Shown here piece after piece: positions 1 to 61,457 of a DNA stretch of 61,457 nucleotides. The position numbers and the translations under genes were made by a program. Within the stretch, counting starts at the first letter, position 1, and each line of letters opens with the position of its first letter. The stretch comes from Chlorokybus atmophyticus (Eukaryota > Plantae > Mesostigma and Chlorokybus algae), in NCBI GenBank assembly GCA_009103225.1, contig RHPI01002071.1, forward strand, positions 26,281 to 87,737, in the 5' to 3' direction. The notes beneath the pieces were generated by a model that worked only from the letters and a program-made list of their open reading frames with translations, was not told the DNA's origin and ran no database searches.

Positions 1-2047
1 AGGGACACACCTGTTTACATGCATAAGAACTGCCTCGGAACTGCCTCATAGGCCGCACTGGACATTCATGGGTTCATGGCTCATGGGCCGCACTTGACAG
101 CCTGCCTAGTGAGTGCGGTGTATGAGCTCAAGTCGGACTAATATGTACACATGAGTTTGTACATACGTGTGCCACAACGAGACATGTGCACTTGGACGCG
201 TGCATGCATGTGTGTGCGCAGATGCTTGCACGTGCGTATGTGCTTGCGAAAGCGCCCCCCCTCCCCCCCTCCCCCTCCTTCTTCGTTCCTTTCCCTCCCC
301 CGCTTACCTTGAGGTCCAGCTGCAGCGCCCCGGGTGTTGCACCGTGCGAAAAGCAGCAGCATCGGGCTGTCCCCACCGATGGTGACGCCCTTGATAACCA
401 CTGCGCTGTTTTTTGCGCGGCGTAGGGGGCAGGCCCTCCGCGGGCCTGGCAAGGGTAGTGTTGAGGACATGTGTGTGAGGGATTTGCTTAGCCATAGACA
501 CGCACGCATGAACACGCACACGCGAGCACCTGCAGATACCCGGCGCGGGCAGCGTTCAGCAGGTGGAGACATGCGCGTGTGTGTTGGCAAGCGCACATGC
601 GTGTGCTCGCATGCAAGAGACCCTCCATCTTTATTAGACGGGGAAAGGCCGTGTCGCCCGGCAGCAGCCTGCGTGTTACATATACACAATGGATCCGTTG
701 ACTAGGCATCGCTGAGAGGCACTCGTCAGTGCGGTCTATGAGCCCGCCTTTAACTGTCTCACAGGCTGCGCTGATCAGCCTGTGAGACAGTTGGTATATA
801 CCATGAGCCGACCCTAATAAGCGTATGTACATGCATGGGTGACGCTGAGCCCATGAAAGAGAGCAAGGCAGAGTAAGAGAACATGCATTCAATGATTGAC
901 GGTTGCATGCGCATGCTTGTAGACAGGCATTTGGCATGTGGCTCTAACTCTTCACGACGCACATGCTTACATGCTTGTCCGCAGAAGTCAGTTGCACTGG
1001 TTACTACAGCCCCTTTGCTGCTTCCTGGATGCAACTGCAAGCTGGTGATGGTCGGACAGATGGTGACAAATCAACCTCTCACGCAACCGACATTGCATTG
1101 AACGCGAGTTGTAGTCGCATACCTGTCATAGACACTTGTTCAGGTAGGCCCGTATATTGCAGGAGTGTCTCCTGCATAGCCAGCACAAGAGGTTATCTCT
1201 GATTACATGCCAATGTAGTATCTGATATATTGACGTGGCCAAGTATGACGCAGGTAATACGATCACATGTACACGTGTCATGTTCGTGCCGGAGTGCTCA
1301 TGTAGTAATAGTGCACAACAAGAGCCATGAAGCAAGCATGAACAAGTAGTACCTGCTTGGACGGTATTGCAATGGCTGTGCAACCGGGCCAGAATAGCGC
1401 GTGCACGGCTGTAAATCTTTAAAGCCTTCTGACCGACCTGAATGACAATGAGATTGACTATTGTGCACGTGCATTCACACAAGCAACACTGGCTGCTCTA
1501 AGCACAGTCACTTTGCAAAAGCATGCAACACAGGACAAAGCTGTGACCAACACACAAGCGATAATTGCTTATCGCTTGTGGACATGCTGAGGAGAGCACG
1601 CATGCAAACTCCTGTCCGTTCATAAAGTGTGCAGGCGTGCATACGACATAACACGGCAGCAACCATTCAAGGTGGTGGTTGCTGCTGCTACAGCGGCTGT
1701 AGCAGCAGCAGCAACTTGCTGTTGCCATGCTATGTTTGATTTGCTGTTGGGAGGTCATGTTTACAGCAAGCACAAGCACAACCACATGAAGAACATCAAT
1801 GTCATCCACAGCCACACACCAGTGACAAGAGTGCAAACAACGGCAGCTGTACCGGCAACAACTGCAGCAGCTGCTGTTACCAATGCCAACAACGCTTAAG
1901 CTTTAAGCAACCTCCTACAGTACAGCATGCAATAATCGATCACCACCACTAAGCACATACCTTTCCGAGCACCGCCTCCAGCTCCAGTAGCTTGCAGGTT
2001 GCAACGCAGTGTCGCAAGCAGTGCCTCACTGCGACCTCAGTTGCGAT

Positions 2048-2523
2048 CAGGGTTTTAGCACGGGATAAGTACAAGTACAGCCGTACTGCTTTGCTGACGT
2101 GTGTAAGGCCGCGACCCAATCATGTCAGCTACGTTCGCTCACTGCGTACTTTTGACCCAATGGACGCAAGCGACGGGGTGCACTGTACCTGGTCCCACGA
2201 CGCGGCTGCATACGGACCAGGTCTAGTTTACGACACCTGTACCCTGCTGCACCAGTGCTGGTGTGGTTCGTAGTTAGTGGCGGGCGCGACCAGCCCTGGT
2301 CCTGCTGATCGCATGCTTACTGTGCCAGTACACTACTGTGCCAGTACACTGTACCGCCGTGGTTCATAGGCCGCGACCAGCCCTGGTCCGGTCAATCGGA
2401 CCAGGCCGTCCGGCTCCGAAGCGGGACCACCGTCACGCCGGACCAGTCGCGGCACTTGTACCCACAGCGTACCAGACGTGGTCTGCGGGCCGCGTACGAC
2501 TGGTCCGCGCGTTAAAAGCCCTG
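2048..2523. mobile_element. Probable hAT-type MITE (non-autonomous DNA transposon, ~476 bp)
   Basis: Imperfect terminal inverted repeats: CAGGGTTTTAGCACG at 2048 versus the reverse complement of the right end, CAGGGCTTTTAACGCG (ending 2523). The interior is full of GGACCAG/CTGGTCC motifs in both orientations. The 8-bp flanks (GTTGCGAT / TGCTGATG) are not a clean TSD. Confidence 0.5.
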
Positions 2524-2963
2524 TGCTGATGCATCTGCCACCAACACCAGGGGAGGTTGCCAACAGTTTGAAGACTCCGTCAATAGGTTTAACATTCACT
2601 TAACAGTATCAAATGCGATACAACATGGATGCAGGAGGGACGCCCACGATAGACCAGGCCAGCCTTTGGCGATTCCTTTGACGTCTTCATCGTCACCTGC
2701 CGGACGCTATCTGGGTCCAGGCATGGCCATCACCAACCAATGTGGAAATCTGGGCACAAGAAACGCTTGAAGGCTATTCAACAAGATCCCACGATTAGCT
2801 ATCCGCTGGACGCTTACTTGCTACATGACGACCATGCCCGTTTGAATAATGCCATCACTGCACGTGTACACACCCTGGCCCACCTGGTCCACTCAGTATT
2901 AGAACTCCTACAGTTGTCTCCACAACAACCAACGCAACTAAGTAGCCTGAAGGCATGTTGTCA

Positions 2964-3567
2964 TGTCATCCCATTGCCCGCGCATACCAGCCTTCATCGA
3001 GCATGCCTACATCGAACCCATCGTCCAGCCTACCAGCATACTAGCGCGCGCGCGGAGCTGACCAGTAGCTAGGTCATGACTCCGGAGTAGCTCACGACCA
3101 TAGCCTACATATGCACCGCGCGTAGCTATTTGGTTGTGAGTTCAGTCATAAGTTGTGTTCTATATCGAGTGGCGATTGCTGTGGAAATAGCCTCGATATG
3201 ACCATTAGCTTATGTTCTAAACAGTCATGATTTAACTTGTATAAGTAGTCACAGTGCTCACGGGATCAGCTAGTGACACTGTGAGTGAGAAAGCTAAGAG
3301 CTTGTGAAACGACTTAAACTGCGAACTCGCCATCCCGGTTATCAAGAACCCCCTCACTGTGTGAGAGCCAGTGCATGCTCATGTGTGCATCATGCTCATC
3401 ATTGCTGTGAGCTTGGTGTGTCTATTTGCACTCTGTTTGTTGGCATCAGTTAGGGCATAGTATTCACGTGTTGCTTGCTCATTCACCTCACTCAACAGTG
3501 TAACACATTTTCCGCTTATGCAACCAGCTGCTTAAACAGCACTACCTTTAGTAGTGCTTTGTTGACT
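2964..3567 (+). repeat. Terminal repeat 'B' (copy 1)
   Basis: Colinear, roughly 85% identical by eye, with the reverse complement of 10893-11497. Starts with TG. Confidence 0.85.
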
Positions 3568-4150
3568 CACAGTGTCACCCTCTTTGCTCAAATGAGTGCG
3601 TTGCATTCTGCATCAGATAGTGCAGTCTGTTTCTGGGGACACATCCTTGTGCATTTATCATCATTGTCATTAAATAGTGCGCACACAAGCACGAGTGTGG
3701 TTAGTGGTAGCGGCATTGAGACAGGCAGCAGAGCACAAATACTCTACCCTGCATACACTTTCACATGTGGACGAGCTGTATACGAGCAGGCCCACCCCGT
3801 TCTCTCCAGTAGACAAGGGTGACCTCAGCAGCTGGAGCCCAACCTCCAACCTCACCTACAAGCGGCCAGCGACGGGAGCAACGATCGTAGCAGCAGAGGC
3901 TCACGTTCTGTCTCTGACTTCACTCCGTTCCTGTCTACTCCTCGGCATCGAGCTTCCCCACTCTCGTCCGACAGTGACGACTACGAGATGGAGTCTTCCA
4001 GCTCAACCACGTCCCTGCGCTTTTTCGGACGTGCTGGCACTACCTCACTGGACGAATTCATCATCAACTTCCATTCCAAGATGAGACAGCAAACTCTGAA
4101 CAAGAAAGACTGGTCAAATTGAGATTTCTTTTTACATTGCTGCTCAGTAT

Positions 4151-5725
4151 GTGGACCATGAAGCACATGATGCCTGGAAGTCTGTTGCTGAACTGCATCG
4201 AGTTGATGGCTATGGTGAGCTCGCCAGTATCATAGCATCTGCGTCATTGCATAGTCCAGCAGCCGTCCTTCCACCTGCCACTTCCGCTGCAATCATCGGA
4301 TTGTCCATAGCGGCAGCCATTGACAGAGCAGAGGAGGAGGAACCTGTGTCTATAATCGTCAACTTAACCCCTGCAGAGATTGAGATCAAGACGGCCGCGC
4401 GACAAGCCCAAATTCTGGACCGTTCTGCTGCCATTCTCGAAGAACAACGAACTGCAGCCGTTGAGGTGGGCACACCCCTACCTTTAGCAACACCTGGCTC
4501 TCGTGCGGGGGGCAGTGCTTTCACCCTCGGGTCAGTCGCACTGCGCGCACCAGCCATCACTGTAGGTGCTGCCATCTTTGACTCTCCACTCACGGACCTA
4601 TACGCTGCACTTCGTCGCACCTTCCCAACGCAGACCACTAGTAAAGTGGAGGAGTTGAGGCGGTTCCGATGCAAGCCCAACGAGGACCCCCTACGCCTAT
4701 ACTCCAAACTGGAAGGGCTGTTGAAGGACACTAACTACAAGATCGTTAGTCACGAGGCTGCTGCAGTGGTATATGCCAATGAGATGGATGCCACCCTGAG
4801 CGAGTCGACGCGCCTGACCCTGAACTACAGCAGGCCCCTTGGCTACACGGTCAAGGAAGCTTTCGTGACTGCACAAGCCATCCATAAGCGCTTGGTGTAT
4901 GAGAAGGCAGTGCTGGACACCAACCACAGCGCCTGACGGCCTGTAGCCAGCACAACTGCCGAGCCTCCTCACCGCGAACGTGGCCGGGATGCTCCACCAG
5001 CACGCGACAAAGGGAAACGGTCAGCGCATACTGCTTTGCCTGCCCCCGTGCTGTGTCATCGCTGTGGACGGCATGGGCACTACCACAAGGAGTACACCAA
5101 AGAATACTCAACTCTGATCTGCGACCACTGTTACAAGACATGCTACTTGAAGTCAGTCTGCTGGCTCAAGTTCCCTAAGTTGAGACCCGCCAACAACTAC
5201 AACGGCAACAACTCTGGTGGCTACAACAACAATTATACCGGAGGCCATAACAACACCAACAACTGCGCCAACGCTCGCAAGGAAGAGCAAGGCTACAGCG
5301 GGAAGAATCGCCCTCCTCAGCGCAAGGTACTGGAAGGACGTCCGCGCGCTACTGCTGTTGCCGCCAAGGCTCCAGCCAACCCGCCAGCTGATGACCATAT
5401 GGCTGCCCTTATGGCGCATATGGCACGCTTGGAGGAAGACAAGGAGCAGGTCTACCGCGCCTGCTACTCTGCTCAGTGGGCATTGATGGCTTTAAAGCGC
5501 ACGAAAGACATCAGCACGCCGTTATGTATTCAACCATCTCGACGAGTTCAATGGGAAGCCGCAACATCGTCGGCAGCTACCTCCTCTGAAGCCACCAGTG
5601 GTGCTGCACCAGCCGCAACAGTTACACCCGCTACGCCGTCGATTCCGTCAACGTCAGCAACAATTGCTCCAATTTCACTAGATATTGGTATACCAGTGAG
5701 CACCGTAACGCCAACACATTGGTGA
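4151..5725 (+). pseudogene. gag: Gag (capsid-like region plus two degenerate CCHC zinc knuckles), with stops/frameshifts
   Basis: ORF 4151-4936 (DLYAALRRTFPTQTTSKVEELRRFRCKPNEDPLRLYSKLEGLL) is helical and Gag-like. ORF 5036-5725 has CHRCGRHGHYHKEY and CDHCYKTCYLKSVC, followed by an N/G-rich and T/A/P-rich linker. Confidence 0.7.
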
Positions 5726-7966
5726 GCACGCTGGCAACAGCCACTGCTGTCACCCACCCTACAGCAGTAGGTCGCACCGATCCCGCTGCAGCTGCAGGAC
5801 CACCTGTGTTTGCAAGCGTAAATACCACTCTCACGCCATTGAGCGGCACTCTCGCCACCACCGGCAGTGCCATCGTCAAGCCTGCTTCCAGCTGCGAAGC
5901 GCGCAGCTGCATTGCCCGCTCTCGACATTACTCAAGCTGTCCCGCGAGGTCAGCAAGCTAAGCGTGCTTGGGAGACCATCATGCGTGGAGCAAATCCCAC
6001 TACCATTGCTTTTGGGCGCGGAGGGGAGCGCACAACACGCGTTGAACGCAGTGACCGCGTCTTTCCATTGCATGAATATCACACCCTGTCAGAACAGACT
6101 CAGCGGCAACTAGAGGATGAAATTCTCGCCGGCACGGCGCCTCCCATGCGAGACCGTGTTTTTGTGGTCAGAACACCTGTTGTACTGGAGTTGGCACTAC
6201 AGCTGTTCTAAACTCTGCATAACAACATGCAGACTGCGCCACACGCCAGCCCGCACTAGTCCGTCATGTTCCCTTTAAGCTAAGCCCGCTGTACACGTAT
6301 TGGGACCGGCAACCCAACGTACAGCAGCACATCGCTGATACAGCCGACATGCCTCTGGGTGACAATGAAGCACTGAGACCCCTCAGTACCGTTCAGCTTC
6401 GTGAGCGCTACACCGCTCTGGAACAGGCGTTCACCTAGCGACAGGATCAAGCGGCAGCAATCAATACAAGAGCGCAAGCCCTTGCCAATGCTCGCGCTAG
6501 CGATCTTCAACCCACGGTTGCTGGCCCACCATCCAGCACAACACCTCTCGTCGGTGAGCCCGACATTGACCAGGTGCGGACGCTGGCCAAATAAGCCATT
6601 TGGGTGATCACCCCGCTGCTACCCGCCTTGTTGAGAGACTTGTCGGACGGTTAACGGGATTCAGGGAGAGGCTACCTCACACCACAAGGGTGTACACAAC
6701 GAGATGGAGCAGGCTTAATCGGAAAACAGCAACTTCGCGCAGCCCTGTTGCGACAAGCAACCATGCTACATCGACAAGAAGGCATCGGCCTGAGACGGAT
6801 GTTGTGGATGCGAGAAGGTGTCAATGCAGCTCGCGCAAGAATAGTGACTTGGCTAGTCACCACTTACCCCGCAGTCCCTTTGTTCGCATTCGGCACTAGA
6901 TTGTTATGGTTGAACGCCTTCCTTCGCTCGCTACGGCAAGCCTATGCCGAGGTTGCCTCGGCAGCTATTAACGCCTTAAAAGGAGCTCAAGAGGCCATAC
7001 TGAGGTTGCCAAGGGTGGAAGCAGCGCGGCAACGCAGACGCTTCGCAGCTGCTTATAAGCAGCATGTTCAACAGCCAGAGATTTACCTCACTGTGCGGGC
7101 ACGAGCAACAACGGCTGCTGAAAGTGGGGGTGGTCAATGGCAAATGCACTTGTCGAAATGGGTTTCGGCAATCCAGGTTGGATCCGCAACTTTGTAATGA
7201 TCGAAGCCGGACATTATTTGCGGATTTCGCAAATTTTACGGCGGATCTGTATATATGTTGTAGCTGCAGCCGGTGATTTATTGCGACCTGTCACAAATGG
7301 AAATCCGCCGGTAACGATCGTAAGTACCGGATCCCCAATAACGTTGAGAATTCGGTGTTTACATAATGAAAGGTTCAGGCCGTGAGAAAGACTTGTGTAA
7401 GTCGCAATCGCAGTTGTGACCAATTCGTCAACAATGCGTCTTTACTCCCTAACGCAATTGAGGACTCCACGATAACATCAAAATGCATTTAGGTTGCATG
7501 CTAAAGCCGTACACATTCACATTGAAATTGTAACCGGTTCCATCAATGATACAAGACTTCATACATAACAAACCAGGAGCGCTAGGAACGATCCTTCCAT
7601 TGTTTTAAACCATAATAATATTACGACCTCATCATTGCCAAATTGCCGGTTCAACCCCGCGGCTATTTCGCCCCGCGGTCTGCTAGGAGCAGGCCGCGGG
7701 GCAAGCAAGTAAAAGGCTGCGACTTGCATGTATAATCATTGGTAAACTGTGGTAGCACAGAGGTAAACATGTAAAGACTTGACCCCAACTCCGCAAGCAA
7801 CCTTGCGCCAGCAGGTGACGCAGGGCGCATAATGCAAACATCTGTCGGTGATCTCGCGCTGTGATTAAACAGAACGGCAAGTCGAACAAAGTCTCCCTTC
7901 CCAAGTCCCCCCCTTTATATGTATATAATTGTGAATTCCACCTTCACCTTTATCTTTTATACAAAC

Positions 7967-7968
<2 letters not shown>

Positions 7969-8026
<58 letters not shown>

Positions 8027-8038
8027 ACACTACCGCGG

Positions 8039-8069
<31 letters not shown>

Positions 8070-8104
8070 ATGTATATGTATATATATGTATATATACATA
8101 TATC
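7969..8104. repeat. (TA)n microsatellite plus degenerate TATG/TA tract
   Basis: Direct reading of the sequence. Confidence 0.95.
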
Positions 8105-8336
8105 GGTAGTGCCGTTGTATGCAGCTGCTGGTGCATGCGTGATGCATGCATTGAGGCAGCCGCTATAAAGGTTATACAAACGCGTTGCAAGATGTCTCGT
8201 GTCCTCGTAGTCTAGCCGGTCAATGTCTAGGTCGTATGCTGTTGCGTATTAATGCATCAGACTCTCCCGCGCAGGTACAAAATCCGGCAACGGAAGAATG
8301 AAAACCCATGTGCGGTGGCTCTTTTGGTTTTTCGCC

Positions 8337-8725
8337 GCAAACTGCGGCCATGACATTTCTGGTTAGATCACGCATTAAGATTAATCCCCTTGATACATGA
8401 TCTAACTAAAATGAGTGTAGGATATGGCTGTTATGAAGTTCAAGAAAAGTCGAATAACAAACTGAATGCACACCAGCTAGTTGACCTTAATGGCAGCTCG
8501 ATACCAAACAAAGTTGTGGCTGCAGCAGCAAAACTGCGGCCATAACATTACTAGTTAGATCACGCATTAAGATTAATCCCCTTGATACATGATCTAACCA
8601 AAATTAGTGTAGGATATGGCTGTTATGAAGTTCAAGAAAAGACGGATCTTGAACTTAATGCACACCAGCTAGTTGACCTTAATGGCAGCACGATACCAAA
8701 CAAAGTTGTGGCTGCAGCAGCAAAA
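8337..8725 (+). repeat. Tandem duplication, period 192 bp (2 copies)
   Basis: GCAAAACTGCGGCCAT...GTTGTGGCTGCAGCA at 8337 and again at 8529, with few mismatches. Confidence 0.9.
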
Positions 8726-8894
8726 AGTGCAAAAATGGATATGTTGCTTGCATATGGATCCCCAATTAAGTTATAGCTGGATCTCCATTTCAATTGTGGG
8801 CAAGGCTAGATTGTTGGGGGGCTATTTCTCTGGTGATGGGATGCCTACATGGCAAGGATCCCAAGGGCTCCCACCATCACCCACGACATAAGAG

Positions 8895-9343
8895 TGTAGA
8901 GATGCGTTGACAAACCGACACATGCACATGTGTGCACGCCACCCAACACCAACGCCAAGAGGCTGCAACAACAAGACTAAGACTAAGACCATCTATTGCC
9001 ATTATGTCCGCGGGTTTTATACCCGCCAGGAATACACCTGTCTACTCTAGAAGCCACCACGTTTGCTACACTTATTTGAATGCTGCGTTGTAAGAAGCAT
9101 CTCGTAGCTACTTTCAAGGGCTATCTACTAAGCTCTAGAACGTCCAAGTCGGTGCAGTAATCACCGAGTTATGACGATTCTCGTGCAGGTCGGGAAGTTG
9201 CCAGACTCCGGACTCGAGTCCGCGCCTGGAACCCTCACGTGCCTGGAACTTCCGACTTGAGTCCTCGCCCAGAGCCTTCTCGCGGCCATTCCTATTCAAA
9301 GGGCAAGCTGACCGTTCGCCTGGATGTAGGAATGTTTTTAACA
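8895..9343. mobile_element. Solo LTR (449 bp) nested in Gypsy copy 1
   Basis: Starts TGTAG and ends TAACA, flanked by a perfect 5-bp TSD AAGAG (8890-8894 and 9344-9348). Removing it restores colinearity with copy 3. Confidence 0.85.
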
Positions 9344-9651
9344 AAGAGCGCGGCTCTTGCGCGCAGTATATCTCTAGCCCATGCCTCAGAATCACCGCTT
9401 GGGTGACATGGTCAACAACCCAACAGCTACATGGGAAGGTACACTAGTCAGGGAGGCAGCTCATGCAGCACGCTGGACTTATGTGGAAGAACAGGCTGCA
9501 CGGGAGGCGGGCCCACAAACACCCGATCCTCCAGAGTTTCCCCAACAGCTACTGGCTACGCCGCCAAGAATAACACGGCCACACAGAGGCGTAGTCCCTG
9601 CGCCACAACCCGAGCAGCCACACGCAGCACCGCCAGCACCCAAGCCACAGC

Positions 9652-10185
9652 GTGTTTATCAACAGCCAAAACAAGGACGGTTCGGGTCAGGCCGCGGTGA
9701 AAGGTTCTCAAGATCCAGCTGGTCGAGGGGCGCTTGCCGCACTGCGCTCGACACCACCGGAGGCGAATGCAGCAGCAGTCACCCCACGCACACGCTATCG
9801 ACGATTCAAGCGGCTGCGCATCCACACCAACGCAGCCATGATCGCCAACCAAGGCAAGCATGTCACTATTAATGAACGAGTACCCAAGCGTGTGATGCTG
9901 GACTCTGGAGCTCAGCCTGTCATCATCGGACGTTACTTCGCACGCAACCTTGGCATCACCAGCGCTGAGCTGATGCCGTGCCCATACGTGCTCGACACAG
10001 CAACCGGCAGCCGTGACAAGGTGATTGGCATGACCAAGCAAGCCCTCTGTATTCGCTTGACAGGAGTGGACCCTTCCCACAGCACCGAGGTCATACAGAA
10101 GTGTGTGGTCACCAACGTAGGAACCTTCACCCTGTTGCTAGGACAGGACTTCAACTTCCCTGTTGGCATGGGGCTGGAATGCTAG
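9652..10185 (+). pseudogene. Retroviral-type aspartic protease of Gypsy copy 1
   Basis: RVMLDSGAQPVIIGRYFARNLG (D-S-G-A catalytic motif) and the later FTLLLGQDF motif. Confidence 0.85.
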
Positions 10186-10666
10186 ACAGAGAAGGCATGG
10201 TTTCGTCCTCATTGGGATGAGGAGGAAGGAGAGGTTCAAGGATATTTCCTCTCGAGCTGGTGGCTTGCACTCGCTGTCACCGAAGGTCAGCTGCAACAGC
10301 TACATACAGGTCGTTGTTGACAACCGCTAACAGGTTAGCTGCAACAGCCACCCACATGTCGGTTTTAACAACCACTGACGGATCAGCTGCGGTGGTCACC
10401 CACAATTCTGGCCAAGACTCTCCTATCCGACACGACAAGTCACAGGAAGATGCCACTGAAGAAGTGGCCCACAAGAAACCAGTGGAACGCCGCTGGCGCA
10501 CAGAGGTGGTCGCACATCTACTACTGACAAAATTAATCAAACTGTAGTCCGCAAGCGCTGATAGCGGTGTGGCACCAGTGGTGGAAGTAAATCGTTGGGC
10601 TCATATTGGTGAGTGTGTCGATGACGCATAGCCTCAAGCACATCTCTGAGCACCCTGTCTTCATAT

Positions 10667-10900
10667 TGTCGGGTCGAGGAGAATCGAGGGTCACACTTTG
10701 TCGGGCCGCTGCAGGGAAAGACATGCTTGCTAGCCCTGTTGCTGCAACATGTTGTAACATGTAGCAAAAGTAAAAGATAACCCAGCTCGGATGGCGAGGA
10801 GTGCTTGGTGGAGCTACTCCGCTGTCGCTGAATTGCACAAACATGTGGAGGCGGTGTCCTCCTTAGTGTACATGCTGTGCTGTAGGACACACAGTCAATA
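10667..10900 (-). repeat. Terminal repeat 'A' (distal copy, 234 bp)
   Basis: Direct repeat of 11500-11733 and inverted relative to 41487-41717. Ends CCCGACA on the minus strand. Confidence 0.9.
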
Positions 10901-11497
10901 AGCCACTACTATAAGTAGTGCTGTTTATACAGTTCTTTGCATGAGCGGAAAATGTGTTACACTGTTAAGTGAGGTGAATGAGCAAGCAACACGCGGATAC
11001 TATGCCCTAACTGATGCCAACAAACACACTGCAACCAGGCACACCAAGCTCACAGTAATGACGAGCACGATGCACACACGAGCATGCATAGGCTCTCACA
11101 CAGTGAGGGGGTTCTAGGTAACCGGGATTGTGTGTTCGCAGTTGAAGTTGTTTCACAACCTCTTAGCTTTCTCACTCACAGTGTCACCAGCTGATCCGGT
11201 GAACACTGTGACCATTTATACAAGTCAAATCACGACTTTTCAGAATATACGCTAACGGTCATATCGAGGCTATTTTCACAGCAATCGCCACTCGATATGG
11301 AAAACAACTTATAACTGAACTCACAACTGAACAGCTACGCGCGGTGCCTATGTAGGCTATGGTCGTGAGCTACTCTGGAGTCATGACCTAGCTACTAGTC
11401 AGTGACGCGCGCGCGTTGGTATGCTGGTAGGCCGGGAGATGGGTTCGATGTAGGCATGCTCGATGAAGGCTGCTATGCGCGGGCAATAGGCATAACA
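10901..11497 (-). repeat. Terminal repeat 'B' (between the two A copies)
   Basis: Starts TGTTATG on the minus strand and is homologous to 2964-3560. Confidence 0.88.
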
Positions 11498-11499
11498 GG

Positions 11500-11733
11500 T
11501 ATCGGGTCGAGAAGAATCGAGGGTCACACTTTGTCGGGCCGCTGCAGGGAAAGACATGCTTGCTAGCCCTGTTGCTGCAACATGTTGTAACCTGTAACAA
11601 AAGTAAAAGGTAACCCAGCTCGGATTGCGCGGAGTGCTTGGTGGAGCTGCTCCGCTGTCGCTGCATCACACGGACATGTGGAGGCGGTGTCCTCCTTTGT
11701 GTACATGCTGTGCTATAGAACACACAGTCAACA
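11500..11733 (-). repeat. Terminal repeat 'A' (PPT-adjacent copy; LTR-like TGTTG...CGATA)
   Basis: Immediately follows the polypurine tract, with imperfect inverted ends as in LTRs. Confidence 0.88.
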
Positions 11734-11787
11734 AGCCACACCCCCCCTCTGACCTTCTGCGGAGGTTCCAGCTCCAAAGCTCAGTTG

Positions 11788-11985
11788 TTAGCGCAGGTGA
11801 GGAGGACCGTTGGTGCGGCTATCGTCGCACCAGTACTCCTCGATGGGTATTGCGTCCAATGGGGGCTCCACGCAGTAGCAATGCAGGCCCTTGTTACAGC
11901 CGTCGCAAAGCATCATGAGTGCGTCGTCCCCGGCGCTGCCGCAGCGTTTACAGCGTGTGCTGCGGGCGGGGCGAGGGTGCTGGAT
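11788..11985 (-). pseudogene. PHD finger at the C-terminus of integrase
   Basis: CKRCGSAGDDALMMLCDGCNKGLHCYCVEPPLDAIPIEEYWCDDS matches the C4HC3 PHD spacing, with the last Cys lost. Copy 3 retains WCDNC. Confidence 0.9.
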
Positions 11986-12049
11986 GCGCGTAAAGCCAGC
12001 TATGTAAGGAAGGTGACATGGTGCCCAGTTTACCATGTTGTCTTTTAAC

Positions 12050-13050
12050 CTATTGCCATTCTGACCAAGGAGGTCCAGCACTCCTGTGGTGTACCTGCTT
12101 GAAACCGTCGTTGACGCTCCTTGTAGAAGCCACTCCGCACGCGCTCGTCGCGCAGGGTGTCGCGGTGCTGTGCAATGCGCATGTTGTTGAAGGCCATTGG
12201 GACGGTGTGCTCGAACAGCGCGGCGCGTGTGGTAATGTCGTGGTGCATTCAGTTAGATCGTTGAGGTTGTTCACCACACGGTCTACTTCTTGTTGTGCAC
12301 GACAGGGAAGCAATGGCGGACGCCCGAACAGCAGGTAGTATGGACTGTACTCGCGCAGAGCCACCTGCTTTGATGATTGATATTCAAGAGCCACCCACAG
12401 AAGGTGGTCGTCTCAGATGTTCTTTTTCATACTCCATCACGTACTTGCGGAGTGCCTTCTTGATGGTCTGTACTGTCCGCTCGGCGGGACCGTCGGCTTG
12501 GGGTTGGTAAGGTGAAGTGCGACGATGATCGATGTAGCATCTAATCAATATGGTGTCGAACTCCCCTGTGAACTCAGTGCCCTGGTTGGTGATGACCTCA
12601 GCGCAGCTGCCGAACCGGCTGAGGACATGGGAGAGGAAGGCTTGAGACACCCCCCCTGCTGCTCTTGTCAGGTAATGGCACCAGCTCCACCCATTTGAAA
12701 AAGTGCTTGATCATGACCAGGATGTAACGGTTGCCACGCGCCGAGGGTGCCAAGTCTCTCAAGATGTCGAGTCCCCAGCGATAGAAAGGACCGGAAATGG
12801 GGAGAGGGTGCAAGGTGGCGCTGCGTGTGTTGAGGCCGGCGCGTACCATATCACACTGCTAGCAGCGACATACGAACCCCTGCACCTGTTTGGACAACCC
12901 ATACCACCAATATTGCGCCCTTACCAGGCTGACGGTATGCTTGACACCGAAGTGTCCAAGCTCAGTGTGGAGGGCAGCAATGATGCCCTCGCGTGTGGCT
13001 GGTGTCGGCACCTCTTTGTCCTCGTTATGGACGCGGCGGTACACCTTATC
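12050..13050 (-). pseudogene. Integrase (HHCC zinc-binding plus rve DDE core)
   Basis: LHTELGHFG...YWWYGLSKQVQGFVCRCD; RWGLDI; VITNQGTEF; SPYQPQADGPAERTVQTIKKAL; YSPYYLLFGR. Confidence 0.92.
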
Positions 13051-13429
13051 ATCCGCTCACCAATAGTGGCGGGTGCATCGATTGACACGATCTTTCTCTC
13101 GTGCACTCATACCGGAGAGCAGCTGGCCACTTTGAAGGAAGGATAGTGATAACTTGTCCAGCCATATGTCCTGCCTATATTGGTGGGTGCCAGCTCGGTG
13201 TCGTCGACTTCAACATCGACCGCGTGGACGTCCCTTGGGGGTGTGGTCACTGTGGGGCCGGTGGACTCAAGGGCAAGATTCTCCTCTACCGTTGAGGCGG
13301 CGGTAATGTTGATTTGGCGCCCTGAGGGTAACGCGGCAACAGCAAGCATGGCCGCCACGTCGGAGCTGTTGCAGGGCCGAGCTCGTGCCGAGCTGCCGTT
13401 GCATCGTTGGTACTGAGGTGAGGGTTGCG

Positions 13430-13810
13430 ACTAAGGCCATCGGCGTCTTGGTTGGTGAGGCCGGCGCGGTGGTCGATCCCAAAGTCATACTCCAGCAACA
13501 ACAGGGCCCAGCGGGCAAGTTTTTCTGTCGAATGTCGGTTGGTCATCAACCACTTGTGTGGCTGATGATCGGTGATCAACTGGACTTGTCGACCAAAGAG
13601 GAAAGGTCTGCATAAGGTATTAGCCCACACTGCAGCAAGGCACTCCCCCTCATAACTGATGTAGTTGGCCTTAGCGTTGTTGTTGCTTCTGCTAGCGTAC
13701 GACACCACCCTCTCCTTCTTGTTCTCATCATGCTACACCAGCACAGCCCCCATCCCAAGCTTGCTCTAGTTGGTGTGGAGGATGAAGGGCTTGTCGTAGT
13801 CAGGGCGTTG
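13430..13810 (-). pseudogene. RNase H (Ty3/Gypsy type)
   Basis: KPFILHTN*SKLGMGAVL; SYASRSNNNAKANYISYEGECLAAVWA; TDHQPHKWL; DADGLSR. Confidence 0.9.
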
Positions 13811-13849
13811 CAGGATGGGAGCAGTGGTGAGCCTGCCCTTTAGCTCCTC

Positions 13850-14720
13850 AAATGCCTGCTGTTGTGGCTCCTTCCGCGCAAATTGCACTTCCTTCTTCAG
13901 AAGCTGGTTGAGGGGTCGCGCGATCTTTGCAAAGTCCTTCACAAACCTGCATTAGTAGTTGGCAAGGCCAAGAAAGGCGTTCAGGCGCGTAAGGTCTTTT
14001 GGAGCAGGGATAGCCGCCAAGGCCTTCACCTTTGCCTGCTGTACGTACACACCGTGGAGCACAATCATGTGCCCTAGGTAGGGTACCTTGCGAGTGAAGA
14101 AGGTGCACTTGTCCAGGAACCGTAACACCCCCTTGAGTCTCTTCAGCACTTCCTCAATGTGCAGTAGGTGCTCGTTGTTGCTGCGGCTGAAGATGAGAAT
14201 GTCGTCAATGTAGCATTGCGCGAGGTCTAGCCCCTTCAAGGCTTTGTCCATAACGCGCTAACACTTGGCAGGAGCATTCTTTAGTCCGAAGGGCATGACC
14301 TTTCACTGGGACAGCTGTCGGTTGCCTAAGAAGGAGGTCTTATGCTTGTCCTCCTCTTTGATGGCGATCTGGTTGTACCCTTGTCGCATGTTCACGATGC
14401 TGAAGACGGTACAGTCTCCTACATCATTAGCGATACCCTCTGCAGTAGGCATTAGATACCTGTCTTATTTGGTTTTGTTGTTGAGGGGGCGATAATCACC
14501 GCACATTCGCCGGTCCGTCCAATTGCCTGCTGAATCCTTCTTTGGGGGCATGACGGTCGCGGCCGCAAAGTCCGATGTGGACTCCTCAATCAGGCTTGCA
14601 TTTTGCAGAGCCTTGCACCTATGCTCCACCAAGTCTTCTTCCAACTTGGAGCGTCAGTACCGTTGTTGAAACACTGGTTCGGTGTCCACCAACTCGATGT
14701 CCATCTGGTAAACCAAGCAA
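13850..14720 (-). pseudogene. Reverse transcriptase
   Basis: RMCGDYRPLN; MPFGLKNAPA; CYIDDILIFS (YxDD); VPYLGH; LNAFLGLANY. Several in-frame stops. Confidence 0.95.
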
Positions 14721-14949
14721 ACGCCCAGCTCGTTCGCGCTAAAACTAAATTGACTCCTCCACTTGTTGAAGAGAGCCTCAAGTTGTTCTCGCGTCTAGCC
14801 TGCAGCCAGTGGTCCAATGGTATGGGACCAAGAGGTAGCATTGGCGAGTACTAGGATGTCCTCCACATTGACTGCTGCCTGCTCCTTTATATGGGCGATT
14901 TTAAGGGCGGTGTGTGCCGCTTTGGTCTCTTGCAAGCGATCGGCCCACC

Positions 14950-16549
14950 CCCCCGCCAGGTATTTGAGCTCTTGGACACATGGCCATCCTGGAGAGTAAA
15001 GCATATTTCCAATAACCATACCATGCTGTTCTGATCCATGGCGCGTCTCAACAGCTGACATTGCTGACTGTTGGTCAGCGTGGAACCGGTGATACTGCCT
15101 GGAGAAAATCCCATGGCTCATTCGCGCTCACGTGCATTGGGTTCCTCCAATTGCCCTGTGTTGAAATTTAACACCATGCCTTTGCCGTGGTTGCGGAAGG
15201 CGTATAATCAGGGTAAGACATCAGAGTGGAGAGCGCACGACGTGGTTGACCAGGCTAATTGCACTGGTAGAAGTGCTGGTGATCGTGTCGGGTGACTGGT
15301 TGTGCTGTGCGCCTAGGGTCAAGGATAGCATTGACGGTGAGATCGCGTGGACGACTGCTGTGCAGATATTTAGCAGTGAAGAGATCCTCGACTGTAGCCA
15401 GGTTGGTCCACTTGGTGCGGACGCGATGAGCACGGGAGCCATAACGCGCTGCGTTGATTTTGAGAGGGTGTCCCAGTAATGAACACACCAGGCGAAAGTT
15501 GTTGGCCACGTGATGGCGCTTATCGTCCTCGGAGTGCACATTCTCGATGATATATTTTGGAGGTTTGCACAGCTGGTTGCTCTGCACGATTCTGATGATA
15601 CGCATTAGTTCTTAAAACAGACGCGAGCGGCTTTTGGGCCACAAGGGCGGCGGCAGCAAGCTTGTTGTTGGTGGTGGTGTAGTGCAAGGTTGGGTGGCGG
15701 TGACGGCGAGGGCAACCGGTGGACTGACGAGAGAGTACACGAACCAAGTCGGCTGCAAGCGGTGTTGTTTCCTTTTCCCTACGCTCGAGGCGGCCGTGCC
15801 AGGCTCACGGTAAGCGTGTGTAGGCAGGGAATTGTGTTTATAGCAGCAGCGGCAACAGCAGCACCAGCTACCGTTGCTGCTGCATGTCTGTGTATATGTA
15901 CGTGTTGGCCTCAAGCGGTTGTGGTGAGAATGTGTGTCGTTGGTTGTTGACACTGCAGCACCTGCTGTTATCAACTAATGATGCATTTGTGGATGTATGA
16001 TTGCATCCAATGTGATGAAGCACATGTCGTGTTTTACGAGGCGATGGCCAGGTGTGTCGGTTCTACAACGTGATGGCGCTTATCGCCCTCGGAGTGCACA
16101 TTTTCGTTAATATATTCTGGAGGTCTGCACAGCTCGTTGCTCTGCAGAATTTTGATGATACGCATTAGTTCTTAAAACAGTCGCGAGCGAGGATCAGAGA
16201 GTCCTTGGCCTATGCCTGCTCTGGAGTGTCCTTGACACTCCCATCCTGCTATCAGCAGGTCGATGTTGCCCACCGCCAAGAGGTGATCCGCAGTGATTAA
16301 ACGGATGTCCTGTGGCAGTGCCTTCAAACTGCCTTGCAGTGCCGATAGTAGCAGCCGCTGCGGGTAGCATTTGTGTAGGTGGCGCAGGTGGTGGCGCAGG
16401 GCAAGCTGTGCGTGTGGATCAGGGTCACAGTAGAAGTACTTGGTGACCGTCGCGTCAGTGTTGAGGACCGCGGCGAGGCCACTACCTATACCTCCAAACA
16501 GTTCCAACACGGTGATGCCTTGTTGTCGACGAAATACGTGAAACTCCAC
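14950..16549 (-). pseudogene. Cytosine-5 DNA methyltransferase domain inside the Gypsy pol, split by an internal duplication/insertion (15509-16192)
   Basis: Motif I VLELFGGIGSG; motif III-IV DIR...IDLLIAGWECQGHSRAG (catalytic Cys); motif VI YIIENV; motif VIII GSRAHRVRTKWTNL; motif IX/X region ERE*AMGFSPG...QLLRRAMD. Confidence 0.9.
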
Positions 16550-16947
16550 TACTCAAGTGGCCACCTGGTGTTGCTCCTCAACCGCAGCTTGGTCCTTGTG
16601 GAGAGGGAACCGCGAAGTGAGCCGTGGTTACAACATGCAAAGAGTTTTGCCTCCCGCACCAATTTTTAATTTCACAATGCCCTCGGCGGAAGGCAAACAC
16701 CCTCGCACAACCACGCACGCTGGTACAGGACACACCCCATCAGCACTCACTCAACCCATTGCCTCCCACGCCGCCGGTACCCCTGCCATCTGAATTGCCG
16801 GCGCCTGCAGACAACACCTTGCACCAGCAATTATTTTGGCTGGCACCCACCAATGACGCCGAAGCCGTGTTTCACAGGTAAACGGCGATTTGGCTTGAAG
16901 CAATCGTAAACGGCGCATGTAGTAGCATTCATTGGGCGGTGCATGAT

Positions 16948-18700
16948 TGTTACAACGGCCTTGCAGGATATCATATAAATTAAACCCAATTTTATGTACA
17001 GTAATTACAAACTTACCTACACGTGACTGTACACCCCTTTAACCACCATTTGTTGACTTAAAAACTACTAGGTACCTAGGGGTTATGGGAACATGAGTTA
17101 CTTAGCCTCACATAGTCTTAAGCTTTTGCCGCGCTCCCAAATCGGCCTTGCCGACCCGCGACTAGCTACCCACTTAAGGTTGAGATAATCAGTATATGCT
17201 TTGCTAGAAACTTTTCTGGGCGCTTTGCCTATCGCTAGTTCACTCTTAGCCCACTTGAATCCTTCAGATCGCTTAGACTCTTTAGCTCATTAACAAGCAA
17301 CCTCTAATATGCCCAATAATTTTCCGAGGGGTAAATCACTCTCGCGCGGTGATGGGAGGCGGCGCGCGACATGCGCAGCATGCAAGCGTTGCCGCGTGCA
17401 GCCATATCCATGCCTTGGCAATTTTTCGCGACATCTTTTCGCGGACATGATCTGTTAGATAGTTCATGTGTGAACTGATATTAGTTCACACATTCACACT
17501 TGGCTTAGGCACCGCCTATTGCCCTATCTTCTAATTCTTGGTTTCAACATTAGCTCACTAGTGAAACAACGACTATAAACTACCTGTTAAGTCACAGTTG
17601 CAACCTAAAACCCTCCAGTATTTACAACAACCTATTCCTGCGTGCGATGATGAGAGGGCGCGTCGCCTCTTTCACATACACACACATTTCTAGCGACCTT
17701 GGGGACTCAGCCGTTTTTGCGTCAACTCCTCTTACGACAGTGAACCAATGTTTAGTTCACTTATCTACTGTTTAATTCACTAATCAACTACTTAGTTCAA
17801 CATGATTCAACTTTATCGCTAGCTTCACTTAGTTCACTTAATTCTCTTTGGGTACTTGAACTATATCTTGTTCATTTTTGCGAATAGTTCAGTAACTGAA
17901 TATAGGTCACATTTCGCTAACTCTACATAATTGTTTATGCTTGAGTCATTCAATACCCTTTGTAAAAAATAGTTATGCTTCTCGCCTTTTATAAATTGGC
18001 GAACTAAGATTGTCGTGAGGAAACTAATTGGTTGATTCACTTCAGTTCACTTGTGGACTATCCTGTTAATCTATAAGCGAACTCATCTTAGTTCTTACTA
18101 ATACCCTTCCTACCTACTTAGTGGGCGCCCGCGATTTTTGTCGCGGGTACCCTTCTCACCTGAAAGTAAGGGGCGCCGCGCAAAGGGGCTCCTCGCAGCG
18201 TCTTTATTCGGAAATTATTCACTAATTAGCGATCTAGATAGGTAGACAGGTAGCGCGTTCTTTTATCTTAGGTACATGTTTTCATGATTCCAATAGGCCG
18301 CCTTGGAAGGCCTCCAATGAACCTCATAATTACACATGCTTGTTTTCCTGATCATTAGAGTGATAAGGCCCATAACCCTGCATCACCTTATTGGATCACA
18401 ATATTTAAGTCAATGTGCTTTTATCTTCATATTCAAGATGCCCATACATTCATGAGTAGGGTAATTCCTTGTGTAACCACTATAATTGAGAGCATTTACA
18501 TGCATCCTTATTAGCCAGGTCTTTTATTAGCGATGTCACGCATTCATATTTGAAAATTAAAGCTCAAACACAAATACATGCATTTATAAAACATCTCTAA
18601 TAAACCAAGATATAATTCAAGGTTTACTAAACTTTTATCTTTTGCTAATTACACTTATCTATACACTGTACATGGCTAGCATAATAGCTATGCCGTAACA
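16948..18700 (-). repeat. 3' LTR of the chromovirus-like element (1753 bp)
   Basis: Termini TGTTAC (16948) and GTAACA (18700) are perfect 6-bp inverted ends, with the PPT adjacent at 18701-18712. Confidence 0.88.
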
Positions 18701-21700
18701 ATGCTCCCCCTTAGGTGTTGAGCGTCCCGCTCAATCTCATCACTTCGCGTCCACACGCGGGGTGCATACACGCTTCTTTCACCTAGGAAACGCAAAGCAT
18801 GATCAATACTTTAATAGGTTTAAACGTGTAATTTTCTTTCAGGTGGATATTTTTCAACAAATAGACTACCTAGACTTCATTGTTGGGCCGCGAAAAATTA
18901 TTGAAGAGAGTTACCGTAACTCTCTCCAATAATTTTTGAATGGAAGACAACAGTGTATATCAGGTTGTCAACCCATCGGCACGCTTCCACCAGGTGGCCC
19001 TTCCATATCGCAAAATACCTTGGAGATCGGCCATCATTGTTGTCTCAGCGTTTATGAGCCATAATTCCTTTAACTTCATACTCCCAATCTCCTTTGAAAA
19101 GAATTGAGGGTGGCTATTGCACCGACCCATCTTAGCGGTAATTTCGTATTACCGAGGCATGGAAAATATTGTTCATTCTTAGGGCTGATGGTAAGTCTAA
19201 TTGATAGCTCACCTTCCCTATCCTTTTTATTACCTTAAATGGTTCAAGCCATTGTGTTAATAATAACCGGACCCCCTCTATCATGGGAGCCAAAGAACTA
19301 CATATTATCCTCTAAGTAGGACCTGCTAGCCCACTTCGAAAATGGCCTCTGCCTCAGCATCGGCATACTAGCGCATACGATTTTGGGTAGCCTTAACGGC
19401 CCTTATGACCTCATTTTGCACTTGCCCTAATCGATGGGCCAAAATTCTCGACTGATGGGTTGACCCTTTTCCTCCCACCCATTTTCTGCCATAGCTTCAA
19501 TTGGGCTTAATGGGTGGCGGCCTGTTCCAAGCTAAGCTAAAAGGGAGTCACCCCGGTTGACTCATCTACCAAGTCATTTCTGGCATACTCAACAAAAGGG
19601 AGGTATGTATCCCAATCCCTTATATTCTCTAATGAGTAATGCCTCAAAGTTGTTCTACCAATTGGTTCACTCTTTCGGTTTGCCCATCTGTTTAGAATGA
19701 AATGCGATAGACATTTTCACTTAAATAATTCAGGGTTGACACAATTCTTATAAAAATGCCGAGGTAAATTGCAAGTCCCCATCCAATATTATGTCCACGG
19801 GCATACCATGTTGTGAATTCCACCTCCTTCAAAATGCATGTCCTAAACATTCATCCTTGAAGATCAAAGAGGGGTCGGTTCTAACACCGACCCCTCTTAA
19901 CAGGTCAACTTTGCTAAACAGGTCAACAACTTTGCTAAACAGGTCAACAAATTCAACCATTGTCGAATTTCCTTTTATCGTTTTAGGTAAATGGGTTATA
20001 AAATCGATATTGACTTTCACGCCCCTTCGGTATTGGTAATAGCTGTAACCTCCCCGCCAGTATAGTGATTGCTTATTTCGTTGACATGAGTTACAATCCC
20101 TTATGAATTTTTCCGCATCAATTCGTAAGGTTGGTCATCAACAGCTTTTAGATAATGACTTGGTCATTTTTTCAATATAAAAATGACTGCGGCATGGTGG
20201 GCTATGTGACTGATTACTTACTTCCAACCTTAGTGACTCAAAATTCGGAACCGCAAATGTTTCATTATCCTTATACCAAAATACCCCATGTGGTTTCAAC
20301 ATTTGGTAAAATTCAAAAAGGAATTTCGGGCAAATTATATAACCTGCAATTATTCTGTTGAAATGGTCACTCGCATACGGCAATGTGAGCAAGTCCATAT
20401 CACCGTTAAGTAGGCACCCCGCATTTAATAATCTATGGGGTGCCTACTTAGAAGATCGGCCGCATCAATTCAATCGGGTCTATATTCCCATTAAAATCCA
20501 GATTGCACTAAGCACTCGTTCCACTTAACTTGGCGCCGTGGTAAATTGGGTCGTGTATATAGGTGAGTTAGGGGGTTGTGATTGGTTATCACCTTACGAT
20601 GTCTTCCCTCTAAGTAACACCTCCATTTAACTAAGGCATTCACAACACCCAATAATTCTTGGTCGGTGGTAGAGTAGCTCTTTTCCACAGGCTTTTACTT
20701 GAATCTTTTAAAGGTTATTGGATGACCTTCTTGTACTAGTATAGCCCCGGTTCAAGCCAATCAGGCATCACTTATTACTTCGAAAGGCTTGTCGTTCCCC
20801 GGTAATTTTCATACCGAAAATTCTGTTATGAAGGCCTTAAGCTTTTCAACAGCTGCTTGCTCTTTAAGCCCCCATCAAAGGGTTTTTTAGATACCTGTTA
20901 AAGGAGTGGGACGGCTTTATCTATGGTTTTGCCATTCTATCTTGGGCATTCAAAATGGAATGCCCAAGATAAAATGTCAAAACCATAGATAAAACCCTAA
21001 GAATTTTGTAACTCATTCACGTTCTTGGGTACATGCTAATATTTGAATCTTTTTATTTTCTCTGAATCGCCTTTCATCCCATTTGTATTTACAATGTTGC
21101 CCAGTACTCTACTTCCCTAGCAAAGAAACCACATTTCTTGAAATTTGCCAAAAACTTGTGCCCCCGTAGCTTTTGTAAAGCTTTTTTCACATGGTGCACA
21201 TGTTGGTCTTTGGTGCTTGAAAATACAAGTATATCATCCAAGTATACTAGGATGAAATTCTTAACTTCTTCTTCAAAATGTCATTCATTACCGCTTGGAA
21301 AGTGGCGTGGGCATGACATAGGCCAAATGGCATTACCGTGTACTCACAATGCCCCATAAGAGTTTAAACCCCGTTTTGTACCTATCTTCAATAGCAATAA
21401 GTATTCAATAATAGCCACCAGTTAAGTGGTATATGGTATAATGAATGGTATAATGAACCATGACTTCCCCACTAATAGGTCATAAAGATCATCCAAGCGC
21501 GGTAAAGGGAAGGCATTCTTTAACGTTTGCTCATTTAATGCACGGTAATTTGCACACATCCGTATCTTGCCTCCCTTCTTCTCGGCCAAAATTACATTCG
21601 CCGAATAGGGGCTTTGCGATTTTACTATCTAACCCCATTCAAGAGAAAGTAAACTTGCTTCTCTGCTTCACCTTTTTCCTTAACCCTTGGTCTACACAAC

Positions 21701-23675
21701 GGCGTAAATGCCGGTGGCATCGGCCCCTTGCTTTAGTGGGACCATTTCAGACAAAAAGCAATTGAGTGGGGCAATTCGTAAATTCGCGGAGTATAAATTT
21801 TTGAATTATTTTCCTACCGGATGTACCTTATCCCACTCTATATCACTTGAATTTTCTAGGTCCCATACGGCAGTTAAAGTACCTAAAGCCAAGTGGGATT
21901 AATCCTCCAACCATTGATAGTTTAAATTAACTTAAGGCTTTTCCCCTTTTATTAGGCTTTCTTTTCTTATTGGGTATTAAAGGAAAGCGCTTCACACCTT
22001 GTTTGATTTAAATAGAAGGCGGCACGCGCGTTTGTTTAAATTTCACACGCTCTTGCCAACTACATGTTTATAGGTTAGTGGAAAACGGGGACTTTGAGCT
22101 AGGTAGCTCACCCATCTTTCTCATTCCCGTTGGTAGCCTTCTCCACTTACCAAATTACTTAGGCGTGAGAAGATTTGCTTTTACCTCGGAATTGATTTTT
22201 TATAATTGCCAATAGTCAGATAAAGTGAGTCAAATCACGCAATGGCACACATATGAGAATCCGTTCATCCTCCACCTCATATGATTCAATTCTTGGCAGT
22301 TTCACAAATTCATTCTCAAAACAACCATCACATTTCATAGGCTACGACAACGTTACATCTATACACCTATTGTCACCGCGTTGCCTATTGGTTTGTCCCC
22401 TTCGCATTTGTACACAAGTAACCACCCCACACCGTCATTTAATGGGGTCTTCAGAGGTGGACTTCTCCTTTGTTTTTTAAGGCCATTGATAGGACCTATG
22501 CCCCCTTTCGCCGCAGTTGATGCACAATTCACCCTTGAGTCTTCTCTCTTTTTCATCATTGGAGAGGGGCTCCTTTTGCTTTGAAGGGCTTAGAAGGTTT
22601 TTTGCTCTTCAACTGTGGAGAGGCTTTTGAAGACTTGTCCTTAGCAACCGGCTTCTCCAATTGCGGGCTAGATCTCTTTCGTTTCTTGCCCCTTTCAGAT
22701 TTGTCCACCCTCGCCATCCTTAGTTTCATTGTCAATAGTCGCTCAAGTACGGCTTACTTAGCGGGCATAATTCTTTGCATCCTCATTATCTAGTTGCTAA
22801 AGTTCTGAATGCAAAGCCAAAATGAAATCGTGGGCCTTTTCCATCAAGCTTAACGGCCTCCCCCCATTAGCAGCTTGCCGCCGACAAGTTGAATTGATTC
22901 ATAAATTCAGCTATTGGCCTACGTGATTGCCGTAAGTAAGTCATTCAGTTTATCCTTGGCATCAAGCCCGGCATCAGCTGTGCGGTATTGACAAAGCAAA
23001 GAACTCTTTACGGGAATAATAATGGGTTGGTTCATGTAAATGGGACTTCGGGTCCTTCCACAATAGGAGTGGCTCTGGACCTAGGTACCCCGTTGCTAAA
23101 CGCAACCTATCTCCTGCTGGTACTGTGGCTAAGGTCACTTCAACCTACTCCACCAAGCATCCATGTCCTCCCCGTTTTTCCCAGTCCATATCGGGGGGAT
23201 TTTAAAATACTTGAAGCTCGGGCCAGAATGTCCTCCAACCACCTTGTCCTCCAATTGCTTCATTCTTTTTTCTTGGAGGACTTAAAGGCGCTTGCGCTCC
23301 TTCTCTTCTTTCTCGAGGCTTATTACAAGCCTCAATAGTCCTGGCTTGCCCTTTTTACCGGGCTCCATACAAGCGAGAGCTACCCTTTTGTACTTTGGCG
23401 TCATTCGGTTCAACTGCTTTGCCGCTTATGGCTCAATTGGGCCCTTGTGTGGCTCTAATGGTGGCCCCGAGTTTGCCATTCTCGCGAGCCTCCTTTTAAC
23501 TTCGCAATAATCCTCCTCATCGTTACTACTACTAATGGGTTCGCGCCAACGAGTTCTTTCCTACAAGCCGTAGTTTTTGCATGCACTTTGCAAGCGCGAA
23601 TTACCGAACCACGTTAATGGTGCCCTAACCACAAGCCAAAAAGCTAGGACCGTTAGCCCAAGCTCCAGTACGAAG

Positions 23676-24830
23676 TGCTATAAGGGCCTTGCAGGATATC
23701 ACATAAACAAATCCAACCTTATGTACAGTGATCATCAACTTATTTACATGTGACTGTACACCCCCTAACCACCGTTTGTTAAATTAACAACTACTAGGTA
23801 CCTAGGGGTTATGGGAACATGAGTTACTTAGCCTTACCTAGTCCCAAGCTTTTGCCGCGCTCCCAAATCGGTCTTGCCAACCCGCGACTAGCTACCCTCT
23901 TAAAATTGAGATAATCAACTTATGCTTTGCTGGGAACTTTTATAGGCGCTTTGCCTATCGCTGGTTCACTCTTAGCCCACTTAGGTTCTTTGGATCACTT
24001 GGACTCTTTAGCTTACTAGCAACCTCTCATGTGCCCAACAACTTTCCGAGGGGCACATTACTCTCGCGCGGTAATGGGAGACGGCGCGCAAGATGCGTTG
24101 CCTGCAAGCGCTGCCGCGCGCAGCCATTTTCATGCCCGAGCCGTTGTTTTGCAACATCTTGTCGCGAACATGAACCATATAATAGTTCATGTTCGCGACA
24201 AGATGTTCATTGGTGAACTAATTTTGAGTTTATTATTTTACACTTGGCTTAGGTACCTTTCGTTCTATCATATTTGGTTCTTGGTTTCAACATTAGCTCA
24301 CTGCTGAAGTAATGGCTATAATCTAACTGTTAGTTCACTTTTAAAACCAAAAAAACCCTTTATCATTTTACAACAATCGATTTCTTGCGTGTGGTGATGG
24401 GAGGGCGCGTCGCCCTCTCTTATGTATACACACATTTCTAGCGGTGTTGAAGACTTAGCCGTTTTTACGGCAACTCCCCTTGCGACAATAAACAAACTCC
24501 AAGTTCACTTATAAACTGTGTGGTTCATTAATTGACGAATTTACTCATCATGATTAACTTTGACGCTAGCTACTTTAAGTTTAATTCTCTTATGGTACTT
24601 TAACTGTTTATTTCACTTTTCGTGAGCCCCTTATAGATTAAATTATTGTTGCAAATAGTTTAATGAATTAATATATGTTTTATTTTCGCTAACTCCACAT
24701 AATAGTTTATGCTTACATTATCTAGTACCCCTTGTTTGGAAATAGTTAGGCCAATTTGCCTTTTATGATTGACGAACTAAGGTTGTCTTGTGAACAAATC
24801 GGTTGATTTACTTTAAATCACTTGTGACCT
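23676..24830 (-). repeat. 5' LTR of the chromovirus-like element, truncated (~1.15 kb remains)
   Basis: Colinear with 16948-~18065, roughly 80% identical by eye. Similarity is lost near 24830. Confidence 0.85.
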
Positions 24831-25129
24831 ACCGGTATGTAGGCTGAGTTGCTACTTGTCTGCTAGAAACGCAGAGTCCTGTGCACAACTTGACTCTCAT
24901 TCGCGATCAACCGTTGCGATCGTCGTTGCGCTTTTAACCGGACACACTGTGCGCGGACGGTGCAGAATATATATACGCTGTGCGGGCGGTGCAGAATATA
25001 TATGTATCTTTTGGGCATGGGTACACGTGTAACCCGGAGTGGTGCACGGGGTCAATACGGTACTACGCCAGACAACAACCTCTGTTACTACATACATGTT
25101 TACAGAGGTTGCCTGTCCATGCATGGCAA

Positions 25130-25200
25130 GCATTCGTGGTCTAGGGGTATGATAGTAGCCTCCCACGCTACTGATCCGGGTTCGAGTCCCGGCGAATGCA
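25130..25200 (+). tRNA. trnG-CCC: tRNA-Gly(CCC), intronless
   Basis: Acceptor stem GCATTCG/CGAATGC plus discriminator A; anticodon stem GTAGC/GCTAC with loop CTCCCAC; T-loop GGTTCGAGTCC; A-box TGGTCTAGGGG. Confidence 0.95.
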
Positions 25201-25252
25201 CGACGAATGTCATTGAGAACTTTTGCGGCTATTGCTCGTTGGGGATGTGAGG

Positions 25253-26305
25253 AATGCTTGCAACTTACCCTATCACCTAGCCGAGACACAGCACATCGCA
25301 CGGACACATATCATTTCGCGGCGCAACAATCTCAAGTCGCTTGTGGATAACAACGGCGAACATAACTATTTTGCCATTTGGCAATGCATTGATGTGAGCA
25401 TTGAGGCTGGCTCAGCAAGTTGCGCTTGGCTGGGCTGGATGCAACGCGTTAACTCATGCATAGCTCTGCTACGACATCAAGCTCGACCCCCACGCTGTGA
25501 GGTTAGTTTAAATGCTTGCAACCACCCCCACAACTAGCAAAGATACAACAAATCGCACGTAAGCACATCATTTCGCGGCACAATAATCTGAAGTTGCTTG
25601 TAGATACAAACGGCGAACATTACTGTCTTGCTATTTGGTAATGCATTCATGTGAGCATTGTGGCTGGCTCAGCAAGTTTGGTTGCGCTGGGTCAAATGAA
25701 TGCAACGCGTTGACTTATGCATAGCTCCAACATAGCATCAAGCTCGACCCTTTCCTCACAATTACAATACACAACACTCATATTGACTCATCTAACAATC
25801 GTGCATCGCAAACGCAATGATCGTCCAATTGCACATTCAATTAACGCTTGAAAACCATGTGGGTGGGAGGATTTGAAATCACGGCCACAATGTTCCTTCC
25901 CCTGCGCACCACTGTTTACAAAGTTGACAGCAACAACACATAGGCAACGCAGGAGGTGGAGGTCGCTGTTCGGCTACAAGCTAATTGTAACTAACAAGTG
26001 CACGACATGGTGCGCTAAAGAGCTGAAGTGTTTACTGGCGATTAGCTGCTTGGTCGTCACCCTACCTAGTAAGCTTAAAAACATCACGTGTAATGGCGAT
26101 GGTGGCCACCAATCTCTGCACCATTTTAAATGATATGAAATCTGAAGTCGCTTGTCGATGCAATCGGCAAACATAACAGTTTTGCCATTTGGCAATGCAT
26201 TCACATGAGCACTGTACCCGGCTAAGCAAGTTCGGCTGGGTTGTGTTTAGATAATGCAACGCTTTAACTCATGCACAGCTTTGACATAGCATTAAACTCG
26301 ACCCC
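25253..26305 (+). repeat. Three diverged copies of a ~170-240-bp repeat (25253-25490, 25511-25750, 26138-26305)
   Basis: Shared blocks ATTTCGCGGC, CGGCGAACAT, TTTGGCAATGCATT, ATGCAACGC, AACTCATGCA and CTCGACCC occur in the same order. Confidence 0.8.
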
Positions 26306-26712
26306 CATCATACTTTTAGCCCAACGTACATCGTGTGCAAGGTGGGGTTTGGTGCGGCCTTACAAGCACACGCCAGGCTGCTACATTCAACCAGCAGGGG
26401 CGCACGCGTGCAATGTACGACTTTGTCAGGCTGACCGTCAGTAAGCGATGGTTGACCTTGCAGCTGTGCAGGCTGTCATCGCGCAGGATATCAGCCTAAG
26501 TAGACAATACGCCTCGCAACGGCTTAAGACCTTGTTGTTACTGACTAGGTTTTGCACCCTTGCACCATGCAGCAGACAATTTTCAGGGCGCAGGGTGCTG
26601 CCATAACAGGCGTTTTGGACAAGACAACCGCACGCATGAGGCATCAGGTGCAGTAAGCTTACTGCACATGCATCATCAGGTAAACATGCAACTTGTTTGT
26701 ATATGTTGCAGG

Positions 26713-29390
26713 CGAAAACAACGGAAGCAGCACAGGACGAGCTTGCTGCGCGCAATGCAGCGGCCCAGAGCTTGGGGGCTGAGGTGGGTGTTGGAAGTTG
26801 CAAGATGAGAGGGGGTATGAGGACTTTAAGGCAGTGTGCATAGGTGCGTTTTTGCACATGCTAAGCAGAATCTGCGGCCGCTGTTTGTGATGATGTTATC
26901 GTGCTCCTCCCCAGCTGTGTGTGGCAAGGGCGGAAGTGGACGTCGCCAAGCAAGCAGCATTGCAGGGGTTCGAAGAGAAGTCGGCTGCAGCTGAGCAAAG
27001 GGTGGATGCGGCTAAGTCGAGGGCAGCTGGAGCTGAGGAGGAGCTGGCTCACCTGCGAGGGGATGCCGCCGGAAAGGACGCTATGCTGCTCGAAGCGGTT
27101 GAAAAGGTTGGGCAACTTCTGTGTGCTTGTGCAAGTGACATTAGTGTGGGCACTGCACAAATGTGTCGCGTGGATCATGTTCTTATTGCGGACTGATGGA
27201 AACTAGCACTGGAAGCGAGCACTTGGCTCAACCAAGCCGTGTTGCGTCTAGACGCAGCAAGCCTTTGTTCCATGTCACATGCATTGTTGCTGCGCAGCAT
27301 ACTAACAAGTGGATAAATGCACGCACCAGGTCGAAGCTCTTCCCATGGATGTTGCAAATGTGGAGGCACTTGACGCTGCAAAGCTTGCGGAGATCAAGTC
27401 ATTGCGAACAGGTGCTGACCTTTATTGAGTTGTGCAACCATTGCTGGCTTCCTGCACATATATAGAGAGCACAACATGCATAGCCTCAATGCATGCAGCT
27501 GTTGCTATAATATTTGTCTGCTTTCTCTCCAGGTGAGAGCAAAGCCTCAGGCGCTGGACCTGGCTGAAGAGATGGCGCAGCTTCATCAAAAGGTGCGTGC
27601 ACTTTTATATGACATGTTTGCTAGCCCTCAGAACGAGCACAAGGAATGGCCACTTGTAAGACACTATAGTTCAGATGGCAGCGAAGCTGCATGACGAGAT
27701 GAAGCAGCAAGCGTCAAACCAAGTGGATCAGAGCGAGTGCATCAATCAGGTCATCACTCGTAACTACTGCTGTATTTATTGTGTCTGTTGGTTGCTGAGA
27801 TCTCAACAACTGTACTTCAACAGGTTGAGCAGGCTCTCTCGGAGGTACGCTCTCGCGCCGTGGAGACGGAGAGCAACGCCCTTTCCATGGCTGCCGTGCT
27901 CAGCGAGTCAGGGGTCCAATCACCAGCCCACAGCAACAACAGTTGTGAGTCCAAGTAGCTGCATTTCCTTCTACCATGCTAACATACACAATGACATTGG
28001 CATGTACGATAACTGTGACAAACTCATGCATGCACTCATACATGCGCACATGCACACAGGCCTGCACGCATCTGCACGCAAGCGTTTGAGTGCATGTTGT
28101 TGATGTCCAGGCGACCGATGAACTTGAGGAGGAGCTCTTGGCGGCAGCTCTGAGGCGCATGCTGCCATTCACGTGCAGGCCGTGCAGACACTTGAGTCTT
28201 AGTTGGCCCCAACGGTCACCTTGCTACACCGTTTGCAAACAGCAATGAACTCCCCTGACAAGGTGAGACAGTCACTGTTCCTCAATTTTCTATTGCCTGC
28301 TTCTTATCCTCCTTCACTATCATCACAGTCTTACCAGCTACACATCTGTCATTCACCCCACAGTACTGCTCATCGAGTAATTGCCACTGCCATGCGGAAC
28401 GGATTCCAAGATCATTCATACACAACAGGATTAAAAAAAAAAGCTACTTGCTATTGCAGGTGCTCACCGTGGCGTCGCTGTTTGACGCACGAGTGGAGTA
28501 CCTGATGCGCGTGGTTAACGGCCTGCGTGCGTGCCTCACCCGCAACGAAAGCAATGAACTACATCAGGGTGAAATTGTGATTCAGATCGGCACTTGTTGC
28601 GCGTTGCATGCCGTCAGCTATGCGGTTACTAGGGTGCCTCCACTGCTGGCCATGGTAGTTCTTGTATGCTATATGGCATGCTCTTTGCGTATTCAACGAA
28701 TGGGGCACAAAGGCGCCTCAAGTTGAACCTTGGATTCAACTGTACCGCAGAGTGATCTCCTGGCCTCGCGCGACAAGGCGTACAACAGCCATCCGCATCA
28801 TCAGCACCGAACCCACCACAATCAGTCAGTGGCCAGAGTGCAAAAATGGCTGACGAGCACAGCGTCATTACAACACGAAGCGAGAGAAGTACCGGCAGGG
28901 CCGCGGGACCACTCCCACAACAGTTCTAACAACAACTCTGTGCACTCCACACGCAACAAGATGATGGTCGTACCAGTGGCGGACTGCTGAAGGGCGTCCC
29001 TTGACACTGCAGCCGACAGCTGCGCCGCCACCGCGACAGAAAGGAGGTATAGTGAGGAAGACAAGGAAGACAGCGGAAGCGAGGGGTACCCCTCTCAATA
29101 TTGCTTTTGCAAAACAGCACCACGCAGGTAACCCGCAGATGATCCGTGCTGCTCTGTTTACAAATTGACAGTTACTGACAAACAAGCCTTACGAACAGCA
29201 CACTATACATGCGACATCAGCTACCTTCTGGTGGCTTAATCGTGTACTGCACACATCAACTGACAATGTTGGTAACTCTGTCCAATTCTCCGCAGGGCTC
29301 CCCGTTCTGCGCCCGCCAGGACGGGCATCATCTTGGACGCGGGTGATGACGAGTCCGCGTGGACGCCCTGGGACGAGGTGCGCATTTCCG
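26713..29390 (+). CDS. Multi-exon coiled-coil protein gene or pseudogene, product unknown (exon structure partial)
   Basis: GC-rich AG/GT-bounded blocks such as 26915-27107 (ARAEVDVAKQAALQGFEEKSAAAEQRVDAAKSRAAGAEEELAHLRG), 27533-27592, 27675-27749, 28460-28567 and 29299-29378. The start and stop were not resolved. Confidence 0.45.
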
Positions 29391-30714
29391 CCACCGGTCT
29401 TATCAAAATAAGCTGTTGCGGGATGACATCCTTAAGCTCCTCATGCCCGTGCAAGGAGCGTGAATGAGAGGAGAGTGGCCCAGCATCAAGGCCAAAGTTG
29501 ACTGTACATTGAGCGTGACAACGAGTTGTGGCGTGCTAATTGCAGTGCGTACAACTGTGGGTGCGAGATACATACACCTAGTATAGGTGGATCAGGCACC
29601 TGATAATCGGTATGAATACATGCACAACAGTCACAGCAGAGCACACGAGTCAATGCTCTATTGCATGGAGCTGGCGCTTTCAAACAATCCATGTTTGATT
29701 GGAGAGGGGCTGAGGGTGGGAGAATGTCAACTGGATCACGCATGATTGCAGCCGCATTGTCACTTCGCGTTATGGTCATTGCCACTGTCGTCAGGTGGTT
29801 GGAGCCATGGTTTGCGTCCTGTTTCAACGCGCTCTCTCGTCAGTGTTTCACTCGCTTTGCACAGCATTGGCTTCGGTCATATTTTGGCCTTGTCAGCGGT
29901 TGCCGCATCGGGTTTGCATAGTAGCCATCAGCCGAGCACTATGTTGGCATAGTGCAGCCACCATCACGATTTGTGGGTTGTAGTGATGCAGCTTGTGATG
30001 CTGTTGTGTTGGGCTTGATTGTTTTGGCGTTGGGAGCTGGACCCCATCCTGAGCTTCCATGAGCTTACACATGTCATTCGCTTCTCTTCTTGCTGAGTGC
30101 CCAGCACGGAGTTTTGCAACAGGGCGGATAGAGGAAAGGCGAGCATTGGCCTCATGATTGACACTGCTGCGTCGAGCAAGGCCGAGCGCTGAGTATTTGC
30201 TTGCCAACATGTCGAAGCTTGCATCAACTTCGCAAAGGAGCAACCTGCAACTTGCCAAGCTTACTGTACAAGTCGATTACGGCACTTGCAGTTGGCAAAG
30301 CCGGATGCAGAGCAATGTTATAGCATAGCCAGCGCATGGCCTTGTGACCAAAAGGTACACAAAAGAGAAGTGGCAAACAACGGTGCGCACACCTATCAAC
30401 AGAAAAAAATGGTAAGAATGAAGCACTGTACGACCCTGATCCCTACCACGGCAGTGCTACTTGTACATGCAATGAATGGTCAAGCCGCCTGCAGGTGCAG
30501 CCTGCGCTTGCACCTGGGGTGCCACAGCCTCACATCCTTCTGACACATCAACTATGGAGAGGCTCCATCCAGCTTGCAGTATGTACACAACCAGTCAGCA
30601 GAACCAAACTTGAACACTACATATAATTGCACACTCCAGCGACCTTCAATAAACTAGGAGCACAGTGGGGCTGACTCCACAGGTAACATAAACTTGCCTC
30701 ATCATGCGCTACTG

Positions 30715-33700
30715 TTACAGGTGGTGGAACCGGTACACGACGACGCTGCCTGCGAAAGTGGCTCCCGTGCGTTCGTTGTTGGCTCTCGGTGCGGAGGCTG
30801 CAAGCTCCGGCCGCCCGTCACCGTCAAGATCAACAGCGCATAGCTTCCAACCAAACCTCCCGCGCGTCTGCAGCACAAACGACACATGATGTGCATGTGC
30901 TGATCAACACATACGTATATACATGCATACATACATACCCACTCACACCCAACAAACTCTGAGGAAGAGGGAGAATGAGACCTGTACCTGGACAGCAACG
31001 CGTTCCCATGAAGGCGCCCCCATGTCCGGGCTGATGTCGGGGGAGGCCCACAACCTGAGTGCGCCAGCTTCACCCGGTTCACTACCCAATATCGCGCCGC
31101 CGTCATCTTTTGTCCAAAAAGGCATTGACGCCACCAGATCGTCGCTGCCGTCACCATCGAAGTCTTTCAGTAAAAGCGACCAGCCCAAGCGTGCAAAGTC
31201 CATCGTGCCGCGCACGGCCGGAGTGTTCCCAATGATGTGATTCCCCACGGGAAGGGTGTTGAGGTCAATAAACTCTACATAGCCAACTGCTGGGTACTGC
31301 CCCGTGTCGTCGGAAGCCGTAGGAGCAGAAACAGCCAAGAAACCTTTCGCGCCGGCGGCCACGGCGTACCCAACCTTGTGGTTGTTCTGTTGGCCGGTCA
31401 GCGTGTGTGCCAACACGGGAAGTTCGCCATGCGCGCCCAAGTGGTACACATACACACGTCCCACCGCACCAATGCTGGCAGTCTCATACGCCGGCGCACC
31501 TGTAATAACACATACTCAACCAACATGCGTGGTGTCGACAGCGGTTCAGGTACTGCAACAGTGGTAATCCTTACCTATGATAAGAGCGCGGGTGCCATTT
31601 GTAAGAGTGGTGACGTCGACAGCTGTCCCAAACAAGGACTCGTGCGAGTCACCTTGCAACACCATGTCAGCTTCATCTGCAAGCGCATTGCCGCCGCTCT
31701 TGCGATCTTTAGTGGACTTCAACACAAAGATGGCTCCAGTGCGTAAACTGGGATGCTGTAGACTGTCAGCATCATCCAATGCTGCATAAGGCGCCTGGAC
31801 GACAAGGTCCTGAGCACCATCACCATCGATGTCCAGGGCAGCGAGTCCCATGCCAATATTTGCGAAGCTGCGAGTACAGCGCAATGCTAAGGTTCGTTCT
31901 CACATGAACAATGCATGTACATGTACCAATCCATTGTGCGTCTGTTGCAACAACACACACATTGCCCACCTGCGCTGGGTGGTGATCGTGTAGTTTGCAG
32001 TGCTTGAAATGAATGACTGTGCAGCAGCCTCCACACGCTGGCCTGCACATAACAAGAAACATGTTGTTATCACCTACTTGTCACTGAGACCAGAGCGGTG
32101 GTAAGTACACATGCACACGCACACGCGTGCAACCGTTACCGAAAAAGACGGCCACCTTGCCGGTGTAACTTCCAGCCACAGCGGTGATATCCATCCCCCC
32201 TGCAGACGGCGCACCAACAGCCAAGTCGAGCACGCCATCTCGGTTGAAGTCCAGCACGGCGCAGCTGGAGCCAAAACGGCTGTACCCGTACGGGCCGGCA
32301 ATAGTGAGATCAAAACCCTCCTCAAAACCCGCATCCTTGCTACCCAACTTGATCGACACTGCCCCCGCTTGACTCGCCAAGCCGATGTTGCCAACACCAG
32401 GCGTGCCAACAACAAGGTCCTCCACGCCGTCTCCATTGAGGTCGCCCGTGCACAAACATTCGCCCATAAACCCATTGGCAACACTGCCGGTGATTGTGAA
32501 CAATGCGGACGAGTCTTGTGGGGCGTCCTCAAGCATAGACCGCGACATGATAGTGGGCTTGCTGTCGACATCCCTTCTTGTTGTGATGTCCATTAAGCCC
32601 AACTGCCTGCATATCTCCTGCGCTTTTGCTTGCACAGCCTGCACCACATATATGATGCACGCTCAGCATGCTGTATACCCACCTCTAACAACAATGCTTT
32701 GACCAATATGAAAGCGCATTGCATGTGAGATGACAATAAGCAACAGTTGTATGCAGCCAAGCATACCTTCCAAGCTTTCTGCTGCACACGTCTCGGGACT
32801 GTCCCCGAGCTCTCTTTCGCATCAGTGAACAATGCTTGCCCAACAGAAGATACGAACCGCCTTAACGCACGTCGCTCGCCTGGTAACCAGTTTGACACAT
32901 CTGTCATGAAGACGTGCGGGTCATCAGAGCCTGCGTTAGCCATGCGCGCGGCGACAAGCGGCTCCGTCGACACGACTGCGCGTATTCTTGCAATTAACCG
33001 GCGCGTGCTTGCGTGGCTCTGCAAGTAGCCTTTGTGGCCGTTGTGAGGTGGGTGCAGCACGAGCGAGCCGTGAAGAAAGCCGTCTATGTTGTCATCCAAC
33101 TTGGATGAGACACTAATGTCGTCGCTAGGAGGTGGATCTGGAGGCCCCTTCTCCATCCACTCAACATACCTATCCCACACCGCCGCCGTCCACACGGCGA
33201 TGTCGTCAACCCCACCCAACCAATAACCAAAGAACTGCTCCGCCAAGAATGGTGCTGGCGTGACCTGAGCGCATGGACACAAGCAACTATCAAGTCAACT
33301 TCTGACACGGCTGCTACCAAGCAACAGGTGTAACTTACTAGTCAAGCCGATAAGTAAGCGACAGTCATGCTCATGATAGTGCACAGTCCGTTGCTCACAA
33401 CTGCATGTTCAATTGCACAATAAGCATACAACCGTTTGCTGAGCACACAACCCACCTCCACAGGGAAGAGGTACGCGCCGAACTGCTGGATTCCCCACGT
33501 GAGCACCGCAAACAGCTGGCGGCATTCTGCGAGCGTGTGCGGCGCCACCGTCCTGTTCACGAGTCTCGGGTTCCAGTTGTATATCCGGCTCATATCCTCC
33601 ACGGGCACGAATATTTGCCACGGGCGCAGGAAGCCGAGGTCCCCTTGCCACGCCGCCACCGTGTCGCCGCCCGTGTCGCCCGCAGTGTGTGCAATTGGGC

Positions 33701-35167
33701 ACAGGTTGCCACCGCAGTTGTAGTTCTGACCGTTGCAAACCATGCGTCGGTGACTTGTGCACATGATACAATAAGCAACACAAGTGATGGCGCATTAGGG
33801 ATAATTCAGTGGCTAACACAATACGATGATGTAGAGACACATTGCGCATGCAAGGCGTCCTGTGAAAGCTACATGACAACACATCCCACCAGCATGAAAC
33901 TAGCTATATTTGTGTATGTACTACAGTGACATAGACTCCCATGGCAGTACTGCCTGTGCTGCAGTGGAAATGATCACAACACGGCCTAAGAGCATTGATC
34001 GGCATATAATCAACGTGGAATCCAATGCTTCTCACGACACACACACAAGCCATTCAACTGCGCAAACTGCCACTGGTAGTTATCCTGGATTCAGTTGCTC
34101 ACAGCATTTCACGGTTTGTTAGATATTGGTAAGTCTTGTTTACAAAGCAGGGTGGTAATCTGTGCGCATTGGGTACGGTGACGTCTGTGTGAGCCACACA
34201 GCTGACCAAACCAGTTTTCTGATGTGCACTTCACACGTAAAACACCTGGTATTTGGTGACACACATGCGTGCGCAAGTACAATGTCAGTAACAGCTGACG
34301 AGATGCCTCACTTGTGTTGGCAAACGCACGCATGCGCCCGCATACCTGCGCTCCAAGCGTTCGTAGGAACCCCTGCCCCCATTCCATCCTCCCCGTGCCA
34401 TGCCAGTTCATGTCCGCAATGTAGTGAGCGACAACACCTGACATGGTAAAGGAATGCACGTTGGCACAGTGTCAATGACTCTGCTATAATAAGTGCAAAG
34501 CAAAGCAAAACTGTAAGGAGGCACCGTTTCACCAGCAAGTTGCAACTGACACTGCAACACTGCACCACTCTACTACTGTCGCTGTACTCACGAATGCATG
34601 CATACTGCACAGCAAGAAAACTGCAAGATTGGCAAAACCCTTGCTCTCCCCCTCTGTGTCCCGCACACCACTTTCGTTGTGCGTGTACACTGCACGGGCA
34701 TGTGGTGCATGTACGGTGCTGACCACCAACGACCACAACAAAGAAGCAACAACAACCCAATGCCGCATTGGACTGTAACCCCACCCATAAACCCACCCAC
34801 CAAAGAGGAAAGCCACGAGTCTCCTTGTCTTGACATCCTCCTCCGCCCATGGCGGTGGCCCCTTTGTGGCGCGGACGTACTGTGCTGCGGCAGCGTGGAA
34901 CGGTGGCCAGTGGGCGACCTCCCCGGCGTCGTGGTCATGGCCGCAGGTGAAGCCGTAGTCAGGGAAGGGGGCGCCGCCGTGCAGGGCGTCCAGGTTGTCC
35001 AGCAGGAGGCGGCGGTAGGACGGGTCGGTGGGACCCCACTGAAGAGCCCTCTCAGCCATTAGGTTGTGCGCGACCATACCGCAGGATGACACCCCCGTAG
35101 GCAGCATTGTAAGTAGCAGCGACAGCAACCACAGGGACAGCCATGTCGCCGCCGCCGCCGCCGCCAT
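30715..35167 (-). CDS. GPLD1: GPI-specific phospholipase D homologue (signal peptide, Zn-dependent phospholipase domain, FG-GAP/integrin-alpha beta-propeller repeats), about 9 exons
   Basis: Exon 35167-34801: signal peptide then CGMVAHN...GAPFPDYG...AHWPPF...LVAFLFG. Exon 34437-34346: VVAHYIADMNWH...GFLRTLG. Exon 33725-33456: AHTAGDTGGD. Further exons at 33264-32767 and 32638-~32140. FG-GAP motifs GDLNGDGVEDLVVG, DFNRDGVLDLAVGAP, DIDGDGAQDLVVQAP, DFDGDGSDDLVAS, DLDGDGRPELAASAP. TAA at 30715-30717. Confidence 0.92.
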
Positions 35168-35691
35168 GTCGCCGCCCTCCACAACCGCACCCACGTCAGT
35201 CTGGTTGATACTTTGCACTTTATGCTCTTATGGATACCGGCGACGGGTTCCATATGAACATCCGTACGGATAACTGACTCTGAGCTTCACACATGACTGA
35301 CTCATACTACATGGGCCACAAATAGTTTGGTAAACATTATATGGACAATGCACAGTTCTGGCCACCAACTTTTGGCGTACAGATGATTACACTAGTCTCT
35401 AATGTAGATTGCTCGATTCATGTAATTCTGATGGAAAATGCGGTCGATTATCACCGCATGGTACAACTTGTACAAGTGGTACAAGTTTATGGTCCATTAG
35501 CACCCACCGAGCAAAGTAGGTATCATACGTACAGAGTTACATGACACAAGTGGAGAGTATTGCTTGGTGTGAGCATCGCAGACTCCATCCATGCACAACT
35601 CAAACAAATCTCAATTACGTGTAGTGAGAGTAAGTTTTAAGTGTTGATGTATACATTTATATATGCGCATGCATGTCACCTGCACGAGACA

Positions 35692-35730
35692 CAGAGAGAG
35701 AGAGAGAGAGAGAGAGCGAGAGCGCGCGCG

Positions 35731-35797
<67 letters not shown>
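35692..35797. repeat. (GA)n-(GC)n-(GA)n compound microsatellite next to the assembly gap
   Basis: Direct reading of the sequence. Confidence 0.95.
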
Positions 35798-36745
35798 NNN
35801 NNNNNNNNNNNNNNNNNNNNNNNNNNNNNNNNNNNNNNNNNNNNNNNNNNNNNNNNNNNNNNNNNNNNNNNNNNNNNNNNNNNNNNNNNNNNNNNNNNNN
35901 NNNNNNNNNNNNNNNNNNNNNNNNNNNNNNNNNNNNNNNNNNNNNNNNNNNNNNNNNNNNNNNNNNNNNNNNNNNNNNNNNNNNNNNNNNNNNNNNNNNN
36001 NNNNNNNNNNNNNNNNNNNNNNNNNNNNNNNNNNNNNNNNNNNNNNNNNNNNNNNNNNNNNNNNNNNNNNNNNNNNNNNNNNNNNNNNNNNNNNNNNNNN
36101 NNNNNNNNNNNNNNNNNNNNNNNNNNNNNNNNNNNNNNNNNNNNNNNNNNNNNNNNNNNNNNNNNNNNNNNNNNNNNNNNNNNNNNNNNNNNNNNNNNNN
36201 NNNNNNNNNNNNNNNNNNNNNNNNNNNNNNNNNNNNNNNNNNNNNNNNNNNNNNNNNNNNNNNNNNNNNNNNNNNNNNNNNNNNNNNNNNNNNNNNNNNN
36301 NNNNNNNNNNNNNNNNNNNNNNNNNNNNNNNNNNNNNNNNNNNNNNNNNNNNNNNNNNNNNNNNNNNNNNNNNNNNNNNNNNNNNNNNNNNNNNNNNNNN
36401 NNNNNNNNNNNNNNNNNNNNNNNNNNNNNNNNNNNNNNNNNNNNNNNNNNNNNNNNNNNNNNNNNNNNNNNNNNNNNNNNNNNNNNNNNNNNNNNNNNNN
36501 NNNNNNNNNNNNNNNNNNNNNNNNNNNNNNNNNNNNNNNNNNNNNNNNNNNNNNNNNNNNNNNNNNNNNNNNNNNNNNNNNNNNNNNNNNNNNNNNNNNN
36601 NNNNNNNNNNNNNNNNNNNNNNNNNNNNNNNNNNNNNNNNNNNNNNNNNNNNNNNNNNNNNNNNNNNNNNNNNNNNNNNNNNNNNNNNNNNNNNNNNNNN
36701 NNNNNNNNNNNNNNNNNNNNNNNNNNNNNNNNNNNNNNNNNNNNA
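35798..36745. other. Assembly gap (948 N)
   Basis: Run of N. The X-filled ORFs here are artefacts. Confidence 1.
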
Positions 36746-37129
36746 GGGGGTAACAAATAGTTTACCTTATAATCGCACAAATTTCATCAATTTATTGAAG
36801 AATATGGGTTTACAATGCAAGTAGTGTATATATCACTTACGAAGTGTTTTTGCAGCATGAGTTTTGTACAGTAAGTAGTGTATATCAATGAAGCATGAGG
36901 TATATGTTACTTATGCAGTATAACCACGTATAACATGTATTATGTGTGCGTACAAACGTGTGTATGTTATAACTTCACATCTGTATCATATCAACTACAT
37001 CATTTCGACTGCACCATGTATGTAACAGATAATATGATATATTATTTAAGCAATCTATGCATAAAAGTTTTGCAATAATATGTGCATGAGACATGCATCA
37101 TATCACGTGCATTAAATGTAGCATTTGTT

Positions 37130-40100
37130 GTGGCGCATCATCAATAGCGGCATCGTCGGAAGCCACAAGTGGTGCTGCCTCGGCAGCCACAACCATTGCT
37201 GGGTCGACGCCATCAACAACACTATCGGCATCCACACTAACCACGACAGCAGGTGCAAGCACCCCTGGCACCATGCTATCTCCGGTGATGGAAAGCACCG
37301 ACGCCGCGGCAGCCATGGTCGTCGGGTTCGGGGGTGGTGAAGCCACCACTCCTGCCTTCATTGGAGCCACGGCAGCAGCCACAATTGCTGCCACCCCTCA
37401 CGGCTGCAACCTCGGTGACGACAACTGCTGCAGGTGTCACAACCATCACTTCAAGTGATGCTGCCGCACCCATGGCAATACTACCACCTGAGGATTGAGC
37501 AGCACCACCACCAGCGCTTGATGTCACTTAGCAAGTGCCACGCGGACCGCAAGCAGCCCGAGCCTGGGCGTCCGTTCTGCGCAACATCGAGCCCACCACC
37601 ATTGCGTACGGACCGGGGGGCAGCGCACCACACGTGTGGCACGCGATAATTGCATCTTGCCCCTACCACCTCCAGAGTACCACACGCTACCGGAACCCAC
37701 CCAGCAACAGTTGCAGGACGAAATTCTCGCCGGCATTGCTCCGAAGATGAGGGATCGGCTCTTCGGGGTCACCTACCGGCGACCCGCTGTGTTGGAGCTG
37801 GCCATACAACTGTTCTTGGCGTTGCACGCGAAGCTGCAGGGCGCACCCAGCCAATCGCGACAGCCAATGCCCGCGCAACAGATTGGCTTCGAGCCCTCAG
37901 TGCTGGACCTACTCAGACTTCAGCGCCGTAAAGAAGACCTCGTAGTGACCACGGCGGACATGCCGTTGGGCACTGACCTCGCGCTTCGAGGGCTCACCCA
38001 GGGAAGCCGGCAGGAGCGGTTTTCTGCCCTTGAACAAGCACATCGCTATTGAGTGGACCAAGCAGTACAAGTTGACGCACGCCGTGAAGCGTACGAGGCA
38101 GCATACGCCGTTTCAGTGCCGATCGCGGCGGCGACGGATGTCGCCAGCACCTCTACTACAATGACCGTGGTGCAGCCCACATCAACCGCAGTCGCTCCGC
38201 CAGGGCAAGCAATTGGTGCGGAGGGCTTTGGCTCAACAATTAAGGGGGGTAATCGCCTCGCTGCTGCCTTTACTGGTTGAAAACATGCCCAACGATCAAC
38301 GCGATTTAGGGTTGTGTGGTGTCCTCTTGTGGGGTGGTACCTCACCCCACAAGGGGACACCACACAACGAGGAGGAGCTGATATGGTGGGTGAGCAACAA
38401 CTCCGCACCGCACTCATATGACAAGCAGTTTTGCTGCATAAGCCTAAGGGCAGTGCATTAAGACAGATGATGGGGATGCGATGAGAAGGCAGCGCCACCC
38501 GAGCACGTCTCGTGACATGGCTCGTTGCCAACCACCCTGCCGTCCCCATGTTTGCCTTTAGCAATAGAGCACCATAGTTGGGGGCATTCGTTCACTCGCT
38601 GCGACAAGCCTTTGATAAGGCTGCCACCACGGCTCCGGATACGATGGAGGTAGTGCAAGAGGCAATGGTGCAGCTGCCAGGGGTAGAAGCAGCACGGTAA
38701 CGACGGCGCATCGCCATTGCTCATGAGCTACACGCACAGCAGACTGACCCCTAGCGCACCATACGTGCACGCGCCATGACCGTGCTCGATGTGGGTGTGG
38801 TACAAGGAAGGTGGGATGCCTACATGTCAGGGATCTTACGAGTCCCAACAATCGCTCACGACATGCGGCGACAGCTACTACGTGCAGTGTACCTGCAGCC
38901 CATGCCTCAATACCATCATTGGACTGACATGGGCACGGAGCCCACGGCCACGTGGGAAGGGACATTGGTCAGAGAAGCGGTTCATGCCATCCGATGGACG
39001 TACGCCGCAGAGCAAGCTGAACGCGACGCAGGCCCACAAACACCGGTGCCTTCAGGTTTTCCTCCACAGCCATTGAGTACACCCACGGGCATGATCCCAT
39101 CCTCGCAGAGACAGCGTCCACCTGTACCGCCACTACAACCGGCGCCGCAACACCCAGCACCATGGCCTCCCCGTGTCTACCAACCACCACAACAAGGTCG
39201 GTTCGGCAGAGGGAGAGGGCAAGAAGGGGGTCCTCTGGACCCAGCAGACAGAGGATCTTTGGCTGCACTGCGCTCAGCACCCCTAGCTGAGAGACATGAG
39301 GCCCGGATGGTGGCAGCCCGCACGGAGAGGCTGCGCATCAACGCCAACGCGGCCATGGTTGCCAACTAAAGCAAGCACGTGATCGTCAATGGACTGGCAC
39401 CCAAGTGTGTGATGACCATAATGAGAACAAGAAGGAGCGGGTGGTGTTATACGCCAGCCGAAAAAAAAAACAGCGCCGAGGCCAACTACAGCAGCTACGA
39501 GGGGGAGTGCCTCGCTGCAGTGTGGGCTATCTCTTTCTTCCGACTTTTCCTCTTCAATTGACAATTTTAATTAACCACCAATTATTAGCCACTTAAGTGG
39601 TTGATGATCAACCAACATCTGACCAGGGAACTTGCTCTCTGGGCCTTGCTGGTGCAAGAGCATGACTTCGAATTTGACCACCGCGCCGGCCTTGTAAACC
39701 AAGACGCCAATGGCCTCAGTAACCCTCACCTCAGCACCAACGATGCAACCGGAGCTCGGCATGAGCTCGGCCTTACAGCGGTCGCTCCCACCGTTGCACC
39801 CGTGTTTGCTGCTGCCGCGTTACGCTCAGGGCGCAAGACCAACACCACTGCCACATCAACGGCGGAGGAGATTCCTGCCCTTGAGTCTACCAGCCCCACA
39901 GTGACCACACCCCTAGGGGACGCCCACGCGGTCGACATTAAAGTCAAACAAAAAGCTGGCACCCACCGACACCAGGCAGGCCATATGGCTGGACAAGCCA
40001 TCAATCTCCTTCCTTTAAAGTGGCTAGCTTCCCTTTGGCATGAGTGCACGCGAGAGAGATTGTGTCAACCAACGCACCCGCCACTATCGGTGGGCAGACG

Positions 40101-41717
40101 ACAAGCTGTATTGCCGCTTTCATGACGAAGACAAGGAGGTGCCGACACCAGCCACACGCGCGGGCATCATCACTGCCCTCCACACTGAGCTTGGACACTT
40201 CGGTGTCAAGCGTACATCAAGCCTGGTAAGGGCACAATGTTGGTGGTATGGGTTGTCCAAGCAGGTGTAGGGTTTCGTTAGTCACTGCCAACAGTGTGAC
40301 ATGGTGCGCGCCAGCCTCAACACACGTAGCGCCACCTTGCACCCACTCCCCATCTCCGGTCTTTGCTATTGTTGGGGACTAGACATTGGGAGACTTGGCA
40401 CCCTCGGCACGTGGCAACTGGTACATCCTGGTCACGATCGAGCACTGCGTCAAATGGGTGGAGCTGGTGCCATTACCCGACAAGAGCAGCAGGGGGGTGT
40501 CTCAAGCCTTCCTCTCCCATGTCCTCAGCCGGTTCGGCAGCTGCGATGAGGTCAGCACCGACCAAGGCACTGAATTCAGAGGGGAGTTCGACACCCTTTT
40601 ACACAGATGCTACATCGATCACCGCCGTAACTCACGTGACCACCCCCAAGCCGGCGGTCTCGCCGAGCGGACAGTACAGACCATCAAGAAGGCACTCCGC
40701 AAGTACGTGCTGGAGTATGAAAAAGAACACCTGAGACGACCACCTTCCGTGGGTGGCTCTTGGATATCAATCATCAAAGCAGGTGGCTGCGCGCGAGTAC
40801 AGCCCATACTACCTGCTGTTTGGCCGTGCGCCATTGCTTCCCTTTCGTGCACAGCAGAAGGTAGATCGTGTGGTGAACAACCTTGACGATCCCAACTGAA
40901 TGCACCACAACATTACCACACGTGCTGCGCTGTTCGAACGCACCGTCCCTATGGCCTTCAACAACCTACGCATCGCGCAGCACCGTGACACTCTGCGCTA
41001 CGAGTGCGTGCGCAGCGGCTTTTACAAGGAGCGCCAACGGCGGTTTCAAGCAAGGGACTTTGCCTATCGCATGGCAGCCACCAAGGACACGCTTGACACC
41101 TCCGTGGGCCGCACCGTCTACAAGGTACTTAAGGTGTACCCCACAGGGGTGCTGGACCTCCTGGGTAAAAATAGAGAGAGGTTGTAAGACAACATGGTGA
41201 ACTGCGCGCCATGTCACCTCCCTGACGTAGCTGGCTTTGGGCGCATCCAGCACCCTCGCCCCGCCCGCAGTGAACGCTGCGGCAGCGCCGACGACGACGC
41301 ACTCATGATGCTCTGCAATGGCTGTAACAAGGGCCTGCATTGCTACTGTCTGGAGCCCCCATTGGACGCAATACCCATGGAGGAGGAGTATTGGTGCGAC
41401 AATTGCCGCGCCAATGGCCCTTCTCACTTGCGTTAGCAGCTGAGCCCTGGAGCTGAAACCTCCTCAGAAGCTCAAGGGGGGTGGCTTGTTGACTGTGTGT
41501 CCTACAGCACATCATGTACATTAAGGAGGACACCGACTCCACATGTCCGTATAACTCAGTAGCAGCGGAGCAGCTCCACAAAGCCTTTGTCGCCAGAGCT
41601 GGGTTATCTTTTGCTTTTGCGACACGTTGCAGTATGTTGCAGTAGCATGGCTAGCAAGCATGTCTTTCCCTGCAGCTGTCCGAGACAGCGTGACCGTCGA
41701 CTCTCCTCGACCCGACA
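37130..41717 (+). mobile_element. Ty3/Gypsy copy 3 (same lineage), internally deleted from the protease N-terminus to mid-RNase H; retains integrase, PHD, PPT and repeat A
   Basis: 37130-39414 is colinear with 5565-9895. At ~39414 it jumps into the RNase H (ENKKERVVLYASR). Integrase at 40100-40900 (STDQGTEFRGEFD, GLAERTVQTIKKAL). PHD CNGCNKGLHCYC...WCDNC at 41270-41406. PPT at 41474-41486. Repeat A at 41487-41717. Confidence 0.9.
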
Positions 41718-42685
41718 ATGCTTGCTATCTTTAAAGCACACCATTGCTGCAAAACAATAATAGCTTGGAAGGGTGAGAGGGGTAGGGTCACCAAGCTTAA
41801 GTACGGTGGCTGTCATTGTTCAGCAACAACGGTGCTAGGTACATATCAAGCGTATGTAGCTTTCGTAGCTAAGTGCGAGCAAACCGGCACATTCCTCAAG
41901 TATTTGTAGGCAACGCACCTTTCGTTGAACCACAACATGCTACCAAGGGCCCCACAGTACGTTATCTCACAACCACGTGAAGTATACAAATGCAACTTCA
42001 AACTGGAAGTCGGCAAGGGTTGTGAAGGGCGTCCTCCTCCACCAACACCAACTCAGCTATACAAGCTATACAACTACCCAAAAGCCAACGGCTAAGGGGC
42101 AACTCACGTGCATAGCATTAATACCAGTGAAGGCGGGGAAGGGAGGGGTCATATAAGAAGGGTGCACCACAACGCGAATCCTGCGCATCCTCAGCATGTC
42201 CGCATGTACATACGCAAAGGTGGCTAGTAGCACACTCTGTGCATAGCGCGCTTGGTTCCGCCCATGCATCCTTATGTTCACAACTACTGGCAAAGCCTCC
42301 CCTTCAATCACTTCCTCCGGCAACAATTGCATGTTGCAACCTCATCAGCTCTCTACTTAAGCTCCAGCAGGCACTTACAAGCCGGACTCTGCAAAGCTAC
42401 AACCATAGAGAGTTTAAGCGTTGTTTACCAAGCAATGATGTTGGCCGGCCAAGGAGAAGGGATTGTCATGTGCTCGTTTGCTTGCACGCCCGTTGAGGCA
42501 GTTGCTGCCAAAACAACCATAAGGATGCTGCACTGTAAGCAAGCTGAAGCTCCCGCGCCTCAACATGCAGGCAATGAGGACCAATCATATTGTGTTAGCA
42601 CAGTGCGTCCGCGTGCGTCTGTGCATGTGCGCCCATATGCATGTACTTGCGTGCATGCTTGTGTGCGTGCAAAGACTTGCGGGGA

Positions 42686-42704
42686 GGGGGGGGGGGGGGG
42701 GGGN

Positions 42705-42783
<79 letters not shown>
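42686..42783. repeat. Poly-G run (~98 nt, containing one N)
   Basis: Direct reading of the sequence. The embedded N suggests a scaffold join or sequencing artefact. Confidence 0.9.
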
Positions 42784-42784
<1 letters not shown>

Positions 42785-43857
42785 GGTGTTCTTGTTTGAG
42801 CAGCAATGCCAGCACCTTGCGGCACGGACAGTCCTGTATGTATACAATGGCCTGGATGGTAAGGAAGGAGGAGGTGAGAATCTGTACACACAAGTATGCA
42901 TACTCACCTGCAGTTGCATGTGAATACGCGTTCGAGCAGGCATAGCTTAAACAAGCACAAGTGTGCGTCATGCATCTGCCTGAGCATGCCATTGTTTGTG
43001 TGTATACACGCGAGCACACGTGTGTGTTCTCGCCACCAGCTGCAGGTGTTGTGGGTGCAAGTGCATGTGGGTGTTCGTGGGTGCACTTGTTGGTGCGCAT
43101 ATGGTTGTGTGTACTCCTGTTTGCAATCCATGTACTCGTCACCAACACCCCCACCTCGCTTTTCACACTCACCCACAACATCGCGCATGCGCGCACATAC
43201 ATACACCCACCCACGGGGCTGTTCACGTACGCCTGTTTGCCAAAGACCAACACTTCACCACCATGGAGTCTTGGACATTCATGCACATGTGATCGCAACC
43301 CGTCCCCACCTCCTAAACATCAACGTGGCCTGACTAACAATGCCCAACCGCCTTGGAGGAGGGGAGGTGGTCAACCATGTGGTGGTGAGGGGGGTGGAGG
43401 AGGAGTTGTAAGGTATAGTAGCCTTAAGCTTGTGCTCGCCTCCCCCCTGGCATGCTTTTCCAGCTGCTGCCGACGACACTCGGCGGCGGCGATGTGACTG
43501 CTCACACGCTCTACTCTAGCTTCACTTCATGCCGTTGTTTAGCCCTGGCCAAGAGAACGGCTGACAATCACCTGAGCTTACCGTCAGATGAGCATAGAGT
43601 TGGTCCGCTGCTGCTTACCACACGGCGGACAGACCATACTCTTCCTGTTTGTTTGGGAAGCAGGCCTTGGTTTTGCGGGCGGCGGCGGCAGGCGTGTTGG
43701 GTCATAGTCGTGGTTGTCGGGGTAGGCGACGGGGAGGGCATTGGTAAGCTGGTGATGGCGAGAGCAAAGGCGGCATTGTTATCCTGGTGGTCCGCTAGAT
43801 AGTGTCAGTGTGCATGTTGCTATGGAGTATCCAATGCACAATCACATTATCCGTGTG

Positions 43858-45562
43858 TGTTCAGGATAGCACATGCGCATAGCACGCACGCATGTATACC
43901 GTCGTGTGCGCAGTTGCACACAAGTGCGCAATGTAAGCACGCAGCTGCATGGAGACAAAGCTTAAGGAGGTCTGCTGTTCTGCCGCAGATGGCACCACCG
44001 TTATGGCCACAGTGTGCCAGTACTTCTACTTCAACAGGGAAGGCAAGTTGCGTGATGTTGGATGCGGGGTTTGGTCCATGTCTTGGTTCCACAAGCTACA
44101 GGCAATTGGTTTTGCTGACTTGCTGACCAGTCATGTATATTGTGATATACAACACCACAAGTTGCTGCACCCGCTCATTGTTGTATAGGCACCTTGGTTG
44201 TTTGCGGTTACCTAAGAATGTACAAGTGTGTGACGTTGCTGGTGTAATCGTAATGTCGCAAATCTGCTAACGCACTCTTGTGAGTGCCATTGATTGCGAT
44301 GCTACACAGTTGTTGCTTTGTATGTGTTCTGAGTGAGCCGTTGCCTATGACAGAGTCAAAGGCTACATTCATCACGGAGGGCGTTGTTGGAGACACCAGC
44401 TTCAAGTACATTCCAGACATGCGTTTGTTCAGGATAGCACATGCGCATAGCACGCACGCATGTATACCGTCGTGTGCGCAGTTGCACACAAGTGCGCAAT
44501 GTAAGCACGCAGCTGCATGGAGACAAAGCTTAAGGAGGTCTGCTGTTCTGCCGCAGATGGCACCACCGTTATGGCCACAGTGTGCCAGTACTTCTACTTC
44601 AACAGGGAAGGCAAGTTGCGTGATGTTGGATGCGGGGTTTGGTCCATGTCTTGGTTCCACAAGCTACAGGCAATTGGTTTTGCTGACTTGCTGACCAGTC
44701 ATGTATATTGTGATATACAACACCACAAGTTGCTGCACCCGCTCATTGTTGTATAGGCACCTTGGTTGTTTGCGGTTACCTAAGAATGTACAAGTGTGTG
44801 ACGTTGCTGGTGTAATCGTAATGTCGCAAATCTGCTAACGCACTCTTGTGAGTGCCATTGATTGCGATGCTACACAGTTGTTGCTTTGTATGTGTTCTGA
44901 GTGAGCCGTTGCCTATGACAGAGTCAAAGGCTACATTCATCACGGAGGGCGTTGTTGGAGACACCAGCTTCAAGTACATTCCAGACATGCGTTTGTTCAG
45001 GATAGCACATGCGCATAGCACGCACGCATGTATACCGTCGTGTGCGCAGTTGCACACAAGTGCGCAATGTAAGCACGCAGCTGCATGGAGACAAAGCTTA
45101 AGGAGGTCTGCTGTTCTGCCGCAGATGGCACCACCGTTATGGCCACAGTGTGCCAGTACTTCTACTTCAACAGGGAAGGCAAGTTGCGTGATGTTGGATG
45201 CGGGGTTTGGTCCATGTCTTGGTTCCACAAGCTACAGGCAATTGGTTTTGCTGACTTGCTGACCAGTCATGTATATTGTGATATACAACACCACAAGTTG
45301 CTGCACCCGCTCATTGTTGTATAGGCACCTTGGTTGTTTGCGGTTACCTAAGAATGTACAAGTGTGTGACGTTGCTGGTGTAATCGTAATGTCGCAAATC
45401 TGCTAACGCACTCTTGTGAGTGCCATTGATTGCGATGCTACACAGTTGTTGCTTTGTATGTGTTCTGAGTGAGCCGTTGCCTATGACAGAGTCAAAGGCT
45501 ACATTCATCACGGAGGGCGTTGTTGGAGACACCAGCTTCAAGTACATTCCAGACATGCGTTT
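43858..45562 (+). repeat. Tandem triplication, unit 568 bp, apparently identical copies
   Basis: Identical ORFs recur at 43949/44517/45085 and 44208/44776. TGTTCAGGATAGC occurs at 43858, 44426 and 44994. The span is three units plus 1 bp. Confidence 0.97.
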
Positions 45563-45945
45563 CTCAAAGCTGCACAAACGATTGTGGAACAGGCATCAAA
45601 AGGAGTGCTTCAGTTGTGGGCCGTGAGTGTTTCAGATGAAAACCAGCGGCGTTTTATCGGCACAGCCTTCACTTACGCCAACAGAGATCGCGTGCCGCTC
45701 CTGCTGACGGCACTTCATGTTGTAGACCTTGTTGGTGTGGGTGAAACGTTATGCTGCTCTCACTGCGGCACACCCGAGTTGTGGAGGCGATTCGTGTTTG
45801 TAGCATGGCAGCTGACTCCGCAGTTTTGCGATCCTCCAAACCACTCACGTATGCCCTGTCAGTCGCACGGTGGCATTCGACCATGGGGCCTTCTTTTATT
45901 GTTGGGTACTGTTGTTGTTCACGCATAGAGCTCGCCAGCCCATAG
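45490..45945 (+). pseudogene. Degenerate trypsin-like (chymotrypsin-fold) serine peptidase exon
   Basis: RRFIGTAFTY...PLLLTALHVV (catalytic His motif, ~45716). After a frameshift, MAADSAVLRSSKPL (Asp motif, ~45815). No clear GxSG serine motif found downstream. Confidence 0.5.
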
Positions 45946-48900
45946 GCTGGCGAGACTAATGCTTATTGCCATAGATGTAATGTGCATGAGGACGCACAAG
46001 CAGCAGTGCGCTTGTGCGTACCTGCAGTGCGCAGTTGCGGCGTCTTGCCCCTCGGGCATGACGCCGCCGTTGCCAGCAATGCTGGCGATGCCCAGAATCC
46101 GGGTAGCCGGCAGCCTTGCCACACGTGGCAAGGTTACAACTGCTGCGACTGAGGCCGTAGCAACTGTTGTTGTCGTTCCCTGGCGCTGTGAGCGTCAGCA
46201 TCGTGCTTGCTCAAGTGCGCGCCCAACCCATCCGCCCAGGGTTGCCACCGCCTCCGTCGCCACCATCGCAGTCCAAACTACTGTGGCGCTGCCTTGCGGC
46301 GAGCGTGCAAGCAGTGTTGTCTTCGTGGCAGCTAAAGCCTACGTGGTCAATCGCGCACTCTTAGTCGTCCGATGTGCATTTCGTACTGTCCCTTGCGGCT
46401 CTGCTAGTATGCACAGCCTCGATGAGGACTCTCATCTACGGCTGAGCCTCACTGCCAAAGTTTGATCTAGTCGAGCAAGCATGTGTCGAGAGCTAATCTC
46501 GTCACTAACATCAAGTATCATCCTGCTGCAAGCCCAGATGTGCTTCCTGACACACAGCTACGGTTTCGCCCAAAGCAGAGAATGCCGCGGCGGCGGAGGA
46601 CGCGGCGGAGGCGGCGGAGGAGGAGGATGGGCAGGAGGGGGTAGGGAGGCCACACAATGTCGATTTCTCGCCTTTCTGTGGCGTACAGAAGCCGCTGTTT
46701 GATTTTGGTTGAAGCAGTAAAGACCAAGCCTGCTAGGCCCAGTTGGACTTCTCCTTCTTCCCTGATGATGACTCGTGACGGAAGGGCAACGTGAATTGCT
46801 CCAGCTGGTAAGGGAAGGCTTATTGGTCTGCTTGCTACTACTGTTTGCATGGCTGTGTTTGCATGGTGTGACATGCATGCGCAAGCGCAGCACCGCATTC
46901 ATATCTGCCAGAGCATTGGGTTGCACCCAAAGCTTGTTCCGCACGTCTGGTGCGGTGGTGTTTGTTAAGCCAGATTAGTCAGTGCCGCGTTGTCTTTCAT
47001 GCTGTGGACACGCTTGGTTGAGAGCTTGCCAGGTGGCCCACTTCCCAGGCTTGCATTGCACGCAGGCAATGGACACAAGCCATGTCGCTTTAGTGTGTGT
47101 CATTTAAAGCACACAGTTGTGATCACTTGCGGTGTGACCGCGTGTTGTTGCTGGGCACAAGCGTTTCATATCATCATCTGGGCAAATGTTGCGCTGCCTC
47201 AAGATGAGTCCCCAGCAGTCCAGCCTGCGAGTGCCATATGGCTACATGTTTGCCCGCTTTTCAGCAACAGCAGATGAAAGAGGCAAATGCATGGATGCTT
47301 GCTTAACTCTGGATGGCTTTGTTCACTGTTGTTACAGCCCGCGGATAGCGCAGACACCCGCGACCACCGCCAGCCAATGTGTCGCACGCGCGTGCACGCG
47401 CAGCGGGTGGCAGTTTGTTAGGCATGACATCAATCTGGACACCATGTAAGGCGTGTAAGTGCAATGCAGGAACAACGCAAACACTTTGGCACTAGCGTAA
47501 ATGTGGCCATGAACGCGTGCGAGCGCATTTTGCACACACGCATACGCATGCCAATCACTGGCAAAAACGGGCACAACTTGTATTCACAGCCACAAGCAAC
47601 AGGAGCCTGCACCCTAATATGTGAGCTCTAGATCTGCAATGCATGAAGTTGTGGCCAAGCGCAAGGCACTGTAACAAGCTGTACATATATGTTGGAGCAA
47701 CCAACACAAGCTTGCGCGCTTGTGTTGGTTGTATGTGGCTTTGTGCTGTGGTTGACCAACAATGGAAGCACGTCAATGTGTTCTGCGACTTACATGTGAT
47801 CAATTGTGCAGGCTGAACTGGTTTATAGGCCTCGAGTTGTTGACGAACATACGCTTGCAGCTGTAATTGAGTGCTGTTGTTTTTATTGCTGTTGTACCTG
47901 CCTTTGTATCCCGATAATATGTTAACAGACAATGCATACTGTGGACAGCACAGCCTAAAGCATGTCTGTTGTTGCTTGTCTCAATGCAACTACCAGACCA
48001 AATCGCTGTTGTTATTCAGCTGCTTGCAGCACCAGTGACGGTAGTTTGAAGTGTGGTGTTATGCATCAGCAGTTGTGTGCTTGTGGTTGTACGTCACCAT
48101 CAAGCCAGAACACACAATGCGGATGGTTGTGCATGTGCGCTTGTTCATGCGCAATGGCAGGCACAGCCTCATGTGTCCATTTGACAATGCCATCGGTAGC
48201 ATATGTACATACAATGCGCGTGGCATATGCTCATGCACAGCGACTATCACCAGCCCACAATCATACCGCTCACAATTCACACTACCATGTAGTTCACCAC
48301 CGGGCTACTCTACTTATCTACCTACTACTGGTAACACCCCGTTAGCTATACAAGCATGCATACATGCACAGTTACGTCAGCATGACATCACACTGCGTGT
48401 GTGCGTGCATGTAACAACAACATTGAGTATGAAGCGCGAACAGTTGGTGGGCGGTTGTGCTTGCAGGTTACATGCTGATGCGTGATCCGATGTACATACA
48501 ATGCGAAACGGCAATGCACATGCATAGTGGCATGCACAGTCAGCAGCATGCAGAGTGACATAGCGCATACCAACAACACCATTGTCAGGTTGACCACCGG
48601 GTTCATTCACTACCTCACACGCTGCACTATCCCTACCACCCCGTTAGCCATGTAAGCATGCACATGCATATGCATTCACCTGCACAACGGCCGTTAATTG
48701 GCGGCCCAGTCTTAGCCGAGGCAGCAGCAGCAGCAGCAGACCCAACGGACTCCCCCTCCTCCTCCGCCCACATAACCACCTCCACCCACAACTGCGTCAT
48801 ACACCCTGCTCTGGCTGTGTTGTTAGGGTTTGCGCCCATTAGCGCGCAGCATGCATACGCACAGCACGTCGCACTCCCTTTTCGCAGTGCTGTGTGGTCT

Positions 48901-49031
48901 CTCATTACTAGTACAGCAACATCGTCACACATAGCTACGTACTGTCATCCATGCCTATTACATCGTCACACCAAGCTACGCACTGTCATCTCTGCCTATC
49001 ACTGCACAAGCACACTCACACGCCTACACAA

Positions 49032-52000
49032 CTACACTGCCGCAGCCGCCAGCACAGCGTCCGCTTCCGCCGTTGGTGCCGCCATCTGGACTGGGCCCCA
49101 GCCTGGTACCGCCGCTACGATTGCCGCTCCCCGTTCTAGGATGGTGATGCCCTGGGCACGCTGCAACGCGCATGACACGCGCTGCCGGTATAGAGCCAAG
49201 TAGCCCGACAGCCTGCTCAACGGCAAGTCACGTGTAGCCAGTGCCCTCCTAGCGCATGTGTCAATGACGTCGTGAAAACTCTGGCCCAGGGTGCCGTGCG
49301 TCTCGGCGGCGAGGGGATGAAATGTGTCGGCGGCGGGGTGATCGTGGTATTTCCGCCGCTTCGCCTGCTCCGCCGCCATCGCCGCGCCTCCCGGTTGCTC
49401 GCCGCATGCGGTGATCGTGACATCTAAGAGCATGCGCGTATCTCGACCGGGTTCGAAGGCCACCAAATCCACTCGCCTCCCTCTCGTCTCACCCGGCAGT
49501 ACCGGCATAAACCCGCTCTGCTCCCTGCTGACCGAAAACCCTGCGTCACGCATCACACCATATACCTCGTCGCGCAACGCGTCATGCGTCGCTGTGCGGC
49601 ACCTCCCAAAAGGGCAGCGGAGTAGGTGCGTGCCCTCGGCCGTGAGCGGCCACCCGCACAAGCAGTGCTCGACGTTGACCAACAGCGGGTGCGGTAGTCC
49701 CAGCAGCGTCCTAAGCGCGGTCCGGAAGATGTCGGCGGAAATGCGTAGTGCCGGGAAAAGTGGCAAGGCCGACAGCCACGCGCCAGCACCGACACCCGAA
49801 GCCGATTGACGCCGCGCTCTGTCGGTGGTAGCCGCGGTGGCATTGAATCGGTCGACCAATGCGGCGTCGACCATGGCGGAGATGTCCTCCTGCAGCTTCC
49901 GCGCTTCCACGCGCGCCAACGCCGACAAGGGCGGAAGTGTGCGGCGTGCGCCGATGGTGGCAGCAGCTGCGTGGCAGCTCTCAAATCGCGTTAAAACAAA
50001 ACGCCGACGTCGGCGCTGTCGATGGCGTCGACGAAATGCGGTGATGGAGGGGCGGTGAAACGGCGGCGCAGTTGGCATGCCGCTGCGGCCCATCCGCCGA
50101 CGTAAGCCGCGGGTGCATGCAGGCAGCTGCAGCGCAGCCCTAAACCGCCCGATCGAATGGGCAGCAAGATCTGGGCCGTCACGCGCTCTGCACGGTGCGA
50201 CGCCGCCGGCCACGCGGGCGACTGCACCAGGGCCCGGACCACACCCTGAAGCGCGCCGTCAAAAGATGCCAAAGCCGACCGGAAAGTCGGTGTGGGGGCG
50301 ACCGTACGTGTGAGGTAGCCCGGGCGTGCCGCCACGCACTTAGTCAGCAGGAGCAACGCCACCTGAGTGTCCGGCAGGGCCTGAATGGCCGGCAGATCGT
50401 CCATAAAAGCCTGCAAGGACTTCTGACAATGCGCTTCCGCAAAAGATACCGTACCAACCGGCACACCCAGGGCTATGAGGCCATCATTGCAACGCGCGAC
50501 GCTGGCCTCTACCTCGAGCAAGCGCAGGGCGGCCGCGTCAGCGCTATAAGCGGCCGATTTGTGGAGGGCGACGTGGAGGCCCACACACGCCATCTCCGCT
50601 GTGAGCGCGCGTGATGCTGTTGTCACCTCGTCGGGGGGGCCGACCAGGAAAGTGTCATCAGCGAACGTAACAGCACGTGCACAGCGGTAATTCGGCAACA
50701 CACGTGCCACCACGCGGGTGTGCACCAAAGCATACAGAAAACCCGCCAATGGCCTTGTCTAATTCCCGTCGATGATGGGATGGCAATGACGTCCGCGCCA
50801 CGCCGGTACCACAGGGTGGATGGGGCGCCATACCACAGTCTGACAAACGGAATGTAACCCGCGAAGGGAGAATCTCGGAGCTCCGCGAACATTACTGCGC
50901 GATCAACGGTGTTGAAAGCATTGGAGATATCCAGCCGCAAGATAACATTGTCTGGATGCGCCTCGGACCAGACGCGTAGGCCGTGCGCCACGAGCTCAGC
51001 CCCAGACCTTGTGGCCACGGCGTACTGCCATGGCTCAAAGAAATCGGCCAACGCCGGGCGGTCTTGAGCCAGCAAGGAGCGTGCCACCAGGCGCTGCAGG
51101 ACATCTCCCACTGCGATCGGACGGACACCCGCAGCAGCCGAAGCCGGGTCTTTGCGAAGGGCTGATAAAGATGACGTGGCTAAAGCGGAAGCCACCAACG
51201 CTGGGACCAAACCGGTCACAAGCAGCTGACACATGTTATGAAACTGACTCCATGTCGACGTGTGCGTGGCGCCCGCCAGCAGGATGTCTCGCATGTGTTC
51301 GTACGTCCACCCGGACGGATCAGGAGCAGTGAGACGGCGCGCCGTGAGCAGGCTGTCCCTCAAAGTAGTGGCGGACAACTCAAGCACTTCGGTCGGAATA
51401 AAATCAGGCACCCAAGCAGGCACAGGGTCAGCTGGGACCGGATGGAGACGGCACAAAGCGGCCACTGTTGCGTCGTCGGCCGGTGCCGGCGAGGATGGAG
51501 TCAGTGCCGCGGCAGCTCTGCTCAGCTGGCCTGCGTGGGCGAGTGCGATGGCACGGCGAACATTCCAGTCAGATGGGCGACGACTGGCCGCCGCTTCAGT
51601 CGACATGCGGCGTGTTGCTGCTGCAGCCGCAGCCGCGGTACGATCGGCCCAAAGTCCCTCCCAGTCGCCTGATTCAAACCGCCGGCAACGGTCGCGGACG
51701 GTACCTTTAACGCGTCGCTGGTCCTGATCGTGGCACGCCGTCAGTAGAAGGCGTGGCAAAAGCAGCCACAAATCCCAGCCGTCCGTTTCGGCTGGAGACG
51801 CTAGGATGCGCGCTAAAGCCAGCGCCGCGCAGCGTGACACATCGATGCGCGCGCCATAAGGCACATGCAACAAGCTTCGGGCGCCGTCAGGTAGGAGGTC
51901 CGTGGCTAAGTCGCGGCTACGTAGCCACTGCCAGGCCGTAGCCGAGGGCGGAACAGGCGGCATGTGGCGTGCTGAGGCAGCAGGAGCGGCCGCCTGCGCG

Positions 52001-52998
52001 CGTGCGGTGGAATCACGGCGGGCTTGGCAAGCTCGGGTGTGGGCGGCCAATCCTGCCGCAGTGGCGCACACGCGGCTGCACAAAACGCAGCGGCCACCAC
52101 CTCGATCGGGAGAGGGTGCCGGCGGGTCGCCGGATCCGGAAGGTGACGCGTCCGGGCGCGCCCTGGGGCCTCAGCCGCCTCGACGCGCAGTAGGCACAGC
52201 CGCAGGAGTCGATGACGAAGCCGGCGCAGCGGCGGCCGCCGGCGGCCCGGCGGGTGGTGGTGGTGCGGCAGCAGGGACCGCGGGACATGCTTGGGTGGCC
52301 CGAGCTGCCTCGTCGCAGGCCGCACGATCGGGTCGGGGATCCAACGTGTGGCGGGCTAGCGGCGCCGCCGCTGCCTGGACGTCGTCGGCCGCTGGTTGGA
52401 CGGGTGGCGGCGCCGGTGGCGCTGGCTCCGGAGCCTGCGGCTCCGTCGTCGTCTCAGTGGTTGCAGTAGTGGGCCCTGGCGGTGTCGTCGTGGAGGCCGG
52501 AGCAGTCGCCGTCGCCGCCTCCACCGTCGCCAGGGGAGCTGGTTGCTGGGGTGCTGCTGTTGTTGCCGTGACGGGTGCTGCCAGGGGCGGTGGCTGCTGA
52601 TCTTCATCAGACGAGGAGGAGCTGTAGGAAGGGCCGGACGCCATGCCAAGGTCGCTGCTGCATTGTGGAGAGCCCGGGCATGGGCGGACGGAGCGGCGTG
52701 CCTGTCGAGGGCGGGCACGCTTGCGTGGGCGGCTGGGCGAGTCGCTATCGTCCATTGGCGTGGGGCGGTCACTGCTACCTGCACCTGGCCTAACAGCCCT
52801 GTACAACCTCCGCTCTAAGAGCTCACCTTGTGAAGCCGGCTCCCGCTGTCCTCCCCCACGCCGTCCACCACCCCTATCCCTCCCGTGCTCATGCACTGCT
52901 CGCCCTGGGGACGAAGCTGCACCACTCCCAGCTGCGCCTGGCCCTCCTCCCCCACCTGGCCCAGGCGGTTGCGCGCTGCGCCGCCGCATGCCGGCCAT
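49032..52998 (-). mobile_element. CRE-clade non-LTR retrotransposon (single ORF: Pro/Ala-rich N-terminus, Zn finger, RT, CCHC, restriction-like endonuclease), with one in-frame stop and two frameshifts
   Basis: ORFs 52171-52998 and 50623-52083 are in the same frame, separated by one TGA. Zn finger CVLCSRVCATAAGLAAHTRAC. RT motifs VRPIAVGDVLQRL, QYAVATRSGAE, LDISNAFN, GIRQG, TFADD. CLCG...THLLRC...THD. Endonuclease RRVDLV...LLDVTIT...AKRRKY...PLAAETHGTLG. Frameshifts near 50750 and 50010. Confidence 0.92.
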
Positions 52999-54048
52999 TC
53001 CCTCAGGGCGTAATCAGGCCTCTCTGTAGTACACACTCTCAAACCATGCATGCGCATGCATACTGTGTTGTGTGCAAGTTGCAGTGTGCACGTTACCACC
53101 ACAGACACACAGGCTTGGACATGTGTCTGTGTGTGCGTGTGGAAGGGCCTCCAGGCTTGGTTAGCACAACACGCCCGCGCACAGCAGAGCTCACTACCAC
53201 TCCTTATGCAAATGTTCATACAAATTGGGCGGACTACACACATGAATTGGCAGCAAGCATTTGCTACTTCTTCCATGTACAGGCCCTGAAATCTCCCAGA
53301 TGCCGCCATCAACTCAGCTAGTACACAGTAGGACAGTTTGCTCCATGTCACCACTGCCAACACCGTTGCCGACACAACATGCACCAACAACTCCAACTGC
53401 AGCTTTGCTGCTTGTGGTGAGAGCAGTTGTAAAAGCAAGATGACGACAGGGGGAAGTATTGTGTGCGGCAGAACAGAAGAATAGATGCAAGCAACTGCAC
53501 ACGCGCACTCAGCAGAGTATACGTGGTATCTCATGCCACACGTGCGCACACGCAGACGCGTGTCTGTGCTGGCTGCAGACGTGTGACTGTGTGCATGTAC
53601 ACAAATGCACACAGCAAACCTGCTAAGGCATGTCATAATATACACATAGACGCGCGTGCACACATGCATGGCTGTGAGTGTGCACCTGTGCATGTACATG
53701 TGTACATGCCCTTGAAGTGCGGTAAGTTAAGTTAACCCGTGTGCACGGTTGTGAGCACTCTGATGCATGAGGATGTAGCTGTGTGTGCATATACGTGCAT
53801 GTGCGCATGCATGCAAGCCTGTGCGCACTCATGTGCGTGTGTCTATGCATGAAGACCACGCATGTGTGTATGTGAGCAAGTGCGTGCAAATGCATGTTTC
53901 ACACTGCATGTGTGCGTTGTTACCTACCTGTAACCATGACTCGGTTGGTGGCAAACTCGATGTTGGACCAGGTGTGTTATCACACATTGGTGCGGTGTGG
54001 CCATTGCGGATGACGGATGATTGCCACAAACGCTTCCTTCTTCTCTCG

Positions 54049-56143
54049 CTATTGCTCGAGGGTTTTCTTAAGGGCCCCAACATCTTCCTCCCAGCCTTCA
54101 GATTTGTTAGCCTGTGCCTTTAGAATGTCTAGCTGCACTTGCTCAATAGCTTGCTCGGCGCGATTCCTGCTTTGCATTGCGGCAAACTCACTACGCAGAA
54201 CTTGTTGCCTTTGATCTGCTTCTTCGACAGGCGGTAATTTTGACTTTGCACCCTATCAACGTGCACCACAAGATCAACAACAGGTTGGCAAGAGCATCCT
54301 CGCACACCCATGACAACATCAACTACAAACCTACACACATGCATCATGCCCATTGCCTCACCCGGCTGCTTTGTGTAATTTGACGCATGATACACAAGTG
54401 CATTGAGGTCGGTGCAGTTACGAGCATTGCTGCTTCGTCTTCAAGGACAAATGCACCTGGTAAGTCTTGTGCCCACTCCGAGGACGTTTGAACACCAAGC
54501 AAGTTGGCTGCAATCATTGCAACAAACGCTGCTGCTGATACTTTCTGCAGCAGGTAGTCCGCACCCACAGCGAAACATGTAGAGTCCTCAATTGCATCAA
54601 CGGCTGTGGCATAATCTTTGCCACTGAAGCCGCCATTCTGCGCAGGCGTATAACCCAACTTGACTTCGGTTTGAATGGGAATGAGAAGAGTCTGCACAGC
54701 TGCGCAGCAACAACGTTCATCAGAAAACTTCCTGCTCTTGTCTCAATCTCGGAATGCTTAGATGCCCATAGCCTTCGTGCTTTAATAACACTATAAATCA
54801 TCGCCACATGCCACATGCAATCCCTTCAACCCTTCTGCAGTTGTTGGTACTCACCTCGCTGCCATGACTTATAGCGCTTAAATCTGATGACGGCATTTTA
54901 GAGTACATGTGCATTTCCGCCACATGCCTGCGGACGAACACTGCCGTTGATTAAACATGTCTGAACCTGCGTGTAAAAACTGAAAGCTATTCAAGATAAC
55001 AAATGAGCTATCTGTCGTAAACTTACATTGTATACGAACGTCCAATCGTAATCGCTGAGAATACCACTTGTCCCGCTCATTTGCAATTGCCTGGCAACGT
55101 ATTCTCGCGCATCCCCTTCCGCAAAATCGCCATCCGTATATGTGGTGGACTAGCACGCCTACTCCTGCACATACACCATGCACATGAGTCAGCAGCTAGA
55201 CCAGTCAAGGTGCATGACATCAATTTCAATATGTCATCAACCAAAACACAATTGTGGTCAAGTCACAAGTGTCAGAATCCGAATCACATTATACATTCCC
55301 TTCAATAACACACTTGAATGGATTCACAGCAAACACTTACTTGTACTTGTCTAATTGCGCTCAACACAACAAACACATGCTATTGCCATGCTGCCACAAT
55401 CCCCACCGGAGCGTGCACGCCTTGCAACAACTTACTTCTCTTGATGAACTTGAGAATGCGTATTCCGAGGATGCGAGTATGACATGGCTTGGTCCCTCTT
55501 GCTTGGTGATCCGCACAAAGAACCTAAGAAGGTGGTTAAGCTCCTCATGGTAGTAACGAGACCACGCCATGATGACGTTTGCCTCGACAATAATCAAAAC
55601 AGGGATGTCGCCAGCAGTCGCCAACGTGCCCTCTCTCCGTGCCTTCGTCCATTCATCCAGTACAACATTGTATACGTCCAGCACCGCGTGCAGTGAGATG
55701 GGCTCTGCTTCCATTTGCTGCAGTGCAGTCTCGCTGTTGAAGAAAAATATGTCATAGCCTCTAGCTTGCTGAGGCCAATCAACGGACCACTTTGGGCGAG
55801 ACATAAAGCCTCGAACACGCGCGTCACCAGAGTCCAGGGCTTTCTAGTGGCCAGCCTCGCGGTGGTTCTTTTGGCAGCTAAAGACCAATGGCTGGCACAG
55901 GCAGTGCAAGCAATGCTTCTGCCATCTGTTGGGGTGTGGACAAGCATGTTGCTCGGCCATCAATGTAACAGCGGATACTCTGTGAACCCGTTGGCGCCTT
56001 CATGAACGCCTTGAGGAGCATGGTTTTACCACACGAGCGCGGGCCGTTGATAATAGAAATGCCTTCAGGGTGGTTGCTGCAAAGCATGTGCAACTGGTCC
56101 AGCTCATGTTGGCGGTTCAACAATTCTTCTCGTGTGACGGGTC
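54049..56143 (-). CDS. P-loop ATPase (AAA_16/'archaeal ATPase'-like) with C-terminal coiled coil, multi-exon; the 5' end probably extends to ~56630
   Basis: LNRQHELDQL...IINGPRSCGKTMLL (Walker A); PVLIIVEANVIMAW (Walker B position); LLRFFVRITKQEGPSHVILASSEYAF; NLLGVQTSSEWAQDLP...VTAPTSMHLCIMR; last exon SKLPPVEEADQ...KKTLEQ* with TAG at 54049-54051. Confidence 0.7.
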
Positions 56144-57195
56144 CTGCAGTAACGGAGTGACTGACCGTCAGTCAGATTAGGCCAACCGTTGCAGTCATCA
56201 TCATCACATGCATTGCACAGTACGTCTTGTCTACATGCATACACAACCACCCAGCAATTGAAGCCAGGCAGGAGACCCAGACCCAGACCCAGACCATGCA
56301 ATACCTACAAGTCAAAGGCTTGATATTGCCACCGCCGTTGGTGCCGCCGATGGGTGCAGCGGTCGCCATGCTGATTTCCAAACGAGGGGTACCAGCAGCG
56401 AAGGCGCACCAACAAGTTTATGCTTTGTAACTAGTCGTCCTTGTCGTACTTGCCGTCGTTGTTGCTGAGAAAAGATGTAGGAAGGAGGAAGAGCAGGAGA
56501 TGCTATGTCGCCCCGAACACAGCAAGTGCTGCGTTTTTGCAGCCAGAACCTTGTCGCACTACCCAGACGATGAGGCCAGTCGCAAGAAGCCACTGCTGGC
56601 AGCATTGCACGCGCGAGAGACGACGCCATGACAGCACGCGCGCCCAAGAGGAAGACCACCTTCCCACTCATCACTTGCTCCTGCCTCTGTTGCTCAGCAC
56701 TCAACGTGTGCGAAAGCGATGACAAATCTGCCGCAAGCAACCATGCACGGTCAGAGAGAGCAATCGAGCGAGAAAGAGAGACTGCGCACGAGGATCTGGG
56801 CGACGCGACCCGGTCGACGCAGAGCGGCACGGCTGTACGCCCAGCTGGGAGAAACGCTAGCCCGAGGGTTGCGAGAGCTCGGCACCGGTCACGGGAGAGG
56901 GCCTGCAGGGCCAGGGAGCCAGTGGAAGACACGAGCTGCACGCTTCTGACAGCAATGCATGCGCACACTTGATAATGCAATATACATATTATCCCTCATT
57001 TATGCTTACCAAAGACAAGAGAACATCCAAACATGTCGTTGATAATTGTAAGAAATTATACATCCTAGTGTGCTAGTTCCGATGTACAACCTAACAATCT
57101 TTAAGCACTGGATACATATCACATGTACACACGGTTTTTCAACCAAGTGTACACTTATATTGCAACACTGCTCAACGTACTGGTGGGGCCTGGGA

Positions 57196-59411
57196 CTATT
57201 GTGGCAATTCGCATCTGAAATCGTAAACACCTTCGCAAACCTCTACGTATGGCTGGCAATATACTCTACGGTCGTTAACTGGACAGCAAGTACCATCCAT
57301 GTAGGCATCACAACCCTGTCCCACAAGATGACAGCCTCCAGGACCGCTGGGTGGAGTCGTCGCTGGGTCAGGTGGTGGGGGCGGAGATATGCACGACGTC
57401 AGCTTGCACGCTGCCTCACAAGCTTGCTTCAAACCGCACACCACTTTCAAACCCAAGGGTATTTCTGGAGCAGCCACACCGGCAAACCACGCTGCTATGT
57501 CCACTGCAGAACTGACTGCACACACTGGATCAAACAGTATTTTCATGGTCTGACACAACCTGCTACAAGAATCTGACGGGTTCGAGCAGCCTGGTAGATT
57601 GTCAATGAGAAAGTCATGGGCCATGGGTATGAAAATGTCCGACGGCATGGCGCTACTTATTGTCTGGCCACCAACAGACATGGAGAGCATAGGAATAGCC
57701 CCGGTAAAGTCCCACAGCACGCCTGTGATATTGGCTGTGGGCCGAGGTCGAGGGATGTTGTATTGAAGAGACAGCAGTTGAGTAGGATTACCACGGAACT
57801 TGAAGTCTGGTTGGTCCCAGTAGTAGACGTCACTGTTGATGGGCACGGATGACTGAAGGCTACAAAAGTTGGGGAAGGAAATGGAGGCAAACGGGTCCGT
57901 GCCCATAGGGCCCACACGCGTATCATTAGTATTGGACACCGGGTAGTAGCTCATCTGGGGCGGGCTATACGGGTTGCTATAGGTGCAGTTGCGGACATCA
58001 GCGCATGCATCCCAGCATTCCGCACCGCAATCAACTCCAGTCTCATTGCCATTCTGCACGCCATCGTAACACGTTGGCGCAGCCGGAGTTGCCGCGGAGG
58101 AAGGAGCTGGCGCAACAAGCTGAGAGGGTGGGCTCTGCGAAGGTTTGGGGGGAGGTGGGTTTGAAGAGCGGAGTGGCTGTGGAGGGGGAGAGCGACGCAC
58201 AGGAGGGGAGTAAGGAGGTGGGGGTTGAACAGGTTTAGGCGGAGGAGATGCAAGTGGCAGTGGTGAGGGAAGTGGCCGCATGGGAGGCGGGGGACGAAAG
58301 GGTGATGGCGCCGGAGTTGCCGCGGAGGAAGGAGCTGGCGCAACAAACCGAGGGGGTGGGCTCTGCGAAGGTTTGGGAGGAGGTGGGGGTGAAGCGCGGA
58401 GTGGCTGTGGAGGGGGCGAGCGACGCACAAGAGGAGGGGAGTGGGGAGGTGGGGGTTGAACAGGTTGTGGCGGAGGAGAACCAGGTGGCAGTGGCGAGGG
58501 AGGTGGCCGCATGAGAGGCGGGGGTAGAAGAGGACGAGCAGTGGCCGTGGGAGGAGGACGCGCTGACTGAGGAGGAGGTGGATGGACAGTGGCTTTCGCA
58601 GGAGGAGGACGCGCTGACTGAGGAGGAGGTGGTCGGGCAGCAGCCTTCGTAGGGGGAGGCGTTGATTGAGGAAGGGGTGAATAAGCAGTGGCCATTGCGG
58701 GAGGAGGATGTGATGACGGAGGTGGTGAATGTTGCAAGGGAGGCGATCGCAGCGGCGGAGAGCGTGGCACTGCAGCGGGAGGAGGCGCTTGCACTGGTGC
58801 TGAGACTGAACTCAGTGTGCGGGAGGCCCTGCAATTGGTTGCACATCTATGAGTAAGCAAGAACGCCTCAACACGCTTGGGACTCAATGTCCATCGCAAT
58901 CTGACTTTGCAAGATCCTAGGTGACAATAGAAACATACGGGTTCACCTGACAACCAGCATACAATGCTCAGCAATGATATGGTGGAACACACAAAGTCAC
59001 AGAGGCTGTGTATACTTGTGTTAGCTCTCAATGCATCTGCTGCACCACAGTGCTAGTGGCAAAGATACATAGAACTTCGGTTGATGCTAGTAGACAGTGT
59101 TCCCTAACTTACTTCTGCTACGTGTGAGTGAGCAGCAGGGAAGAGTCGACTGCTAAGTGGTTAAGGCCAATCACGCTACCGCTGAAATGCAGTATAGTGA
59201 CTAGGGTCGGGTTGTATCCTGTATGAGAGAAGTGGGAACACTATCCTATAGGATGATTGAAACCAAAGGACTGAACTCACCTTGAAGCTCTTGTCTGGCC
59301 GGTGGTCCTGACGCTTGTGCGAGCTTCAGTAGCTGTGTATGGCGTGAGCAGAAGCAGGGCAAGAATCATGCCAGTGACATGCCGCTGCGACGACATACTA
59401 CTCAGAGCCAT
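57196..59411 (-). CDS. Secreted proline-rich (HRGP/extensin-like) protein with Cys-rich modules; join(59411-59281, 58828-57196), ~587 aa
   Basis: Exon 1 encodes MALSSMSSQRHVTGMILALLLLTPYTATEA (signal peptide) and ends at GTGAG. The CAG acceptor at 58829 is phase-compatible with the long ORF. SPPP/PPP repeats; CYDGVQNGNETGVDCGAEC; Cys-rich C-terminus. Confidence 0.8.
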
Positions 59412-59529
59412 GGCGCCGGCAGCAGCGACAGCTATAGCACAAGCTCTTGGTTTAGCAGAGATTTGCATTGGGTTATAAATGCGCGCACTCCAGAGCAGCT
59501 TGATACGGCAGCGCGGCTTGAGAGCCAGA

Positions 59530-59900
59530 GCCGCGCCCTTCAAAACAATCCTGACGCCAGATTTCCAAGCGGCGCATTTCCAACTGCGTCGCAAGCCGCG
59601 CCCTTTATGAAAATCCTGACGCCAGATGTCCAAATGGCGCATTGCCAACTGCGCCGCAAGTTGGCGACAGGAATACCTGGTCTTCCGCGGCATCATTACT
59701 GACCCTAATCCGCGGCCCAATCTCCTCTCCAGGACCATAAACCGCGCAAGCGGCGCATATCCAACTGCGCCGCAAGCCGCGCCCCTCACATGCATTCTGA
59801 CGCCAAATGTCCAAGCGGCGCATTTTTAACTGCGCCGCAAGTAGGCGACAGATATATCTGTTGTTCACCGCGGCAGCACTTACCCTAACCCGCGACCCAA
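59530..59900. repeat. Higher-order repeat: 181-bp unit x2, each with two 65-bp subunits containing the palindrome GCGGCGCA-N8-TGCGCCGC
   Basis: Cores CAAGCGGCGCAtwtccaacTGCGCCGCAAG at 59566, 59631, 59747 and 59812 (spacings 65, 116, 65). Confidence 0.9.
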
Positions 59901-60180
59901 AATCTGCTCAAGGATATTCAGCGCCGAGTACCCACCTGTCAGCAGAAGTCGCGGGGCTGTCCAATGTCTTCATGTCCCCGCAGGGCCGCGGCCTAACAGC
60001 ATCCGCCGTTTGGGAATCTTTGTAGGCAAGCCTAGCTAGCGTCGGCGCCTCTGTCCGCAAGTGGACTCGCTGCAGCACTCTTGTCCTATCGAGACACGAA
60101 TTAAATCGATACCTGGCAACTTGGCCCCCAGCAAAGCATTATCACGTCGCAAGTGTCGTCAATCGCAATTCGAATGGTAT

Positions 60181-60684
60181 TCACAGCGCGAGCATCGGGA
60201 ACGGGATGCCACTCCTGGGGGCGGCGGCCCCGCCCCGCGTGTCGGGAACCGGTATGGCCTCCACGCCAGTGATCGTCGCGCTCAGCACGCGCACGTCGCG
60301 AGACGTGGGCGAGCGCGTGAGCACCGCGGTGACCGTCTGCACCGTGACGGGAGCGGCCACCGTCGCCACCACATTGTACACGATCAGAAGACTCGGCTTG
60401 GTCTTAATCAAGCTCTTTACTACCAGCGGCAACACGGCCGTGTGCGGCCGATCGTTGCGGACTCTCCGCGTGATGGCGTCGATACTTATCGCCAGTTCGG
60501 CCGCGGTGTACGGCAGCGCGGGAGACGTGGAGTCCCCCAGCGCCGCCGCCGCCGCCGACGCGTACGCGGCATCGGCAACAGCCCTCGCCGTCGCGACGTC
60601 GTCAAATTGTTCCCGCGAGCGGCCGGCGCGAAAGTAGTAGCAAGCCAGGATGATCATCAACAGGGCGACGCATAGGAACTGCAT
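60181..60684 (-). CDS. Intronless 167-aa protein with N-terminal transmembrane helix; giant-virus-like hypothetical membrane protein
   Basis: MQFLCVALLMIILACYYFRAGRSREQF: an N-terminal hydrophobic helix, then a basic stretch and an E-x-F motif, a pattern frequent in Nucleocytoviricota membrane proteins (recollection, not a search result). Confidence 0.6.
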   Translation of the reverse strand: MQFLCVALLMIILACYYFRAGRSREQFDDVATARAVADAAYASAAAAALGDSTSPALPYTAAELAISIDAITRRVRNDRPHTAVLPLVVKSLIKTKPSLLIVYNVVATVAAPVTVQTVTAVLTRSPTSRDVRVLSATITGVEAIPVPDTRGGAAAPRSGIPFPMLAL

Positions 60685-60713
60685 GCCGCCGCGTGTAATG
60701 CCCTGCGAAATTT

Positions 60714-61079
60714 ATGTCGTCAGCACGCATGGCCTCCTCACAGGACTGCGTTCTGTATTACAGCACCAGGTGCGCTCATTCCGCGCGCTTCACGCGCGAG
60801 CTCAATGACGTGCCGAGCATCGCGGCTCGTTTCAGGCGCGTGGACGTTGACACCTCGGCCTTCCCCGCGCAAGTGACGACTGTACCCACCGCGTGATTCG
60901 AGGGCGGGCGCTACGCGCTGCAAGGGGCGGCGCTGTTCCAGTGGCTGGAACAGCAGAAGCGGCGGACGATCGGGGGGTACGAGGTCAGCACCGAGCTGTT
61001 CGATGCCGGCTTGGCGTTCGCCTACATGGACGACGGCAGCGGCCTCGAGCAGCGGGCTCGCTCGTTCTGCACCATTTGA
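60714..61079 (+). pseudogene. Thioredoxin-fold protein of giant-virus type, interrupted by an in-frame TGA at 60894-60896
   Basis: CVLYYSTRCAHSARF...RRVDVD...VTTVPTA*FEGGRYALQGAALFQWLEQQ...AFAYMDD...SFCTI*. The CxxS site and cis-Pro VP motif are present, and the frame stays open and protein-like past the stop. Confidence 0.65.
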
Positions 61080-61081
61080 GA

Positions 61082-61457
61082 TCACTCGCCGGCGGGTTTC
61101 ACGGACGCCCACCTGTGCGACACCGACTTGGACAACGAAGCACGGAGCTGCAGGGCGTTGGGATCGGTATTGGCCGCGTGAGCGGCCGACGCGCGCGCGA
61201 TCTCCTTGTCCCCCAGCGCGCGCTCCAGCGCCTCGACCCTAGCTCGGATGCCCTCGACTTCGGCGCTAGCGCTGTGCGCCGTTTCGTGCACGCCGCGCAG
61301 CAGGTGCAGCAGGTCGCTGTACGCGCTCCAAAAGCACGCCACGAGCGAGTCCATCGCCTGCACGACCGGGTTCATTGTCATGCCATCTACCCTCGCATGC
61401 CAGTCCTTCTCGAGCATGCCTACACCCAGCCCCACGCCCGGGCTACCAGCATGAAGA
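61082..61457 (-). CDS. Intronless hypothetical protein with coiled coil, 5'-partial (frame open to the window edge)
   Basis: EVEGIRARVEALERALGDKEIARA heptads. Its stop lies 2 bp from the stop of the convergent thioredoxin-like gene. Confidence 0.55.
   Translation of the reverse strand, partial: LHAGSPGVGLGVGMLEKDWHARVDGMTMNPVVQAMDSLVACFWSAYSDLLHLLRGVHETAHSASAEVEGIRARVEALERALGDKEIARASAAHAANTDPNALQLRASLSKSVSHRWASVKPAGE

What the first reader, a model, noticed from the sequence alone, without database searches (positions are those of the whole stretch)
11788..16549. Gypsy polyprotein carrying both a DNA-methylation writer (C5-DNMT) and a histone reader (PHD)
Seen: on the minus strand the order is DNMT (motifs I, IV, VI, VIII, X) - RT - RNase H - integrase - PHD, colinear and without introns. 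Copy 3 independently shows integrase-PHD. Established: retrotransposon capture of cytosine methyltransferases was reported in Symbiodinium and Klebsormidium (de Mendoza et al. 2018), and PHD fingers read H3K4 state. Inference: the element may methylate its own cDNA (self-silencing or camouflage) and target integration through the PHD, as chromoviruses do with a chromodomain. Motif IV reads GWECQ rather than the usual PC.
Basis: partly seen in the sequence, partly recalled or inferred. Interest (0 to 1): 0.75.

Follow-up and report, generated by a model that had tools for sequence, protein, structure and literature searches.

The report
Gypsy with DNMT3 and PHD finger
This is a dead, rearranged copy of a jumping gene whose protein carries both a DNMT3-like DNA methyltransferase and a histone-reading PHD finger, a pairing also present intact in dozens of relatives, where the enzyme likely methylates the element's own new DNA and the finger likely steers insertion away from active promoters.

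Summary
The domains are real and in the stated order, but this copy is dead. It has stops and frameshifts, a 560-bp duplication-plus-insert in the DNMT, and a degenerate PHD. The element is larger than reported: about 2959-16628. Its Gag and protease lie on the + strand, cut off by an inversion of 10529-16628. It has split repeats (A-body-B-A-B), as described for KnitGypsy-Dnmt3 of Klebsormidium.

The pairing is not chance. P0206 is an intact ORF in the same order. Of 120 listed DNMT homologues, 86 also carry the PHD; in 99 of the 120, including all named chlorophytes, the DNMT sits between RNase H and integrase. The catalytic Cys is present in 138 of 138. 'GWECQ' is a family variant (62 of 138), not decay. 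The DNMT is DNMT3-like. The PHD lacks the methyl-lysine Trp and most resembles readers of unmodified H3.

Likely mechanism (untested): the element methylates its own cDNA and tethers to H3K4-unmethylated chromatin. Gypsy-DNMT3 and Gypsy-PHD are each in print; I found no text describing them together. This scan has reported the family before, in this genome and others.

The parts
2959..3567 (+). Terminal repeat A1 (5' end of the element, begins TGTCA)
   Evidence: 89.1% identical to A2 over 598 nt; junction sequences
4100..5500 (+). Gag with two zinc-knuckle-like Cys/His motifs, one stop
   Evidence: tblastn of P0206 residues 181-422 to 4553-5206, E 9e-8; no Pfam hit
7135..9359 (.). Stretch absent from copy 3 (TA microsatellite, 192-bp tandem repeat) interrupting the Gag-protease region
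   Evidence: the flanks 6673-7134 and 9360-9897 match adjacent parts of copy 3
9712..10230 (+). Aspartic protease (LDSGA), the only one found in the window
   Evidence: Pfam PF13650 E 2.2e-6; family HMM E 1.3e-13; P0206 614-763
10529..16628 (-). Inverted block holding the whole 3' half of the element and about 140 bp of 3' flank
   Evidence: X1 contigs join 10528 to 16612 and 16628 on opposite strands; 3 contigs run from 16628 into the sequence ending at 10528; in copy 3 both halves lie on one strand
16061..16525 (-). DNMT3-like C5 methyltransferase, motifs I-VI (ELFGG, GWECQ, ENV), one stop
15630..16067 (.). Copy-specific insert between the two copies of a 122-bp duplication in the DNMT
   Evidence: X1 depth is 0 at 15623-15977, and one contig skips 15551 to 16178 (short side 31 nt)
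14990..15629 (-). DNMT motifs VI (duplicate), VIII (HRVRTKW), target-recognition region, IX and X; one frameshift, 4 stops
13421..14830 (-). Reverse transcriptase (YIDD) and RNase H in one frame, 8 stops
   Evidence: Pfam RVT_1 and RT_RNaseH; 50% to P0206
12093..13170 (-). DDE integrase (H2C2 region and core), frameshifted, second Asp reads Asn
   Evidence: sequence
11824..11952 (-). PHD finger C-terminal to integrase; last ligand Cys is Ser in this copy
   Evidence: Pfam PF00628 E 7.6e-9; PDB hits; alignment
11741..11750 (-). Polypurine-tract-like run AGAGGGGGGG directly before repeat B1
   Evidence: sequence, also present in copy 3
11500..11740 (-). Repeat B1
   Evidence: 93.3% identical to B2
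10893..11497 (-). Repeat A2
10667..10906 (-). Repeat B2 (3' end of the element, ends GACA)
38338..41717 (+). Copy 3: Gag-side sequence joined directly to RNase H (protease-DNMT-RT deleted), then integrase, PHD and one B repeat
   Evidence: dN/dS against copy 2 is 0.27-0.37

Best explanation
The finding is the inverted 3' half of a dead Ty3/Gypsy retrotransposon with split terminal repeats, from a green-lineage clade that encodes Gag, protease, a DNMT3-like cytosine methyltransferase, RT, RNase H, integrase and a C-terminal PHD finger; in active members the methyltransferase likely methylates the element's own cDNA and the PHD likely tethers integrase to nucleosomes with unmethylated H3K4.

Shown: the domain order; the split repeats; the pairing in intact relatives; invariant catalytic residues; the DNMT3-like affinity; the missing cage Trp; purifying selection on the PHD.

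Inferred: the DNMT is packaged with Gag-Pol, where the new cDNA is the nearest substrate. The PHD biases insertion away from H3K4me3 promoters. A new copy would then arrive pre-methylated in silent chromatin, at low cost to the host. The PHD came first; the DNMT was likely captured once and later moved within pol.
For: Same-order intact ORF: P0206 (2358 aa) has protease, DNMT, RT, RNase H, integrase and PHD by Pfam and maps colinearly onto both halves of the window element.

Prevalence: 86 of 120 listed homologues have DNMT and PHD; 64 of 120 have DNMT, RT, integrase and PHD in one ORF. L004 is one more intact 1997-aa ORF.

Catalysis: Cys 138 of 138, E and N of motif VI 139 of 139, second Arg of motif VIII 138 of 138, at a mean identity of 37-48%.

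Class: the best PDB hits are DNMT3A/B/C (E 6e-18), ahead of bacterial enzymes (1.6e-10) and DRM (2.6e-8).

PHD: the top PDB hits are UHRF1/2, KMT2C/D, WSTF, BAZ2A/B, ATXR5 and KDM5 PHD1. None of 112 family PHDs has Trp two residues before the His ligand (that this is the cage column is recalled). The Trp marks methyl-K4 readers (PMC5415848 passages). PHD dN/dS between copies 2 and 3 is 0.36 over 58 codons.

Tree: both DNMT layouts are sisters (UFBoot 91) inside a PHD-bearing clade (100) whose earlier branches had no DNMT hit.

Precedent: DIRS-borne DNMT3s methylate CG de novo in yeast. Gypsy-7a_cRei has a PHD and 2.6-fold more intergenic insertions than chance.
Against: No activity or binding was measured here. 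The KnitGypsy-Dnmt3 domain showed no methylation in yeast, which the authors call inconclusive. The PHD is not universal: P0072/P0177 and the Closterium proteins P0007 and P0053 end after integrase without one. Only 1 of the 21 window-type proteins has DNMT and PHD in one ORF; 15 of the 21 end after the DNMT region, some by truncation. In the window type, DNMT and PHD are over 1000 residues apart with RT between, so they need not act together. The conservation counts come from hits chosen with a profile that holds these motifs and include near-duplicates. KMT2C/D PHDs are among the top PDB hits and their specificity is not that of a simple H3K4me0 reader (recalled). The intergenic bias of Gypsy-7a may be selection after insertion. 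The DNMT-tree split between the two layouts has modest support (0.90 and 0.46).
Confidence: 0.55

Rival explanations
1. The DNMT stays joined to integrase-PHD and methylates the integration site or host chromatin that the PHD finds, as a reader-guided writer, rather than the cDNA in the particle.
For: In 99 of 120 listed homologues the DNMT lies directly before integrase; 85 of these also have the PHD. DNMT3A is guided by an H3K4me0-reading ADD domain (recalled).
Against: In the window type the DNMT is upstream of RT, and in many relatives the ORF ends 81-173 residues after it, so there it cannot be fused to the PHD. Protease cleavage sites were not mapped.
Confidence: 0.2
2. The DNMT is kept for a role other than 5mC on DNA (RNA methylation or nucleic-acid binding), and the PHD is an unrelated ancestral accessory.
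For: No activity of the Klebsormidium Gypsy domain in yeast. Pro of the PC motif is Glu in 62 of 138 sequences. DNMT-less PHD elements exist (P0142, P0137).
Against: All catalytic positions are invariant or nearly so. The closest structures are DNMT3, with DNMT2 ranked last. Human DNMT3B also failed in that yeast assay.
Confidence: 0.2
3. The + strand Gag-protease half and the - strand half are two separate elements, or the inversion is an assembly error.
For: The Gag side is only 65-69% identical to copy 3, while pol is about 84%. No clear target-site duplication (ATGT vs ATAT). No contig was seen that spans the window's own breakpoints.
Against: A1 and A2 are 89% alike. X1 contigs join exactly these two points. 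The window holds one protease and one DNMT. An assembly error would not change the family's architecture.
Confidence: 0.15
4. The DNMT is a chance nested insertion next to RT in this copy only.
For: Copy 3 has no DNMT.
Against: Copy 3 has lost protease and RT as well. X1 depth over the DNMT is 38-159, and a contig bridges its end to the pre-RT linker. Intact ORFs have the same order.
Confidence: 0.01

Closest known systems
KnitGypsy-Dnmt3 of Klebsormidium nitens (de Mendoza et al. 2018, PMC5890265; read parts 1, 3 and 4 of 7 of the main text, term passages, and term searches in 3 supplementary files; Fig. 4c and the main supplement were not available)
   Same: Intronless DNMT3-like domain in the pol of a Gypsy element, conserved catalytic residues, DIRS-like split repeats with Gypsy domains, and a DNMT that groups with streptophyte elements.
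   Different: The word PHD does not occur in the main text or the 3 readable supplements, though the unseen figure could show one. The paper reports one species; relatives here come from Closterium, Marchantia and chlorophytes (Haematococcus, Chromochloris by its gene id, Monoraphidium, Hariotina). A second layout, with the DNMT between RNase H and integrase, is not mentioned in what I read. No Klebsormidium sequence was retrieved for direct comparison.
PHD-bearing Gypsy elements of Chlamydomonas: Gypsy-7a_cRei (PMC9940879, passages) and REM1 (Perez-Alegre 2005; paper not held, seen only as cited)
   Same: A PHD finger in a green-algal Gypsy, proposed to guide insertion; Gypsy-7a has LTRs with sub-parts.
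   Different: No DNMT is reported. The legend lists the Gypsy-7a PHD before integrase, like P0137, whereas here it follows integrase.
EpiLTRs of Cymbomonas and Euglena (bioRxiv 10.64898/2026.05.21.726589; passages and section 8)
   Same: A histone reader and a cytosine methyltransferase in one LTR retrotransposon.
   Different: The authors treat streptophyte Gypsy-DNMT3 as a separate acquisition.
SymbioDIRS-Dnmt3 (PMC5890265)
   Same: DNMT3 in pol, A-body-B-A-B repeats, shown to methylate CG de novo.
   Different: A tyrosine-recombinase element; here the integrase is of the DDE type.

Membership tests
Ty3/Gypsy LTR retrotransposon | pol order protease - RT - RNase H - DDE integrase | tested here: met
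   (protease on the other side of the inversion)
Ty3/Gypsy LTR retrotransposon | two complete direct LTRs, a primer-binding site and a target-site duplication | tested here: not met
   the repeats are split A...B-A-B; no tRNA-type primer site seen by eye after A1; TSD inconclusive. A PPT-like run and TG...CA ends are present.
Gypsy-Dnmt3 (KnitGypsy-Dnmt3 type) | intronless DNMT inside Gypsy pol | tested here: met
   intact in P0206. In this copy DNMT and RT are in different frames, so a shared ORF cannot be read here.
Gypsy-Dnmt3 (KnitGypsy-Dnmt3 type) | DNMT of the DNMT3 class | tested here: met
   PDB ranking of the profile, DNMT3A/B/C first; no tree with host DNMT families was built
Gypsy-Dnmt3 (KnitGypsy-Dnmt3 type) | DIRS-like repeat layout A-body-B-A-B | tested here: met
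   against the Fig. 1e and Fig. 4c legends
Gypsy-Dnmt3 (KnitGypsy-Dnmt3 type) | conserved catalytic residues under selection | tested here: met
   family-wide invariance; dN/dS on the DNMT itself was not computed
Gypsy-Dnmt3 (KnitGypsy-Dnmt3 type) | groups with the Klebsormidium elements in RT and DNMT trees | not tested
   no protein labelled Klebsormidium among the listed hits or the clusters looked up
Active C5 DNA methyltransferase | SAM-dependent 5mC formation | not testable with these tools
   this copy is broken; the family motifs are intact
Chromovirus | chromodomain at the integrase C-terminus | tested here: not met
   Pfam finds a PHD and no chromodomain in the window, L004 and P0206
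H3K4me3-reading PHD (aromatic cage) | conserved cage Trp | tested here: not met
   Gly 102, Ala 5, Pro 4, Leu 1 of 112; column identity recalled
Unmodified-H3-reading PHD (UHRF1/BAZ2/KDM5-PHD1 type) | binding to H3K4me0 peptide | not testable with these tools
   suggested by PDB similarity and the missing Trp only
DIRS / tyrosine-recombinase retrotransposon | tyrosine recombinase | tested here: not met
   DDE integrase present; no recombinase hit in P0206 or L004

The most novel reading that the evidence does not exclude
A Gypsy clade spread across both halves of the green lineage (chlorophytes, zygnematophytes, liverworts) has rebuilt the logic of animal DNMT3A from separate parts: a reader of unmethylated H3K4 plus a DNMT3 writer. 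After one capture, the chlorophyte branch moved the DNMT next to integrase, giving a DNMT-integrase-PHD module that would methylate DNA at the chromatin site it integrates into. It would do so with a non-canonical EC catalytic loop in almost half of the members.
Probability: 0.2. Interest if true: 0.8.

Novelty: new variant of a known kind. Interest (0 to 1): 0.48.

Why it matters
Why retrotransposons carry the enzyme that silences them is an open question (de Mendoza 2018), and the only Gypsy DNMT tested there was inactive in yeast. This clade offers dozens of naturally intact domains, two layouts, natural PHD-less and DNMT-less relatives, and cultured algal hosts, so the question becomes testable by comparison. 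It also extends Gypsy-DNMT3 from one charophyte to chlorophytes and a liverwort. It means many 'DNMT3' gene models in green-lineage genomes are probably transposon cargo. The EC-for-PC change, fixed in whole lineages (8 changes on the tree against 45 for shuffled labels), is a natural probe of the C5-methyltransferase catalytic loop. The window copy itself is a fossil.

Tried and rejected
- No whole genome is held for the window, so copy number was not counted.
- The genome-index DNA search gave only short matches. The protein search gave one weak bacterial hit among 20 genomes aligned. B11 holds 4 DNMT matches, but L005 ends before RT.
- The viral-contig scan with P0206 found nothing. The alignment was too diverse for pattern scans.
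- The single-sequence AlphaFold model of the L004 DNMT failed (pLDDT 39) and was not used.
- The first RT tree used the wrong window frame; it was redone. The grouping of the two window pieces in the DNMT tree comes from their duplicated overlap and means nothing.
- No RNA holder was listed; this is no evidence on expression.
- No repeat was found in L004; the contig ends 800 bp after the ORF.
- Target-site duplication was inconclusive, and no primer-binding site was seen.
- Whether a stop or a frameshift normally follows the DNMT in this subfamily could not be read from this copy. Relatives differ: read-through in P0206, P0072 and Closterium; ORF end in most moss-like and Marchantia proteins.
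- Literature: 9 searches found no text describing DNMT and PHD in one Gypsy, or the chlorophyte layout. The library lacks most subscription papers, REM1, the Craig thesis, figures, the main supplement of the 2018 paper and bioRxiv supplements, any of which may hold it.
- Rejected: GWECQ as decay; chance nesting; chromovirus membership; DIRS membership.
Full report
1. The observation. On the minus strand Pfam finds a C5 DNA methyltransferase (E 3.8e-9), RT (1.1e-21), RNase H (5.3e-31) and a PHD finger (7.6e-9) in the stated order. tblastn with intact relatives places a DDE integrase at 13170-12093. The copy is dead. The DNMT is read in three frames with 5 stops, and RT-RNase H has 8 stops. A 122-bp piece around motif VI is duplicated on either side of about 440 bp of unrelated DNA. 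The second integrase Asp reads Asn, and the last PHD ligand is Ser. Copy 3 (38338-41717, +) has integrase and PHD (E 1.4e-8) but jumps from just before the protease to RNase H, so it is silent on the DNMT.

2. The whole element. The window holds one protease (+9877-10230) and one DNMT. P0206, an intact 2358-aa ORF with protease, DNMT, RT, RNase H, integrase and PHD, maps in order onto + strand Gag and protease and then onto the - strand half. In run X1, one contig each joins 10528 to 16612 and to 16628 on opposite strands. Three contigs continue from 16628 into the sequence that ends at 10528. Copy 3 has both halves on one strand. I read this as one element with 10529-16628 inverted; a mis-join in the assembly is not excluded. 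X1 is a single run whose contigs are mostly 80-95% alike (100 of 1210 at 99% or more), so it shows other copies, not independent distribution. Its depth is 38-159 over the DNMT outside the duplicated stretch and 0 over the insert. One contig skips the insert (short side 31 nt), and one bridges the DNMT end to the pre-RT linker.

3. The ends. Repeat A1 (2959-3567) opens the element. After the PHD come a PPT-like run, B1, A2 and B2. A1 and A2 are 89.1% alike, B1 and B2 93.3%; K2P distances are 0.12 and 0.08. The outer ends are TGTC and GACA. This A-body-B-A-B layout is what the legend of Fig. 4c gives for KnitGypsy-Dnmt3: repeats as in DIRS, domains as in Gypsy. A target-site duplication could not be shown.

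4. Relatives. A profile search of proteins of 957-2730 aa gave 159 hits among 7997 scored candidates and listed 120. Of these, 86 carry DNMT and PHD, and 64 carry DNMT, RT, integrase and PHD in one ORF. There are two layouts. Type A (21 of 120) has the DNMT after the protease or before RT, as in the window; named members are Marchantia and, Closterium. Type B (99 of 120) has it between RNase H and integrase; named members are Haematococcus, Chromochloris (by gene id), Monoraphidium and Hariotina. Only P0206 among the 21 type A proteins shows the PHD in the same ORF: 15 end after the DNMT region, and P0072/P0177, P0007 and P0053 end after integrase without a PHD. RT-integrase-PHD ORFs such as P0037 group with the window in the RT tree and may be second ORFs of such elements. 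The DNMT tree of 144 rows separates the two layouts with modest support and puts the window in type A. In an RT-RNase H tree of 28 chosen rows, types A and B are sisters (UFBoot 91) inside a PHD-bearing clade (100) whose earlier branches had no DNMT hit. I infer that the PHD came first and the DNMT was captured once and moved; two captures are not excluded.

5. The enzyme. Solved-structure hits rank DNMT3A/B/C first (E 6e-18), then bacterial enzymes (1.6e-10), DRM (2.6e-8) and DNMT2 last. Among 139 family domains, Cys is present in 138 of 138 with a letter there, motif VI E and N in 139 of 139, and the second motif VIII Arg in 138 of 138. Mean identity is 37-48%. These hits were chosen by a profile and include near-duplicates. 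The residue before Cys is Pro in 73, Glu in 62 and other in 3. It needs 8 changes on the tree against a mean of 45 for shuffled labels, so EC is fixed in whole lineages of both layouts and is not decay.

6. The PHD's best structural matches are UHRF2/1, KMT2D/C, WSTF, BAZ2A/B, ATXR5 and KDM5 PHD1. None of 112 family PHDs has Trp two residues before the His ligand (Gly in 102). A conserved Trp marks methyl-K4 readers (PMC5415848, passages); that it occupies this column is from memory. Copies 2 and 3 diverged under purifying selection in RNase H, integrase and PHD alike (dN/dS 0.27-0.37; PHD 0.36 over 58 codons).

7. How it likely works. Inferred and untested: the DNMT is made with Gag-Pol and packaged, and it methylates the new cDNA. 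Integrase is tethered by the PHD to nucleosomes with unmethylated H3K4, so copies land away from promoters and arrive silent. Precedents are CG methylation by DIRS-borne DNMT3 in yeast and the intergenic bias of the PHD-bearing Gypsy-7a_cRei. Against it, the Klebsormidium Gypsy domain was inactive in that assay, and in type A the two domains are far apart or in different ORFs. I put this at 0.55, a PHD-guided writer at the integration site at 0.2, and a non-DNA role at 0.2. The identity of the element is much surer than the mechanism.

8. What is known. Gypsy-DNMT3 with split repeats: PMC5890265 (parts 1, 3 and 4 of 7, passages, 3 supplements searched; no 'PHD'; figure and main supplement unseen). 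PHD fingers in retrotransposons: called widespread in PMC6673714 (passages) and present in Gypsy-7a. Reader plus DNMT in one LTR element: EpiLTRs, with a chromodomain and a DNMT4-like enzyme. PMC12344493 (passages) and the 2026 preprint still place transposon DNMT3s only in streptophytes and dinoflagellates. Nine searches found no text on DNMT3 plus PHD in one Gypsy or on the chlorophyte layout; the library is incomplete. Earlier notes of this scan describe the same family in this genome and in moss and liverwort genomes. I had the split repeats and both layouts before reading them. They gave me the leads on the stop after the DNMT and on the palindrome, which I tested only in part. They are not independent evidence.

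9. Verdict. Real, a dead copy of a known kind of element, with an apparently undescribed PHD pairing, a much wider host range and a relocated-DNMT branch. New variant of a known kind; interest 0.48.

Noticed in passing
window 10665-10667, 41717-41719, 61374-61381, 2957-2964, 11497-11503: Three of four outer repeat ends have AT next to the GACA or TGTC terminus (GACA|AT twice, AT|TGTC once, GT|TGTC once). Together these would form the palindrome GACAATTGTC. The inner B1|A2 junction reads GATA-CC-TGTT. This fits the mid-LTR cut idea of earlier notes, which prompted the look; few cases, post hoc.
   Followed up: partly
window 3540-3556 (+) and 10920-10904 (-): Repeat A ends in a hairpin CACTAC-N5-GTAGTG, followed by about 14 nt that also form the start of repeat B. 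This could serve for strand transfer or end joining.
   Followed up: no
proteins P0193-P0203, P0208, P0230, P0246: Moss-like and Marchantia members end 81-173 residues after the DNMT (Gag-protease-DNMT ORF), whereas P0206, P0072 and the Closterium proteins read through into RT.
   Followed up: partly
window 19700-21720 (-): A second, unrelated and much more decayed AT-rich Gypsy pol (RT, RNase H, integrase).
   Followed up: no
window 16948-18055 and 23676-24826: A 1.1-kb repeat pair (75% identical) flanking 18-23.6 kb, possibly the LTRs of that second Gypsy.
   Followed up: no
window about 30900-35400 (-): An intron-containing host gene with a weak Zn-dependent phospholipase hit and FG-GAP repeats, resembling GPI-specific phospholipase D (name recalled).
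   Followed up: partly
window 43855-45562: Three near-identical (99.8-99.9%) tandem copies of a 568-bp unit.
   Followed up: no
window 49032-53726 and 57196-59052 (-): Long GC-rich open frames (250-620 codons) with no Pfam hit.
   Followed up: partly
window 12096-13400 against 39750-41052: Transitions between copies 2 and 3 are about twice as frequent at CG (12.8%) as at CHG or CHH (7-8%), consistent with CG methylation of the copies in the host.
   Followed up: partly
DNMT alignment, motif I: 42 of 105 chlorophyte-layout DNMTs have Cys in place of the motif I Phe.
   Followed up: no

What the first reader, a model, noticed from the sequence alone, without database searches (positions are those of the whole stretch)
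60130..61457. Probable left edge of an endogenous giant-virus (Nucleocytoviricota) element
Seen: after ~60 kb of intron-rich host genes and decayed TEs, the sequence becomes visibly GC/CpG-rich. It holds three intronless ORFs packed 29 bp (divergent) and 2 bp (convergent) apart: a TM + 'REQF' protein, an LYYSxxCxHS...VPT thioredoxin-like protein and a coiled-coil ORF running off the window. Established: giant endogenous viral elements occur in green algal and streptophyte genomes, and small thioredoxin-fold and N-terminal-TM proteins are typical NCLDV gene content. Inference: this is the boundary of such an insertion, with the junction between ~59900 and 60180.
Basis: partly seen in the sequence, partly recalled or inferred. 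Interest (0 to 1): 0.82.

Follow-up and report, generated by a model that had tools for sequence, protein, structure and literature searches.

The report
Decaying giant-virus fragment in algal genome
Three tightly packed, intron-free genes, one a broken member of a giant-virus thioredoxin-like family, sit between a spliced host gene and a host retrotransposon end; they are likely a decaying piece of giant-virus DNA integrated in what is likely an algal genome, which is a known phenomenon.

Summary
Giant-virus origin is supported; 'left edge of a giant element' is not shown. ORF B (60714-61079) belongs to a thioredoxin-like family found in giant-virus contigs: 31 IMG/VR loci, with an NCLDV capsid gene in 5 of 5 contigs tested. 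An in-frame TGA at codon 61 breaks it. ORF A (167 aa) faces it head-to-head. Nine related loci have a 167-169-aa membrane gene in that position with the same predicted fold, resembling PBCV-1 capsid protein P6, but sequence similarity is not significant. All three ORFs have GC3 0.83-0.87 against 0.48-0.64 in host frames. Correction: ORF C does not run off the window as a viral gene. At 61376 a host LTR begins, 78-81% identical to two other copies in the window. Only about 1.2 kb of viral DNA is visible, with no hallmark gene and no demonstrated terminal repeat. The left junction lies between about 59480 and 60180. No genome or spanning read was available. Verdict: a new example of a known kind.

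The parts
57196..59411 (-). Flanking host gene (not viral): predicted two-exon, secreted, proline-rich and cysteine-rich protein. Exon 1 runs from ATG 59411 (or 59468, 59396, 59369) to a donor at 59281; exon 2 runs from an acceptor at 58828 (or 58846, 58900) to the stop at 57196.
   Evidence: Open spliced frame with a consensus GT-AG intron and a TATA-like run at about 59473-59479; GC3 0.48; run X1 contigs match 58711-58875 and 59024-59227 with no differences at depth 2-3. Splicing is predicted, not observed.
59529..59914 (.). Degenerate tandem array (65-bp and 181-bp periods) holding four hairpin units GCGGCGCA-N8-TGCGCCGC; host or viral origin unresolved
   Evidence: 4 matches, all here, against 0.05 expected by chance; no array found in IMG/VR, only 2 single matches
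59480..60180 (.). Interval that holds the left host-virus junction; compositional change point near 60140
   Evidence: Left bound from the host gene start; change point from a Markov score trained on the element itself, so partly circular; no Pfam family in any of six frames
60181..60684 (-). ORF A, 167 aa, open: N-terminal membrane anchor plus a predicted cystatin-like helix-and-sheet domain; likely a capsid-membrane minor protein of the PBCV-1 P6 (A203R) type
   Evidence: same position and length as the membrane gene in 9 of 33 viral loci; sequence comparison not significant
60714..61079 (+). ORF B, giant-virus thioredoxin-like family (YSxxCxHS...VP...G...FxWL), 121 codons, broken by an in-frame TGA at codon 61 (60894-60896)
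   Evidence: 47 hits at E<=1e-3, 43 of them family members; 63.2 bits against a profile built from 21 viral-contig genes, best shuffle 3.1 (500 made, 434 reported); the part after the TGA also matches (8.3 bits)
61082..61375 (-). ORF C, viral-type composition (GC3 0.87), 97 aa from an ATG that abuts the LTR; helical; no homolog found; the true N-terminus may lie beyond the LTR
   Evidence: only sub-threshold coiled-coil-type hits; one weak viral hit was spurious
61376..61457 (+). First 82 nt of a host LTR (TG start) of the Gypsy-like family also present at 2964 and 11497
   Evidence: 81% and 78% identical to window 2964-3039 and 11421-11497; all three begin at the same TG; summed contig depth 74-111 against 0-4 for most other bins (one short chance piece 15), with several different flanks at 61375/61376 in runs X1 and X2

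Best explanation
This is a 1.2-kb run of giant-virus-type genes lying between a host gene and a host LTR, likely a decaying piece of a Nucleocytoviricota genome that integrated into a likely algal chromosome and was then broken by a stop codon and a retrotransposon insertion. SHOWN: ORF B is a member of a giant-virus family and carries an in-frame TGA; an LTR starts at 61376; codon composition differs from the host's. INFERRED: the DNA entered the nucleus during infection and was fixed. Its left end is a break or deletion junction inside the viral core block, not a true viral terminus. The LTR jumped in afterwards, next to ORF C's ATG. In the donor virus, ORF A probably tied the capsid to the inner membrane as PBCV-1 P6 is proposed to, and ORF B was a one-cysteine (CxxS) thioredoxin-fold protein. 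Here ORF B is cut just after the conserved cis-proline motif and is probably dead, and the genes are probably silent passengers. Whether viral DNA resumes beyond the LTR is open (my estimate is about even).
For: ORF B: 47 hits among 1.84 billion representatives, 43 family members and 4 repeat artefacts. 31 IMG/VR loci, 11 labelled GVMAG. Among 33 loci, 17 have an Rpb3/11-like gene, 9 have DUF5759 and DUF5764, 8 PCNA and 6 VLTF3 nearby. NCLDV capsid in 5 of 5 contigs tested and 0 of 14 control genomes. No NCBIfam or PHROG match for ORF A or B. ORF A: same orientation and length as the membrane gene 24 bp from the family gene in 9 of 33 loci; same order and position of predicted elements; the same top PDB fold, 4lzi, Z 7.4 and 9.8; two shared BFVD hits in both top tens, A0A0P0YN57 and A0A0P0YMK8. 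The relative's model matches PBCV-1 capsid chain 8h2i_bQ, Z 7.1, rmsd 4.1, 96 aligned. Host DNA lies on both sides. Decay: no homolog of 40 has a stop, Cys or Arg at the TGA column, and most have V/I/L/A/M. The gene that follows the membrane gene in relatives (DUF5759) is not detected left of ORF A, which fits a break inside the core block.
Against: No read or contig spans either junction or covers the viral ORFs, so integration is not independently confirmed. ORF A has no significant sequence match to anything. Its model is poor (pLDDT 47), Z scores under 8 are common, and the PBCV-1 chain is not in its own top 50. The nine syntenic loci are close kin (four compared: 83-90% identical), so they count as about one lineage; 17 of 33 loci have a different neighbour. 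ORF C has no homolog. CpG is enriched rather than eroded and only one lesion is seen, so decay is slight. The TGA could be an assembly error. The best homologs are unnamed and their contigs were not seen.
Confidence: 0.62

Rival explanations
1. This is the true left terminus of a large, mostly intact endogenous giant virus. The hairpin array at 59529-59914 is part of a terminal repeat, and the LTR is only a late passenger inside the element.
For: Two of three frames are open, GC3 is high and CpG is not eroded, which suggests recent arrival. The punuivirus GEVE has terminal inverted repeats holding a satellite array (10.1101/2024.09.03.611062, passages). The array here is unique in the window, and CpG rises from about 59500.
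Against: The membrane-gene/thioredoxin pair lies in the conserved core in relatives, next to DUF5759, DUF5764, PCNA and VLTF3. Punuivirus terminal repeats are 10.8-14.8 kb, while under 700 bp separate the host gene from ORF A. ORF B is broken. No hallmark gene is in the window.
Confidence: 0.2
2. The viral DNA is a free virus or contaminant joined to the host scaffold by mis-assembly at a repeat.
For: No contig spans the junctions. The segment ends at a high-copy LTR, where mis-joins occur, and the scaffold has a 948-N gap.
Against: Two false joins within 1.9 kb would be needed. The LTR starts exactly at its terminal TG against viral sequence, as an insertion would. A premature stop in a conserved gene is unlikely in a replicating virus.
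Confidence: 0.08
3. The three genes are cargo of a host DNA transposon or other mobile element that captured giant-virus genes, with the hairpin array as its subterminal repeat.
For: The array has four hairpin units. Unchecked notes on other pieces of this genome describe Plavaka-type transposons carrying a virus-type methyltransferase.
Against: No transposase or Pfam family was found in 59480-60180. The genes keep viral spacing and head-to-head order. The two runs give no sign of high copy number for 60181-61375, although absence there is weak evidence.
Confidence: 0.07
4. The genes are of bacterial, phage or ordinary eukaryotic origin.
For: The ORF B family profile weakly matches cellular thioredoxin folds (AhpF, E 0.001). 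ORFs A and C have no significant homolog.
Against: ORF B scores far higher against giant-virus genes. It has no NCBIfam, PHROG or Pfam match. No close relative was found in GTDB genomes (that search finds close relatives only).
Confidence: 0.03

Closest known systems
Giant endogenous viral elements and their relics in green algae (Chlamydomonas reinhardtii punuivirus, 10.1101/2024.09.03.611062; PMC9693826; passages)
   Same: Nucleocytoviricota genes inside a repeat-rich host chromosome; high GC; relics as small as 5.3 kb are reported.
   Different: Those elements are defined by hallmark genes, terminal inverted repeats and 6-bp target-site duplications. None is shown here. Only 1.2 kb is visible and it is more GC-rich than its flanks.
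Eroded or fragmented giant-virus insertions colonised by host mobile elements (Acanthamoeba PMC12210455, Euglena PMC12455990; passages)
   Same: Viral gene clusters flanked and invaded by host transposons, with sudden GC shifts. This is the closest match in how it looks.
   Different: Different host and likely a different viral lineage; methylation and silencing were measured there and not here.
GEVEs in streptophytes and a glaucophyte (Klebsormidium nitens, Physcomitrium patens, Cyanophora; PMC12344493, passages)
   Same: Clusters of giant-virus genes in plant-lineage genomes.
   Different: The host here is not identified, so a new host record cannot be claimed.
PBCV-1 minor capsid protein P6 (gene a203r, 216 aa; PMC6344570, text parts 2-3 and supplement rows)
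   Same: Predicted transmembrane helix at residues 2-20 and a central sheet wrapped round a helix. The syntenic relative of ORF A matches a PBCV-1 capsid chain over residues 64-181 and, weakly, a 216-aa chlorovirus protein (E 0.094).
   Different: That chain bQ is P6 is my inference from residue range and fold. ORF A is 167 aa with four predicted strands, and it has no direct significant match.
Unnamed giant-virus thioredoxin-like family (loci L001-L033, L043, L044)
   Same: Ser17, Cys20, Val57-Pro58, Gly71, Phe75 and Trp77 are kept.
   Different: Best identity is only 39-40%. ORF B lacks the C-terminal tail of many members and has a premature stop; its place in the tree is unresolved.

Membership tests
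Giant endogenous viral element (GEVE) | Genes of Nucleocytoviricota origin | tested here: met
   ORF B. ORF A suggestive only; ORF C unassigned.
Giant endogenous viral element (GEVE) | Embedded in host chromosomal DNA | tested here: met
   In the assembly: predicted spliced host gene on the left and host LTR on the right. Not confirmed by reads.
Giant endogenous viral element (GEVE) | Hallmark genes (MCP, PolB, A32, VLTF3, RNA polymerase) | tested here: inconclusive
   799 ORFs from 33 viral loci hit only ORF B in the window. That set holds VLTF3, PCNA and Rpb3/11; I did not check that it holds MCP, PolB or A32. DNA beyond the window is not available.
Giant endogenous viral element (GEVE) | Length of tens to hundreds of kb | not testable with these tools
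   1.2 kb is visible before the LTR; no genome is held.
Giant endogenous viral element (GEVE) | Terminal inverted repeats and target-site duplication (intact, punuivirus-type elements) | tested here: inconclusive
   Only one end is in view; the repeat array has unknown origin.
Giant endogenous viral element (GEVE) | Read depth like the host's and reads across the junctions | tested here: inconclusive
   Runs X1 and X2 cover single-copy DNA only patchily, at depth 2-3; nothing spans the junctions.
Giant endogenous viral element (GEVE) | Methylation and transcriptional silencing | not testable with these tools
   No RNA holder listed; no methylation data.
Giant-virus thioredoxin-like family | SxxC...VP...G...FxW pattern and profile match | tested here: met
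   63.2 bits against a best shuffle of 3.1; conserved columns.
Canonical thioredoxin | CxxC active site and a Pfam thioredoxin match | tested here: not met
   ORF B has CxxS (25 of 40 homologs have S and 15 have C at that column). No Pfam hit for ORF B.
Selenoprotein (TGA read as Sec) | TGA aligned to a catalytic Cys in homologs | tested here: not met
   0 of 40 homologs have Cys at that column, which is a hydrophobic strand position. SECIS was not searched.
PBCV-1 P6-like minor capsid protein | N-terminal transmembrane helix | tested here: met
   Hydropathy 1.88 over residues 1-19; prediction only.
PBCV-1 P6-like minor capsid protein | Central sheet wrapped round a helix, with detectable homology | tested here: inconclusive
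   Cystatin-like predicted fold, Z 7.4 at pLDDT 47. The link to PBCV-1 is only through the syntenic relative. hhalign to that relative gave E 0.094.

The most novel reading that the evidence does not exclude
The segment is the exposed end of a large, recently integrated giant virus from an unsampled GC-rich lineage (best relatives only 39-40% identical), in an algal lineage with no known virus, and the four-hairpin array is its terminal structure. ORF A would also show that a PBCV-1 P6-type capsid-membrane protein is kept head-to-head with the thioredoxin-like gene across distant algal viruses.
Probability: 0.15. Interest if true: 0.55.

Novelty: new member of a known kind. Interest (0 to 1): 0.3.

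Why it matters
Endogenous giant-virus DNA in algae and protists is well documented, so this is one more record. Its value is as a pointer. It marks a scaffold worth screening for hallmark genes, which would place a donor virus with no close relative in the collections searched and tie it to a host. The LTR touching ORF C could also date the insertion if both LTRs can be compared. The suggested link between an unnamed viral membrane gene and capsid protein P6 is a small, testable annotation gain.

Tried and rejected
No whole genome is held, so nothing beyond 61457 could be read. Word-indexed protein searches with ORF B and ORF A found nothing; a profile search returned 4 known members. The ESM Atlas gave no usable hit for ORF A or its syntenic relative; ORF B was not searched there. 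Pfam, NCBIfam and PHROG gave no hit for ORF B, and for ORF A only one sub-threshold Pfam hit. Locus scans with P0009, P0005 and alignment A3 found nothing in IMG/VR. The single metagenome scan returned 2 distant loci of the Rpb3/11 type. ORF B found no close relative in GTDB. ORF A against the syntenic gene was not significant by BLAST or hhalign, and it matched 0 of 12 viral records searched; 15 of the 27 requested were not held. ORF C matched 1 of 12 at E 0.03, in an off-frame repeat, and this was rejected. Two trees of the ORF B family left its position open, so I do not assign a viral order. The hairpin motif gave 2 single chance-type matches in IMG/VR. No RNA holder was listed. A 158-nt exact match in run X2 at 59706-59863 has unrelated letters on both sides and was not interpreted. 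Selenocysteine read-through was rejected. Paper searches for streptophyte-alga elements with three exact terms and for the conserved gene block returned 0 papers; the A203R search listing showed 0 occurrences of that term in the 10 papers listed. Supplements of the bioRxiv punuivirus preprint were not seen and may list related genes.

Full report
OBSERVATION. The last 1.3 kb of the window differs from the rest. 60135-61375 has GC 0.656 and 14.5 CpG per 100 nt, against 0.516 and 5.4 for 1-60000, and no same-sized window to the left reaches that CpG density. GC alone is not unique, because a non-LTR retroelement at 49-53 kb is as GC-rich. The three frames and their 29-bp and 2-bp gaps are as described. 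Length is weak evidence: 294 of 1000 resamples hold an ORF as long as ORF A. Third-position GC of 0.83-0.87, against 0.48-0.64 in five host and transposon frames, marks them as real genes with a foreign codon style.

TWO CORRECTIONS. First, ORF B is broken by an in-frame TGA at codon 61. The sequence after it still matches the family profile. The column is mostly V, I, L, A or M in 40 homologs and never Cys, so this is a lesion or an assembly error, not selenocysteine. Second, ORF C does not run off the window as a viral gene. 61376-61457 is 81% and 78% identical to window 2964-3039 and 11421-11497, and all three begin at the same TG. The copy at 2964 precedes a gag-like frame (named from recall), and protease, integrase and PHD domains occur in this element family. 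In two public runs the stretch has summed depth 74-111 against 0-4 for most other bins, with several different flanks at 61375/61376. It is the start of a host LTR.

ORF B IS A GIANT-VIRUS GENE. An exhaustive search gave 47 hits at E<=1e-3, best 39% identity. A motif test passed 42; one more is a member by eye; four are repeat artefacts. None of the 20 clusters first looked up has an informative name. A pattern scan of IMG/VR gave 31 loci, 11 labelled GVMAG, plus 2 earlier ones. Of these 33, 17 have an Rpb3/11-like gene nearby, 9 DUF5759 and DUF5764, 8 PCNA and 6 VLTF3. Five of five contigs tested encode the NCLDV capsid, against 0 of 14 control genomes. A profile from 21 viral-contig genes scores ORF B at 63.2 bits; the best shuffle scored 3.1. 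The loci were found with an alignment led by ORF B, so this score is partly circular; the neighbours are the independent evidence. The fold is thioredoxin-like with CxxS, not CxxC. Trees do not place it.

ORF A IS LIKELY A CAPSID-MEMBRANE PROTEIN. It has no significant sequence match. In 9 of 33 viral loci, though, the gene head-to-head with the family gene, 24 bp away, is a 167-169-aa membrane protein. These nine are close kin and count as about one lineage. The two models have the same order: anchor, helix at 61-78 or 62-74, then four strands. Both have the same top PDB match, a cystatin fold (Z 7.4 and 9.8), and share two viral hits in their top tens. The relative's model also matches PBCV-1 capsid chain 8h2i_bQ (Z 7.1, rmsd 4.1, 96 aligned, residues 64-181). 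PBCV-1 P6 has a predicted helix at 2-20 and a central sheet round a helix between residues 60 and 177 (PMC6344570), so I infer that chain is P6. Against this: ORF A's model has pLDDT 47, such Z scores are common, and the PBCV-1 chain is absent from its own top 50. I put the P6 link at about even odds. ORF C is unassigned.

BOUNDARIES. On the left, a host-type gene with a predicted GT-AG intron starts at 59411-59468 on the minus strand, so the junction lies right of about 59480. Between it and ORF A is a four-hairpin array unique in the window and of unknown origin, then about 270 bp with no Pfam match. The compositional change point is near 60140. In relatives the membrane gene is followed by DUF5759; none is detected here, which fits a break inside the core block more than a true viral end. 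On the right, the LTR abuts ORF C's ATG. Of 799 ORFs from the 33 viral loci, 26 hit the window, all at ORF B. No genome is held, and no contig spans either junction.

HOST. A eukaryote, from the split GPI-phospholipase-D-like gene (domains; name from recall) and the retroelements. 'Alga' is inference from gene style and from unchecked notes on this genome; I did not test it.

MECHANISM. Best reading (0.62): giant-virus DNA was captured in the nucleus, cut down or joined by a break inside the core block, and then hit by a stop codon and an LTR insertion. Shown: family membership of ORF B, the stop, the LTR, the composition. Inferred: integration, order of events, silence, and the role of ORF A. 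Rivals: true terminus of a large element (0.20), mis-assembly (0.08), transposon cargo (0.07), cellular origin (0.03).

KNOWN SYSTEMS. I read passages of 10.1101/2024.09.03.611062, PMC9693826, PMC12344493, PMC12455990, PMC12210455 and PMC9617893, and passages, text parts 2-3 and supplement rows of PMC6344570. It looks like the eroded, transposon-invaded insertions of Acanthamoeba and Euglena and the relics in Chlamydomonas. It cannot be filed as a GEVE in the strict sense, because hallmark genes, size and termini are untested.

VERDICT. A real feature and a new member of a known kind; interest 0.3.

Noticed in passing
window 49032-52170 (-): Non-LTR retroelement with reverse-transcriptase-like and restriction-endonuclease-like frames (named by eye; no Pfam hit), split over three frames; GC 0.63-0.72 and CpG o/e 0.9-1.15, the only other long CpG-rich block.
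   Followed up: partly
window about 2964-13732 and 37500-41719: Nested Gypsy-like LTR elements with protease, integrase and a PHD finger; the same LTR family ends the window at 61376.
   Followed up: partly
window about 30900-35230 (-): Split gene with a zinc-dependent phospholipase domain followed by FG-GAP repeats, the layout of GPI-specific phospholipase D (name from recall).
   Followed up: no
window 57196-59468 (-): Predicted two-exon secreted protein with long proline-rich repeats and cysteine-rich ends, no Pfam match; a cell-wall glycoprotein type by appearance.
   Followed up: partly
window 16948-18055 and 23676-24826: AT-rich block (GC about 0.40-0.47 over 17-25 kb) bounded by a 1.1-kb direct repeat at 75% identity, with internal palindromes at 18893, 20913 and 24153; possibly an old transposon.
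   Followed up: no
window 43855-45562: Three nearly identical 568-bp tandem copies (99.8-99.9%), a recent duplication or an assembly artefact.
   Followed up: no
window about 35800-36750: Assembly gap next to a GA/CG microsatellite; the window holds 948 N in all.
   Followed up: no
window about 55361-56123 (-): Exon-like frames of a P-loop ATPase-type gene (Walker A motif seen by eye; no Pfam hit for the frames scanned).
   Followed up: no
L005:5467-5970 (-) and relatives: Unnamed 167-aa viral membrane protein predicted to have a cystatin-like domain matching a PBCV-1 capsid chain; possibly an unrecognised P6 homolog.
   Followed up: partly
P0006: A database 'protein' that appears to be a translated tandem tRNA-like repeat; one of four spurious hits dropped from the ORF B family.
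   Followed up: no
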